Source: Selaginella moellendorffii (lineage: Eukaryota > Plantae > Lycopodiophyta). Taken from it: DNA of 64,000 bases. Position 1 is the stretch's first letter; the number at the start of each line of letters is the position of its first letter. The stretch covers positions 935,771 through 999,770 of the forward strand of contig NW_003314314.1 of NCBI RefSeq assembly GCF_000143415.4. The letters run 5' to 3'. Below the pieces are notes generated by a model. It saw only the letters and a list, made by a program, of their open reading frames with translations, searched no databases and was not told the origin of the DNA. The position numbers were made by a program, and so were the translations under genes. Shown piece after piece: positions 1 to 64,000 of the stretch.

Positions 1-64
1 CTACCATTTCTTTCCAGCTTTTTGTCATTTCTCTTCTTTTGCTCTTTCTTTTTCATTCATCTTC

Positions 65-1006
65 ATGGCTGATCCGCAATCTCCTCCTTTGACTCTAGAG
101 CAGCAGTTGGTTCAATTGCTTGATGCTATGCACTTGCAATTGAACAACCAAACTTAGTTGATGGCGGCGTTCACGGCACATGGTACAACTCCTACAACTC
201 CTTCTGCTCTTGGTGCCAATCCTCGCGTTCGGCCGGAGTTCTTTTATGGGAATCCTGGGGATGATGTGTATCATTGGTTCGATTACTTCACAGTGATTGC
301 CACATATCATTCTTGGGATGATGCTCGACGTTTGCGTGAGTTCCCCACATGTCTCCAAGGGACGGCATTGCAGTGGTACAATGGATTGAGCGCAGCCACT
401 CGTGGCGATTGGAGTGTTCTTCTGGACGTCTTCAAACGCGCCTTCGGACACGCTGATGATTGTGATGATGCCTTCCAACAATTGCATCATCTTCGCCAAG
501 GGCCATCTGAGTCGGTGATGCAATTTGGCATTCGTTTCCGAAGTCTTTTACTTTGTGCGGAACCAAATATGTCGGAGCGGATCAAGCTAGGAATGTTGTG
601 GCTAGCACTTCGTCAAGATCTTGTCGGACTTGTGCATGCACTTGCTCCTGCCACTCTTGACGATGCTCTTCGCTTGGCACAACGTTATGAGACGTCGCCT
701 CTTCCACTTTTTGCTACATGTCCTTTAGCTCCACTTCCTATGAGTGATGGTCCTGTTCCCATGGAGGTTGATGCTGCTGCTACTCGAGTCCAAGGACAAG
801 GGCGAGGACGTGGTCGTGGCCGTGATGTTCGTTGCTGGGCGTGTGATGAAGTTGGTCATACTTATCGGCATTGTCGGCGCTTTCCGGATTGGCGACCTCC
901 ATTTCCTGGGTGGAGACCTTGGCGTCAGCAACGTCCCGTTGGTGCTGCTGCGGTGGAAGGTTTGGATACCGAGGTGCATTCGGGAAACGAGGAGTCACGC
1001 GAGTAA
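65..1006 (+). pseudogene. gag: Retrotransposon Gag with CCHC zinc knuckle; premature TAG at 155-157
   Basis: MADPQSPPLT... begins at ATG 65. In-frame TAG sits where copy 2 has CAG (NNQTQLM). Knuckle CWACDEVGHTYRHC. ATG 161 could restart translation. Confidence 0.88.
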
Positions 1007-4000
1007 TGGAGGGACCTTGCGCGAATAAGTTAGTGACCCCTCCATCTTTCTTTCGGGAGTATCATCAAGAGGTTCACTCGGCACCAGTTCATCCAGTGTT
1101 TACTTTCCAAGCTCGTTTTTATAACAAGAGGTCTCCTATTCTTCTCTCCGTGTTGGTTGATACAGGTTCGAGTTTATCTTCTATTGCTCGACCTATTGCC
1201 ACACGTTGTCGTCTACACTTGCATCGTGCGGCGGATCCAGTTTTCATTCTTTATGGCAACAGCCGTACACATGCATGTGCACGAGATGAGGCGGATCTGG
1301 TTGTGCGTGTGGGTGATTTCGAGCTTGAGTTGCAGTCGTTGCGGGTGGTGCCGAGTCAAGCTTTTGACCTCATTCTTGGTATGGATTGGTTGCAGCGCAA
1401 TCATGCCAAGTGTGACTTTGAGGCTTCTCCCCCTTGTCTCATACTTCCTTATGTTTCATCCATTCCTCTCACTTCCGTACTTCTTCGTCCCTCTACTTTT
1501 ACCTCTGCTTCCATTACTTTTGTTCCCCCACTATTTCCTCTTGTGTCTCCATCTTGTTCTACTCTTCCCTTTTCCGATCCCTCCGATGATCTTTGTGTTG
1601 CAGCTATTGACCAGCTCATGAAGGAGTATTCTGATCTCTTTGACTTTGACCTATCGTCTGGGGCCAAGATTGCCACACGTCATCCCATTCCAACCGGGGA
1701 TGCTCGTCCAATCAAGGTTCCTGTTCGTCGTCGGTCACCCAAGGAGATCAAGATTTTACGTGCAAACGTCAAGGAGATGTTGGAGAAGGGTGTTATTCGG
1801 AAGTCGCGGAGTCCTTGGGCATGTGAACCTCATTTTGTGACGAAGCCTGATAGGAGTATTCGTTTCTGCATCGACTATCGTCCATTAAATGAACTGACGA
1901 TCCCGGACGTGTACCCTCTTCCTCACACTGCTGATCTCTTGGATCGTCTGGGGCGAAGTCGTTGGTTCACCAAGCTAGATCTTGCTTTTGGGTATTGGCA
2001 AGTACCGATGGCCGAAGAAGATATTCCTAAGACTACTTTTCGTACACCATTTGGTTTGTACGAGTTCTTGGTGATGCCATTTAGTTTGAACAATGCTCCA
2101 GCAACTTTTCAGCGGATGATGGACGAGGTTCTTTGCGATATGCCGGAGGTGACGGCTGACTTCATTGATGATGTCTTGATCCACTCGGAGGGGACGTGGG
2201 AGGAGCATGTTCGTGATGTTTGTAAAGTGTTGGATCAGCTACGCGACGTTGGTTTAAAGCTGAAGCGGTCAAAGTGCGTGTTTGGGTCCAAGGACACAAC
2301 TTATCTTGGGTACCGTATTTCTCGTGAGGGTTTGCAAGTTGATCCTGACAAACTTGTGGCTGTTCTAAAGTTCCCTACTCCGAAGTGTGTGAATGATGTG
2401 CAGCGTTTTTTGGGTAAGGTGCAGTATCTCGGTCGTTTTGTGGATCATCTTTCCGATCGCACTACACCATTGCGAGCGTTGCTGAAGTCATCAACGTCAT
2501 CTTTCATCTGGTCTCCAGATTGTGAGCGGGCGTTCGTGAATCTCAAAGAGCTATTGACGACTCCTCCGGTTTTGGCATATCCTGACTACACTCGACCTTT
2601 TATTTTGCGCGTGGATGCTTCTGACATCGGTCTTGGAGGTGTGTTGATGCAAGAGAGCTCGAGTGTGCCTGGTCAGTGCCATCCCATTGCATACATAAGC
2701 CGTACATTACAACCAGCGGAGATGAACTACTCCACGACAGAGAAGGAGTGTTTAGCAATAGTCTGGGGTTTCGAGAAACTTCATGCATATCTACATGGTT
2801 CTCGGACGTTACTTGAAGGTGACCATGCTGCTGTTACTTCATTATTGAAGCGGAAGAACCTGGTTGGTCGTACGGCTCGATGGGCTTTGAAGCTTCAGAT
2901 ATATGATTTCGATGTTGTTCATCGCCTAGGGAGTTCTATGGCTGATGCTGATGCCCTTTCTCGAGCTCCTCTTGCTTCTCCACTCACTTCTCATGTTTTT
3001 GACGAACCTGTTGTTCCAGCATCTGTGGATTTTCTAGATGAGGATTCTGTGCCGTCGGCGGTTGCTGTCCTTGACGTTCAGTGTCCACAGGGCGTAGAGC
3101 AAGATCTACCTTCTCTTGATGAGGTTCGCGAGGCTCAAAAGATTGAGCCGTGGATTCGAAGGCTTCGAGATGAGTTTGAGAATCCTGCATCACTTGCTGA
3201 TGACTTGCCTTTCCGGCATTTACATTCTCAATATCACCTTGAAGATGGCCTTCTTTATTTTGTGGGGACGGATCCTGATGATCATTTACGGCTGGTGGTG
3301 CCTTCGGTGTTTATTCCGCGGTTTCTCCATGCCTACCATGATTCTCCTGTTCTAGGTGGGCATATGGGACACCGTCGTGTCACTGAGAAGCTGCGTAGGT
3401 CTTTCTATTGGCTAGAGATGCGACGTGATATTATCCGGTATGTGCGTAGCTGCGTTTGGTGCCAAGCTCGTAATACTCCCCCTTGTGCTGCGGAAGGACG
3501 GTTGGAGTCAATTGCAGTTTCCCGTCCGTTTGAGTTGGTGGCGTTTGATCTTATGGGACCTTTTCCACGATCGATTGCTGGCAATGAGTATGTTATTATT
3601 GCTTCTGACTACTTGACTCGTTGGGTGGAAGTTGGTGCTCTTGCTAGTGCCTCTGCAACTGCTGTTGGATACTTCCTCCTCAATCGAGTGGTGTTCCAGC
3701 ATTCTTGTCCAGAGCAGATTCTTTCGGATAATGGTCCTGCATTTATGGCTGAGGTATTTCATGTTTTGACATCTCGATTGGGGATACGCCACACTTTTAC
3801 GAGTGTTTATCATCCACAATCAGACGGTCTGGTGGAACGGCTCATTCGGACATTCAAAGGGATGATAGCGAAGTATGTGAACTTTCAGCATTCGGATTGG
3901 GATAGTTATTTGCCGTCTCTTCGGTATGCCTATGTCACAGGGGTGCAGAGTTCTGTTGGTGCTTCACCATATAAACTTCTATATGGTCATGATCCAATAT

Positions 4001-4326
4001 TACCAACGGAGCTGGGTTTACCTTCGCGGTTGCCACGAGTTCCTGATGCTAGGTCATGGGATCAATATTTGACAAGCATTCTTCCACTTGTCCGCGCAGA
4101 GTCTGCTGAACACTTAGGCCGCGTACACGTGGGACAACAACGGCGCTACAATTCCCATCATCGTCCACCTGCAGAGTACAAAGTGGATGATTTGGTGTTG
4201 GTCCGTTTTCCCCATCTTACGGTACGTGGTTTATCTAAGGGGCTCCTTGCGCAGTGGAAAGGACCGTATCGGGTGTTGCGGCAAGTTGGACCACAAGTTT
4301 ATGAGGTTCGGCATGACGTTCAGTAG
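988..4326 (+). CDS. pol: Retrotransposon Pol (protease, RT, RNase H, integrase) in the -1 frame relative to gag; ends early at a CAG>TAG change
   Basis: LVDTGS protease; RT motifs RFCIDYRPLN, KLDLAFGYWQV, FIDD; RNase H VDASDIGLGGVL; integrase HHCC, DLMGP, SDNG, GPY. Copy 2 reads through the TAG at 4324 (HDVQQANPP...). Confidence 0.92.
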   Translation, partial: RGVTRVMEGPCANKLVTPPSFFREYHQEVHSAPVHPVFTFQARFYNKRSPILLSVLVDTGSSLSSIARPIATRCRLHLHRAADPVFILYGNSRTHACARDEADLVVRVGDFELELQSLRVVPSQAFDLILGMDWLQRNHAKCDFEASPPCLILPYVSSIPLTSVLLRPSTFTSASITFVPPLFPLVSPSCSTLPFSDPSDDLCVAAIDQLMKEYSDLFDFDLSSGAKIATRHPIPTGDARPIKVPVRRRSPKEIKILRANVKEMLEKGVIRKSRSPWACEPHFVTKPDRSIRFCIDYRPLNELTIPDVYPLPHTADLLDRLGRSRWFTKLDLAFGYWQVPMAEEDIPKTTFRTPFGLYEFLVMPFSLNNAPATFQRMMDEVLCDMPEVTADFIDDVLIHSEGTWEEHVRDVCKVLDQLRDVGLKLKRSKCVFGSKDTTYLGYRISREGLQVDPDKLVAVLKFPTPKCVNDVQRFLGKVQYLGRFVDHLSDRTTPLRALLKSSTSSFIWSPDCERAFVNLKELLTTPPVLAYPDYTRPFILRVDASDIGLGGVLMQESSSVPGQCHPIAYISRTLQPAEMNYSTTEKECLAIVWGFEKLHAYLHGSRTLLEGDHAAVTSLLKRKNLVGRTARWALKLQIYDFDVVHRLGSSMADADALSRAPLASPLTSHVFDEPVVPASVDFLDEDSVPSAVAVLDVQCPQGVEQDLPSLDEVREAQKIEPWIRRLRDEFENPASLADDLPFRHLHSQYHLEDGLLYFVGTDPDDHLRLVVPSVFIPRFLHAYHDSPVLGGHMGHRRVTEKLRRSFYWLEMRRDIIRYVRSCVWCQARNTPPCAAEGRLESIAVSRPFELVAFDLMGPFPRSIAGNEYVIIASDYLTRWVEVGALASASATAVGYFLLNRVVFQHSCPEQILSDNGPAFMAEVFHVLTSRLGIRHTFTSVYHPQSDGLVERLIRTFKGMIAKYVNFQHSDWDSYLPSLRYAYVTGVQSSVGASPYKLLYGHDPILPTELGLPSRLPRVPDARSWDQYLTSILPLVRAESAEHLGRVHVGQQRRYNSHHRPPAEYKVDDLVLVRFPHLTVRGLSKGLLAQWKGPYRVLRQVGPQVYEVRHDVQ

Positions 4327-4502
4327 GCCGATCCTCCGGAGATTGTGCATGTGCAGCAGTTAAAACGCTTCATACAAAGGGATCAGGAGCAGTTAGTACC
4401 GTCTACAGATCCGCCGATGCCTCCTCCTGACGTTCCTCTAGATCCTGGCCCATCTACAAGAGAACCCTGATGGCCTTCCATTATTCCGAGAGGAGGGGAT
4501 GA

Positions 4503-4677
4503 TGTGAGGGCCAAGTGTACGGCTACGATGCCGTATACTAATATTAGCGTAGTGGGATTTTGGTAGCCGTCGGATTGGTTTCAATCTGGACCACTCGCTC
4601 CTGTATATAAGCTAGGGTTTTTAGGCTAATTGATATGCACATTTCTGTATTCTCTTTCCATATTCCATGCACTCACA
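4503..4677 (+). repeat. 3' LTR (175 bp) of gypsy copy 1
   Basis: TGTGAG...CTCACA termini; internal TATATAA and a telo-box-like TAGGGTTT; highly similar to the reverse complements of 33009-33182 and 46308-46481. Confidence 0.93.
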
Positions 4678-4678
4678 C

Positions 4679-5512
4679 CTCAATGTGCTAAAATAGAAAA
4701 CCCCCAGGACTACTGCATCCGCTAGTATGAATGGCCTTTGAATGGATTCATGATGGTCATGATGCTCATACATGTGATGGGCCATAACAGGCACACATGG
4801 CATGTTACAAGCAAAGGTTAGTATTTGTAGATCAAGGATCTCTCTTGGTCTCCCAAAACACAGCGATCTGGAGAGGTATGGTTTGATCTGTAAAAAAGGA
4901 ATTTGAATTTCATGTAGGCGTCATTTAGGTGCCAGGAACACCAATTCTGACTAAAGTTGCGAGGCTTATACTTGTATCTGATATGCTTCATAACATCCCG
5001 TGAAGAATAACAGTTATTATGGAGAGTTTCAATGACTATAATATAACAGGACAAATAACACCCGAAGCTCTAAAGGATCATATTTTATCGTGAACACTGT
5101 GCTTCTGAGTTCCTGGACGAGGAATTGTACGGAAATGCATTAACAATGTCACGAGAAAAACCATTTGCAAAAGAATATTCCTTTCAAATGTACAAAGAAA
5201 TATAAAGCCCTTTCAGGGCATCAGACAACAATGTCAAGCATAAGCCTCGCAACTTTAGTTAGAATTGGTGTTCCTGGCACCTACATGATGCCTACATGAA
5301 ATTCAAATTCCTTTTTTACAGATCAAACCATACCTCTCCAGATCGCTGTGTTTTGGGAGACCAAGAGAGATCCTTGATCTACAAATACTAACCTTTGCTT
5401 GTAACATGCCATGTGTGCCTGTTATGGCCCATCACATGTATGAGCATCATGACCATCATGAATCCATTCATACTAGTCTTGGGGGTTTTGCAGCCTATTT
5501 CAGCACATTGAG
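4679..5512. repeat. Long inverted repeat (foldback or MITE-like): arms ~4679-4974 and ~5235-5512, spacer ~260 bp
   Basis: GATGGTCATGATGCTCATACATGTGATGGGCC... in the left arm is the reverse complement of ...GGCCCATCACATGTATGAGCATCATGACCATC in the right arm; nearly continuous pairing over about 235 bp. Confidence 0.9.
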
Positions 5513-5644
5513 AGAAATATGAAAAAAAAATTAAAAAATGCGGAAGGGTATAATCTGGGAATATACCCTATGTAGTTTGCCAGGTGTGGGATGATCAGTT
5601 TGTCTTACTGTAATCACATCAAACAAGAAATTTAGAATCCTATG

Positions 5645-7038
5645 TTACTTCTCTTGCAAACTCCAACCATCGAAGGTATGAATCACAACTTCGTACTTTT
5701 CGTTAATCCATTCGCCCCTCCGAGAAAGCCAAATATAATGTGAATCATCACAAATCAACCAACCGTCAAACTTATCATCAGTTGCAATCTGTGTCCTCCA
5801 GAATCGATTAAATGGAAAAGGCAGACGTCCATTCTTCACAAGAAAATCCTGGAACCGCAGTGCAATATTCCCTGAAAATCTGGTAATTAGAATCTGCAGG
5901 ACCGCTTCCATTGTAATCTTATCCAAACGCCAGAAAGTCCAATGCTGCAGAAGCAAACTCAACCGAGAAGAGAAAACCACAATGTCCCGCAAGCCCTGCA
6001 CATCCTGAATCACTGTAGCTGATGACTGCATAGGTGGAGTCTTCAAACATGTAGATACCATCTCTCTGGTAGCAGGCATACTAGTGTCAAGTACTTTCCT
6101 CTCATTAACTGGTGGATGAAGCTGATATCGATGGACTGGCTTGTGTCTTTGACCTTTAAGCTCCAAGACATATGAAACCACAGTCTTCCTCAAAGAAGAG
6201 ACAGGAACTTGCAATTCCGTTGAGACAATCCTCTCCGCAGATAAAAGAAGTGCCTTCTTTTTCCTTTTCCACTCCTGGACCTGTAGCTGCTCCAACAATT
6301 TGACCCTCTTTCTTTCCTGGCCTTCATCTTCATCATTGACCTGCTGCTCCTCCTTGGCCCGTTGAGGATCCTCATCCGCCTGCTCACATTCCTCTAAATA
6401 TTTCGTTACGTCCTGCACCTTCAAATCCCAGAGAATGCCAGGGTATGTGACTGAGAGTAAAGTTTTGTGCGGAAAGAGACTTTGAAAGTACACACACCGG
6501 GCCTTCGTATCAAGTGCTTGGAGCTCCTCTGCAATCAACCTTGTTACAGCGTAGGACAGCTTCGTTGTGATGTTGTCAAGAACATCATAAAGAACAAGAG
6601 TATCAGCAGCTCGTTTAAGACCCTGGACAACATGCTTCATGTGTCCCAAGTTCTTGGACCTCCTTCTTGAGCATCTCAAGCTCCCGTCGCTGGAAAAGAA
6701 GTCTTGATGTCTTCTTCAATCCTGGTTAACCGACCTTCAGACACAAGCGGTAAACCCCGTGGCTGTAATTGAATGGGCAGCTGCTTCTGGATTTCCTCCT
6801 GAATCTTGGGCTGCTTCTCAGCCTCCTCTTGAATCTCGGGCTGTCTCACTGTTTCCTCATGTCCCACTGTTTCCTCATGGCTCACTGTTTCCTTGGGCTG
6901 CGGATTTACCTCTTCAATATCCATGGAAAGACCAAAATCTTCATCTGGTTTGTGACTTTCCCCTGTAGAGATTCTACGCTTACGACGGGTAAGAGTCTTA
7001 CTCTTGGGATCCAGAGGTACATAGATCATAAGCGCCAT
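5645..7038 (-). pseudogene. Hypothetical protein, apparently double-frameshifted near 6640-6700; C-terminus weakly Ulp1/C48-protease-like
   Basis: ORFs 6676-7038 and 5645-6679 can be joined through a short third-frame coiled-coil segment (FQRRELEMLKKEVQEL). C-terminal FWRLDKITMEAVL...SHYIWL...VIHTFDG. Confidence 0.4.
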
Positions 7039-7166
7039 ACCACAATAGGAAGGAGGAGAAAATCCACGTCTTTCCTAGAACTCTAGCTCCTTTCTTAGTG
7101 TCATAACGAGCCAGTGGAATATTCGCTATTTTAACAAACTAGGGCTCTGTTTTTAGGGTTTATGCA

Positions 7167-8239
7167 ATGAGGGTGAAGAGGCAGAAGCGCTACCGCAAGG
7201 CCGTGCGCTTCCTCAAGGCTTCGTTTGGCTTCCGGGAGCCCTTCAAAGTCCTCTGTGACGGTAATTTTCAGCACTCTGTCCTCCACAACATTCGCAAAGG
7301 CAGCGAAGACTTCGACAAGCTCTTGTCGCAGGCGCTGGGAGGAGCCGCCAAGGCGTTTACTACCAGGTCTGCGGTAAAATGTAGCTATCCACTGGAAGAA
7401 AAACGAAGAGAATTTCTTCTATCAGGTGTATCAATGCGGAGCTTAAAAAGCTTGGGACTTCTTTCTCGGACACTCTAAATGCTGCTCGAAAGCTTCATCT
7501 TGCCAAGTAGGAAAACTGCTTTCGTTGTTTTGTTCTTCTCGGTTATAGAAAACTTTGTTGGTTTGTTCTATAGGTGCGATCACGAGCCTGCAAAAGGAGG
7601 GAGCGAGTGCTTGGAGTCGCTCGTGGAGAGCTTCAATCCGGAGCATTTTTTTGTGGCAACACAAGATGGTGATTTACGCCAGAAGCTTCGAGTCGTAAGA
7701 ATATTTTTCTTCCTCGTTTCTCTCTTTCGAAGATCACGATTTCTGTTTCTCTAGATGCCTGGTTGCGCTGTTGTCTACTCGAAGAAAACGTCGCTGTGTG
7801 TGGAACCGCCGTCAGAGTTCCAGCAGCAGTTTGCTAAGGAAGAGGAAAGCAAACGCGAAAGTTTGAAGTGTCGAGAGCAGCGACTTCTCTCTCATACCTC
7901 CGAGGACGAGGAACTTCCAAAGCGAAGCAAAAGTTTGATGGTGAGAGACCGGCCAACGTTCAAGAGAAAGCGAGCAAAAGTAAGTGTTTCTCGCTTCGTT
8001 TTAGTTCTTCTTCGCTAAGAAAGAGGTCATCGTCGCAGGGACCAAATCCACTTTCTTGCAAGAAAAAGAAACAAGTTCCAGAAGTAAGAGTTCTTTCTTC
8101 TCTAAGATGACAGCTAAACATGAAAATGGTGTTGCAGGCATCAAACGATGGAGAGAGGTCTTCCCGGAAGAAAGTAAGGAGGAGAAATCGCAAGAAAAAC
8201 AGCGTAAAAGAGGACGTGATCCATAAATCTCCTGCTTGA
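7167..8239 (+). CDS. UTP23: rRNA-processing protein UTP23 homologue (PIN-like), multi-exon
   Basis: MRVKRQKRYRKAVRFLKASFGFREPFKVLCDGNF; HFFVATQDGDLRQKL; KRKRAKGPNPLSCKKK; short GT-AG introns; telo-box upstream. Confidence 0.88.
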
Positions 8240-8479
8240 GGTACATCTTTCGATTTTTCTTTTCTACACAGCTCAAGTTCTAGATCTTTGAAAGCCCGCG
8301 ACGACTAATCGAGATGGATCGATTTATTGAGGGCTCCATCCAAGAAAAAAGAGATGCTCACGGTTTTCTTCCTTCCATTCACGAGAGTGATCGAAGAATT
8401 CTTTTTTCTAAAGGTGTTTCTAGCTCACTGGTTTCGAAAGAAAAAAGAAAATCCGAGAGTGCTGATAATCATTAAAACG

Positions 8480-8554
8480 CCGTGGTCGAACCATGGTGTA
8501 ACCGTGGTGTGACCATGGTGAACCGTGGTGTGACCGTGGTGTAACCGCGGTTAC
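8480..8554. repeat. 10-11 bp minisatellite (CCRTGGTGTRA)n directly upstream of the TMA7 TATA box
   Basis: CCATGGTGTAA CCGTGGTGTGA CCATGGTGAA CCGTGGTGTGA CCGTGGTGTAA, then TATATATAA at ~8561. Confidence 0.75.
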
Positions 8555-8655
8555 TGGGTGTATATATAATAGCCCTAGGAGCAAAAGAAGAGGTCAAGAG
8601 GAGAGCGAGAGGGGAGGTCTAGGAGCTTGGCGCTCGGTGATTTTGGAAGGAGATC

Positions 8656-9150
8656 ATGTCGAGCAAGCAAGGTAATGCTATCGATTCCCTTCCCGATGCT
8701 CTAGGGTTGATTGATTGTGGAGATTGCGAGCGCTTTGTTTCCCTCGGTCTCCGGTTTAGATTCTCGGAATTTCTCCCGTCTCTTCTAGATCTCGGCTGTT
8801 CTTCTCTAGCCCTCCGCATTGCCGCTCTAATGTTTCGATTGTCCAGGTGGGAAGTTGAAGCCTCTCAAAGCTCCCAAATCCGACAAGAAGGATTACGACG
8901 AGGTAAGAGAAGAAGATCTTTCTTTTGGTTGCGCTTGCGCTGATCGATCGTCGCTTGGGCTTTCACAGGAGGATAAGGCGCACATCGCGAAGAAGAAAGA
9001 AGAGGAGAAGGTAATTCCTTCCACGGCTCCTACTTATCTTCTTCCATTTCTCCCTCTTTTCTTTGGCAGGCAATGAAGGAACTCAAGAGCAAGGCCTCCG
9101 GGAAAGGCCCTCTCACCAGTGGCGGCATCAAAAAGAGTGGGAAGAAGTAG
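8656..9150 (+). CDS. TMA7: Translation machinery-associated protein 7, 4 exons
   Basis: Spliced product [64 protein letters not shown]. Confidence 0.9.
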
Positions 9151-9396
9151 CCCCGTACGGCCTTCGTACGGTATGGCTGTAAAATCCCCTTCCGTAATGA
9201 CAAGCTAAGTCGCATTTTGTGTCGTCCTAGTCAGTTGCCACGTTGCGAAAAGTCCTGACGTGTTAAGACCATATTATTCTCAATTAAATAATCTCTTTAT
9301 TTCTTAATCGGTCCAATCAGCTGCCACGTTGCAAATCCACTCACAAGAAGATGACGTGTCACAGCATCCCGTACTGCCACGTAAAGGCTACTTTGC

Positions 9397-10713
9397 CTAC
9401 TTGTCTTTTACCTGTAACGCGCTTCGTATCCACTTCTCTACCATTTGCTGAGAGTTCACGCCTTGATCGGCTGGGACTAGGTGCCCGGCGCCCGAAACTA
9501 CAACGTGAGTGAGCGTTCCATAGCTCCTCCAATACCCCGCGAAGGATTTCCCAACTTTCCAGATCTTCTTCTCGGCCGCGAAGAACTTCTCTCGGTGCTC
9601 CCACTCGAGCTGTCGCATCCAGTCCTCGGAAGCAACCACGCCGTCTTTGATGTCGTACTGCCCCTGGTAGATCAAGATCGGGATCTCGAGCAGCAGCTCC
9701 TCGACCATCCACTTGACACTCTTCATCGTGTCGTTGGCCATGATCGTCCTCACCCGAGGATTGCAAGAGATCCACTGCGCCGCATCGTCGGCCTTGAGCG
9801 CCGCTTTCACTTCCTGGCGATTGAGGAACAAGGCCAGGAACTCGGTTCCATCCTCCGAGCAGTGGTATGGAACGCTCCTTCTCACGTCCAGGACTGTTGC
9901 CAACCCGGTGACGTTCTCGATCCATTCCATGTACTGTGTTCTTGATTCGTAGGCGCCCTGCCAGTCTTCTCTCTCGATCGATGCCACCACCACCTTTGCT
10001 CGATCTTCCGCGTGGGATCTCTGGGCAGCGTCGAGCAGACCAAAGCTATAAGCAGTGGCGGCGTGGGTCTGGACCTGGGTGATCGGATGCGTGAGACCAT
10101 TGCCGATCATCAAGCCATCCAGCCGGAAAGAAGAGTTCTTGGAAGAGTTCTTGGATAGCTTCACCAAGTAGTGACCAAGAGCTGGGACGTATTTTCCAGC
10201 GTAGCTCTCCCCGGCGATGAAGAAAGGCCGGTTCTTGAACGAAGGATCAAGCTTGAAGAATTGGAGTAGAGCTTGATGGAGGTCTCGAGCAACCTCGTCT
10301 TGATTCACTGGAATATCATCGTCTTTCTCAGCGATGCTGTACCCTGTTCCTAGCGGATTATCGATGAAGACAACACCAAACCTGTGATTCCAGGGCGCTT
10401 CGTTCCGGTGGAGCTGGAGATCCGGCGCCGTCCTCCAGGGACCAAATTCGTAGAAATTTCCAGTCATGCTTGAGCAGCCAGGGCCGCCTTGCAGCCACAG
10501 GATGATCGGCGTCGACGCCAGCGCCTCGGCAGGCTCGATTGCCTCGTAATAGGCGAAGAACATCTTGGAAGAGCGATCGAGAGGGAAATAGCCGGAGATT
10601 GTCGGCAGCGCCTCGGTCGGGAAGGGAGAAGAGACTTGATCATGGAGGAATTTGAAGGGATAGAACGCTCCTCCAGCTACCGCTGCCAGAATCACAGCCA
10701 AAGCGGAGATCAT
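9397..10713 (-). CDS. Serine carboxypeptidase-like protein (family S10, SCPL50/CPVL-type), intronless
   Basis: Signal peptide; WLQGGPGCSS; FIDNPLGTGYS; GESYAG nucleophile; AGHLVP. Confidence 0.93.
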   Translation of the reverse strand: MISALAVILAAVAGGAFYPFKFLHDQVSSPFPTEALPTISGYFPLDRSSKMFFAYYEAIEPAEALASTPIILWLQGGPGCSSMTGNFYEFGPWRTAPDLQLHRNEAPWNHRFGVVFIDNPLGTGYSIAEKDDDIPVNQDEVARDLHQALLQFFKLDPSFKNRPFFIAGESYAGKYVPALGHYLVKLSKNSSKNSSFRLDGLMIGNGLTHPITQVQTHAATAYSFGLLDAAQRSHAEDRAKVVVASIEREDWQGAYESRTQYMEWIENVTGLATVLDVRRSVPYHCSEDGTEFLALFLNRQEVKAALKADDAAQWISCNPRVRTIMANDTMKSVKWMVEELLLEIPILIYQGQYDIKDGVVASEDWMRQLEWEHREKFFAAEKKIWKVGKSFAGYWRSYGTLTHVVVSGAGHLVPADQGVNSQQMVEKWIRSALQVKDK

Positions 10714-10824
10714 CGTTCGGGGAAGAAACCCTAGCGACAAACAGTAAATTAAGGCGTAAAAAACGGCGGGAAATCTCAACAGAAATTTAGGCTTAGGGTT
10801 CTTCGCGTGGAAACTACCCGAGAG

Positions 10825-12046
10825 ATGGGCACCAATGGGCGGAGGTATGCAAGAAATCTCGATTTCTAGGCTTCGATTCTGATACTATTTCCTTGCAGCC
10901 ACAGATCTCCCCGGCGCCTGTCGATGATCCACGAGGAAGCGACGAAGCTCGAGAAAGACACAATCAAGCTCGAGAAGGAGGCCAAAGACAAGGAGACGAA
11001 GCTTGCGAGCATCCGCGCCGCATTGGCGATGGAGCACCGGGTGCGAGAGGATATCAGGTAGTGTCCGGGACTTCCTTGAGCTTACATTTGATTTGGGGTT
11101 CCCCAAATCTTTCGCAGCAAAGAAGCTAAAAGCAAGGGCTCTTGGTGGCATTCCCCACAGGTATTTTTTCATCACTATAGAACACTTCGTGATCGATTGA
11201 GCGGTCTTTTTTCTTCTTTTTTTTTTCCAGAGAAGCAAATGCAGTGATTTGCTATCAAGATCAAGGTCGAGCACGAAACCATTACACGAGCTCAAGACGA
11301 TTCGCAGTGGTTCTTCCTGCTCGTTAAGTGCGTCAGAGACCTTACTTCCACTTTGCATTTACATCTCAAATCTTTGTAGCTTTCCAGAGACGACTACCAC
11401 CGAGAACGAGCTCATGAGCCGGATCTGCCAGGACATGACCATCGACCAAGACTATGATCTCGACAGCACCAGATATAACTCGTCGCTCAAGAGAGCATCC
11501 AACATGCTACTGAGCTCTTTTGGCAGCGATACAAGTTTCGAAGGAACCAAGCTAAGCCAGTCATCATCCTCGGCTAGAGGAACTCCAGGCTAGTGCCTTT
11601 TTTTGTAGATCGTTTCCACTCGATCATTCGGTCTGGTCTCACACCTTGTTTTTTCAGTCGACCTGAGCCCGAGAAGGGATCGGTTCCCGGTGGAGGAGCA
11701 GCTAAGCCAGTCGAGCTCGATGCTTACGGACGATCCTCGCTGCATGGGGATTCAGACAGACCATTTCTGTCCACCGTCAGTCATGGAAAACACTGCGGCT
11801 CCTCTTCCCCCGAAGCGTGAAAAGACTTACTTCGAGCACGTAAGTTTCCTCTCCTCTTTTGGTTTTAAGTTTGTGTTTGTTTTGGCAGCTCGTTGCGCAA
11901 GCTCACATGATTCCCAAGAGATCCCTGTACGAAACAAACATCTGATAATCAGAAAACGTCAACAACAGTTTTGTACCTACCTGGAAGATTTCGATCCTGG
12001 CCAATCAAAGCCGCCTTTTAAGTATAGCTTGTACCGCTCGATGTAG
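10825..12046 (+). CDS. Hypothetical multi-exon protein (coiled-coil N-terminus, Ser-rich); 3' boundary uncertain
   Basis: ATG 10825 after a telo-box; GT-AG bounded exons reading MGTNGR-SHRSPRRLSMIHEEATKLEKDTIKLEKEAKDKETKL...; no domain recognised. Confidence 0.45.
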
Positions 12047-12416
12047 CTGACAGCCAAGCTCGGTGTCAAGTTCTTGAGAAGTATGTTCACCATCTACTTA
12101 GTTTTTAGGAAAGATATTGTCGTTCGAGCTCGATAACTAGTTAAATGCTTGCAAGATCTTGTAACGAAGCAAATGTTTCCTCTAAGAGAAGAACTCTGCG
12201 ATTGTAGTACACCTGCCAGCTTATCGAAAAACTTGGAACTCGAACTTACTTGCCTGTTTGATCGTCGCGCCTGCCAATGCCGATGGAATGACCTGTCAGC
12301 GGCTTTAAATGCTGTAAACGCGGCGATTTGCTCCTCACCGCGTGCAAATTAAACTCGCCATTGTTTTAACTTGGATGCACAGCTTGTCTGAAGAATCATC
12401 CTTTCAGGGCCCAGTT

Positions 12417-12790
12417 ATGTCGTCCCCAACTGTAGCAGCACAGAGAAACCTCCTCGTTGCGACACTTGTGCTTCTTCTCGTAGCGATTTCTAGCGGGAAC
12501 ACCAGCAGCAAATCACCTGTGGTATGTATGAAACTTTTTCAGCTTACCTGAGATGTTTGAAGGTTTTCCAGAGCAAAGGCAGGATGTTTCGCCAAGACTA
12601 TCGCGATGTGAATCCAATCCCTCGGCCATGGCTACCACTGAGACCAGGACCAATCGTCTTCATAAGGCCCGTTCCTCGCTCTCCTCCACCTCCAAAGAGT
12701 TCACTCTCGCTTCCGCCGGCACCGAGTCCTCTCCCGGGACCACAGGGACGTCGGAGGACCAAAAGGACGTTGCCAGGCTCACGAACTTGA
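12417..12790 (+). CDS. Small secreted Pro-rich peptide precursor with DY motif (PSY-like candidate), 2 exons
   Basis: Exon 1 (12417-12521) encodes a signal peptide (LLVATLVLLLVAISSG); 50-bp phase-0 intron 12522-12571; exon 2 reads SKGRMFRQDYRDVNPIPRPWLP...SPPPPK. Confidence 0.6.
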
Positions 12791-12795
12791 CGTCT

Positions 12796-14480
12796 TCACC
12801 AGTCAAGTGTATCAGAGTTTCCAGTTGTAAAGCCAACGAGTGATTGCAGAGCCAGCCTCGCTCCCGACTTGTAAATGCCGTCCAATGGATTCTTTGGAAA
12901 TTCAAAGTCGAAGTTTTCTTCTTCGGGCTTGAAAGATACCGAGTCATGCTGCGACACCTCAAAGAGCTTGCCTGGACAGTCGTCTTCCAGCTTGAAACAT
13001 AAGGAGTCCACCTCAAAGAGCTTGCCTGGACTGTCGTATCCTTGGTTGTATCCGTCTTCTTCTTCGTCTTGGATCTCCGAGATATCAAACCGTCCAGCCG
13101 ATCTGAGTTCTTCTTGGATCTCCGAGATATCAAACTGTCCAGCCGATCTGAGTTCTTCGCAGTCTGAATGGCCGTCGCCTTCAAGCTGTGAATCGTTTCC
13201 ATCTATCGAATGCAGTCCCAATGTATCCTTCGTAACTTCAAAGCTCAATTTTTCTTCTTCCGGCTCGGAATATAGCGACGAGAGTAAGTCCTGTTGCGGC
13301 ACCTCGAACAGCTGGCCTGGACTGTCGAGCTTGTCTGTCTCGATACTCTGGCTTGAGAGATTTACATTTGGGAACCGTCCAGCACTCCATGCCGATCTTG
13401 TCATCTCCTTGACGTTCCAGGTTTTCAGTGCTTCGTAGTCTGAATCTCCGTCGTCGTCTTTGAGCTGTGAACGACTCTCAACATGCCCCTCCCAATCCGC
13501 ACTATTGTCATCCGAAAGCCCGGAACTCCACGCTAATTCCGTCATCTCCTTGATATTCCAGTTCTTCAAGGCTTCGAAGTGAGAATCCTCTTCGTCTTCA
13601 AGCAGTAAGGGACTTCCAGGTTGAAGTAGTTTATGGCCTTTTTCCTCGCACGAGATGGCCGGATTAACAACGTCCAGCCTCCTGAGCAGTGTTTCGACTC
13701 TGGGAGGCCTGGAAAATAAATTAGCTACCAACGTGAGCAAAATCAACCCAATGTAACCTTACCCCTTAGATTTGGAACTCCGAGATGATAGTTCTTGGAG
13801 ATTATGTTGGATTCGCGTGAATATGTTCTTATAGTTGCCCGTGTAGATTGCCCCTGTGCATAGTAGTATTTAGAACAAGAGAATAGCTACAATCTTCAAG
13901 AACTTTACCATCATCGCTTTTACTTCCCCTTAACATTCCATCTGTCGAGGAAGGAAAAGGTCAAAACATTAAGTACAATGCTGAAACTTATTACCATTGT
14001 GTCTTTGCGTATGAGTTGGAGAACTTAAATCTCGATTTTCTTTGGAACGTTTGAAGTAGATTTCACCTTAAAACAGACTCAGGGTCAATGAGATTTCTAG
14101 ATCACACCTTAAAAATCTTACCATCATCCTTGTGACTTCCAGTATTTTCTGGACACCATGAAAAAATTACAATCCTGAAATAATCACCAATCTTACCTTC
14201 GTAGCTTCCCTTGTAGCTCAAATCTGGGAAAACGAAGTGAGAGCTAGAATTATAAAACAATGCTATAAGAAACTACCATCATTTTTGTCGCTTCCCGAGT
14301 CGATTGTTCCTGGACAAAAAAGGATACCGAGAATGACGCAGGAACAATAGTAAAGGCTTACGATCGTCTCGCTCTGGGGTGTGTACTTCTGGCAGACACT
14401 GCTGGAACCGTTTGAAGAAACTAAACTCGGACGTCCTCGGCCTGTCGAAGAAGCTCGAATTCTGGAAAACCGTCCTTCTC
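12796..14480 (-). CDS. Hypothetical acidic protein with internal repeats; large last exon 12796-~13710 plus short upstream exons; start uncertain
   Basis: 316-aa ORF with duplicated EALKxWNxKEMT, EELRSAGxFDISEIQ and DSPGxLFEV motifs; several CTTACC donors (minus strand) at 13760-14280. Confidence 0.5.
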
Positions 14481-14798
14481 AATTGCCGCGTCTTGTTCCT
14501 GAATGGTAACCACGTAAGAACGAGCCAAGCCGGACCATAATCTCACTTCAAGCGCTTCTTCTCGAGCGCGCGACGCGATCGGAACCCCTGAATACCAAAA
14601 TCAAGGAAAGATCGGAGACCTGCAATGCCAGATGCGCCTACTTGCGACGCGGAGGAGGAGGACGATGCCGATGACGCCGTGCCAAGGCTTCGGACTCCCA
14701 TTGCTGAAGAGCCCTAATACTCTGCTCCACAAAGCCGTAAGACCCTGATTTTCCCGCCTTGTTTTCGAATTTCCCGCCCTAGGTCTTCTTCGCGCGCG

Positions 14799-15847
14799 AT
14801 GGCTGGCACCAAGGGTCAAGCGCCTAAGCTTCGCAAGCGCGTCGACGCTGCTGTGGAGCTCAAGCGTGCCGCCGATGGAAGTGGATTTGTTCGCTGGTAT
14901 GTGTTTTCGTGACGATTCTATGGAAGCCCTAGTCTCCAATCGTTCTTTCTCTATTCAGCGAAGAATGCAAGAAGGATGTGCCAGTTGCGGTGGCAGACAT
15001 GCATACATGCAGTAGCTTGAAGGTGCCCTTGAGAGGTGAGCGAAGATTTTGCTTTCCCCCCTTTTCTTGGTTTTCATCACGCTAGTTTTGTTAGTTTCAA
15101 GTGCGCCAGAGAGGAAGCCGATGGAAAAGCAAAGTAAGAAACGCAGTGGTGGTAAAACAGAAGAGAAGAAGCCGAAGAAGCAAGCCAAGAAGAGAAAAAA
15201 GGACAGTAATCTTCCAAAGAAGCCAATGACGGCGTTCTTCCTCTTCATGTAAGACTGCTTTCGTTGCTTGAGTCGTTTCGAGTTATTTCACTGTTGTGAT
15301 GGTTTTGCTCTCAGGGAGGACTTCAGGCAAAAGAAAAAGGCAGAGAATGTGAAGGGCTCTGAGGTTGGATGCTGCGACAAATTTTTTTCATCATGCTAAC
15401 TTGGATGTGTGTTTTTTGTTACAGGTAGCGAAGCTTGGGGGAGAAGCATGGAAGGCGATGACACAAGAGGTCGTGAAAATATTGTCTTTGTTTTTCTTGA
15501 CTGATTGTTTTCCTTTTTCCAGGAAAAAGCTCCTTACACTGAGAAGGCAGCTCAACTGAAACGAGAATACGATGCTGAAGTTAAAAAACTAAATGCCGAT
15601 GAAGCTTCCGAGGTAAACTTTGTAGCTTCATTACGTTATCTTGGTCTGATAACCCAACTGGCAGCCGAAGGAGGACGATGGCGGTGAATCCGGCAGGGAG
15701 GATTGCAGAGTCATGAACGAAGAGAACGCCGATGAGTCGGAGAAGGAGAATGGAAGCGGATCGGCCACTGAAGCAGAAGAGGTTTGAATAAAAAACTCCA
15801 ACTTCACATCTACTTTTAACTTTTTTGTTTCTCTGTTTTTGCAGTAG
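14799..15847 (+). CDS. HMG-box protein, HMGB7-type (N-terminal C-x2-C...H-x-C motif, acidic tail)
   Basis: MAGTKGQAPKLRKRVDAA...RAADGSGFVRCEECKKDVPVAVADMHTC; KDSNLPKKPMTAFFLFM; AKLGGEAWKAMT; EKAPY. The last coding exon is only the TAG at 15845-15847. Confidence 0.88.
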
Positions 15848-16244
15848 CTAGTTGTTTATGCATAGCGTTGTTAAATATTTGACAAACCAGGATTTTTCGC
15901 TGAGCTTGATTCGTTACAAAGCGATAAAAGAGACATGAAAAAAATGAGAAAATCGAAAAATCACTTTCTGTACCGTAGGAGCATAAAGATCAGGTCCTGC
16001 CCGCCTCTAGAGACCATACTACGAACAGCATTGGAAGGTTCGTCCGGCTGTTTATCAGTATAACTCATTGATTCTTTTTTATTTCTCTCCAGCAGTACAG
16101 AAGATTTGTGGCTGCTTAGGAAGAGCAGTCAAGGTCTTTACTGTGACTTGCCGTGTCATCGCTGGAGTCTGAGGTCTTATTGTCGCCCTCTAAGGTTTGC
16201 ACTGGAATTCATCGCTGATACATGCCAGGTGTGAGCAGGCAGGC

Positions 16245-18210
16245 ATGAGAAATCCCGGTATTGTTAGAAAGCTAGTTCTTCTGGCGTGGTTTCAATGGGG
16301 GGTAGCAACAGCAGCAGCAATTTGCGAGAGAACGAGCTGCGGTAATGTCACTGTTCAATACCCCTTTGGTCTCGGATATGGCTGTGGAAGTCCCGGCTTT
16401 GGGCTAAGCTGCACAGACTCTGTCTTGTACTTCAACAGTTCGATTGTGGGAAGCATCGACTACAATGGCCGAAGTTTGGTTTTGAGCTCCGGTGAAGGCT
16501 GCCCCTTGAGGAATCCTTCAACGGAGATTCAGATCTGTAGCAGAAACCAAAGAAATGACGGGAATGGACAGCAAGTATGTTTGCTTGGTTACAGTAGCTG
16601 CTGCTTGGAAAGAAACTCGTCATTCGACGGAGAAGGATGTATGGCTTACAGGGCGGCTGGAGGCTCGTCTTCAACAGTTAGTGCTTCTCTGGGTGATTTT
16701 TCACTCAGGTGGCCTGTGGAACTACAGACTAGGTGCGACCCTTGCCATCGCGTTGGGAATGGACAGTGCGGCTACAACTCAACAAGTGATTTCGTCTGCT
16801 TTTGTGCGACGTCAAACACGACCGCAACTTGCAGTGACCCTCGTAAGTAATTATCATTTTTCTTCCTGCTTCGCAGCTCACATTTGGACGTATCTCTGCA
16901 GAAGGCCGAACCAATGCTCCAATAATCATATCAGGTATATCAGGTAGTTTGATTTCTAAGATGGTTATTTTATGAGAGTGGCGACTTACTTTCGATTGGC
17001 ATGAACAGGCTCTGTCGCCATCGCGGTGATTGTCGTGGTTCTCGTGTTCGGAGTGAGCCTCTCAATATACTGGAAGTGGAAAAAGAATGGCCGCGAGAGC
17101 ACGCCAGAGCCGATTTTCTCACTCGACGATCCCAGCCGAGATGTCGAAAACCTCCGCCAGATACTCTCCACGCGCAGGGGCGACCCCGCAAAGCTCTACA
17201 CCTTATCCGAGATCGACAAGGCCACAAACGGTTTCGACAAGGAACACAAGATTGGCAGCGGTGGCTTTGGCACTGTTTACAAAGGACTCTTCGACGACGG
17301 CTCGGTTCTAGCAATCAAGAGAGCAAACCACACATCAAAGCAAAGCTCGCGGCACTTTTACAACGAGGTGGCCGTCCTTTCACAGGTAAACCACCGCAAC
17401 TTACTCAGGCTCATGGGTTGCTGCGTCGACTCGGACGTTCCCATACTCGTGTACGAGTACATTCCAAACGGGAATCTCTTCGAACATCTCCACAAGAGGC
17501 CGGGGGTTTTAAGCTGGAGCAACAGACTGACGATCGCAATAGAGACGGCCGAGGCACTTGCTTACTTGCACTCGGCTGCGTATCCACCGATCTATCACAG
17601 GGACGTAAAGTCGGCCAACATTCTCCTCGACAACGCCTTCACGACGAAGGTGGCGGACTTTGGCCTCTCCCGGCTGGTTCCCGTGGACGTGACTCACGTC
17701 TCGACCATGGTACAAGGAACTCCCGGCTACGTCGACCCGGAGTATCACCAGACGTATCAGCTCACGGACAAGAGCGACGTCTACAGCTTTGGGGTGGTGC
17801 TGCTGGAGATGGTCACGGGGCGCAAGCCAGTGGACTTCGCCAGAGCTTCCAAGGACGTGAACCTCAGCGCCTACTCGGTGCCTTTGATCCGGAAGGGACT
17901 GATCGAGGAGATCGTGGACCCGAAGCTGGAAGTGAGAGTTTCTGGCAACGCGGCCGACTTGGAGCTCCTGGAATCCATCCGAGCAGTGGCCAACGTCGCG
18001 ATGGCGTGCCTGGCGTTTACGAGAGACGAGCGGCCGACGATGAAGAGAGTGTTGGAGGAGCTTGTGGCGATCCGGGGGTCGGATGGATTGATTAGGACGG
18101 AGTGGCTGGAAGGCGAGGTGATTCTCACCGAGAGTTTCCATCCCAGCGAGGGTGTCTCGTATAACAGCGGTCGGTCGCGAGATCATTCAGCGGAGATAAC
18201 GGCCAGGTAA
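16245..18210 (+). CDS. Wall-associated kinase-like receptor kinase (GUB_WAK ectodomain, TM, RD kinase)
   Basis: Signal peptide; CGNVTVQYPFG...CG; Cys-rich ectodomain; TM IVVVLVFGVSLSIYW; GSGGFGTVY, HRDVKSANILL, DFGLSR, GTPGYVDPEY. Confidence 0.93.
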
Positions 18211-18479
18211 AGTATATATAAATCAGTTTTGAAACTTCCACTCTGGCAACAGACTTCGTTCCGTGCAAGAAGGCGATTTTAGATATACCTATCGTCATAC
18301 GTCTGAATTCGGATCAAATCTTTGCCCTGCAGGAGCAAAGAACTGTAATGCCACTTTTCTAATCAATTTCAAATATCAATCTCCAAAGGATTGTTTAACA
18401 GATTGTAGATTATATGTCCCGTTACCTGTAGAGAAGTAAAGAACCTTCCAGAATCGTGTGCTTGTCATCTGAAAGTTCT

Positions 18480-18700
18480 GAAGCATTAACTGGCCATAAA
18501 GGTCTTTCATGGCGCATCCATTGCCTGAGCATAACAACGCAAGCTACCTCTACTGCTACATGACCAACACGATCTCACAAAATTCTCCAATATAACCCAT
18601 TGCGCTGATGATTGTCACAATTGTCCAGGAGAAAAAATTCTGTCCAAGAATTTGCTGGGCTTCCTCCAGAGCACCACACATTGGTAAGGAATTTTCCAGC
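18480..18700 (-). pseudogene. Possible decayed PPR-gene fragment
   Basis: Minus-strand CGALEEAQQIL...FSWTIVTIISAMG resembles PLS-PPR motifs; no intact ORF. Confidence 0.3.
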
Positions 18701-19539
18701 CTCCCCACCAACGGATTCTTCCACGGCTGCCGCTCCCTAAGCCGAGGTAGCGCGTATACTTGCATGTCATTCGCCAGGTATTTTTTTCTATTCGTTTTGA
18801 ACTGACCTTTATTCAATAAATATTCATAATGTATCCAAATTTTAAATAAAAACATAAGTTAGCTCGAATGGTGTTTGATAAGATCTTTGCTCAAGAAAAT
18901 ACATATAGTGGAACAATCAAAAGAGAAATACTTGTTTTACTTGCTAGATGGGCATATATGGCTGTGGTTGCACATGACAGGTGTGGATATGATTTTTTGT
19001 TTTTCATTATGGTAAGCAATTTGTGATTGTAAGTTTTGGGAGGAGGTACAATTGAAATATACCTAAAGTGTGGCAAGTAATTTGTGATTGCAACTTTAGG
19101 GGGGAGGTACACCTCCCAACAAAAAGGTTTACATAGCTTAGCAAAAAAATGTATTGACCTGTAAGATATATGAATTCAAAACACATGTGTTTTAATTGTC
19201 TAAACATATGTATGATTCATAAAATAATCTTTGGATGTAATTTTTTTTTCAAGTCATAAGCATGTATGCCCTGTATGAATTTTGCCCTCATATAAAATCC
19301 ATATCAATGCGTTATATGTATATCAACTTTATTACAATAGTAGGGTTTTCTATATGAATTGGGTTAGTAATGATGAGTAGAGCACCTTTATGTTTTGCCA
19401 ATTCTTCTTAAGCGGTGAGTGTAAATCATAAATTTTTCTCTTCTAATTTGCTAATTTACCTTGTTTATCTGATTACCTTTGCTTTCGCTTCAATTACTTG
19501 GATTCAATTATTTATTGCATAAGCAACAAGGTATTAGCC

Positions 19540-19910
19540 ATTTATCAATAGATTCCTAAACTCTATCCAAATCCCCCTCCTTGGATTAAAAGTTTAGTTA
19601 CGCTCCTTACAAACATAAACACATCACTTTCTAGATTCTTAATATCCCTTAATATAAAAAAATTTGTTCATGGGACCTTTAAATCCCAAAGCTTAAATAC
19701 ATATCTTAATTTGAACCTTAGGGGGAAATGTGGTATAGGTACCTTAACTCCCCACTTCCAATTTAAAGGGAAGGCTTAGAATAAGGCAAGGTACTTAATG
19801 GGGCACCATTCCACTTAAGCTGAGAGCATTGTAATCAATTTCCTTTCTAAAAGTGAAAGTTGTTCTTAAATATGTCTTAAAGGAGCTTTTAGGCCCAGTA
19901 CTTTGCAATC
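19540..19910 (-). mobile_element. Possible highly degraded L1 LINE RT fragment
   Basis: Frameshifted KYLG-like (~19895) and K-x-x-GG-x-G-like (~19575) motifs in the expected order within AT-rich DNA. Confidence 0.25.
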
Positions 19911-20221
19911 TTTTTTTTAGTCATTATATTGAACTTGTAATGATGTGTGTTCAAAAAATGAGCTCTTGTATTCCTCATACCTCATAGTGAAGGATATTAA
20001 CAAGGGTCATTAATCAGAGGTACTTTAAAACCATTCTCCAGCTGTTTTGTCACCCCACACAACGGTTATCAATCTATGAAGATTCACGTCATATATATAC
20101 CATTATCATAACACTTTGTTTGAAAATGAATGGGGACGGAAGAGTGTGGCACTTTTCCTAAGCTGGGGGTCCAGGTTAGCCTAGTTTCAAAGACTCTCTG
20201 GAACCTGTAGCTTCATTCAGT

Positions 20222-20810
20222 CTCTTAAAAAAGATTGAAACAGCCAAGATTTCTTTAGCATCTGTCTGCGCATAATGATAATAATAACAGCTATTTCAAG
20301 TCATGAGGACCCATCCTATCTACTGCTGGTGTGGGGTTGGGGATGTGTAGTTTCAAAGATGGCAAGATGCCATTAGCGTCTACTGCAGAAGGTTGTGGTT
20401 AAGCAAAGCTGTATACATGTGAAAATTTGCCGAAGAAGCAGATAACGAGACTCCACAATTAACTACAGGAATAGGGAGTGAGCACACTAACTTATCGGAC
20501 CGATATACAATGTACCTCCCCATTCGTCTGGATTGAGACTAAAAGCTTCTAGTCACAAAGACTCGACCTTATCATGAACCTCGAATGGGAAAGCCCTTAA
20601 TTCTTAGACGTAATTTGAAACGACCTACTCATTTGCACCGTAGATAGCCTCGCTATACTTGCATGACTGAAGTTGAAGTGAAATTCTGCTAGGGAATTAG
20701 CTCCAGCTCCTTCTATGCATAGCAAAAGCAAGAAAACCAGCCTTCCATTGACGATTAGTTTCCAGCTCATTAGCGATTTCCGGATCAACGTCGGAAAGTG
20801 GATTGAGATG
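20222..20810 (-). pseudogene. Decayed partial duplicate of the SHMT 5' exons and introns
   Basis: AAGATTGAAACAGCC.AGATTT, TAAGCAAAGCTGTATACA, CCTCCCCATTCGT.TGGATTGAGAC and GATTTCCGGATCAACGTCG all match 23718-24360 in the same orientation, with many small deletions. Confidence 0.85.
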
Positions 20811-21230
20811 TTGCGAGGCATTTAAAAAGGGTTGTCTAGGTCCCAAGATCAACCGAAGTGTCACAGCGACAGAGCCCGTTCATGCCAATAGAAAGTAAGT
20901 CGCTACTCGTCATAAAATACCCATCTTAGAAAGCTACCTGGATTCCATGATTAAAGTGCGTGAGGAACAAAAGACAAAAAGGAAGAAAAGAAAAAGGATT
21001 GAGTTGCAGCCATATTGCAAGCACCATAGATAGTAATCAAGGTAACTTAAAAAAGAACTCTGGAGTGAAAAATCAGCGAATTGCCTTTGTTTCTCCGCAA
21101 AAGAACATCTACAATTGATTTCACACTACTCAGCTGATTGCCAAAAACTTGCACGCCTTCTCAGGCTTCTCCCGACTCAGTTCTAAAGCAAAAAGGACAA
21201 AAGCATTAGAAATCAAACCGGAAAACTGAA

Positions 21231-22163
21231 TCAACCAACCTCTGGTTTCACACCCGGTCCTGGCACTGCATCATGTCCGAAACGAAACTTGTAAACGTGC
21301 AACATGCCTTCCAGCCTAGATCCAGTAAAACAAGTGTATAGCATGTCACTGTACTGCTCCGGCGTTTCACTTTGTACGTGAGCTTGTGCGTCGCCTTGAC
21401 TCTGGATGCTCCCAGTGCCATAGCATGTAACCTGCAAACCAGCAAGAGGCAAACCGGCTGCTTCCAAAGCAGCAACATGTGCCGGCATATTCATCAACTC
21501 GTTCCAATCTGCTGGAAGAGCTAGGCCCGCTTGCTGCAGAGTTGATCTTGCTTTTTCACGGCAGCTGTCTAATAGCTTCCTCGCGAGGATGAAATCCAGG
21601 CCTTCTAAGCGTGCAACGACAGCTTCCAACCAGTCTATTTTCTGCTGCTGTGCCTCTACTTGTTTGTGAAGTGTGGAAATCTCCTGCTGCTGTGCCTCTA
21701 CTTGTTTATGAAGTGTGGAAACCTCCTGCTGCAATGTGGAAACCTCCTGCTGAGATGTGGAAACCTCCCTCTCAAGCGTAGAGATCTGCATCTTCTGCCG
21801 CTCCGATTCCTTTTCCCACTTGTCCAATCTGGTCTTCATCTCATCGAAGAGGGACTTGTAATTGCTGATTCCCACCTGTGGATCACTCTTGAGTATCTCC
21901 TGATAGTTAGTTGCCTGTCTATAAAGAAGATCCTTCTGCTGCGTTGACGCGATCGGCTCGTAGAGAATAAACCCCTTCTTGTTGATGAGTTCCTGGACCG
22001 TCTTGTCCGAACAGTCGCCTGGGATCACCACTGTTTTCGTAAGAAGAGTGTCTGGGATTCCAACCGAGGCAAAATGACCTTCTCTATACTGCCGAAACCT
22101 TTCGTCGTAGACGGCCTCATCGACCGTGATGGACAGGAGCTCCATTGGTATCTTTTGTTTCAT
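21231..22163 (-). CDS. Intronless hypothetical coiled-coil protein (310 aa) with heptad tandem repeats
   Basis: Clean ATG-to-TGA ORF; repeats EVSTSQQ/EVSTLQQ/EVSTLHK/QVEAQQQ arising from 21/42-bp DNA repeats at ~21640-21770. Confidence 0.65.
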   Translation of the reverse strand: MKQKIPMELLSITVDEAVYDERFRQYREGHFASVGIPDTLLTKTVVIPGDCSDKTVQELINKKGFILYEPIASTQQKDLLYRQATNYQEILKSDPQVGISNYKSLFDEMKTRLDKWEKESERQKMQISTLEREVSTSQQEVSTLQQEVSTLHKQVEAQQQEISTLHKQVEAQQQKIDWLEAVVARLEGLDFILARKLLDSCREKARSTLQQAGLALPADWNELMNMPAHVAALEAAGLPLAGLQVTCYGTGSIQSQGDAQAHVQSETPEQYSDMLYTCFTGSRLEGMLHVYKFRFGHDAVPGPGVKPEVG

Positions 22164-22333
22164 GGATGTCCTTCCATCGTCAATAGCTACTTGGAGCTAC
22201 AATCGACAGGAAAGAGCTTCGCTCCTCGGCCACCCTAAATTCTGGTGATTCGATTTTTTTTATATGTATTAGCATTCTAGTATGTTCTATATTGACGGTC
22301 GAAAAGAAAAATGACGGCCGACAACATAAGATC

Positions 22334-24692
22334 TTAATTACGGTACTTCATGGTAGATTTTTCAAAGCCAATGGTGGGGAAGTCTTTTGCATAGTCTTCC
22401 ACCTCCTCTCTAAGCGCTTTGATGTGGCCCTGGAATTCGGGGTTCGTGTCAACGGCAGCCTTGAAATCCTTAAGCTTGGAGCCTGATGAAACATTTGAGA
22501 GATAGATCGAGTGACAGAGGATGTAAACGATCAAATACCTGAGGCTTCTTTGATCTTTACGGCAATTCCCACCGCACGGTCGAAAAACTCGGCAACTTTC
22601 TCAAAGTCCACCTCGGTGAATCCTCTTGATGTCAAAGCAGGAGTTCCTGGAAAAGAGTGCGCTTCTTAGTGCCAGAGCAATCACCCAGGTTTTCATCATA
22701 CCCATTCTTACTCCGCCGGGCACCATCGCAGAGACATCTCCAGGCACTGTGTTCTTGTTGGCAGCAATGTGAGCCAGCTCGAGGACTCGTTCTACCCTGG
22801 ATCCATCCAGCCCCTGGAAGACAGAATAATTCATTCAAACAGCAATGTGACAGTACCTTGTTTTTCAAGTTGACCAGAACTAAGTGATTCTCTGTTCCAC
22901 CTGACACAAGCTCGTAACCTTTTGCCATCAAATGCTACAGAACTCTTCATTTAGAAAGAAACAAAAATAAAGACGCTATGTTATACCTTGGCAAAATGAG
23001 CAGAGTTTCGAAGAACTTGTTCTTGATAAGCCTTGAACTCTTGTGTAGATGCCTGCGACATCCCCATTTTTAGATTGACAGTAGAATTCGGCTGATTACC
23101 TGTTTAAGAGCCACGGCAAGCGCAGCAATTGTGTGATTGTGAGGACCACCTTGAAGCCCAGGGAACACTGCAGCATTTATTTTCTCAGCGTAGTCGTATA
23201 GAACCTGCGAGGCGCTGTCAAGGAGGTAACTTGGGAAAGTAAACGTACCTCCTGTCCTTGTTTGTTAGTTTCTTTCACACCCTTGCGGAAGAAAATCATT
23301 GCTCCCCGAGGACCTCTAAGTGATTTGTGCGTGGTAGTGGTGACAACGTCTGCAACGTCGAATGGAGATGGCACGACACCAGCAGCTACAAGTCCGCTTA
23401 TATGAGCCATATCAGCTAGAAGGATTGCCTTTTGCTTGTTGCAAATCTGTGATAACGTTACTTTGGAGTTAAAGCTGCAATCGCTATCTACTCATATGTA
23501 CCTGACGCATTCGTGCATAATCATAATGCCGAGAGTAGGCGCTGGCTCCAGCCACGATGAGTTTTGGCCGGAAGAGTGTCGCGCTTTTTTCAAGCTGGAT
23601 AAGACTCCAGGTTAGTCTCAAAAAGCGAAGTTCTTTGAGACTTCTACTATTCGATTTACCTGATCGTAGTCAATAAAACCTGTAGATTCATCCAGCCTAT
23701 ATGGCATCGTTTCAAAAAAGATTGAAACAGCCGAGATTTTCTTAGTATCTGTCTGTGCAAAATAAAGAAGAATGCCGCTTAGCTTCTAAAGCCAAAGGTT
23801 GCCTACCTGATAACCATGAGATAAATGGCCTCCGTGAGGTAAATCAAGAGCCATAATTCTTTCGTGTGGTTTAAGCAAAGCTGTATACACTTGAAAGTTT
23901 GCTGGAGAACCAGATAATGACTGCACATTAACTGCAAAGAAAAGAAGTCAGAGCTTTATCCTTTCGCCACTGATAAAACGTACCTCCCCATTCGTTTGGA
24001 TTGAGACGAAAAGCTTCTAGTGCTCGTTTCTGGCACAAAGACTCGGCCATATCAATGAACCTAGAACGAACAAATATTAAGCGTTCCTAGACGTCACTTG
24101 TGAAGAAAAAACGACCTACTCATTTCCACCGTAGTAACGAGCTCCTGGATAGCCCTCGCTATACTTGTTGGTCATGATGGATCCCACTGCTTGCATGACT
24201 GAAGTTGAAGTAAAATTCTCCGAGGGAATTAGCTCCAGTCCCTGGTAAAACAGATCCAAAGTTTCCTTCTATGTATAGCGAAATTTACCAACCTTCCATT
24301 GACGATTTTTTTCCAGCTCAATTATATCAGCGATTTCCGGATCAACGTCGCCAAGTGGAGCGTTGAGCTGCTTTGGCCACTGCGAGAACGCGAATGCATG
24401 TAAACGGATAAGACAAAGATTACTACTTTCTAAAAGGGAATTCTACTTACTGTGACATGGGATTTATCCTTGGAACTCTCGAATCGCGAGTACACTTCGT
24501 CATTGGCCACGGCGGTCTGGATCACACATCAGAATGTAGCTAGCTATCGAAATTTCACAAAGATTCTACCGACGCATTTCGCGAGAGGATCGATCTGGCA
24601 TCGCCGAGCGCCCTGTTTGCCGCGATCGCGAGCGCCGTAGAGGCACGAAACCTGGACAATCGCCGAAGAACAGCTGCCGAAGCTAGCGCCAT
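22334..24692 (-). CDS. SHM: Serine hydroxymethyltransferase, mitochondrial type, multi-exon
   Basis: Arg-rich transit peptide [14 protein letters not shown]; [11 protein letters not shown]; [13 protein letters not shown]; [11 protein letters not shown]; [17 protein letters not shown] site; GGPHNH; NKNTVPGD. Confidence 0.96.
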
Positions 24693-25020
24693 TGCTCGAT
24701 CGCAATCCCTCGCGGCAACGCCGCCCCAGCCCAAAATATTTCTTCGTCCACTGCCAAGCAAACTAAATGACCTATTATCTATCGTCTATACTAACACTCT
24801 TTTTCTCTTGTGGCCTGTGGCTGGAAGCCACGTCACCATGATCCTACAAGGTGTGGTTCATGTTACTTGACTGGTAGATAGCTACACTGTCATTGTTTTT
24901 GCGTGAGCTTCGTAAGAAAAAAAAAAAGTAGTAACATCATATGGATTATTACCTGTAGTGGTGTTGTCTACCAAGTATTATATCCTCCTATATCCTTGAG
25001 AGAAGCCAAAAAATTCTTGG

Positions 25021-26894
25021 CTAGCTTAGTGACGTCAGGATTTCCTGAATATCACTCGCTTCAAAGCTATCAAAATTTGCGAGGCCGTGACCCTCCCTCT
25101 CGGATGATCCGAACGAGCTGCTCGATGATCCGGCCCTGGAACTGGAGCTGGGAGTGCAATTCTCGGCCGCTATCTCTGCTAATCCTCCTCCTCTCGATGC
25201 TACTTTGTTCGATTTGCCGCCGCCACAGCCTTTTGATCGTTTCCTGGTGCTCGACTTCACGGCGGCTCTCTTATTGTTGTGATTATTCGTGTCCGAGGAC
25301 GTCGATGAGTCTTCCGGGGATGCAGCCTTCTTCCCGAGAATTACCTGGTGCCAGGTGAAAAATTCTCAGCACAAACAAAGAGGATTGCAAGCTTCCGAGA
25401 CTACTTACGTATTTTCCAGCTGCGGAGTTCTTATATTTGTAAAGCCGCAGAAGATCTCCTTCTTTAAGACAATGGGACCTGATAAACTCTCCTGCGAAAT
25501 CCGTGCCAAGAGTGAGACAAACTTCTGATTCATCTACGTCAAAAGTTTCTTACCCGTGTTTTCCAGAAGATACATTCGGCTTTTGTTGTTGGGCCAGAAT
25601 CTATGTCGTGCTCGAGATTGTAAGAACTTCCACCTACATTGTAAAGAATCTTCGAAGTTTACCTGTATCTCATGTGCCACTTATATGCGGTGGTCAGATC
25701 CTCCATCACAATCGTCATCCCTTCTCGAACAGTCAAGTAAGGCAGGCAGCTCTCGGCTTCTTTCTGCTCGAAGAAAAACGAAAATCTCTTTCGCTATTCG
25801 CTAGAAGAAATTTCTTCATACCTTTGGGAGGACAATCCTTCCCAGGTTTCCAACGTCGCTTGGCTTGAGCTGCTTCTGCAGAAGAAATTCCAAGTTCTTC
25901 TCGACAATTAGTTCCTGAAAAGACATTTGCATAAATTAAGTGAGCTCCAACAAAAAATCTCGGCAAGCTTTACCTCCACAGACTTTCGCGATGTGCAGCA
26001 AGGAAAAGGCACCTGGTATGGCAGCGATCGCCTCTTTCTTGCCATGCGACACTTACGCGCAGTGGACCTAAAGGGCAACTCCACCTTGATCTGTCGATCG
26101 CTCCCTGGAAGAAATCCTCCTGGCGTGTGAAAGTGTTCTTCGATAGGCTGCTGCTCCACCTTGATATTCGCCACTGGATCGAGAATGTTGGCAGCAGCGG
26201 GGCCATCGATCACTTGCGGCGAAGCGACCATGAGGTTATCGAGAATTGCCGCTGGGCAATGCCGCCGAAAGGCATAAAGATTCGCGGATGAGCCGATCGC
26301 ATCGCCTTGCTGTTGCTGCTGTTGCTGCTGGGATTGGAGAACCTGGCACTCGAGCTGGGGACAAGAGAACCAGTATTGATCCTCGATGGAGGCGGTGGCG
26401 GATTCTTCGTCACCGATCACGATGCTGTGATGCTGCTGTGCCTGATGCTGCTGCCAATCCATCATCGTCGCGGCTGCCGGGACTTCGCCGATCCACTCCA
26501 CTAACCTCGCGGAGGAGCCGGCCGGGATGCTCGCCATGCTTTCTTTCTTGGCGTCTGGGACCTCCCAAAGATCAACCAAAGGCTTACAATCCTGGGGGCC
26601 GTCGACCGATAGCGTCGCGGCGGCGGCTCCTCCATAGTTGTCGACGAGTTGGAATCCCGGTGCTGGCGCCTCGAGCGGGATTATCGATGCCGGATCTTTC
26701 TGCGGATGATCGAACGCCACCGACGCCTCCGAAGCGGCGGCGCCGCTGTGCTGCGCGATCGGGCTGAAATCTTGGAAGGAGAAATCGTCGCAGCAGTCAA
26801 GAACCTCGCGGCCGCTGATGCTCACGCTCTCGATCTTGACATCCAGGAGTGGGAAATCGCTGGGGAGATTGTAGACAGCACACGAGACGGCCAT
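25021..26894 (-). CDS. ABI3: ABI3/VP1-like B3 transcription factor (B2 and B3 present; B1 not recognisable)
   Basis: Spliced B3: [32 protein letters not shown]...MEDL...[34 protein letters not shown]; B2-like [11 protein letters not shown]. Confidence 0.85.
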
Positions 26895-27275
26895 GGCGCC
26901 GGCGCCAGCGCCTTCGATCGATAGAAATGGGAAGCGCAAGGGACTAGATTCTTCTAAAATCCTAGGCCTAACTAGACGATCGATCGCTGGATCGATCGAT
27001 CAAGAAGGCAAAGACGCCATCTTTGAGGCGCGGAAAAATGTAGGCGCTAAACCAAAGGAGCGGAAGGGCGTTAACGAGCTGGAAAGTGATAGTGAGAGCA
27101 CTGGGAGTGCCACCAAATTTGGTGGCTACCCCCAGAATTAGCTTTCCCCAGTGTTCTGTGGACCGCTAGCTTCGCTAGTGGTAGTTTGCAAAAACAAAAT
27201 GAAGGAAAAGATGAAAAATGGAAAATAGCAAAAAGCAACATTTCTAAAACAAAATGATCCAATTTCAAAAATTAT

Positions 27276-27348
27276 CGCCGCCCGTGGGGCTCGAACCCAC
27301 GACCACAAGGTTAAGAGCCTTGCGCTCTACCAACTGAGCTAGGGCGGC
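27276..27348 (-). tRNA. tRNA-Lys (CUU)
   Basis: GCCGCCCTAGCTCAGTTGGTAGAGCGCAAGGCT-CTT-AACCTTGTGGTCGTGGGTTCGAGCCCCACGGGCGGCG; complete cloverleaf; T-run terminator follows. Confidence 0.96.
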
Positions 27349-27456
27349 CTTGATGTGAAAGCTTTCAAGTTTTGGCTTCTTGCCCTTTTAAGCTCTCTTT
27401 CTTAAAGTCTTGCATTTTTACTTTTAAAAGGGATAAGGAGTTTTAGGGTTTTTTCG

Positions 27457-28107
27457 ATGGAGCTGCTATGGAGGAGTTCGCCATTCACCAGCGCTGCTCA
27501 AATCCCTCTCAAATCCACTCGCCAATCGCCCGCAGGTATTTTCCAGCTGAAATCTTGCCGAAATTTCGCTTCATCGCAATGACATTGCATCAGGAGCGAT
27601 CCCTTTGTCGATCACCGCCGAGGAATACAATCGCCGGGAGAACAGGAGAATGAAGCACCAAAGAATTCGCAAGAAGGTCTGGAATCGAGGATTTCCAGGA
27701 GCTGCATTGCCTGATTCCTCCTCTTTCTTTCTTCCTTCAGCTGAGCGGCACCACGGAGAGGCCACGGCTCGCAGTTTTTCGTTCCAACCAGCATTTGTAC
27801 TGCCAGGTGATTGACGACACCAAAATGCACACGCTCGCGGCCATGTCGACGATCCAGAAGCCCCTCCGCGACGAGCTCAATCTCAGTTCTGGCCCAACGA
27901 TTGTAAGTCCTGTTTTTCCTTCCAGTTCTTTTACACTATCTACCGAGAACTTCGCAGGAGGCGGCAAAACGAGTCGGGGAAGAGATTGCCAAGCTTTGTC
28001 TCAGTAAAGGAATCACCAAAATAGCTTTCGACCGGGGTGGATTTGAGTACCATGGTCGGATCAAAGCCCTGGCCGAGGCCGCTCGAGAGAGTGGGCTTGA
28101 GTTCTAA
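27457..28107 (+). CDS. RPL18: Plastid 50S ribosomal protein L18
   Basis: Transit peptide; [34 protein letters not shown]; [28 protein letters not shown]. Confidence 0.92.
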
Positions 28108-28259
28108 ACAAATTCTTCTCTTTTTGTTTTACTTAACTTTTCTCTTACAGATAATCTCTAGGGAAGAACATCGCAATGTGCGGTGCCTGTTAGCTCGACG
28201 TGTGGTGTTTCGGGGCTCAAGGTTTTTCTTAGTCCTTACAGGTGCTCGCTCCCATAGTC

Positions 28260-30000
28260 ATGAGGAGCTCATGCCAATCTCTTCATTCTCCTTCAATTTC
28301 ATTGCCTTCAAAGCGAAGAAGATTGCGCCGAGTTGCTACTGCGGCTCTCAGTAATGCTCAGGTTCGCAAGCAAGTGCAGCTTCGGTTCTATCATCAAATT
28401 GCATTGTTTTCGCAGGTCAAGCAAGCCGAGATGCTGATTGAGCGGCTGTCTACGCGCTTGACAACAGATAAGGTGTGAAGTATGTTTTTCGTGCATCTGC
28501 GCTACCCTTTTAAGTATTTCTTCTTCTTTTGTTCACAGGTTTTGGACAAGATTACTACTGTCATTGCTGGCCAAACTCCGGTGCGACGATCATTTTGTTC
28601 TCTCTCTTCAAGTTTTGAAGAAAATTCTTGTTTCACAGGTGGAACCAGACATACTGGACAAACAACTCAAGGCCATCACAACCGGAGAGGTGTGTTTTCT
28701 TTTTGTTCACTGTTGCTCTTAGAATTGAATTGGTTTGTGTAGGATTACAATTCCTGGGAGGAGTTGAGGACAGAGTTTGTACGCAATGCCTCTAACCTGT
28801 GGACGTCTTCTTATGATTTGGCAAGTCCGAGGCCATTTGAAACCTGTGCTTTTCAATCTTAACGATGGCTTTCAGCTTACAAACTTCAATCCATTTGAGC
28901 TTGGACACTGGGTCGGGGGCTTGATTGAAGACTTCGCTGAAAGAGTAAAGGATGTTCGCAAGTTTAAATGTGATAATGGTTTTGTTTGCAGTTTGCTGCC
29001 TGGGAACTATCTAGTTTGGTGGCCATCGGAGAGAGATGGGTGATCTGGACGCCGCTTGTTGTTCTTACAATGGCGTGGTAAATTGTTTCGTTTTCTATCC
29101 ACAAAGGATGAGCTCGTAAATGTGCACAGGCAAATGTCAAAGAATAGAAATCAGAACGGCGAAGCGACGGAAAGCCAGTACGTACGTAATACCAGATCTG
29201 TATTCATTTTTCCCTCTGTTTTCTCTTTTATCAAGGACATTGGTGCCGCCTGTCACTGAAAAGCAAAAGCAGGTCAGGAAGGAGATCGAGAGAATGAAAC
29301 TAAGATGTTCGCTTCTACAAGAGGTGGGAGCTATAAAAGTGAGTTGCTTTGGAGGTTTTCTTTGTGAGAATTTGGCTTCCTATAACACAACCGAAATGAC
29401 AGGGAAGTGCGACTATACAAGCCATCGTGAAGCAGCTCCAGATGGTTGGCTCAATGTTCGACGACGAGACTGCCATGGAGAACATTAACGGGAGCTGGCA
29501 GCTATTGTGAGTGTTTTTTCGTTTTCGAAGTTTGAGGTTCCTTGTGCTCTAAGATCTAGCATTGTTCATACAGATATGCGTCTCAAGAGCCCGCGATATT
29601 TTCTCGATTGCCCGGTCTAGAGATAAGCAATCTGGAGCAGAAGTTTTCACGGCGGAGTAACGATCAAACGCTGACGATACACAATCTCGCGCTCTTGAGG
29701 TTTGTAGGATGATCTTTGGAGTAGCGAATCTAAGCTTTGAAACATAGACTACCTGGTGTGGGAGCGGTCCGAGTGGAACTCAAGGGCGTGTGGAACAAGT
29801 CGACTGGTATGGTGGTCTTTGACGAAGTTTCTGCTGGTAGAGCTTTCGAGTCCCCAGTTTCTTGGGACTTGACAAGGATCACTCTCGCGCTGCCCGTTCC
29901 TCGGTCCGAGCGGTGGGAGCTTTTGTATATGGACGACGTGATTCGCGTAAACCAGGGAGACGATAGCCATTTGTACATCTATTCCAGACTTTACACTTGA
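28260..30000 (+). CDS. Plastid-lipid-associated protein / fibrillin (FBN10/PAP12-like), many exons; start approximate
   Basis: Transit-like N-terminus; LNDGFQLTNFNP; INGSWQLL-YAS; WELLYMDDVIRVNQGD. Confidence 0.72.
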
Positions 30001-30846
30001 AGCTTTGGAATTGAGCACGCATTACTGCCTCCAATATTCTCGCTATATTGTAATAGTTCTTCCAATCCAAGCTCTAATGGACTGCAGGAACAAGTTAGGA
30101 GATCCTAGTCAGCCAGTTGACGGGAACGAGTGATCTTCCGAGCTTCTTGAAACGTTCAGAATTGCGATGGAGTCCCTTCGCTGGATTCCAAGAGATGTTT
30201 CTCCATCCTTTCATCCACCACCGAGAGAACTCGCGAGATTTCTTAACGTTTCCACACACTCGGAGAGCAGTGATGGAGGCCGCGCGCTACGCGATCTTGT
30301 TCCCGGCGTCAAAGGCGAGGCGATTTAGAGCGAGATCCATCTAGATCTAACTCCAAAATCCGGGAAGGCGTTGCGCCAAGGACGCCCGAGAATGCGCGTG
30401 ATAATCGGGCGATGGGACCGTGTCGTATGGTATAAGTACTTGGTATGATATTTTATTATTGGAACCCGGTTGCTGAGATCATGGCTATCAGGTAAGTGTA
30501 AAGGTGGACCGTTGTAGAAGACCCGGGTTCGATGCCGAAGGGTCCAATCAACAAGGACTTTTATGAAATTTTTTTCCACAATAAGTAGCCTTCGTTCTGG
30601 TTCGCCAGCTCATTAAAACAACTTAGACCAGTCAGTTAGGACTTTGGTCTCTCAAAACATACGTGTCCGGTTCGACTCTTCTCTATATTAATCGTGCTTT
30701 TCTAAACTAATTGTATAATTAGATTATTAATAAATTAGTTTAACTAAAACTTTTAGGGTTGTGCCCTAGTTTCGTTGGCTAGGGTTTTAGGAAACTCGCA
30801 GATCAGGGTTTTCTCTCTTTGTTCTTGGAAATTACATCGCGCAGTC

Positions 30847-32528
30847 ATGGCAGGGATGGCACCGGAGGGCTCGCAATTCGATCCGCGTCAGTTCGATCAG
30901 AAAATGGAATTCGCGTAAGTTCTCTCCTCTCTTCCGCAGCTCGAGATCTTTTGTTTTCCTTTTCCTTTTGGCAGCCTCGAGACCGGCGAGGAGGCCCTCT
31001 CGACCTGGGAGGAGGTTAACGAGACATTCGATTCGATGGGTCTCCACGAGAATCTCCTGCGAGGGATCTATGCCTACGGTAGGCAAAGGGAAATCTTCTC
31101 GAGATTTCACAAGCTTTGTTCTTACGATTCTTGGTTTGCTGCTGCCAGGTTTTGAGAAGCCATCGGCGATCCAGCAGCGAGGAATCGTCCCGTTTTGCCG
31201 GGGCCTCGACGTGATCCAGCAAGCCCAGTCGGGGACCGGCAAGACGGCTACGTTTTGCTCGGGCATTCTCCAGCAGCTTGACGGACACCTGAACGAGTGC
31301 CAGGCGCTCGTCCTCGCTCCGACCCGCGAGCTCGCCCAGCAGATCGAGAAGGTGATGCGAGCGCTCGGGGACTACTTGCAAACCAAAGTTCACGCTTGCG
31401 TCGGCGGCACGGACGTCCGCCAGGACCAGAGGATCTGCCAGTCGGGTGTTCACGTCGTGGTTGGAACTCCTGGCCGCGTCTACGATATGCTCCGCCGCCG
31501 GGCCCTCCGCTCCGAGCACATCAGGATGTTCGTCCTGGACGAGGCGGACGAGATGCTCTCCCGTGGATTCAAAGACCAAGTAAGCCACACTTTCCTTTCC
31601 TATCGCGTTTCGATTCGTTGTTTCTTCTTGGTTTGATGATTTGCGCTATGAGTTTTCGAGATCTCTCTTTTGTTCGTAACTCTCTTTCTCACTACTTTGG
31701 TTGGGTTGTGTGTTTTAAGATCTTTCTTTCTTTTCTCGTTTTCTCGTGTTGGTTTGTTTCATTTTCGAAATCTCTCCGCTGGTTTCGTTGTTCTTCTTAA
31801 CTTCTCTCTGTCTTTAGATTTCGTTCTTCTGACTGGTTGAGTTCTTTGGATTTTTCATCTTGTTGCTCACGACGCGATTCTCTGTTTTACAGATCTATGA
31901 TATCTTCCAGCTCCTGCCCGCCAAGGTCCAGGTGGGCCTCTTCTCCGCCACCATGCCGCCCGAGGCGCTGGAGATCACCCGCAAGTTCATGAGCAAGCCG
32001 GTCCGGATCCTCGTCAAGCGCGACGAGCTGACGCTGGAGGGTATCAAGCAGTTCTACGTGAACGTGGAGCGCGAGGACTGGAAACTGGACACGCTGTGCG
32101 ACCTGTACGAGACGCTGGCCATCACGCAGAGCGTCATCTTTTGCAACACCCGCCGCAAGGTGGACTGGCTCACGGACAAGCTGCGGAGCCGCGACCACAC
32201 GGTGTCGGCGACGCACGGCGACATGGATCAAAACACCCGCGACATCATCATGCGCGAGTTCCGGTCGGGATCGTCGCGAGTTCTCATCACCACCGACTTG
32301 CTCGCGCGCGGGATCGACGTCCAGCAGGTGTCGCTGGTGATCAACTTTGATCTTCCCACGCAGCCGGAGAACTACCTGCATCGAATCGGGCGCAGCGGTC
32401 GGTTTGGGCGCAAGGGAGTGGCGATCAACTTCTTGACCAAGGACGACGAGAAGATGCTCTTCGACATCCAGAAGTTCTACAACACCGTCATCGAGGAACT
32501 GCCGAGCAACGTTGCGGACCTCATCTGA
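30847..32528 (+). CDS. eIF4A: Eukaryotic initiation factor 4A (DEAD-box helicase)
   Basis: [12 protein letters not shown]; [13 protein letters not shown]; AQSGTGKT; APTRELA; DEAD; SAT; ARGIDVQ; [10 protein letters not shown]; three telo-boxes at 30753-30811. Confidence 0.97.
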
Positions 32529-33008
32529 GCAGCGACTTCTTGGAGCGTGAGTTTTTACTTTGTTCGTCTATTTCTTCTTTTTTGTTTCGGCTGCTGTGCG
32601 GAAGTTTTGTTTCCGCTGCCTCTCTTTTCGTTTTTGTACTTTTAGTTCGGGAAAGGAATCATCAATTCACTTGAAAAAAAAGTGTGCTCAAAAGTATTTT
32701 AATGATAAGATTTTGAATAAAAGAGAATAAGTTGTTATATTTTTAAAATAAATTATTTTCAAGAATTTTTATTATAATAATAAGTAATTCATAATTTGAC
32801 TGGTGTTAAAAATGCAATATAAGAAAATTAGTTTTTAACTTTTTAAAATTTTAGTTATTTTTATCTATATTTGTCTGAATTTTTAAAAGTTTTAATATAA
32901 AAAAATAAACTAATACACCTCAAATTGTCAAACTTAGTAATAGAATATTCAAATGTAATTTTCACAAAGTGTGAGTGCTTTGCCCTTACAAAAAGATATA
33001 AGATGTAT

Positions 33009-33182
33009 TGTGAGTGCATAGAATATGGAAAGGGAATACAGAAATGTGCATATCAATTAGCCCAAAAACCCTAGTTTATATACAGGAGCGAGTGGTTCGG
33101 ATTGAAACCAATCCGACGGCTACCAAAATCCATTACGCTAATATTAGTATACGGCATCGTAACCGTACACTTGGCCCTCACA
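33009..33182 (-). repeat. 3' LTR of gypsy copy 2
   Basis: TGTGAG...CTCACA termini; adjacent to the PPT. Confidence 0.93.
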
Positions 33183-33649
33183 TCATCCCCTCCTCTCGGA
33201 ATAATGGAAGGCCGTCAGGGTTCTCTTGTAGACGGGCCGGGATCTGGAGGAACGTCAGGAGGAGGCATTGGCGGATCTGTAGACGGTATTAACTACTCCT
33301 GATCCCTTTGTATGAAGCGTTTTAACCGCTGCACATGCACAATCTCCGGAGGATTGGCCTGCTGAACGTCATGCCGAACCTCATAAACTTGCGGTCCAAC
33401 TTGCCGCAACACCCGATACGGTCCTTTCCACTGCGCAAGGAGCCCCTTAGATAAACCACATACCGTAAGATAATTGTAAACCACAAATTTTTCCTTTCCA
33501 ATTTGCCAGCTTACCTCGTCTACCCGTCCAACACCGCCTTGGCTTTTGCTAAGTTCCCTTGCTAAGGTTCTCGCCTATAGTACCAGCTTCTACTTGGTCT
33601 CAGCTACTCACTGCACGAGCAACGGAGTGTTAGCCATCCATCCACGGAT

Positions 33650-34275
33650 TGTAAGCAACTAAAGGGAACGACTCGAGAGACGATCCATAGGGGTTCAAAT
33701 ATAAAGGGAAAAGGCCCATGAATAAGAGTGCACCCCCTTTTCCAATCGGTTAAGGGTCTTGGGATATTTGGGGTTAAGCGTCCTTGGGTGTGAATAGTAC
33801 TGGGTTGGGTGACCTCCCGGGAAGTCCAAACTCAGGAGCTTACATTTGGTATCAGAGGGGTCTTGGGTCCGACTCTGTTGGTTGGCTAAGGCTTGGGTCC
33901 GACTCTGTTGGTTGGCTAAGGGAATCGCACCACATGTTGATTGACATCTGGCTGGTCCAGTTTTGCTCCCGCTGGGCTCGACCCGAGGGGTAGGGTGTCA
34001 AGAGAGCGGGGCTCTCGAGAGAGCTGCGGCTCTCAACTTCCGTTCACGAGGGCGTGAACTTGCAGGGAAGCGTGGTGGATTGTAAGCAACCAAAGGGAAC
34101 GACTCGAGAGACGATCCATAGGGGTTCAAATATAGAGGGAAAGGGCCCATGAATAAGAGTGCACCCCCTTTTCCAATCGGTTAAGGGTCTTGGGATATTT
34201 GGGGTTAAGCGTCCTTGGGTGTGAATAGTACTGGGCTGGGTGACCTCCCGGGAAGTCCAAACTCAGGAGCTTACA
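33650..34275 (+). mobile_element. Cassandra-type TRIM (626 bp) with a 5S rRNA-derived segment in each LTR
   Basis: 195-bp TGTAAGC...GCTTACA direct repeats at 33650-33844 and 34081-34275 (4 mismatches); tRNA-iMet PBS TGGTATCAGAG at 33847-33857; 236-bp non-coding interior; 5S A-box to C-box sequence in both LTRs. Confidence 0.92.
33773..33827 (+). promoter_or_regulatory. 5S rRNA-derived Pol III internal control region in the Cassandra LTR (second copy ~34204-34258)
   Basis: GTTAAGCGTCCTTGGGTGTGAATAGTACTGGGTTGGGTGACCTCCCGGGAAGTCC compared with recalled plant 5S GTTAAGCGTGCTTGGGCGAGAGTAGTACTAGGATGGGTGACCTCCCGGGAAGTCC. Confidence 0.88.
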
Positions 34276-37200
34276 ATGGGGAAAACGGACTAACACCAAA
34301 TCATCCACTTTGTACTCCGCAGGTGGACGATGATGGGAGTTGTAGCGCCGTTGTTGTCCCACTTGTACGCGGCCTAAGTGTTCGGCAGACTCTGCTCGGA
34401 CAAGTGGAAGAATGCTTGTCAAATATTGATCCCATGACCTAGCATCAGGAGCTCGTGGCAATCGCGAAGGTAAACCCAACTCTGTTGGTAATATTGGATC
34501 ATGACCATATAAAAGTTTATATGGTGAAGCACCAATAGAACTCTGCACCCCTGTGACATAGGCATACCGAAGAGACGGCAAATAACCATCCCAATCCGAA
34601 TGCTGAAAGTTCACATACTTCGAAATCATCCCTTTGAATGTTCGAACGAGCCGTTCCACCAGACCGTCTGATTGTGGATGATAAGCACTCGTAAAAGTGT
34701 GGCGTATCCCCAAACGAGATGTCAAAACATGAAATACCTCAACCATAAATGCAGGACCATTATCCAAAAGAATCCGCTCTGGACAAGAATGCTGGAACAC
34801 CACTCGATTGAGGAGGAAGTATCCAACAGCAGTTGCAGAGGCACTAGCAAGAGCACCAACTTCCACCCAACGAGTCAAGTAGTCAGAAGCAATAATAACA
34901 TACTCATTGCCAGCAGTCAATCGTGGAAAAGGTCCCATAAGATCAAACGCCACCAACTCAAACGGACGGGAAACTGCAATTGACTCACATACCGGATAAT
35001 ATCACGTCGCATCTCTGGCCAATAAAAAGATTTGTGCAGCTTCTCGGTGACACGACGGTGTCCCATATGCCCACCTAGAACAGGAGAATCATGGTAGGCA
35101 TGGAGAAACCGCGGAATAAACACCGAAGGTACCACCAATCGTAAATGATCATCAGGATCCGTCCCCACAAAATAAAGAAGGCCATCTTCAAGGTGATATT
35201 GAGAATGTAAATGCCGGAAAGGCAAGTCATCAGCAAGTGATGTAGGATTCTCAAACCCATCTCGAAGCCTTCGAATCCACGGCTCAATCTTCTGAGCCTC
35301 GCGAACCTCCTCAAGAGAAGGCAGATCTTGCTCTGCACCCTGTGGACACTGAACGTCAAGGACAGCAACCGCCGACGGCACAGAATCCTCATCTAGAAAA
35401 TCCACAGATGCTGGAACAACAGGTTCGTCAGAATGGTGAGAAGTGAGTGAAGAAGGAAGAGGAGCTCGAGAAAGGGCATCAGCATCAGCCATAGAACTCC
35501 CTGGGCGATGAACAACATCGAAATCATATATCTGAAGCTTCAAAGCCCATCGAGCCGTACGACCAACCAGGTTCTTTTGCTTCAATAATGAAGTAACAGC
35601 AGCATGGTCACCTTCAAGTAACGTCTGAGAACCATGTAGATATGCATGAAGTTTCTCGAAACCCCAGACTACTGCTAAACACTTCTTCTCCGTCGTGGAG
35701 TAGTTCATCTTCGCTGGTTGTAATGTACGGCTTATGTATGCAATGGGATGGCGCTGACCAGGCACACTCGAGCTCTCTTGCATCAACACACCTCCAAGAC
35801 CAATGTCAGAAGCATCCACGCGCAAAATAAAAGGTCGAGTGTAGTCAGGATATGCCAAAACCGGAGGAGTTGTCAATAGCTCTTTGAGATCCACGAACGC
35901 CCGCTCACAATCCGGAGACCAGATGAAAGATGATGTTGATGACTTCAGCAACACTCGCAATGGTGTAGTGCGATCGGAAAGATGATCCACAAAACGACCA
36001 AGATACTGCACCTTACCCAAAAAGCGCTGCACATCATTCACACACTTCGGAGTAGGGAACTTTAGAACATCCACAAGTTTGTCAGGATCAACTTGCAAAC
36101 CCTCACGAGAAATACGGTACCCAAGATAAGTTGTGTCCTTGGACCCAAACACGCACTTCGACCGCTTCAGCTTTAAACCAACGTCGCATAGCCGATCCAA
36201 CACTTTACAAACATCACGAACGTGCTCCTCCCACGTCCCCTCCGAGTGGATCAAGACATCATCAATGAAGTCAGCAGTCACCTCCGGCATATTGCAAAGA
36301 ACTTCGTCCATCATCCGCTGGAAAGTTGCTAGAGCATTGTTCAAACCAAACGGCATCACCAAGAACTCGTACAAACCAAATGGTGTACGAAAAGCAGTAT
36401 TAGGAATATCTTCTTCGGCCATTGGTACTTGCCAATACCCAGAAGCAAGATCTAGCTTGGTGAACCAACGACTTCGCCCCAGACGATCCAAGAGATCAGC
36501 AGTGTGAGGAAGAGGATACACATCTGGGATCGTCACTTCGTTTAACGGACAATAGTCGATGCAGAAACGAATACTCCCATCAGGCTTCGTCACAAGATGA
36601 GGTTCACATGCCTAAGGACTCCGCGACTTCCAAATAACACCCTTTTCCAGCATTTCCTTGACGTTTGCTCGTAAAATTTTGATCTCTTTAGATGACCGAC
36701 GACGAACAGGAACCTTGATTGGACGAGCATCCCCGGTGGGAATTGGATGACATGTGGCAATCTTGGCCCCAGACAAGAGGTCAAATTCAAAGAGATCAGA
36801 ATACTCCTTCATGAGCCAGTCAACTGCTACAACACAAAGATCATCGGAGGGATCGGAAAAAGGGAAAAGCAGAACAAGATGGAAACACAGAAGGAAAGAG
36901 TGGGGAAACAAAAGTAATGGAAGCAGAGGTAGAAGTAGAGGGACGAAGAGGTATGGAAGTGAGAGGAATGGATGAAACATAAGGAAGTATGAGACAAGGG
37001 GGAGAAGCCTCAAAGTCACACTTGGCATGATTGTGCTGCAACCAATCCATACCAAGAATGAGGTCAAAAGTTTGACTCGGCACCACCCGCAACGACTGCA
37101 ACTCAAGCTCGAGATCGCCTACACGCACAACCAGGTCCACCTCATCCCGTGCACATGCATGTGTACGGCCGTTGCCATAAAGAATGAAAACTGGTTCTGC

Positions 37201-37482
37201 CGCACGACGCAAGTGTAGACGACAACGTGTGGCAACAGGTCGATGTGAGACACAAAATCCCTAGGCCCCAAAGTGGAGCCGGAAAGGGTGCCACGTGGTA
37301 GTGGCTGAAGCGAGAGCCAAACGAGCGTAACACGTTTGGACCAAAAGCTCCGACTTGAAAAGTCAAGAGCGGGAGTGGAACTCCCAACGAAGTGCTCGAG
37401 GAACGAGCACGAAGCGAGCAAAAAGTGAGGCTCCAAAAAGGGACCCAAAAGGACCAACACATGACACGTGGAAGTGTCCAAG

Positions 37483-37905
37483 ATGGACTCGAGTTGGAGT
37501 CCGAAGTGGAGTCCGAGATGGACCCGAGTTGGAGTCCGAAGTGGAGTCCGAGATGGAGTCCGAGATGGACCCGAAATGGAGTCCGAGATGGAGTCCGAGA
37601 TGGACCCGAGATGAAGTCCGAGATGGAGTCCGAGGTGGACCCGAGATGGAGTCCGAGATGGAGTCCGAGGTGGACCCGAGATGGTCCCGAGATGGAGTCC
37701 GAGATGGAGTCCGAGGTGGACCCGAGATGGACCCGAGATGGAGTCCGAGATGGAGTCCGAGGTGGACCCGAGATGGACCCGAAATGGAGTCCGAGATGGA
37801 GTCCGAGATGGAGTCCGAGGTGGACCCGAGATGGACCCGAAATGGAGTCCGAGATGGAGTCCGAGATGGACCCAAGATGGAGTCCGAAGTTGAGACCGAG
37901 ACCGG

Positions 37906-37937
<32 letters not shown>

Positions 37938-38045
37938 TCGAGACCGAGACCGAGACCGAGGCCGAGGCCGAGACCGAGCCCGAGCCCGAGTCCGAGTCCG
38001 AATCCGAGTCCGAGTCCGAGTCCGAGTCTGAGTCCGAGTCCGGAG
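37483..38045. repeat. Minisatellite in LTR1: mixed 12/11-bp units (GGAGTCCGAGAT/GGACCCGAGAT) grading into hexamers (GAGACC, GAGTCC)
   Basis: Directly visible tandem array; it produces the low-complexity ORFs in all six frames. Confidence 0.95.
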
Positions 38046-41000
38046 CCTGAGAGGGTGAAAGCCCAAAGCGTTCGTCTCCCAAACCCTGGGGGGTTTGGTG
38101 AGCTCCAAAAGTATAGTAGGGGGAGGACTGCAGTGGAGCTAGTTTGGCCAGGAAAGGCCAGTTTGGCCCAGGAAGGCCGGACCCAGTGTTGGGTGATGAG
38201 CTGCCCACTGGGAAGTCCAAGACTAGAGTGAACACGGACCGACAAGTGGGGTAGCTTGGTGAAGTGTTCAAGAGCCGGCTCTAGTTCCCCCGGGAGATCG
38301 ACTGGCCGATGCTCCCAGTCCAAGTGTGGGTGGCACTACCTACTTGGATACCTGGTGTGGCTCAACGGAACCCGCTCTAAGCCCATGGCTAGAGCACCCA
38401 AGGGCAGAAGGCGAGGAGAGTACCCAGGTGGCTCGCGTAAGGCCACGGTGTTCCGAAATGTTGTCCCAAAGGCCCAGACTGTGGAAAGGAAGAGGAGCAG
38501 TCCTCTGGGGTAGTGACCCAGGACACAGTCGTGTGGTGAGGAAGTCCTAGAAGACCGTGGGACTTAGTGGTCGGACCTGTGGGTCTCGATCCAATGGCAG
38601 TGTTGGCAAACACGGCCAGGGGCAAAAAGGGACTTAGTGGGGACTAACGGAGGGATATCGGGGAAGGCTATTCCCCTTGTCGGTGGGCATCCTAAGGATG
38701 CTAAGGAGTGGATCTGAGATGACCACTCACGGATGGTTTGCCTAGTCTTGGAGAGCCAAGACGGTGATGCAAGTGGTATTGGACTACCAGTGTGGCAAAG
38801 GTGATTGGGCATGGCCTTAGCGTAATGGGCTGCTATGTCGGTGGTACCTTTGAGTGTCGGTCATGGGATCGGTCATGTGGAGCACTTGGACCAAGTGCAA
38901 ATGTTGAGTGGCATGGATGCCATTCTCGGGGCTAGCAAGTCCCAAGTCCTGGATTGGACTTATGGAGGTTGTGAATGAGACTCCTCCAAGTGGTCAGAGG
39001 TGCGGTTAAGTGACTAAAGTAGAATGGAAAATTTAGTCGCTTACAATTTGGTATCAGAGCTGTTCCTTAGTCCAACTTTTATTGGTGCTCAAGTATATCA
39101 CCACTAGTGTTGGCATCGGAAGGTCCGAGGAGTGGGCCTATCCTTGAGGAGTAGCAAGTCGGGAAGACATGGCTCTCCATTACAGTTCATGTGTGAACTT
39201 GTAGACGAGGTGGTGGATAGAAAAGGGCCAATAATGGAACGACTTTGGGATCTTGGGAACAGTATATGGTTTTCCTCAAAGAGTTGAGGATGTGATCCAG
39301 ATGAGCGTTTGACTTAGCAAACTGGCTAATGTAGTTGTGGTAAACAACTACAGTTAGGATCACGAGAAAGAGAAAGACTCCAAAGCAATAAAGGAGTCAC
39401 AAGATCTTCCTCATATAGTTGAGGTTGGTGCTCATGAATGTGAGACCAGAAGTAATGACCGTGGGAGGTCAAATACGGAAGAGGACTCAAGTCCTGGAAA
39501 TGGTAGCCGGGGCTACCTCTAATAAATGCTGGAACAACCCAAGGAGTTGGGGGTGTATTAAGTAAATGAGTTGGTGTTCTCATCACATGGACAAGTAGTC
39601 CTGAGGGGCAAAGGTTGCCCCCAGAGAACAAAATCAAGTGTCGGAGTAACACTTGTGAAAATAGTCCTTTTGAGTAGGACAAGAATGCAAGAAGTGTATT
39701 CCAGTGAGCTAGTGCCTCACAAGTAGGACCTTACGGGTCTGTGGATTAACCAAGTCCAAAACTGCTGGATGACTCAAGTAGAGTCAACGGATGGTCCTAA
39801 AAGGACTGATGGAAGCATTTGGACTAAAGTGTGTTGTACCCCACAAAGGATGGGGGGGGATCATAGGATCCAAGGATGAGAACAAAGGGTATCTCATCGA
39901 TGGCAAAATGTGCCATGCTAAAGTTATGGGAAAGGTGTTCCCAGAAGAAAACAACTTTGACATAAAGTTGTGTGTGACCTCTATGGTGCAGTGCTAACGG
40001 ATGGTTGGCATGAGAAAGAGCGGTGTTGGTCTTGGCATAGACTTAGACACGAAGGGGAAATGTCATAGAGGTAGGCTCGTGGAGCCGATGGTGTGGAGAC
40101 ACCAAATGTGCCAAGGTGTGATACCTTGAGGCTATGTTGGTGGGTTCATGAGAACCCCTTGCCAAAGGAATCCCAATGGAAATGGGAATAGCATAGCCTA
40201 AACTGCAGAGCATGCAGTTGGAGTGTGGTGACCCAAATAATGATGGAGGTGTGAAAGCACCAAACAATGAGTTGTAGGACTTGACAACTATGAGGCAACT
40301 AAGCAAGAGGTGCAAAATAACTGGTTAAACGGGTAGAAGGTAGCTACCCAAGACTTCTTAATAGCATAGGGAAGTTGGATATACCCTTACGGGGGATAAG
40401 TTGTTTGTGTTGCGATATAGTAAGTCAATGTTATAAAAGGAAATACTCATTGTCAAGAAAGCCATCATTGGGACACTCGAACACTCTAGAACACCAGAAG
40501 GTGGTGTTTGATGTCGCGAGGGCAATGGATAAAGCCCAAGGGACTAAGTCCCTAGCGAATGATGGATAGAAAGTGCTATCCAAATGTCCAAGGTTGTGGA
40601 GACAGAAGAGGACTGTCTACCCGAGTTGGACAAAGCCAAAAATGGAATTTTGGCAAGGCTAGTGATGGGCATGTAAAGGCCCATAAGCAACAATGTAATC
40701 CCAGTGTGTGGGATTATAAGGTGAGCATACCCGGATTGAGGAACCACTCCCTAGGCTATTGGGTAGGTTCATCCCTAAGAATACTTGCTAAAGCATGATA
40801 GAAAGTGCAAAGCTATCCTCCTGGTCTGGAGGAGAATGACCAAAAGAAAGGTGTGAAGCCAAAAAGCAAGAAGTAAGGGGATAGAACCGAACCATAAGGA
40901 ATCAAAGGGCATAACCAAGGTTAGTTATGCCAGCTGGGAGTGGAGAATCAAGTGGGGGCTCGAGGGTGTTGCCGCTAGCAACCATGATGCCATGGAGAGT

Positions 41001-43385
41001 CTAAAATATGGAATTGTCCATGTTAGACTATGTGGCATTTGGAAGGCTTGCAAAAAGGGAGGCCTTAGCAAGCTGAGGGACAGAGTTCCTTCAAGGTTCC
41101 CAAAGACGATTCTAGGTAGCTTAGTACCTAGAAAGGCCAAGTGTAAATGGTTCATGGAACGCGCGAAATCAGAGTGGCGCAGCAGAAGCGTGGTCTTGAA
41201 GCTTGCCATGAGGCAAGGCTATCAAGGTTAGGGAAGTAGTTCCCGAGTGTTCAAAGAGAGGGCTTTGAACGAAAGTCGATGGTCAAGGACTTTCACGCTT
41301 ATGCAGGAACCATGTTACAGTGGTCGGAGGACTTGCCAAGCGAGATTGGCACGTCGGGGGAACAAATACCCTAGTTGAAGGTGATAACTTCAAAAAGGGT
41401 GGGCCATGGGGCCGAGCATGGAGGAGTCCATGCATGATCACAGATATATCAAGTGAGAGGACTTGGCAGTGTGGAGGAACTAGGTTCCTAAGCTGTGATC
41501 TGTAGCGCGCTTTAAAAATAAGTTGGTGCACTGGCGTGGGGAGTCATGCCAGGCATCTTGTGTGATGCCGTCCGTAGATGCATATACGGAGGTTGGGTTC
41601 GAGTCCCGACCCTTTAGTGCTTGGGTTCGAGTCCCAAATCACTAGGGCGTGGTGATGGTTTGGAATATGAGGACACTCATATTTCGGTGGTCATGGACTC
41701 TCAGTGGGGAGACTGGTTTGGGCACACCGCCAAGCGAGGGATGCCTCGGAGTCGTGATGCACGGTTAGATTGCTTAGTGTGAAAGCTCGGCATATCTAAC
41801 TTGAACGCTTTGGTGCAAGTGGCACTAAGGACGTGGTGAGTGAGATGGGGACACCTAATCTCAGTTGCTATGGACCCTTGGCCGGAAGGGCTGGCTTGGG
41901 CGCACCGCCAAGTGTGGGGGATGCCCCCGGGGTCGTAGTTAACAAGTTAAAGGTCTGAAAGACCTAGTACCTATTAGCAAACCTGTTAAGGTGCCGAGGT
42001 GAGATCACTAGGTGATCTTATGGCTAGATAAGGACAAGGTCCTTGGTTGGCTAAGGAATGAAGTTCCTGGTTCAAAATGTTGAAATTGAACTGTTTAAGG
42101 TGGTGTGGCTTGGTCGTGATGACCAAGTGGGAAGAGCACCTAAGGGAAATAAACTATATCCGTGCGATGGCATAGTGAGTCCGAGGAAAGTAGTCTTTAT
42201 AAAAGACCCATGGGAGGGTCACGAAGTTGGGCCGTGGATAGAGCCCACAGCAAAAGATGCTAAAGAGACGTACTAGGGGTGAACATCCTCCGGACTTGGC
42301 AAAGAAGAGTCTTTGCTATGGAACCGAAACAATACCTCAAGGAGGGAGGTAGAGATTCGATGTTGCTTGGTGCAACAATCAACGGATAGGAGCAAAAGAT
42401 GAGTGGCCAAGATAGGGCCGTGGAATCCCTTGGAAGGAATCCAAGTGACAAAGTTAGGCGAGGAACACTAATGTGTTGGACGCTAATAAGTTGCGGGAAA
42501 GGAAGTGTGTTTCCAATGAGGGATTCCGAAATGCTCCGATTTGGCAAAAGTGGAATCTCCAAGGGGAGGAGCGGTAAGGTAGCCAAATGATAGGGTTATG
42601 AACAGCCCTAGCACAAAGTATGATAACTGGAACTTTGGCACGAAATAGAAGAGAGGATGATGGTGCCCTCGAGTAAAGAACTTCCTAGGATGGGAAGTGG
42701 AGTTGCACAAAAGGTGCAAGGCAAGGTGTCGGAGACACCTGGGAAATTGACTCCAAGAAGTCAAAATTCAAAGTTCCAAAGTGCAAAGGTTATATCGATG
42801 GAAATTGAGACTACTCGAGAAGGAGTAGTGGGATTGACTTAGAGAAGGGTCTCTAAAAGGTTTAGCGAGAACTAAACCAATAAAAGGAGAGAACCACTAT
42901 ATGTGGTCCAATCAGTCTCTAAGTTGGAGAGACTACCCTCCTTAGAGGATATGCAAAAGGCATGGTGAGCCTTCAATGTCCAACCATTGACGAATATGGA
43001 GAAGGCATGGTGAGCCTTCAATGTCACACCATTGACAAATATTGGCTAGGTGCCAAGGATGGAAATGGTAACACATGCGAGTGTTACTTTACAAAATGGT
43101 TTACCGTTCGATGAGGACATCGAACTTCGTCTATGGGTGGTGGAGTTGTGAGACACAAAATCCCTAGGCCCCAAAGTGGAGCCGGAAAGGGTGCCACGTG
43201 GTAGTGGCTGAAGCGAGAGCCAAACGAGCGTAACACGTTTGGACCAAAAGCTCCGACTTGAAAAGTCAAGAGCGGGAGTGGAACTCCCAACGAAGTGCTC
43301 GAGGAACGAGCACGAAGCGAGCAAAAAGTGAGGCTCCAAAAAGGGACCCAAAAGGACCAACACATGACACGTGGAAGTGTCCAAG

Positions 43386-43820
43386 ATGGACTCGAGTTGG
43401 AGTCCGAAGTGGAGTCCGAGATGGACCCGAGTTGGAGTCCGAAGTGGAGTCCGAGATGGAGTCCGAGATGGACCCGAAATGGAGTCCGAGATGGAGTCCG
43501 AGATGGACCCGAGATGAAGTCCGAGATGGAGTCCGAGGTGGACCCGACATGGAGTCCGAGATGGAGTCCGAGGTGGACCCGAGATGGACCCGAGATGGAG
43601 TCCGAGATGGAGTCCGAGATGGAGTCCGAGGTGGACCCGAGATGGACCCGAGATGGAGTCCGAGATGGAGTCCGAGGTGGACCCGAGATGGACCCGAAAT
43701 GGAGTCCGAGATGGAGTCTGAGATGGAGTCCGAGGTGGACCCGAGATGGACCCGAAATGGAGTCCGAGATGGAGTCCGAGATGGACCCAAGATGGAGTCC
43801 GAAGTCGAGACCGAGACCGG

Positions 43821-43852
<32 letters not shown>

Positions 43853-43954
43853 TCGGGACCGAGACCGAGACCGAGGCCGAGGCCGAGACCGAGCCCGAGT
43901 CCGAGTCCGAATCCGAGTCCGAGTCTGAGTCCGAGTCTGAGTCCGAGTCCGGAG
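43386..43954. repeat. Same minisatellite in LTR2 with slightly different unit numbers
   Basis: One more 12-mer and one fewer hexamer than LTR1 (LTR lengths 1808 vs 1802 bp). Confidence 0.92.
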
Positions 43955-45140
43955 CCTGAGAGGGTGAAAGCCCAAAGCGTTCGTCTCCCAGACCCTGGGG
44001 GGTTTGGTGAGCTCCAAAAGTATAGTAGGGGGAGGACTGCAGTGGAGCCAGTTTGGCCAGGAAAGGCCAGTTTGGCCCAGGAAGGCCGGACCCAGTGTTG
44101 GGTGATGAGCTGCCCACTGGGAAGTCCAAGACTAGAGTGAACACGGACCGACAAGTGGGGTAGCTTGGTGAAGTGTTCAAGAGCCGGCTCTAGTTCCCCC
44201 GGGAGATCGACTGGCCGATGCTCCCAGTCCAAGTGTGGGTGGCACTACCTACTTGGATACCTGGTGTGGCTCAACGGAACCCGCTCTAAGCCCATGGCTA
44301 GAGCACCCAAGGGCAGAAGGCGAGGAGAGTACCCAGGTGGCTCGCGTAAGGCCACGGTGTTCCGAAATGTTGTCCCAAAGGCCCAGACTGTGGAAAGGAA
44401 GAGGAGCAGTCCTCTGGGGTAGTGACCCAGGACACAGTCGTGTGGTGAGGAAGTCCTAGAGGACCGTGGGACTTAGTGGTCGGGCCTGTGGGTCTCGATC
44501 CAATGGCAGTGTTGGCAAACACGGCCAGGGGCAAAAAGGGACTTAGTGGGGACTAACGGAGGGATATCGGGGAAGGCTATTCCCCTTGTCGGTGGGCATC
44601 CTAAGGATGCTAAGGAGTGGATCTGAGATGACCACTCACGGATGGTTTGCCTAGTCTTGGAGAGCCAAGACGGTGATGCAAGTGGTATTGGACTACCAGT
44701 GTGGCAAAGGTGATTGGGCATGGCCTTAGCGTAATGGGCTGCTATGTCGGTGGTACCTTTGAGTGTCGGTCATGGGATCGGTCATGTGGAGCACTTGGAC
44801 CAAGTGCAAATGTTGAGTGGCATGGATGCCATTCTCGGGGCTAGCAAGTCCCAAGTCCTGGATTGGACTTATGGAGGTTGTGAATGAGACTCCTCCAAGT
44901 GGTCAGAGGTGCGGTTAAGTGACTAAAGTAGAATGGAAAATTTAGTCGCTTACAGTCGAGCAATAGAAGATAAACTCGAACTTATATCAACCAATACGGA
45001 GAGAATAATAGGAGACTTCTTGTTATAAAAACGAACTTGGAAAGTAAACACTGGATGAACTGGTGCCGAGTGAACCCCTTGATGATACTCCCGAAAGAAA
45101 GATGGAGGGGTCACTGATTTATTCGCGCAAGGTCCCTCCG

Positions 45141-46073
45141 TTACTCGCGCGACTCCTCGTTTCCCTGATGCATCTTGGTGTCCAGGCCTTCCACTGCAGC
45201 AGCACCCAGGGGACGTTGCTGACGCCAAGGTCTCCACCCAGGAAATGGAGGTCGCCAATCCGGAAAACGACGGCAACGCCGATAAGTATGACCAACTTCA
45301 TCACACGCCCAGCAGCGAACATCACGGCCACGACCACGTCCTCGCGCTTGTCCTTGGACTCGAGCAGCAGCAGCATCAACCTCCATTGGAACAGGACCAT
45401 CACCCATAGGAAGTGGAGCGGAAGGACGTGTAGCGAGAAGTGGAAGAGGCGACATCTCATAATGTTGTGCCAAGCGAAGAGCATCGTCAAGGGTGGCAGG
45501 AGCAAGTGCATGCACAAGTCCGACAAGATCTTGACGAAGTGCTGGCCACAACATTCCTAGCTTGATCCGCTCCGACATATTTGGCTCCGCACGAAGCAAA
45601 AGACTTCGGAAAAGAACGCCAAATTGCATCACCGACTCCGATGGCCCTTGGCGAAGACGATGCAATTGTTGGAAAGCATCATCACAATCATCGGCATGTC
45701 CGAAGGCGCGTTTGAAGACGTCCGGGAGAACACTCCAATCCCCACGAGTAGCTGCGCTCAAACCATTGTACAACTGCAACGCCGTCCCTTGGAGATATGT
45801 GGGAAACTCACGCAACCGTCGAGCATCATCCCAAGAATGATATGTGGCAATCACCGTAAAGTGATCAAACCAATGGTACACATCATCCCCAGGATTCCTG
45901 CGAAAGAACTCCGGCCGAACGCGAGGATTGGCACCAAGAGCAAGAGGAGTTCTACCACGTGCCGTGAACGCCGCCATCAACTGAGTTTGGTTGTTCAATT
46001 GCAAGTGCATAGCATCAAGCAATTGAACCAACTGCTGCTCTAGAGTCAAAGGAGGAGATTGCGGATCGGCCAT
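45141..46073 (-). CDS. gag: Gag of gypsy copy 2 (intact ORF)
   Basis: MADPQSPPLTLEQQL...CWACDEVGHTYRRC...HQGNEESRE*. Confidence 0.9.
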   Translation of the reverse strand: MADPQSPPLTLEQQLVQLLDAMHLQLNNQTQLMAAFTARGRTPLALGANPRVRPEFFRRNPGDDVYHWFDHFTVIATYHSWDDARRLREFPTYLQGTALQLYNGLSAATRGDWSVLPDVFKRAFGHADDCDDAFQQLHRLRQGPSESVMQFGVLFRSLLLRAEPNMSERIKLGMLWPALRQDLVGLVHALAPATLDDALRLAQHYEMSPLPLLATRPSAPLPMGDGPVPMEVDAAAARVQGQARGRGRGRDVRCWACDEVGHTYRRCRRFPDWRPPFPGWRPWRQQRPLGAAAVEGLDTKMHQGNEESRE

Positions 46074-46307
46074 GAAGATGAACGAAAAAGAAAGAGCAAA
46101 GAAGAGAAATGACAAAAAAAGCTGGAAAGAAATGGTAGATCTAGATAATGCAAAAAACTAGATCGAAACCAAAATCCTGAAAGGAAAGAACAAAAGAAAG
46201 GAAATGGAAAAAGCTAGATCTAGACGATGCAAAAGCTAGATCTAAACCGAAATCCCAAATCCAAGCACTCCCCAGGGACAATCAAAGGTGCCCCTCATTT
46301 CCACCAA

Positions 46308-46481
46308 TGTGAGTGCATGGAATATGGAAAGGGAATACAGAAATGTGCATATCAATTAGCCCAAAAACCCTAGTTTATATACAGGAGTGAGTGGTCCGGA
46401 TTGAAACCAATCCGACGGCTACCAAAATCCATTACGCTAATATTAGTATACGGCATCGTAACCGTACACTTGGCCCTCACA
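46308..46481 (-). repeat. 5' LTR of gypsy copy 2
   Basis: Followed on the minus strand by T-TGGTGGAAATGAGGGG (PBS). Confidence 0.93.
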
Positions 46482-48000
46482 GTATGTATTAAATGTTTAT
46501 CTTTATATTAAAAAAATATTAAATATTAAATATTAATTCACTAATATACTACCTTATTTTTTAATTAATATTTTAAAAATGATTTTTAAAAATAAATTAC
46601 ATGATCGGGTTGAAATTAAACCTATAAAAAAAAAGAATATATTAATTCACTAATAAACTTAAGTTAACTACTATATTTTTTAATTAATATTTTAAAAATG
46701 ATTTTCAAAAATAAATTACATGATAGAATTGAAATTAAACTTATGAAAAAACAATATAAATGCATTTATTTGTTGTTTGCCCATACTTAATATTAACTTA
46801 TTCATATTAATCATCCATCAATTTCATTTTTTTCGTAACATCTTTTTAATCATTGCAAACTTATCAGGTTCTAAACACATTTTAATAGCCTTTCAGTTTT
46901 TAAAAGTAATAATGTTATTAGTGTTAAAAATGTAAAATAAAAAATTATATTTTTAGTTTATTTATATTTTATTTATTTTAATCAATATTTCTACTAATTT
47001 TTAAAATTTTTGAGAATTCAAGATCAATTGAATGTTTAATATTAAAAAAACAAATATACATTTCAAATTGTTGCAAAAAACAAACTTTCAATGATAAAAC
47101 ACTCCAATTTATTTTTATAGAGAATATAAAATGTATGTATCAAATGTTTATTATTATATTAAAAATTATAAGTATAATGAATATTAATTCACTACTAAAC
47201 TTATGTTAACTACTTTATTTTTAAACTAATATTATTGAATTTATTATTTCTTTTCAAGTAATGTTGAAATTAATTATTAATCAACTTGTTCATATCAATT
47301 AATATAATATTATTGATATTCAGTAATATCCATTTAATTTTTATAAACTTGTGAATTACTTGATTTCCAAACAGATTTTAATGATTTTTCATTTTGCAAA
47401 AGTAAACTAAAAGAAGCAAATATATCACACCTGCATTGGAGTGGCAGATGAGGTTAATAATGTCTTCAAGTAGTATTAGTTATTAGTGTACTCCATTGTT
47501 AACTAATTAAACAAATTAATTTTTTAACTTTTTAAAATTTATTTATTTAAAATTTAAAATTTTTGAGAATTTAAGATGAACTGAATGTTTAATATTAAGA
47601 AAAAAAACATAAACCTCAAATAGTCATAAACAACAAACTTTCAATATTAAAATATTTAAACTTAATTTTTATGGAGGATATAAAATGTATATATCAAATG
47701 TTTATTTTTATTTTTAAAAATATTAGATAGTTAATATTAATTCACTATTAAAGTTATGTTAATAAATTATTTTTTAATTAATATTTTAAAATCAAATTTT
47801 ATCTTTCTTTTTAAAAAATTATGTGGCAGAGATGAGGTTAAATCTACCCTTGTTCATGTTAATTATTCATCAAATTTGTTTATAATAATTAATATAACAT
47901 AATTTACATTCAATAACATCCCTTTAATCTCATAACTTTTCATCTTGTAAAAGTGAACTAGAGCAATCAGTATTTTTACCTAACAAAGATATTGCACTTA
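46482..48000. repeat. Very AT-rich degenerate tandem repeat (~550-640-bp unit), continuing at ~32700-33008 on the other side of the retrotransposon
   Basis: ATATAARATGTATRTATYAAATGTTTAT recurs across the 33008/46486 junction and at ~47124 and ~47678; GTGTTAAAAATGYAA recurs at 32803 and 46921. Confidence 0.7.
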
Positions 48001-48220
48001 ATAGTAGCCAATGCTAATAAAATTTTTAAAGCAACATTATCTAGCAATGTACTCCACTACTCCAAACTAACCATCTCCAACACTCTAACAGCCCTACCAA
48101 CTAAAAAGTGATCAGGGAGCTGTTCACGCCGTCTTGGGGTCTCTGTTCTTGTCGACAACCTTAAAGGTCTTTTATAGCTAAACACCCTTTTTGCAAACTA
48201 AGTTCTTTGCTTTTCTTAAA

Positions 48221-49186
48221 TCAGGTTTGTTCTTCGTTTTGCACAAACACCTGTAAAGAGTAACTCAGTTCCCACGAAGCAAACTACGAAAAGAAATTCT
48301 TACCCCTGCTAAAACCTTGAGATCTAGTCGAGTTGCCTGGTCCTCTTCATTCTTGCCAACTGATTTTGTTTGAGAAAACCTTCGCAGCGTTTTCCGGCTC
48401 GTCTCATCTTGTGGATCGCCGGCCTTACGTTTCTTCTTTTCTTGAATAGCTTTGATGGTTTTGGATTGATCAACCCGAGCAAGGTAGAAATCTCGCTCGC
48501 GCTTGGCCGCAGAGATCTCGGCCGCAAGCTTTTGATCGTGAACGGCTTTCCTGTAAGCTATTTAGCAAGATATTAGTGTCTAGAATACAAAAGAAAACAA
48601 AAAATTGCTGAGATCGCTTACCAATTTCTTCTGTTAGATGGTTCCACTTGAACTTTCTCAAGTATTTGATGTTCCAGAGATCGTAGTAATAAGCTGATCG
48701 TCTCTTCCCACCTGAAAAGAAAACGAAAAAACCATCACGAATTCCTTGCGAACTTCAGAGAACTGACCCATCGGTTCTCCATTTAGTAGTTTTGCTACAT
48801 GCTTTGCATCGCTCTTCTTTGAGAATTCCACCCACCTGGAAGCTAGACAAGTTCTTCCCCAATCTCTTTAGCACCACTTAACTTACCCTTCAGTGAAATT
48901 CTTGCCGGTGTTCCCTCCAGCTCGCTTCCTGCGCTTCCTCGCGGCCGGATCTAACATCGGAATATGGCTCACGATTGGCGAATTGTGGATCGAGATTTGC
49001 TACCATACCTTCCGGGACGAGATACACTCGCAAAACATCGCCATACTGCGAGAGAAGATGGCGCAGCTTGAGCGGCTTCAAATGCGGTGGAATCCGGCTG
49101 AGATAGCACACACCTTTCTTCTCCTCCTTCTCCTCCACCGCTACATTCTTCTTTCTTTTCGTCGCCTTTGCTGCTTCTTCTTCCAT
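48221..49186 (-). CDS. ESF2: Pre-rRNA-processing protein ESF2 / ABT1 (RRM), multi-exon
   Basis: [37 protein letters not shown]; EGWVEF; [23 protein letters not shown]. Confidence 0.9.
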
Positions 49187-49305
49187 CGAAGAACCCTAAA
49201 CCTCTTTTAGGTTTAAACAGAGCAGACCCGAGGTTCGATTCCTCGCCGCGACAGGATTGTCCATTACAACGGTCACATTTTGGGGTGGAGTTTTAGGGCT
49301 TTGTG

Positions 49306-51373
49306 ATGGGGAGAAGTGCTCTAAGCCATGGCGATTTTCACAAGCTTCCGCGGCGCAAGCTCCAGCAGCTGTGCAAGAAGCACGGAATCCCAGCGAACAA
49401 GACGAACAGATTCATGGCGGATGCGCTGTCGAAGATTTCCATGGTATGAATCCATCCAGGGCATTTGAAAAGTCGCTCACGGCTTTGTGCATTCCAGGAG
49501 GAGATTGATGAAGAAATTGAGGTAGAACAAGAGGTGCGCGGTGGCTCGGAGACACAATCGGAGGCTACAGAGGTGGACAAGCAAGTCGAAGGCAGTGAGG
49601 AGCGTGTGACAAACTCGCTTCTAAGTGATTCTGGGAAGATTGCTGTGAGTAATGGAGTTAAGAGCCCTATAGAAATGGGAAATCAAGCAGCTTTGGAGAT
49701 GGATCCACAGAATATGGTACATTTTCTATAGCAATGCTCCTTTCTTACTAGTAGCTTTGTTTAACAGCGGCCAAGTCCACAAGCGCTCGACCATAGGTAA
49801 AACACTTCCTTACTGTGGGAAATTTTCTTTTCTTTTTTTTTTATTGTTCCAATTCTGCAGGAACAGCGAGAATGTGGTGAGTTTTGTGCTCTCGGTGTTC
49901 TTCTAACTTATTTGTGCGTCTAGGAGGATCTTTCACGCGGTTCTGGGGACGGGTATATAGTTTTATCTAGTTTTATTGTTCTGCCAATGCTTATTTCTTG
50001 ATTGTTTTCAGGATAATCGAGGATAAGGTAACCTTTGTAAGCACCTCACTCCCGTTGTGTATGGAAGATCTACATCTGTGCAGGAAGAGTTTTCTCAACG
50101 TCCAACTCCACAAGGTCACAACGTCGAGTATGCGTTTACTTTTCCTTCATATCGTTGTTCACGCTCTCGAAATGCTTGCAGGTTATACATGGTAAGAGTT
50201 GTATGAATGATAACCTGGATGTTCTTCTGATTTCCGCGTGTCTCTAGGACGATGTTCCAGAAGTCCTTCAAGACGGGTATGGTAGTCAGTAATTTCTGTC
50301 AGTGTCAGGCACTCACATTCTTGTATTATTGTGTAGGCAAAGCGAGAATATGGTGAGGTTCACGGTAGAGTAACGAGCCTCTAACATCTATACTTGTACA
50401 GGATTGCTGTGAGCTCTCAAGTCCAGAAGTTATTGTGGACAGGTATATTAGTCCGTGTTCAGTGCCTCGCATTTTAACATGCTCTTTTAGCAGCCCGCAG
50501 GATGACCCAGAAGTAGCAGACTCGACCGCTCGAGTAGAAACCGAAAACGCGGCGTCCAACAACACATCCATAAAAGCAAGACACTGGAAGGAGATGGTTG
50601 AACGAGCAACGAGGAAAGCTAGGCACAAAGATCACTATAAAGAAGTACCTTTTATGAAGAGGATGCTAGCAAACAGGAGTCTAGTGAGAGCGAGGCTCAA
50701 GAGAACCGAGGTTCTGACGCAGCGGAGGATAAAAAGCGTCGACATGGTGCAGAACGACGAAGTGTTACGGCCAAGATCAAGCAGTGAGGTGAACACAAGA
50801 GGAGAGCTACGTAAGGAGCAGCCAGTGTTTGGAAGGAAGAGGTTTATGGAGAAGGCGATGGCAGAGTCCGCGAAGAAAATGACCGAGAAGAGAGGTGCGG
50901 CAGCTTCGCCGTTGAGGAACATATCGAACCAGCTCAGTGTCCGCGATCAAGCCAGTGCTCCAGTGGATAGTCCAGCAAATCGAGACGCTCCACGAAGAAC
51001 ACCCGTCAGCCTCTGTGGAGGAAAGGTCGCCAGTGTTCACAGAAGACACCAGGCACAATTCAAGACTCCTCTCTTGGGAAAGTCTCATCAGAAGACGTTG
51101 TCGGCTGTTTCCAAGATGGCAGCGCTGCAGCGAAACGAGATCTTGAGCTCCAGACGACGCATGTTTGACAAGGAGGTGGTAAGTGATCTATCTTATCGTT
51201 TTGATTACCTTCGTTTTCTCGACATCGTGCTCTTGTTTGCAGGAAAGCTAGGCTCCTCAAAAAAATCAGTGCCTGCAACTACTCTAAAGGTTTTTCTATT
51301 GCTAGGCCCAAGGCTTTGCGAAATTGTCGTCGTTTCACTGCCTAATGCGTGGTTTCCAGGCAAAAGAAACTGA
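49306..51373 (+). CDS. Uncharacterised protein with N-terminal SAP/HeH-like motif, micro-exon-rich middle and basic C-terminus
   Basis: MGRSALSHGDFHKLPRRKLQQLCKKHGIPANKTNRFMADAL; run of 10-45-nt AG/GT-bounded exons at 49768-50442; large exon ~50491-51177. Confidence 0.65.
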
Positions 51374-52133
51374 CCAAGCCGGGATACAAGTTGTGTGCCA
51401 TCTCCCAAAACATCTCTCCACAAGAATCCACAGCAGCATCGTCCGAGCCGACGAGGTCAGAGAAGAGACGAGCATACACGGCCTTGATGAGATCAGCGAC
51501 GATCTTCATGGAATGGATGGCCAGCTCCTCCGCTTTGTCGGGGCACTTATCGGGATTGCACGACTTGACTGGAAATGCCGGCAAGACGAACTCGAGTGGA
51601 ATATTCCTTGCGACGTGGTACCTCGTCCTGTCTGCGAACCTCTGTTTGCCTCCGCTGGTGAACCACTGGCCGTGCTTTGGGAAGTGGATGTCATTCTGCT
51701 CAGCGATGTCCACAACTTGGGAGGTGATCGCTCGATGTCGCCACCTTTTGAGGTATGTGCGAGCTGAAGGGCTCCAGAAACTCCCTGGTCATGGCACTGT
51801 TTTCCAGCAGGAGAGAACTCATGCTCTTGCTAGCCTCCTGGAGACTGGGATCCTGGATGAAAACCACGCCCTCAAATTCTAAAAGTATCTCTCGTAGAGT
51901 GTGGCTTCCCACGAAGAGCATGAATCAGCTCCATGCATGAATATGGTGTGTCTCTGATCGTGCGGCTTTCTTGGCCGCCTCTAAATCTTCTGCTGTGCTC
52001 GTAACCATGGAAGAAAACATGAATTCCTCACTACTGCTCTTCTGAGTGGGGGACATATCCGCGAGATGAATGCAACCTCGCCATTCTCCCTGTGGATAAA
52101 CAAGAACGCAATCTTGTCTTTTGGAAAGGCCAT
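51342..52133 (-). pseudogene. Dit1/PvcA-family isocyanide (isonitrile) synthase homologue; intronless, frameshifted and C-terminally truncated
   Basis: GQWFTSGGKQRFADRTRYHVARNIPLEFVLPAFPVKSCNPDK-CPDKAEELAI...AVYA-RLFSDLVGSDDAAV matches the family pattern LPAFP-x-KS-x-N-x-x-K...PD-x-x-EELA...FSD-x-x-G-x-DD; ATG 52133 MAFPKDKIAFLFIHRENG; internal stops and frameshifts. Confidence 0.8.
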
Positions 52134-52775
52134 GGAGGCCTGTGGAGAGGCAAGGAACGTTAGATGCAGAAGCTGCTAAATCGTGTAGTAGAAACCTTTG
52201 AGCTGGGAGTTTCTACACTGAATAACGTGTTCATCTCCTTTGGAAGAACAGTGACGTACCTCTCATTGTCCTGTGAAGCTTCGCATGTTTTTAGAAGAAA
52301 AATTTAAACAAAGATCATGACAGACGCCTAGAATCTTCTTTAGCAAGTTTTTATTCAATTTTAAATAAATTGCTACATGTTGCATGTAATAATGCTTAGT
52401 TTAGTCAATGGATCAAATAAAGTTTATAATTACAAACATGTTTGTAATTTATAAACACAAGATTAATCTTATTGCATATCAACCATTAGATGAAATACTA
52501 GAAAAGGTTTAAGAAAGTAAAACATGTTTATAAATAAAAAATACAAGATTAATCTAAATAAATAACAACCGTTAGATGGTAGAATCTTAAAATATTTAAA
52601 TATATTTTAAGTATATTCACTACCACCTTTTACAAGTTTGATTAAATCTACTGGAGAATAGTCAACGGTCTAACATGCTAACATTTAACTGGTTGACGAG
52701 ATCCTTGACCCAAGTAAACCATGCTCTAACAATAGGTATAATTTGAATATAGATTACCTCGTAGAAATTGTTACA

Positions 52776-54548
52776 CTAAGCAAATGGGATGCAGCTGCTA
52801 CTCACACGATCAAACTGAATGGCATCGCTGCCCGCCTCGATTGTCCTCGAGTAGCACCCATCACTGCTCTGGAAACTATACGTCTGATTGAGCGCTCCAC
52901 CTCCACTCACGACCTTGTTCCCTGCGATCACGATCTTCCCAGCCGCGTCCTGCTTGTTGTCAAGCCGGCTCCAGTAAAACTCCCCGCCTCCACTGCCGTG
53001 ATGCACCTCAATCTCCTCCGCCACTCCATGGGAGATCCTCGTCTCCGAGACAATCGAGCCATCGGCGGGTGTAGTCTCGGAGTCGAACACGTGGAGCGGA
53101 TACGAGCTGGAAGTTTGCTGGAGCTCGATCTGCTCGTCGCCACTGGCCACCACGACCTTGGCATTGGTGTCGATACTCTGATCTACAGTTGTTATCTCGC
53201 CATTGTTCCCAGAGAAGTCCATCCGGTTGGAGAACGCGTAGCTGTACGAGGAGGTGGTGAAGAGCTTGCCGCGCGAGGAAGACTCGACGTAGCCCGAGTA
53301 CTGGAGAGACCGAGAGGCGGCCACCCGGAGAGAGCCGACCGGGCCTTTGTAGCGTGCGTCATAGCTGATACCGGCTGCTGGAGCGTTGTAGGAGACAAGC
53401 TGCCCGGACGTCTCAGAGCTACCGTGGTCGAGCCAGAGGTGTAAGTTGGCGTCCAGTAGCCAAAACCTGAAAGCATTGGTGACGCTGAAGCCGATCTCAT
53501 GGCTGCCACCGTCCACCAGCAGACCAACAAATGGAGTTATGTCGAGAGTGTAGCTTGGCAGGTCGAAAGCTCCGATTGCGGCTGCTGGAGCCCAAAGCAG
53601 TGGATTGATTCCACCCGTGAAGATCACTGGCAAGGGACAGATCTCTCCCGCGAGGAACCCGTCGACAGTGACCAGAACTTCTCTGTAGGGACCGTTCCTG
53701 GAAGCCGTGTTGATATTGTTGGCGTCCAAGTAGTCGTTCGTGGGATTCATGTACCAGAACTCGTCGTTGCCGTGGAAGGAGACGTAGACCTCGAGCTTGG
53801 CCTTGTAGATGTTCGTCGGGAGATTGCTCAACTCCACGCGGCCAGCGTCGGAGCTGTTTTGGATCTGGAACCAGTAGCCACCGTTTCCCGAGGTTGGCAG
53901 CGCGACTGGAAGAACAATATCGGCAGGAGCCTCGGCATCCACCAGAGAAGAAGACGAGTTGGACGACTTGTAGAAGTTGGCAGTGAGCGTCACGTTGAAA
54001 AACCCGGTGTAAGTCTCGTCGATCACATTGGCTAGCGCGACTTCCAAACTCTGTGGCTTGTCTAGCAAGGCACGATACTTGGTGACGTCTTTCTCTACCG
54101 TCCAGAAGATCCCTTTCCTGGTCGGCTCGGCGGTGGACGTCCGGAAGATCTCCACTCCACTCAGCCACACGGCCGAGATCCGATCGAACTGCCGGCCTTT
54201 GGACGTGACATTCCAGACGAGGATCACCTTGTCCCAATCTTCGCTACACTCGGGAGCTTGAGGAGGATTGTAAGGCACCACGACCGGCGGCGAGCTGATC
54301 GTGTTGCCGAAAGAATACTTCAGCAGCAGCTGCGACGCGCAGTGGCCTGACTTTGGAACTGAAAGTGGCTTGCTCACCTCGAAAAACCTTGAAAGGGAAT
54401 CCTGCTGCTGCTGTTGCTGCTCATCAACTGAGAACGCTGGTCGTCGAGGCTGCTCGAAATCCAGGTCCCCCAGCTGAAACCTGCTGCTTCTCCCAGGAAT
54501 CGCCTGAGCCACTGCCGCCAAAAGTAGCAGGAGCACCACCAGCGCCAT
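52776..54548 (-). CDS. Peptide-N4-(N-acetyl-beta-glucosaminyl)asparagine amidase A (PNGase A), copy 1, intronless
   Basis: Signal peptide; FFEVSKP; GRQFDR; RTSTAEP; HGNDEFWY; GPYREV; PVIFTGGINP; DITPF; LHLWLD. Confidence 0.93.
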   Translation of the reverse strand: MALVVLLLLLAAVAQAIPGRSSRFQLGDLDFEQPRRPAFSVDEQQQQQQDSLSRFFEVSKPLSVPKSGHCASQLLLKYSFGNTISSPPVVVPYNPPQAPECSEDWDKVILVWNVTSKGRQFDRISAVWLSGVEIFRTSTAEPTRKGIFWTVEKDVTKYRALLDKPQSLEVALANVIDETYTGFFNVTLTANFYKSSNSSSSLVDAEAPADIVLPVALPTSGNGGYWFQIQNSSDAGRVELSNLPTNIYKAKLEVYVSFHGNDEFWYMNPTNDYLDANNINTASRNGPYREVLVTVDGFLAGEICPLPVIFTGGINPLLWAPAAAIGAFDLPSYTLDITPFVGLLVDGGSHEIGFSVTNAFRFWLLDANLHLWLDHGSSETSGQLVSYNAPAAGISYDARYKGPVGSLRVAASRSLQYSGYVESSSRGKLFTTSSYSYAFSNRMDFSGNNGEITTVDQSIDTNAKVVVASGDEQIELQQTSSSYPLHVFDSETTPADGSIVSETRISHGVAEEIEVHHGSGGGEFYWSRLDNKQDAAGKIVIAGNKVVSGGGALNQTYSFQSSDGCYSRTIEAGSDAIQFDRVSSSCIPFA

Positions 54549-54609
54549 GCCGCAACTTTTAGGCCTTTTACGAGAAACTCCCGCCACCTTTGGTTTATAA
54601 ACTGCCTAT

Positions 54610-56367
54610 TTAAGCGCTGGCGATGCATCGAAAACCACTTTCATCGTACTGTGTTGTAGTGTTGCTCGTTCGGATGCTCCGGTGGTAACATCCCTCGCTG
54701 CTCTCGGACACATAAGTCTGGTTTAGCTTTCCCGTCCCACTGGTGACTATATTCGCTTGGATGACGATTTTCCCGGCAGTGTCTTGCTTGTTGTTGAGCC
54801 GGCTCCAAAAGGAGTCGTCGTCGTATTCTTCTTGAAGTCCATGCGAGATCCTGGCGTCTAAAACAACAGACTTGTTGGTTCCATCCTTCTGTGAGTTGTA
54901 GAGAAAGAAAGGGTACGAGCTCGACTTCTGCTGCAATCTAACCTGCTTGGAGCTGCTTTCCACCAGGAACTTCGTCTGTGCATCGATGAGCTGCTTTACT
55001 GTGGAAACGCTGCCATTTTCGGAGAAGACCATCTGGTTGGAGAACTTGTAGCTGTACGATGAAGTCGTTATGAGCTTCCCGTGAGAGGAAGACTCGACGT
55101 AGCCCGAGTACTGAAGTGACCGAGAGGCAGACAGCAGAAGAGTACCGTCGAGACCTTTGTAGTGTGAGTCGTAACTGATAACGGCTGGAGGAGAGCTGTA
55201 AGAGATGAGCTTTCCGGACGTTTGCGAGCTACCATGGTCCAGCCAGAGGTGTAAGTTGGCGTCCAATAACCAGTTCCTGACAGCGTTGGTGACGCTCAAG
55301 CTGATCTCGTGGCTGTTCCCATCCACCAGCTGGCCAACAAACGGAGTTACGTCGAGAATGTAGGTTGGTAGATTGAAAGCCCCGATTGCTGCTGCTGGTC
55401 TCCAAAACAGTGGATTGACGCCACCCGTGTAGATCACTGGAAAGGGACAAATCTCTCCAACAAGCTTCCCGTCCAGAGTAACCAGCACTTCCCTGTAGGG
55501 ACCGTTCCTGGAGCCCGAACTGCTTTCACCGTTGGCGTCCAAGTAATCGTTCGTTGGATTGGTGTACCAGAACTCGTCGTCACCATGGAAGGAAACGCAG
55601 ACCTCGAGCTCCGCCTTGTAGATGTTTCGAGGAAGACTGGTGAGGTTCACAGTTCCAACGTGGGAACTGTTTTGGAGCTGGAACCAGTAGCCACCATTCT
55701 CCGAAGTTGGCAAAGCGATTGGAAGAACGAGATCAGCGGGCATCGCCTTCGAAGAGCGCTTGGAGTTTCTCTGAGCGGGCTTGTAGAACTCGGCAGTGAG
55801 GGTGACGTTGAAGAAGCCCGTGTAAGTTTTGTCGATCACGTTCGCAAGAGAGACCGCCAAGACCTGTGGCTTCTCCAGCAACGAAGTATACTTCGTGATG
55901 TCCTTCTCGACGCTCCACACAATCCCTTGCTTGGTAGGCTCCGCCGTGCAAGTCCGGAAGATTTCCACTCCAGACAGCCATGCTGCGGAGATTCGGTCGA
56001 ACTGCCTGCCCCTGGATGCTACGCTCCACCTGAGGATCACTCTCTCCCAACCCCCACCGCAGTGGCTCGATCGGGGAGGATTATAAGGAGCAGTGACCGG
56101 GGGCGAGCTGATCGTGTTGCCGAAAGAATGCTTTAGCAGCAGCAGCGTCGCGCAGTGGCCGGATCTAGGGATGGACAGCGGCTTGCTCACCTCGAAGAAC
56201 GTCAGTGGAGCTGGATCTGGGGCTGGCGCTGGAGCTGGCGCTAGCGAGGAATGCCGGTGTTCGGAGTGCTCGAAATCCAGGCCGCCGAGACGAAATCTAC
56301 CTTTCCCTTGCGCCGTCGCCGCCAGGAAGAGCAGGAAGAGCACAAGCGCCATGGATTCCCTGGTCAT
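54610..56367 (-). CDS. PNGase A, copy 2 (tandem paralogue), intronless
   Basis: Same motifs (GRQFDR, RTCTAEP, HGDDEFWY, YTGGVNP); start at ATG 56367 or 56352. Confidence 0.93.
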   Translation of the reverse strand: MTRESMALVLFLLFLAATAQGKGRFRLGGLDFEHSEHRHSSLAPAPAPAPDPAPLTFFEVSKPLSIPRSGHCATLLLLKHSFGNTISSPPVTAPYNPPRSSHCGGGWERVILRWSVASRGRQFDRISAAWLSGVEIFRTCTAEPTKQGIVWSVEKDITKYTSLLEKPQVLAVSLANVIDKTYTGFFNVTLTAEFYKPAQRNSKRSSKAMPADLVLPIALPTSENGGYWFQLQNSSHVGTVNLTSLPRNIYKAELEVCVSFHGDDEFWYTNPTNDYLDANGESSSGSRNGPYREVLVTLDGKLVGEICPFPVIYTGGVNPLFWRPAAAIGAFNLPTYILDVTPFVGQLVDGNSHEISLSVTNAVRNWLLDANLHLWLDHGSSQTSGKLISYSSPPAVISYDSHYKGLDGTLLLSASRSLQYSGYVESSSHGKLITTSSYSYKFSNQMVFSENGSVSTVKQLIDAQTKFLVESSSKQVRLQQKSSSYPFFLYNSQKDGTNKSVVLDARISHGLQEEYDDDSFWSRLNNKQDTAGKIVIQANIVTSGTGKLNQTYVSESSEGCYHRSIRTSNTTTQYDESGFRCIASA

Positions 56368-56503
56368 GGAGTCCACCTAGGGTTTATCGACGGGAAATTT
56401 TAATAAACCCTTTGAGCATATACCAGAATATTCTTCACTCGTATGTAGTCCTTTACTGCATTCCCGCCATTAGGGCCTAGGGTTTATCACCTTGGCGGTG
56501 GCG
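56368..56503. promoter_or_regulatory. Compact (~136 bp) divergent promoter region shared by PNGase A and MSH2, with two telo-boxes
   Basis: CTAGGGTTTATC at ~56377 and ~56477 between the two head-to-head ATGs. Confidence 0.5.
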
Positions 56504-59500
56504 ATGGCGATGGAGGCGATGGAGGACGATCCCAAGCTGCCGGAGCTCAAGCTAGGTGCGCCTCGCCCGCGGTATTCTAATGTACTCCTTGCCTCAATTG
56601 TTTCCTCGCAGATGCGAAGCAAGCTCAGGGTTTCATCAAGTTCTTTCGCAAGCTGCCAGAGGTAATCATCCAGTTCTTATGTTTTCTTCCTTGATCTTCT
56701 TGCGCTGGTCACACAGGATCCATCAGTGATTCGGTTCTTCGATCGACGGGTAAGTGCTTGAGTTTTTGGTTTTCCCTTTCATCAAGAGTTCTACATTTTT
56801 CTTTTCAGGACTATTTCACTGCCCACGGGGACAATGCTAGTCTTATCGCCAGGCTCTACTATCGAACCACGACCGCTCTTCGTCAGGTTGGATCTGGGTC
56901 TGATACTCTCTCCAGCGTAAGCATCAGCAAGAGCATGTTTGAGGTGATCACTCGGGACGTCCTGCTGGAGAAGACCGAGTACAACGTGGAGCTCTACGAA
57001 GGCAGTGGAGGAAACTGGAAGCTCGCAAAGTCCGCAACTCCGGGAAAGCTTGGGAGCTTCGAAGACGTCTTGTTCTCGAGCATCGACATGCACGACACGC
57101 CGGTGGTGATGGCAGTCTGGACAGTCGCCCGTGATCAAGAGCAGCTCGTCGGCATAGCCTTCACGGATATGACGAGAAGGACGCTGGGCACACTAGAGTT
57201 TCTAGACGACGATCAATACACAAACTTGGAGTCGGCTCTGCTCGCTCTGGGATGCCGGGAGTGCGTTCTTCCTGCGGAAAATGCCAAGAGCGTCGACGGT
57301 CGGAGACTCCGAGACGTGCTGGCTCGATGCAACGTGCGACTGACTGAGAAGAAGAAGGCGGAGTTTAAGTCCCGAGACATCGAGCAAGATCTAAGCCGGC
57401 TTATCAAGAGTACATCGGTTGAGGAGCTCCGAGAACTCGTTGTCAAGTATGAAGTTGCGTCAGCGGCATTAGCAGCTCTACTTGCGTACACCGATATCTT
57501 CGCAGACGACAGTAATCACGGGAAGTATAGGCTTCAGCAGTACAGCCTCGACAGATACATGCGGCTGGACGCGGCCGCATTGCGAGCGCTGCACGTACTC
57601 GAGTCCAAGAATGATCCGAACAAGAACTCGACCCTCTTTGGACTGATGAATCGCACGTCCACTGCTGGGATGGGCAAGAGGCTACTGAACAGGTGGCTGA
57701 AGCAGCCTCTACTTGACGTCGATGAGATCAAACACAGGCATGACGTCGTCCAGATGTTTGTAGAAGACGCCGAGCTGCGGGAAAGTTTAAAGAACTGCCT
57801 CAAACGTGTGCCGGATGTTGAGCGCCTGACACGGAAGCTCGAGAGGTCGAGAGCTACGTTGCAAGACCTCGTGAAGCTTTATCAGGTTCGTAGTTATTGA
57901 ACACCTTGCTTACTGTGTCTGATCATTGGTATACAGGTAAGTGTTCGTCTCTCCGTCGTCAAAGATGCTCTTGAACGTTATGAAGGCGAGTTTGCGTCCG
58001 CCATCGAGGAACGGTACGTCGTTCCGTTGAGAGAGTGGACGCTTGCTGAACATCTCGGAAGATACGACGCACTGATCGAAAGCGCCATCGACCTGGATCA
58101 AATCAAGAATGGCGAGTACATCATTTCGGCATCATATGACAGCAGCTTAAAAACCATCAAAGCTGACCGTGATGCTGTGGAGGAAGAGATCCGTGAAGCT
58201 CATGAACAAGCCGCGAACGATTTGGATCTTCCTGCTGATAAGTCGCTGAAGCTGGACAAAACGACGCAGTGGGGGCACGTATTCAGGATCACGAAGAAGG
58301 AGGAGCCTAAAGTTCGCAAGAAACTTGCGGTGCAATACATCACCTTGGAAACTCGAAAGGATGGGATAAAGTTCACGACTTCCAAGCTTCGAAGGCTTAG
58401 CGAAAGATATGGGAACCTGACAGAAAATTACACCAACACTCAAAGGGATCTTGTTAAGAGGCTGGTTCAGGTTTCACAGAGCTACGTTGAGGTATGCTCG
58501 TCGATTCTTCTGCGTTGGTGATTTTATACGTTTTTTACTTACTGCAGATTTTTAATGGTGCGGCAAACCTGCTGGCGGAACTGGATGTCTTGTTAAGCTT
58601 TGCGGATCTGGCTGTAAGCAGTCCCACGCCTTACGTAAGGCCTATTATCACTGGACAGGTAAGTGCTGCAAACTTGTTATAAAAGTATACTAAGAAATTT
58701 CATTCATTTTACTAGAATGAGGGCGATATTATCTTGGAGGGAAGCAGGCATCCTTGCGTAGAAGCTCAAGATGACGTGAACTTCATCCCAAATGATTGTC
58801 GCCTGGTATTTGTGCTTAGACCCCTTCGATGTCTATGTGTTCTAATTGTTTCTTTACAATGCAGATTCGAGGCAAGAGCTGGTTTCAAATCATCACTGGG
58901 CCAAATATGGGAGGCAAATCAACGTATATCCGTCAGGTGAAGCTTAGAGTTTCTTACGTCTTACTCTGATACAAGCTCTTTTTATTTAGATTGGTGTGAA
59001 TATCTTGATGGCTCAAGTCGGCTGCTTTGTGCCCTGCTATCGTGCTGAAATCAGCATACGAAGTTGTATCTTCGCCCGGGTTGGAGCAGGAGACTGCCAG
59101 GTAACTCGGCTACGTCTTCAAGTTCTAGGAATAAAAACTTTTCCTGCAGTTGCGTGGTGTTTCAACGTTTATGGCAGAGATGCTCGAAACCTCAGCGATA
59201 TTAAAATCTGCAACTGAGACTTCTCTAATAATTGTTGACGAACTCGGCCGGGGTACCTCGACTTACGATGGATTTGGTTCGAGTTTGCTAACTGCAAGAT
59301 TTTCTAGTGCTCTCTAACGCTCTGTAACAATGGCAGGTCTGGCTTGGGCAATCTGTGAGTACATAGTGGATGTGACTAGAGCGCCAACTCTATTTGCAAC
59401 TCACTTCCACGAGCTCACGTCCATTTCTCATCGTCAAGGTCCATCAGCTCACGGTCCCAGCAAAGGTCCTCCTGTAGGAATCTCCAACTTTCACGTGAGC

Positions 59501-59944
59501 GCGCACATAGATCCCAGTTCCCGAAAGCTCACAATGCTTTACAAGGTACTCGCGTTTCTTCCTTTCTAATGGCTTTCGAGATCTGCTCCGTGAGTTCTTT
59601 CCCAGGTTGAAGATGGCCCTTGCGACCAGAGCTTCGGCATACACGTCGCGGAATTCGCTCGATTTCCAGAATGTGTCGTCGCGCTCGCCAAGCAAAAGGC
59701 TGCCGAGCTCGAAGACTTCTCGCCACAGGCGATTCTGGAGGACGAAGGCGACGCTGGAAGCAAGCGAAAGAGAAGCAGCAGTAGCAGCAGCAGCAGCGGG
59801 GACAAAGGCTGGAAATTCCTCAAGGGCTTTGCTGCGATGCCGCTGGATCAGATGAGCCACGAACACGCCTTGAAGAAGGTCCAGGAGCTCAAAGCCGAGT
59901 TCCTGGACGACCTTCCCGTCAACACTCTAGAAGCAGTAGCGTAA
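56504..59944 (+). CDS. MSH2: DNA mismatch repair protein MSH2, multi-exon
   Basis: [15 protein letters not shown]; RFFDRRDYFTAHG; YMRLDAAA; [13 protein letters not shown]; SRHPCVE; [12 protein letters not shown]; [14 protein letters not shown]; [10 protein letters not shown]. Confidence 0.96.
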
Positions 59945-60129
59945 AGGTCTATAATAGTCTCAAGGCACGTTGATTTTACAGGCTTTCGATTTCTTTAACA
60001 GTCTCCTCAAAGCTTCCTATACATATTTTGACTCTTCAAGAGTCGCTATTTAACGTTGGAATGGAAGTTAACGAAAAAACTTTGTCATACAAAAGGAGGA
60101 GGCCATTGAGGGGCAGAAAGTAGGTAGCA

Positions 60130-61672
60130 ATGTTTTGGGCAGTCGCGCTCTTCCTCTTCTCAGCTTTCATTCTCAAGCAATGGCTCTCCAGCAAATCTCT
60201 CAATCTTCCACCAGGTCCCAGAGGATTGCCTCTCATCGGCCACTTCCATCTCCTGGGCAGGCTCCCACACATCTCACTCCAGCAGCTCTCCAAGAGATAT
60301 GGACCCCTCTTTCACTTGCGCCTGGGATCTGTTCCTGTGTTCGTGGTCTCCAGTCCAGAAATGGCCAAGGAGTTTCTCAAGAACCACGACACGGAATTCG
60401 CCTATAGGCCTCGGAACAACGCGTCTCCATAGTCATGGATTGCAGGAGCATGTCTTTCTCGCCATATGGAGACTACTGGAAGAAGCTGAGGAAGCTCTGC
60501 GCCACGGAGATATTCACGGCCAAGAGGGTGAGTATGAACACGCAGATCATCCGGGACGAGCTCTGGGAGCTCAGTGGTGAGCTCTTGAGAGCTTCTAAGG
60601 CTGGCCAAGTTGTCGGAGTGAGACCACACTTGAGGGCGCTCAGCTTCAACGTCATGACTCGCATTCTGATGAAGAAGACGTACTTTGGATCCAAGGCCTC
60701 GGGCGATCCCGCTATTGCGAAGGAGGCCTCGAATTTCATAGCGATGATTGATGAAATCCTCGAGGTGGGAGCGGCTTTCTCGATCACTGACTATTTCCCC
60801 TACTTGAGCTGGCTCGACTTGGTTTCCCGCCGTGCAAAGGTGGCCGGGGATAAGATGAATGGCTTCTTGCAAAAGGTTTTGGACGAGCAGCGCCCCGGTG
60901 AGGTTCCCGATTTCGTGGAGATCACAAGGTCTCACATTGGAAACGATGCGGTCAATCTCAGAGCTCTACTCATGGTAAGTTACGAATCCATGATTTTCTC
61001 TGTGGAACTTACTTGATTGTTCTGTGATCTTGATAGGATCTACTGCTTGGTGGATCTGAAACATCATCCACTGTGACAGAGTGGGCTCTGGCGGAACTTC
61101 TTCACCACCCAGATTGGATGGTCAAAGCTCAGCAAGAGATTGAGAGTGTTGTTGGACGCACACGCATGGTCGAAGAGGGAGACATATCCAAGCTCGAGGT
61201 TTTGAATGCCATCATCAAGGAAACCTTTCGTCTCCACCCTCCAATTGCTTTGCTCGTACCACACGCATCGATGGAGGCCCAGAAAGTTGCAGGCTATGAC
61301 ATCTCCAAGAACGCAATGCTACTTGTGAATGTCTATGCGATAGGAAGAGACCCCCGAGTATGGTGTGATCCTCTGGAGTTCCAGCCCCAAAGATTCATGG
61401 GCAGCAACATCGGTGTCAATGGCCAAGACTTTGAGCTGCTTCCATTTGGATCTGGAAAGAGATCTTGCCCGGGGCTTCCTCTTGGTCTTAGAAACGTCCA
61501 GCTTGTTCTTTCCAATCTTCTTCATGGATTCCAATGGGAGTTCCCTGGAAGCCCAAAAGATCAACAAATGGGTGAAGTTACAGGACTCGTAAACTTTATG
61601 GCACACACTCTCAAAGCCAGGATCACTTCTAGGCTCAATGAAAGTGCCTACACCACTCTCAAGTTAATTTAA
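60130..61672 (+). pseudogene. CYP71-clan cytochrome P450, copy 1, with a 1-bp frameshift near 60423 (pseudogene or sequence error); one intron 60975-61037
   Basis: LPPGPRGLPLIGH; GGSETSS; ETFR; PQRF; FGSGKRSCPG. AACAACGCGTCTCC versus AACAACGTGGTCTCC in copy 2. Confidence 0.88.
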
Positions 61673-62137
61673 ACATTTTGATCACTATTTAAAGTGTTCA
61701 AATATAATATATCACATTATATTACTGGATTACTGGAACTCTGTAGATCTAAAATTGTAAATACATAAAATCAAAACTTTATCAACTAGCCTTATAATTT
61801 GGAAATAATTTTGTGTCAAGGATCTTGACATATAACCAAGTGGCAAATGCAACTGAACTAGCAAATCCTCTTGTCTGTGAAAAAATATGAAAATCCTAGA
61901 AACTTTGAATATCTATTTATGGCCAAACATCATCTTCCAGACTATAAGCACTGTTTGAAATGGGAACAAAATGCAGCCTATTTCTTCACCTGATGTCTCA
62001 AGTTTAGCTATGCTAGAAGCTTAATCATGCTGAATCTCCTGTGCTTATCAACACTCTATAAACTTCATTGTAGTATATTGACTCTAAACTATATACAAAG
62101 TGGAGGATAGCTCACTGTATAGTGTATCCACCAAACA

Positions 62138-62525
62138 ATCAGCTCACAGTCCCAGCAAAGGTCCTCCTATAGGAATTCCAACTTCCATGTGAGTGCATAC
62201 CTTCCCAATAGCTCACTTGACTTCATAATGGCTTGGAGTGCCGGGCTCCCCTTCAGCAGCACGAGGCTGTGCGCATGTCCGCCCCGTCTTCTTTTCAAGG
62301 TTCCATGCGGCCAGAGATTCGGCATACACGTTGCGGAATTTGCTCGATTTCCAGAATGTTTCGAGCAAAAGGCTCAAAAACTTATTGTCACGGGTAATAC
62401 AGGGATGAAGGTTGGAAATTCCTTAAGGGCTTTGCTGCATTGCTGCTGGATCAAATGAGCCATGAACATGCCTTGAAGAAGGTCCAGGATCTTAATGCCG
62501 AGTTCCTAGATGATCTTCCCGTCAT
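62138..62525 (+). pseudogene. Decayed duplicate of the MSH2 3' end
   Basis: ATCAGCTCAC.GTCCCAGCAAAGGTCCTCCT...TTCGGCATACACGT.GCGGAATT...CCTTGAAGAAGGTCCAGG matches 59443-59920. Confidence 0.88.
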
Positions 62526-62815
62526 TGACATGATTTTAAATTTCTTTCCTATTCCTATATAATTGCTGAATGGAAGTTAATGAAGTTTCTAGCGCTATAA
62601 AGCTTGACCTATTAAACGTATTACTTGAAATCATGTACTTAAAACTGCCATGTGTATTATTCACATTCCCATACTACCACGTTGTCAAAATTTTAAATTG
62701 CTTCTTGGCTATTGTGCATCGAGAATTGTGCAGATGAAAAAACTCTATGGTTTTTCTGTGGAAGTACAGCAATGTGGGGTGGCGGCTTTGCAGCAGCGCA
62801 GCACAACGGTGTTAG

Positions 62816-63170
62816 GGCAATCTGTGAGTACATAGTGGATGTCACTAGAGCACCAACTCTATTTGCAACGCACTTCCATGAGCTCACCATTTCTATCATC
62901 AAGGTCCATCAGCTCACGGTCCCAGCAGACGTCCTCCTGTAGGAATCTCCAACTTTCACGTGAGTGTGCACATAGATCCCAGTTCCCGAAAGCTCACAAT
63001 ACAAGGTACTCGCATATTTTCTTTCTAATGATCTGGTCCGTGAGTTTGTTTCCATGGCCCTTGCGACCAGAGCTTCTGCATACACGTTGCGGAATTCGCT
63101 TGATTTCCAGAATGTGTCGCCAAGTAAAAGGCTGCGGAGCTCGAAGACTTCTCGCCACAAGCGATTCTAG
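62816..63170 (+). pseudogene. Second decayed duplicate of the MSH2 3' region
   Basis: [24 protein letters not shown] identical to MSH2; matches 59347-59738 with deletions. Confidence 0.9.
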
Positions 63171-63359
63171 AAGATGATTTTCAAGGCTTTGAATTTCTTT
63201 GTTATTTAAAAAATTGTCGCAGCTTGGATTTCTTAAGAGTTTAGAAGAAATTTCAAAGTTGCCAAGCTTGGAAGTCAAAGGTCGGACATCTTCCATTTAA
63301 CATTGGAATGGAAGTACTCTCCAGCGCTCGGCTCTACAATTTAGGGGCAGAAAGTAGGA

Positions 63360-64000
63360 ATGTTTTGGGCGGTGCATATAGTGGTCTTCCTCCTCACTGC
63401 TTTCATCCTCAAGCAATGGCTCTCCAGAATATCTCTCAATCTTCCGCCAGGCCCCAGAGGATTACCTCTCATCGGCCACTTCCATCTCCTGGCCATGGGC
63501 AAGCTCCCACACATCGCACTCCAGCAGCTCTCCAAGAGATTTGGACCCCTCTTTCACTTGCGCCTGGGATCTGTCCCTGTGTTCGTGGTCTCCAGTCCAG
63601 AAATGGCCAAGGAGTTTCTCAAGAACCACGACACGGAATTCGCCTATAGGCCTCGGAACAACGTGGTCTCCATAGTCATGGATAGCAGGAGCATGTCTTT
63701 CTCGCCATATGGAGACTACTGGAAGAAGCTGAGGAAGCTCTGCGCCACGGAGATATTCACGGCCAAAAGGATGAGTATGAACACGCAGATCATCCGGGAC
63801 GAGCTGTGGGAGCTCAGTGGTGAGCTATTGAGAGCTTCTAAGGCTGGCCAAGTTGTCGGAGTGAGACCACACTTGAGGGCGCTCAGCTTCAACGTCATGA
63901 CTCGCATTCTGATGAAGAAGACGTACTTTGGATCCAAGGCCTCGGGCGATCCCGCTATTGCGAAGGAGGCCTCGAATTTCATAGCGATGATTGATGAGAT
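63360..64000 (+). CDS. CYP71-clan cytochrome P450, copy 2 (runs off the window)
   Basis: MFWAVHIVVFLLTAFILKQWLSRISLNLPPGPRGLPLIGH...; near-identical to copy 1 and frame intact to the window end. Confidence 0.9.
   Translation, partial: MFWAVHIVVFLLTAFILKQWLSRISLNLPPGPRGLPLIGHFHLLAMGKLPHIALQQLSKRFGPLFHLRLGSVPVFVVSSPEMAKEFLKNHDTEFAYRPRNNVVSIVMDSRSMSFSPYGDYWKKLRKLCATEIFTAKRMSMNTQIIRDELWELSGELLRASKAGQVVGVRPHLRALSFNVMTRILMKKTYFGSKASGDPAIAKEASNFIAMIDE

Follow-up and report, generated by a model that had tools for sequence, protein, structure and literature searches.

A Cassandra-like leader in a large non-coding LTR retrotransposon of Selaginella moellendorffii

The window analysed here is a stretch of 64,000 nucleotides from Selaginella moellendorffii (contig NW_003314314.1, positions 935,771 to 999,770 of the forward strand), and all coordinates below are counted from its first letter. 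It contains a Ty3/gypsy element on the reverse strand (33009-46481) that carries two insertions, both on the forward strand. This host element has short LTRs (33009-33182 and 46308-46481), reverse transcriptase (RT), RNase H, integrase and gag domains, and a primer binding site (PBS) that is not iMet. The smaller insertion occupies 33650-34275 (626 bp) and the larger one 37244-44954 (7711 bp).

Cassandra elements are present across vascular plants. Membership in this group of TRIMs was judged by a 5S-derived box A and box C lying about 18 nt apart in each LTR, the PBS TGGTATCAGAGC and a total size of 565-860 bp. The small insertion falls within this size range, and its two LTRs (33650-33844 and 34081-34275, 195 bp each) are 97.4% identical and enclose an interior at 33845-34080, with TGGTATCAGAGC at 33847-33858, immediately inside the 5' LTR. 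Both LTRs match the published pattern of box A, 18 nt and box C (PMC7215508) with two mismatches, these being the sole such sites in the window, and Rfam 5S_rRNA scores 30 bits in each of them. Because both LTRs show the Rfam match and the box A/box C pattern, the small element is, as judged from its sequence, of the Cassandra type. Its interior ends in a stem-loop (GTTCAC / GTGAAC) that is followed by 12 nt and by a GTGGTGGA-T tract adjoining the 3' LTR (34042-34080). We found no report of a 5S-bearing TRIM in a lycophyte, or of Cassandra in Selaginella, in the literature searchable here.

The large insertion is flanked by the target site duplication GTCGA (37239-43 and 44955-59), and when its two flanks are placed on a sister gypsy copy (1-4326), they overlap cleanly by 5 bp at the site of insertion. 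Its 5' LTR (37244-39045, 1802 bp) runs from TGTGAG to GCTTACA and contains a 12-nt tandem array (37476-37996) as well as a hexamer array extending up to 38042, while its 3' LTR (43147-44954) measures 1808 bp; the two are 99.4% identical. The interior between them comprises 4101 bp, the longest stop-free stretch of which is 134 aa. Pfam searches with 20 stop-free pieces of this interior, from both strands, gave no family match better than E = 0.1, and tblastn of the element against the gypsy proteins of the window and against copia and gypsy polyproteins from metagenomes gave no similarity. With a length above 4 kb, long LTRs, a PBS, a tract preceding the 3' LTR, the duplication GTCGA and no gag, pol or env coding capacity, the large element is by definition a LARD, and it is young, very abundant and non-coding. 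Sukkula of barley and other LARDs show the same long LTRs, multi-kb conserved non-coding interior, PBS and primer tract (Kalendar et al. 2004, as cited in PMC7215508), and they also resemble the present element in high copy number, recent insertion and absence of genes. The present LARD is unlike the others in that tandem arrays fill a third of its LTR.

The search for a 5S promoter in the large element returned no box A-box C pattern at up to 3 mismatches, no box C at up to 1 mismatch and no Rfam 5S match up to E = 10. As a LARD that lacks this promoter, it is not a Cassandra: Cassandra elements have a 5S-derived Pol III promoter and span 565-860 bp, whereas the large element spans 7.7 kb, well outside that range, and its 1.8-kb LTRs are without box A or C and are Cassandra-like at their tips only. 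It is presumably transcribed by Pol II. A preliminary description of this DNA had pointed to a likeness between part of the large LTR (38185-38224) and the 5S C-box, which dissolves when the whole 1.8-kb LTR is searched, with 37 of 400 and 19 of 400 controls being as good. The same stretch holds an exact 11-mer, yet no Rfam 5S match lies there.

An independent DNA run contained 132,369 contig pieces matching 38100-43370 at 90-100% identity and covering all 30 of 30 bins. The LTR bins had about twice the depth of the interior bins, and the differences were mostly transitions. The bin with most of the Cassandra-like cassette described below matched the remaining LARD interior in depth, and separate contig pieces span 39130-39345 at about 90% identity; the cassette is therefore a property of the LARD family and not peculiar to the copy in the window. 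Two raw RNA-seq runs held 6 and 9 LARD reads, respectively, per 9.2 million records each, and the family is thus almost silent in them.

Comparison of the single Cassandra copy and the single LARD copy present in the window indicates homology between the first ~200 internal bases of the LARD and the whole interior of the Cassandra TRIM that lies 5 kb away. This Cassandra-like cassette (39046-39245, forward strand) consists of a spacer, the iMet PBS (39049-39060, again TGGTATCAGAGC immediately inside the 5' LTR), a leader that contains a CACCAC box (39099-39104), a stem-loop (39184-39199), GTGGTGGA at 39210-39217 and a stub of the Cassandra LTR start (39218-39245). The 154 bases that follow the PBS (39062-39215) align collinearly, with many gaps, with 33861-34080 of the Cassandra interior, and the alignment stops at one landmark common to both elements, GTGGTGGAT. 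With scoring schemes given as match/mismatch/gap values, the observed score was reached by none of the 1000 dinucleotide shuffles and none of the 3000 random segments of the window under 1/-1/-2/-1 and 5/-4/-10/-1 (z 6-8); under the strictest scheme (2/-3/-5/-2) it was reached by 7 of the 1000 shuffles and by 21 of the 3000 window segments. The collinearity asserted in the preliminary description is borne out by these shuffles and window segments, and the sequences it quoted are all present, with boundaries that were off by one base.

The match runs on through GGAACGACT (39237-45), in which the LTR-start stub of the LARD ends, and takes in roughly the first 25 bases of the Cassandra LTR (18 of 24 positions identical). 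Past 39251, similarity to the Cassandra LTR is at chance level (z 0-2), and nothing beyond 39250 resembles the Cassandra LTR, PBS or interior. A degenerate Cassandra LTR from 39251 to about 39490 was considered and rejected; a permissive alignment can be drawn over this stretch, yet it reaches only chance level against controls. The remaining interior of the LARD (39246-43105) is non-coding and shows kinship neither with Cassandra or the LTR nor with the rest of the window.

Like the Cassandra TRIM (Kalendar et al. 2008; PMC7215508; PMC10853983), the LARD has an iMet PBS right after an LTR that ends in ...TTACA, and no coding capacity. In order to judge such signals, metagenome contigs, which represent elements of other organisms and not of this genome, were scanned for GCTTACA followed by 1-4 bases and then the iMet PBS. 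This junction occurred at 112 loci, of which 98 had enough sequence for a comparison of the post-PBS region, and the loci included copia elements (L052, L001, L010 and L061), gypsy elements (L006 and L007, the latter with an identical junction) and chance bacterial matches. Since the junction occurs in copia and gypsy elements alike, the LTR end and PBS are weak evidence of kinship; both are present in the two elements of the window, as had been described, but they are generic. The leader behaves differently. The 98 control regions score at most 15, against 23 for the pair studied here, and none of them is similar to the LARD leader or to the interior of Cassandra; measured against elements of other organisms at least, the leader similarity is therefore specific. 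The possibility raised in the preliminary description that the common motifs are generic thus holds for the junction and fails for the leader, as measured on elements of other organisms.

The LARD interior ends, like that of Cassandra, in a stem-loop and primer tract. This second LARD stem-loop (GTTCGATG / CATCGAAC) is followed by 11 nt and by a GTGGTGGAG-T tract adjoining the 3' LTR (43106-43146), and constitutes the working plus-strand primer region. When the pre-LTR tracts at 43090-43146 (57 bases) and 34025-34080 were compared, with positions fixed in advance, 0 of 3000, 6 of 3000 and 37 of 3000 controls reached the score, in agreement with the earlier claim that the two elements have the same tract. 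A common design, consisting of a stem-loop of the form GTTC...GAAC, 11-12 bases and GTGGTGGA, recurs at three sites in the 64 kb: before the 3' LTR of each element and at the end of the Cassandra-like cassette. These 3 sites compare with 0.01 expected in the window and with 0 in 642 kb of the 112 control loci, counts that are partly circular and illustrative only, as the pattern was composed after its three sites had been seen. Between Cassandra and the 3' copy of the LARD, stem pairs 5 and 6 show compensatory changes (A-T to G-C and C-G to A-T) that keep the pairing, and the folding energy of the stem-loops in 56-nt windows is no better than that of shuffles. The LTR tips of the two elements agree in 10 of the first 14 bases and in 7 of the last 7 (TGTRAG... 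and ...GCTTACA).

Likewise, the Cassandra TRIM has a short self-complementary interior that places the PBS and the plus-strand primer tract close to each other, and the LARD cassette is alike in this respect. Single-sequence folds of both cassettes are closed by a CACCAC/GTGGTG helix. The published Cassandra fold brings the PBS and the PPT together (PMC7215508, figure 3 legend), and the CACCAC/GTGGTG helix recalls that fold.

One contig of 2580 bases, from a run guessed to be RNA, departs from this arrangement. At about 96.5% identity it follows the LTR to 39046 and continues, after one letter, with 41347-42864, so that in this single record 39047-41346 is skipped, the Cassandra-like cassette included. 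At its junction the LTR end is followed by two bases and by a sequence beginning with TGG at the position of the PBS; the TGG-initial site at 41347 did not match the only tRNA gene of the window. The contig could represent a sister lineage primed at a different site, in which case 39047-41346 would be an added module, or it may have arisen by deletion at a TTGG microhomology and would then not be an ancestral form. A contig without the cassette suggests that the Cassandra-like piece is a movable module, and module gain or loss fits such a contig better than a size continuum does.

The helper of Cassandra has been stated to be unknown (PMC10886601; PMC7215508). Among the sequences examined here, no autonomous element bearing the signals of Cassandra and the LARD came to light. 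The family of the host gypsy element was considered as a candidate and ruled out, since its PBS, which is not iMet, its primer tract and its LTR tips all differ.

The reading that we prefer, with a probability of about 0.5 on the sequence evidence, is that Cassandra and the LARD share a helper lineage and that the cassette was exchanged between the two families by template switching. Dependence of both gene-less families on one helper lineage is plausible because the signals are homologous at every position that helper proteins would read, namely the LTR tips at either end, PBS and leader, and the tract that precedes the 3' LTR. The integrase of such a helper would read the LTR tips, its reverse transcriptase and RNase H would read the primer site and the plus-strand primer tract, and its Gag would read the leader, so that one autonomous element, or a set of close relatives, would copy both families in trans. 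We infer that the cassette moved between families because the homology crosses the boundary between the Cassandra interior and LTR and because there is a sister variant without the cassette; template switching between co-packaged RNAs would be the likely route. Gradual growth or shrinkage is less likely than such an exchange, since the LARD keeps an internal primer tract together with the stub of the Cassandra LTR start.

Several other histories could be put forward for the same similarities. The two elements could be independent internal-deletion derivatives of one autonomous ancestor, having received leader, primer tract and LTR tips by vertical descent, without exchange. Internal deletion is a known source of TRIMs, OsajRetroS10 having come from OsajLTRA10 in this way (PMC4717578), all parts common to Cassandra and the LARD are cis signals, and deletion to a TRIM-sized form could be driven by the stem-loop/GTGGTGGA repeats, of which the LARD has two. 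We nevertheless consider this explanation unlikely, as deletion does not predict the internal pre-LTR tract of the LARD with its adjoining LTR-start stub (39218-39245), and as the LTR bodies of Cassandra and the LARD are unrelated. It is also quite unlikely that the motifs of leader and pre-LTR tract are the common property of a broad iMet-primed lineage of this genome, so that the likeness would be nothing special. The junction of LTR end and PBS is indeed generic across copia and gypsy, but among elements of other organisms 0 of 98 leaders with the same junction resemble either sequence and 0 of 112 loci have the stem-loop/GTGGTGGA motif, and the gypsy family of the window carries other signals.

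The preliminary description had proposed that the large element is a giant relative of Cassandra, expanded from a tandem array and forming part of a TRIM-LARD continuum. The kinship survives in the signals common to both elements, and does not extend to the 5S promoter or to the LTRs beyond their tips. An origin by expansion is highly unlikely. Tandem arrays do form in Cassandra (PMC7215508), the cassette terminates in a Cassandra LTR-start stub, and a permissive alignment is stretchable over 39251-39490; that extension is, however, not significant (z 0-2), and the large element has no second PBS, LTR or interior unit, almost no self-similarity in its interior and no Cassandra-like unit beyond 39250. 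Box A, box C and any Rfam 5S match are missing from it as well, and the C-box likeness in its LTR is at chance. Finally, we regard it as extremely improbable that two G+C-rich non-coding stretches align beyond the PBS by chance. The controls that reach the score under the strictest scheme (7 of 1000 shuffles, 21 of 3000 window segments) and the many gaps needed would be in keeping with chance, but two other schemes gave 0 of 1000 and 0 of 3000, the matching blocks keep their order and stop at corresponding landmarks, and the pre-LTR comparison, at positions fixed in advance, is independently significant.

Related cases have been described, and no report of a LARD sharing replication signals with Cassandra was found in the searchable literature. 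The pairs of a TRIM and a larger element OsajRetroS10-OsajLTRA10 and SmoRetroS4-SmoLTRA4 share LTR tips and internal ends, which has been taken as a sign of common mobilisation (PMC4717578). The LTRs of those pairs are 79-98% identical, and their larger member encodes proteins (PMC4717578), whereas here the LTR bodies are unrelated, the identity is far lower and the partner is gene-less. According to Kojima, TRIMs driven by Pol III should share internal sequence, and not LTRs, with their putative helpers (PMC10886601). Helenus and Ajax (TRIMp3; PMC10886601) show the same pattern of internal-sequence sharing as the elements studied here; they are, however, TRIMs bearing a tRNA or a partial 5S that were matched to coding copia or gypsy elements, whereas the match found here is another parasite.

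By itself, this locus adds a further LARD and a relationship between sequences; it does not demonstrate a mechanism. An unrelated gene-less family that carries the leader and primer signals of Cassandra narrows the sequences that the helper must recognise, and provides a usable search pattern. As a more tentative proposal, which we think possible but would not yet expect to hold, the cassette with its iMet PBS, CACCAC box, stem-loop and GTGGTGGA tract, together with the TGTRAG/GCTTACA tips, may be the recognition signature of the autonomous helper of Cassandra. If so, a genome-wide search of Selaginella would lead to a single coding family by which Cassandra and the LARD are both mobilised, and the exchanges between these two would be relics of their having been packaged together in helper particles.

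A 5S-bearing, Cassandra-type TRIM is harboured by a lycophyte at positions 33650-34275 of the window. In the searchable literature the range of Cassandra comprises ferns and seed plants, and a survey of TRIMs in Selaginella contains no Cassandra family. Between the Cassandra 5' LTR and the sequence of the Ty3/gypsy element into which it is inserted lies a 178-bp stretch (33472-33649), beginning TGTAAACCAC. Comparison with the sister gypsy copy shows that this stretch and Cassandra form a single insertion of 804 bp, and no clean 5-bp duplication is found around it (ATAAT vs ATGGG). The 804-bp unit may represent another chimeric integration. A relative that is AT-rich and decayed is located at 19420-19611 and resembles a solo LTR (TGTAAA...CCTTACA). 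The two gypsy copies (1-4326 and 33009-46481) belong to one family, sharing 92-94% identity in pol, and the former retains an open pol reading frame of 1151 aa at 871-4326. The repeats of the window are flanked by ordinary genes, namely tRNA-Lys(CTT) (27276-27348, minus strand), two tandem PNGase A genes (52776-56376, minus), a MutS homologue (56758-58521, plus) and a cytochrome P450 (60435-61672, plus).

In the large non-coding LTR element (LARD), roughly one-third of each LTR consists of a 12-nt tandem array of about 45 units and, after it, an array of hexamers (37476-38042 and 43379-43951). On either strand these arrays give rise to spurious ORFs, the longest reaching 393 aa. The junction of GCTTACA, 1-4 bases and an iMet primer-binding site is common among contigs filed as metagenomes (112 loci), where it is shared by several large families, mostly copia, that probably represent plant DNA in the samples. 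Within the LARD interior, two TGG-initial stretches (41347-41365 and 39251-39268) are alike at 13 of 18 positions. One contig of a different run places the stretch at 41347-41365 beside the LTR, an arrangement that suggests stacked 5'-end modules or a candidate alternative primer site.

What the first reader, a model, noticed from the sequence alone, without database searches (positions are those of the whole stretch)
51342..52133. Fungal-type isocyanide synthase (Dit1/PvcA) relic embedded among ordinary plant genes
Seen: a minus-strand, intronless, frameshifted reading with QWFTSGGKQRFADRTRYHVARNIPLEFVLPAFPVKSCNPDK/CPDKAEELAI...VYA/RLFSDLVGSDDAAV, flanked by typical plant genes, which argues against contamination. 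Known: Dit1/PvcA enzymes convert Tyr, Trp or Val to isocyanides in fungi and bacteria and are not a recognised plant pathway. From memory, yeast Dit1 reads DQW..GGR.YF..R.RY...R...IECILPAFPCKSSN..KV.G.VPDKGEELAL...IYPPG...SDGHVFSD.IGVDD. The match includes the N-terminal extension and QW..GG motif of the fungal type. Two short deletions remove the KVxG and PPG...SDG segments, so this copy is probably dead. Inference: fungus-to-plant horizontal transfer. Other relics in this window are decayed copies of intact genes, so an intact parent may exist elsewhere and would imply undescribed isocyanide or dityrosine chemistry in a land plant.
Basis: partly seen in the sequence, partly recalled or inferred. 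Interest (0 to 1): 0.88.

Follow-up and report, generated by a model that had tools for sequence, protein, structure and literature searches.

The report
Dead isocyanide-synthase gene copy in Selaginella
This is a broken, half-length leftover copy of a fungal-type isocyanide synthase (Dit1/PvcA) gene in the spikemoss Selaginella moellendorffii; the genome holds several intact, already annotated copies elsewhere, so this locus is an ordinary pseudogene of an unusual plant gene family.

Summary
On the minus strand, 52133-51355 is homologous to the first 858 of 1555 positions of the Selaginella DIT1-like coding sequence (nhmmer E 8.5e-209). The 123-aa ORF at 51342-51713 hits Pfam DIT1_PvcA (E 2.5e-15). 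The window is 100% identical to S. moellendorffii scaffold GL377618.1.

The copy is dead. It has four frame-breaking indels, in-frame losses of 12 and 33 nt (the second removes the invariant PPG...SDGH motif), a polymorphic 16-nt deletion, and no C-terminal half.

It is not a direct trace of a transfer. It groups inside the Selaginella family, next to one paralogue (87-89% nt identity). At least six full-length paralogues exist, named DIT1 by RefSeq and listed by Lim et al. 2018. The five intronless ones compared have dN/dS 0.11-0.17.

The family falls in the eukaryotic (fungal) Dit1 clade. The best outside hits are chytrids at 37-46%. The donor is unresolved.

One new point: RNA contigs show that the relic is transcribed antisense, as the spliced last 3'UTR exon of the neighbouring plus-strand gene.

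The scan has already noted DIT1 genes on at least eight other pieces of this genome.

The parts
51355..52133 (-). Core of the DIT1/isocyanide-synthase relic. It corresponds to CDS nt 1-866 (residues 1-289 of 520) of the intact Selaginella paralogues.
   Evidence: tblastn; blastn; nhmmer E 8.5e-209, HMM positions 1-858 of 1555
51342..51713 (-). Longest surviving ORF (123 aa). It carries the only Pfam-detectable part of the domain.
   Evidence: PF05141 E 2.5e-15, profile positions 2-106 of 273; 85% identity to P0001 residues 155-289
51313..51354 (-). Decayed tail of the relic beyond a 16-nt deletion at 51354/51355. The deletion is specific to this haplotype: a DNA contig from another data set keeps the 16 nt, which match the paralogues 14/16 and restore the reading LDEFLLHNH.
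   Evidence: read laying insertion behind 51354; comparison with paralogue CDS; weak tblastn match to residues 287-308
52038..52059 (-). First frame-breaking indel cluster (net -10 nt relative to P0001)
   Evidence: pairwise DNA alignment; frame switch visible
51955..51956 (-). 17-nt deletion, frame-breaking
   Evidence: nhmmer alignment
51876..51877 (-). 4-nt deletion, frame-breaking; a stop follows in the old frame
51729..51741 (-). Net +7 nt (1 nt lost, 8 nt gained), frame-breaking; it brings the reading back to the frame of the 123-aa ORF
51546..51547 (-). 12-nt in-frame deletion that removes TLG(M/K), including the nearly invariant G213
51466..51475 (-). 33-nt in-frame loss that removes PPG...SDGH(V), i.e. 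the family-invariant P240, G241, S248, D249, G250, H251 and V252
   Evidence: invariant columns
51360..51858 (+). Terminal 3'UTR exon of the neighbouring plus-strand gene. It is made entirely of the antisense strand of the relic.
   Evidence: RNA contigs X5 record 15 (1153 nt) and X1 record 3 join 51287/51289 to 51358/51360; splice sites read
51290..51359 (+). 70-nt GT..AG intron in the 3'UTR of the plus-strand gene. Its acceptor (TCCAG|G) lies in the last bases of the relic homology.
   Evidence: joints in two RNA runs; sequence
49306..51251 (+). Neighbouring plant gene (459-aa model, no Pfam family) whose transcript runs on into the relic. The CDS ends with a stop in exon 51242-51289.
   Evidence: gene table of L003; spliced translation; Pfam negative
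52776..54548 (-). PNGase A gene, the upstream neighbour (context). Its exact protein match identified the genome.
   Evidence: Pfam; exact look-up on GL377618.1; 100% identity over 21,225 nt

Best explanation
The locus is an unannotated, non-functional partial duplicate (pseudogene) of the DIT1-like isocyanide synthase gene family of Selaginella moellendorffii. A copy of the mostly intronless family gene, closest to the paralogue on scaffold GL377587.1, landed between a PNGase A gene and an uncharacterised plus-strand gene. Only the first ~55% of the coding sequence is present. It has since drifted without coding constraint: four frame-breaking indels, two in-frame deletions that remove invariant motifs, and a 16-nt deletion still polymorphic between haplotypes or accessions. 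It cannot make an isocyanide synthase. Its DNA is still transcribed, but from the opposite strand, as the spliced last 3'UTR exon of the neighbouring gene. Shown: homology, damage, position within the family, linkage to plant genes, antisense transcription. Inferred: the family itself entered the Selaginella lineage from an early-diverging fungus and then multiplied by birth and death of copies. Other decayed copies with different break points exist elsewhere in the genome.
For: Pfam hit. phmmer E 7e-55 to a Selaginella DIT1 protein. nhmmer E 8.5e-209 for HMM positions 1-858 only, with nothing for 859-1555 anywhere in the window at --max; a protein-profile scan of 49300-51420 was also negative. 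Indel catalogue. Loss of invariant residues. DNA tree: the relic is sister to the P0121 copy (94/97), and its branch is 0.12 against 0.054. dN/dS is 0.22-0.24 for relic against intact copies, and 0.12-0.17 among intact copies over the same region. No gene is called at the relic in the GenBank annotation. The window is 100% identical to the S. moellendorffii scaffold. One 1153-nt RNA contig joins the neighbouring gene's coding exon, through two GT..AG introns, to 478 nt of the relic; a 2024 DNA run holds an allelic form. Other decayed copies, L090 and L091, have different truncation points.
Against: The 123-aa ORF is open and dN/dS against intact copies is still well below 1. That is expected if much of the divergence lies on the constrained parental branches, but it does not by itself prove neutrality. 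Logan contigs carry no strand, so sense transcription of the relic cannot be excluded. No DNA contig in the run examined bridges the AT-rich high-copy repeat at 52309-52662, so on that side linkage to PNGase A rests on the published scaffold.
Confidence: 0.9

Rival explanations
1. The relic-derived antisense exon has a function. About 500 nt of the neighbour's 3'UTR are complementary to mRNAs of the active DIT1 paralogues. They could pair with those mRNAs and damp them through double-stranded RNA or siRNA, as described for some pseudogene-derived antisense RNAs.
For: A spliced plus-strand transcript covers 51360-51858 at depths of 15-65 in two RNA runs. Perfect matches of 21-42 nt exist between this exon and six copies of the young paralogue clade (five paralogues, one with its haplotype twin).
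Against: No small-RNA data were examined. The two older paralogues share no 20-nt match. Read-through into a neighbouring dead gene is a common, function-free outcome. Indel polymorphism inside the exon region suggests weak constraint.
Confidence: 0.06
2. The piece is an independent fragment of fungal DNA (a second transfer), or fungal contamination or mis-assembly, rather than a copy of a resident plant gene.
For: The gene type is otherwise fungal or bacterial. There is no flanking homology to any paralogue.
Against: It is 87-89% identical in DNA to Selaginella paralogues and nested among them, but at most 46% identical in protein to any fungus. All paralogues share homology only over the CDS. 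RNA contigs join it to a plant gene with 51-70 nt introns, and an independent DNA run holds it.
Confidence: 0.01
3. The family is not a transfer. It is an ancient eukaryotic gene inherited vertically and lost in all other sampled plants, so the relic says nothing about horizontal transfer.
For: In the rooted trees the Selaginella clade is not placed inside any fungal group with support. It sits in a polytomy at the base of the eukaryotic clade, on a long stem of 1.2-1.3. ICS genes also occur in oomycetes and an amoebozoan (Lim et al. 2018).
Against: Among the 120 best hits listed from a collection of 5.8 billion protein clusters, every named hit is S. moellendorffii or a fungus. Vertical descent would require losses in essentially every other plant and algal lineage. 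Most copies are intronless in a genome whose genes normally have introns. The best outside hits are chytrids over the full length, including the N-terminal extension.
Confidence: 0.1

Closest known systems
S. moellendorffii 'spore wall maturation protein DIT1' genes (XP_002967756.2 = P0001; P0119-P0123; SELMODRAFT_417826 and others)
   Same: Same gene family in the same genome. The relic matches CDS nt 1-866 at 87-89% identity in aligned columns and begins with the same N-terminal motif.
   Different: The annotated copies are full length (498-521 aa). The six aligned keep all family-invariant residues, and the five intronless copies compared have dN/dS 0.11-0.17. The relic is frameshifted, lacks invariant motifs and the C-terminal 45%, and is not annotated.
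Fungal Dit1-type isocyanide synthases (yeast Dit1; chytrid homologues such as Powellomyces and Geranomyces; Lim et al. 2018, PMC5974471)
   Same: Same Pfam domain plus a collinear N-terminal extension of about 160-190 residues that bacteria lack. They belong to the same eukaryotic clade, separated from bacteria with 100/100 support.
   Different: Only 37-46% identity. The Selaginella clade sits on a long stem with no resolved fungal sister. No DIT2-type partner was shown next to the plant genes.
Bacterial isonitrile synthases PvcA (PDB 3E59) and the L-Tyr/L-Trp isonitrile synthase family (9DHM, 9DH4)
   Same: Same catalytic domain; E 3e-24 to 2e-29 against the intact paralogue.
   Different: The bacterial enzymes are 315-350 aa and match only residues ~180-516 at 28-34% identity. 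The relic keeps only about the first 105 domain positions.
Duplicated (unprocessed) pseudogenes transcribed antisense within a neighbour's UTR
   Same: A decayed gene copy read from the opposite strand as part of another gene's mRNA.
   Different: No regulatory effect has been shown here. The parent clade is intronless, so processed and unprocessed origin cannot be told apart.

Membership tests
DIT1_PvcA / isocyanide synthase (Pfam PF05141) | Sequence match above the curated Pfam threshold | tested here: met
   57.1 bits against a cut-off of 26.4, E 2.5e-15
DIT1_PvcA / isocyanide synthase (Pfam PF05141) | Complete domain (about 273 profile positions) in one open reading frame | tested here: not met
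   Only profile positions 2-106 are matched. HMM positions 859-1555 of the CDS profile are absent from the window. There are four frame-breaking indels upstream.
DIT1_PvcA / isocyanide synthase (Pfam PF05141) | Family-invariant residues present (PPG, SDGHVFSD, R326, YRGFS) | tested here: not met
   P240, G241 and S248-V252 are removed by the 33-nt loss. R326 and Y354-S358 lie in the missing half. The six aligned full-length Selaginella paralogues keep them all.
DIT1_PvcA / isocyanide synthase (Pfam PF05141) | Isonitrile or N-formyl-tyrosine forming activity | not testable with these tools
   This needs expression and an assay. It is meaningful only for the intact paralogues.
Fungal (eukaryotic) Dit1 subtype | N-terminal extension homologous to fungal Dit1 proteins and absent from bacterial PvcA | tested here: met
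   P0001 residues 3-160 align collinearly with Powellomyces residues 19-190, E 2e-6. Bacterial matches start at about residue 180. The relic begins with the shared PKD..F motif.
Fungal (eukaryotic) Dit1 subtype | Groups with eukaryotic rather than bacterial sequences in a tree | tested here: met
   The eukaryotic clade has 100/100 support against nine bacterial sequences, and the Selaginella clade inside it has 100/100.
Horizontally acquired gene (fungus to plant) | Integrated in host chromosome among host genes | tested here: met
   Megabase scaffolds with plant genes on both sides at several loci; an RNA contig links the relic to a plant gene.
Horizontally acquired gene (fungus to plant) | Supported nesting of the recipient clade inside the donor group | tested here: inconclusive
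   Polytomy with two chytrid clades, Dikarya and one unnamed sequence.
Horizontally acquired gene (fungus to plant) | Absence from relatives of the recipient | tested here: inconclusive
   Among the 120 best hits listed (of 300 with E <= 1e-10), every named hit is S. moellendorffii or a fungus, and no hit lies between 57% and 44% identity from another species. Unannotated plant genomes are not in that collection, and unnamed hits could not be assigned.
Processed pseudogene (retrocopy) | Lacks the parent's introns, has a poly(A) tract and target-site duplications | tested here: inconclusive
   The parental clade is itself intronless. The 3' end is missing, and no flanking direct repeats were found.

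The most novel reading that the evidence does not exclude
The dead copy may have been recruited as an antisense 3'UTR exon of the neighbouring gene. Its roughly 500 nt of complementarity to the active isocyanide-synthase paralogues, with perfect runs of 21-42 nt, might let that mRNA regulate a horizontally acquired, positively maintained isonitrile pathway in a vascular plant.
Probability: 0.06. Interest if true: 0.6.

Novelty: new member of a known kind. Interest (0 to 1): 0.3.

Why it matters
On its own, the locus is one more pseudogene. Its value is as a marker of a gene family that is unusual for a plant. S. moellendorffii carries at least six full-length fungal-type isocyanide synthase genes. 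The six aligned keep every invariant residue, and the five intronless copies compared evolve under strong purifying selection (dN/dS 0.11-0.17). Two have acquired Selaginella-sized introns. The relic and the other decayed copies show that the family has been turning over inside the genome for a long time. That argues against contamination and for a settled, probably useful, acquisition. I found no paper on what these enzymes make in the plant; databases and one fungal survey merely list them. The experiments worth doing concern the intact copies on other scaffolds, which this scan has already flagged several times, not this window.

Tried and rejected
1. Search for the missing C-terminal half. 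tblastn at E<=1, blastn with word size 7, nhmmer --max with a paralogue CDS profile over the whole window and hmmsearch --max on six-frame translations of 49300-51420 found nothing. A weak tblastn match at 51020-50871 (E 0.27, 'LHRG.RVF' against the LYRGFSRF motif) was not supported by either profile, so I treat it as chance.

2. Transposon capture. There are no terminal inverted or direct repeats around the relic. The upstream AT-rich stretch is only a local 86-nt duplication plus a high-copy repeat.

3. Shared ancestry with other dead copies. L090 and L091 have different truncation points and different indels.

4. Pfam on the upstream frame pieces, the downstream ORFs and the 312-aa plus-strand ORF gave no families.

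5. Literature. Searches for Selaginella with isocyanide, dityrosine, pyoverdine or isonitrile synthase found no functional or HGT study. Searches for DIT1 with Selaginella found only the unrelated plastid dicarboxylate transporter.

6. Resolving the donor. Neither the quick nor the careful tree resolves the sister group. I did not run an AU test.

Full report
**What is there**

On the minus strand, an ATG at 52133 opens a reading that resembles the N-terminus of Dit1-type proteins. It runs, with breaks, to a stop at 51344-51342. The longest open piece is the 123-aa ORF at 51342-51713. It matches Pfam DIT1_PvcA (PF05141) at 57.1 bits, E 2.5e-15, against a cut-off of 26.4, but only over profile positions 2-106 of 273. 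The other frame pieces and the downstream ORFs have no Pfam family. A search of 1.84 billion representative proteins gave three strong hits (E 7e-55, 8e-32 and 4e-25, at 85, 78 and 62% identity). After those the hits drop to about 46% identity.

**Whose genome and whose gene**

The three strong hits are Selaginella moellendorffii proteins. The best is XP_002967756.2, 'spore wall maturation protein DIT1', 520 aa. The next hits are from chytrid fungi: Phlyctochytrium, Geranomyces, Blyttiomyces and Cladochytrium.

The window's PNGase A protein has an exact match on scaffold GL377618.1 of GCA_000143415.2. The window is 100% identical to that scaffold over 21,225 nt, so the window is S. moellendorffii. 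No gene is called at the relic in that annotation.

**Extent and damage**

- tblastn of the intact protein covers residues 1-289 at 52133-51354.
- blastn of the intact locus matches from 3 nt before the ATG to CDS nt 866, with no flanking homology.
- An nhmmer profile of eight paralogue coding sequences matches 52133-51355 to profile positions 1-858 of 1555 (E 8.5e-209). Even with all filters off it finds nothing for the remaining 45% anywhere in the window. A protein-profile scan of the downstream 2 kb is also empty.

Relative to the intact gene there are four frame-breaking events:

| Window position | Change |
|---|---|
| 52059-52038 | net -10 nt |
| 51956/51955 | -17 nt |
| 51877/51876 | -4 nt |
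| 51741-51729 | net +7 nt |

There are also two in-frame losses. The 12-nt loss at 51547/51546 removes TLG(M/K). The 33-nt loss at 51475-51466 removes PPG...SDGH.

The 33-nt loss takes out P240, G241 and S248-V252. These are invariant in an alignment of 18 Selaginella, fungal and unnamed family members. The missing half would hold R326 and the YRGFS motif.

At 51354/51355 the reference lacks 16 nt that a contig from an independent 2024 DNA run still has. The 16 nt match the paralogues at 14 of 16 positions and restore the reading LDEFLLHNH. So homology fades out near 51313 rather than stopping sharply at 51355, and the decay is still polymorphic. The same DNA run also shows a 50-nt indel at 52026-52075.

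**Place in the family**

A full-length search finds six distinct full-length S. moellendorffii proteins: P0001 and P0119-P0123, 498-521 aa, 71-100% identical to P0001. It also finds several degenerate gene models: P0002, P0003, P0124 and P0127.

Their loci lie on megabase scaffolds among ordinary plant genes. One locus is present as two haplotype copies, one as a tandem pair, and one as a head-to-head pair.

In a DNA tree of the first ~866 nt, the relic is sister to the P0121 copy on GL377587.1 (support 94/97). Identity is 87-89% in aligned columns. The relic's terminal branch is about twice as long as P0121's, 0.12 against 0.054.

| Comparison | dN/dS |
|---|---|
| Intact copies, full length | 0.11-0.16 |
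| Intact copies, first 866 nt | 0.12-0.17 |
| Relic against intact copies | 0.22-0.24 |

These values fit relaxed constraint on the relic branch. The paralogues share homology essentially only over their coding sequences, so the relic's lack of flanking homology is typical. Two other decayed copies (L090, L091) have different break points. This is the pattern expected from birth and death of copies.

**Origin of the family**

Bacterial homologues match only residues ~180-516 at 28-34% identity. Solved bacterial isonitrile synthases (9DHM, 9DH4, PvcA 3E59) match at E 1e-24 to 1e-29.

Chytrid proteins match over the whole length. The N-terminal 160 residues align collinearly with Powellomyces at E 2e-6.

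In both a quick and a careful maximum-likelihood tree rooted on bacteria, the eukaryotic sequences form one clade (100/100). Inside it the Selaginella sequences form one clade (100/100) on a long stem. Its position relative to two chytrid clades, Dikarya and one unnamed sequence is unresolved.

Among the 120 best hits listed (of 300 with E <= 1e-10), from a collection of 5.8 billion clusters, every named hit is S. moellendorffii or a fungus. Horizontal acquisition from an early-diverging fungus is therefore the most economical reading. It rests on distribution and similarity, not on a resolved tree.

Two paralogues (P0122, P0123) carry a 55-57 nt GT..AG phase-1 intron in the same region of the CDS, near P0001 codon 256. 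That is a sign of long residence in the plant genome.

**Transcription**

One 1153-nt RNA contig runs from the neighbouring plus-strand gene's exon (to 51177), across a 64-nt GT..AG intron, a 46-nt exon and a 70-nt GT..AG intron, into 51358-51835. A second run gives the same last junction and reaches 51858. The splice signals read GT..AG on the plus strand.

The spliced reading frame of that gene stops at about 51250, matching the end of the annotated model. The relic is therefore transcribed antisense, as the last 3'UTR exon of its neighbour. The splice acceptor sits in the last bases of relic homology.

This also links the relic physically to a plant gene with Selaginella-sized introns, which argues against contamination. 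No DNA contig in the run examined crosses the AT-rich high-copy repeat at 52309-52662, so on that side linkage rests on the published scaffold.

The antisense exon shares perfect runs of 21-42 nt with six copies of the young paralogue clade (five paralogues, one with its haplotype twin). That leaves a small chance of a regulatory role, which I did not test.

**What was already known**

RefSeq names these genes DIT1. Lim et al. 2018 (PMC5974471) surveyed PF05141 across life. Their text reports ICS proteins in 'one species of moss', and their supplementary table lists S. moellendorffii loci, including SELMODRAFT_417826. I found no paper that discusses their origin or function in the plant.

This scan has flagged DIT1/PvcA genes on at least eight other pieces of the same genome. 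Those are unchecked first-reader notes. Here I independently confirmed that intact copies, an intron-bearing form and amplification exist.

**Verdict**

The locus is a dead, half-length, unannotated duplicate of a resident gene family. The family is interesting and under-studied, but its presence is already recorded. The only new points here are the anatomy of this copy and its antisense use as a neighbour's 3'UTR exon.

Noticed in passing
window 52776-54548 and 54610-56376 (minus strand): Two tandem, apparently intronless PNGase A genes about 78% identical in DNA. An RNA contig shows a 'goes back' joint between them that probably reflects their similarity.
   Followed up: partly
window 49797-50401 (plus strand): The neighbouring gene has a run of very short exons (about 31-45 nt) separated by about 120-nt introns, in a roughly 150-nt periodic pattern. 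The RNA joints there carry 13-14 unplaced letters each, so the aligner could not place the micro-exons fully.
   Followed up: no
window 52309-52662: AT-rich stretch with a local 86-nt duplication. Summed k-mer depth in the DNA run is 7,000-18,000, against about 16-18 nearby. This is a very high-copy repeat, or organelle-like or satellite sequence, and it breaks short-read contigs.
   Followed up: partly
window 46500-48000: GC content falls to 15-20% for about 1.5 kb, next to a retrotransposon gag ORF (45141-46115).
   Followed up: no
L088 6761-6817 and L089 6743-6797 (other scaffolds of the same genome): Two DIT1 paralogues (P0122, P0123) each carry a 55-57 nt canonical GT..AG phase-1 intron in the same region of the CDS (near P0001 codon 256), while the younger clade is intronless. 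This is either intron gain after acquisition or loss in the young clade.
   Followed up: partly
L001 6346-8027, L089 1858-3239, L088 11331-12510: Intact DIT1 paralogues repeatedly sit near a PF02458 (BAHD-type) transferase gene and, at one locus, a 2OG-Fe(II) oxygenase gene. This could be chance, or rudimentary clustering of a pathway.
   Followed up: no
L087 3324-5143 and 5952-7497: Two DIT1 copies lie head to head about 0.8 kb apart. The P0121 copy has its own frameshift near the N-terminus, and its gene model starts at an internal ATG.
   Followed up: partly
window 60105-61317 and 63339-64000: Duplicated cytochrome P450 gene segments (about 94% identical) lie beyond MSH2. I did not test whether they are plant-type or related to fungal DIT2.
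   Followed up: no
sequencing runs X12 and X17: RNA runs labelled as two other coded organisms hold the window near-identically (share 0.41-0.50). They could be mislabelled samples or very close relatives.
   Followed up: no
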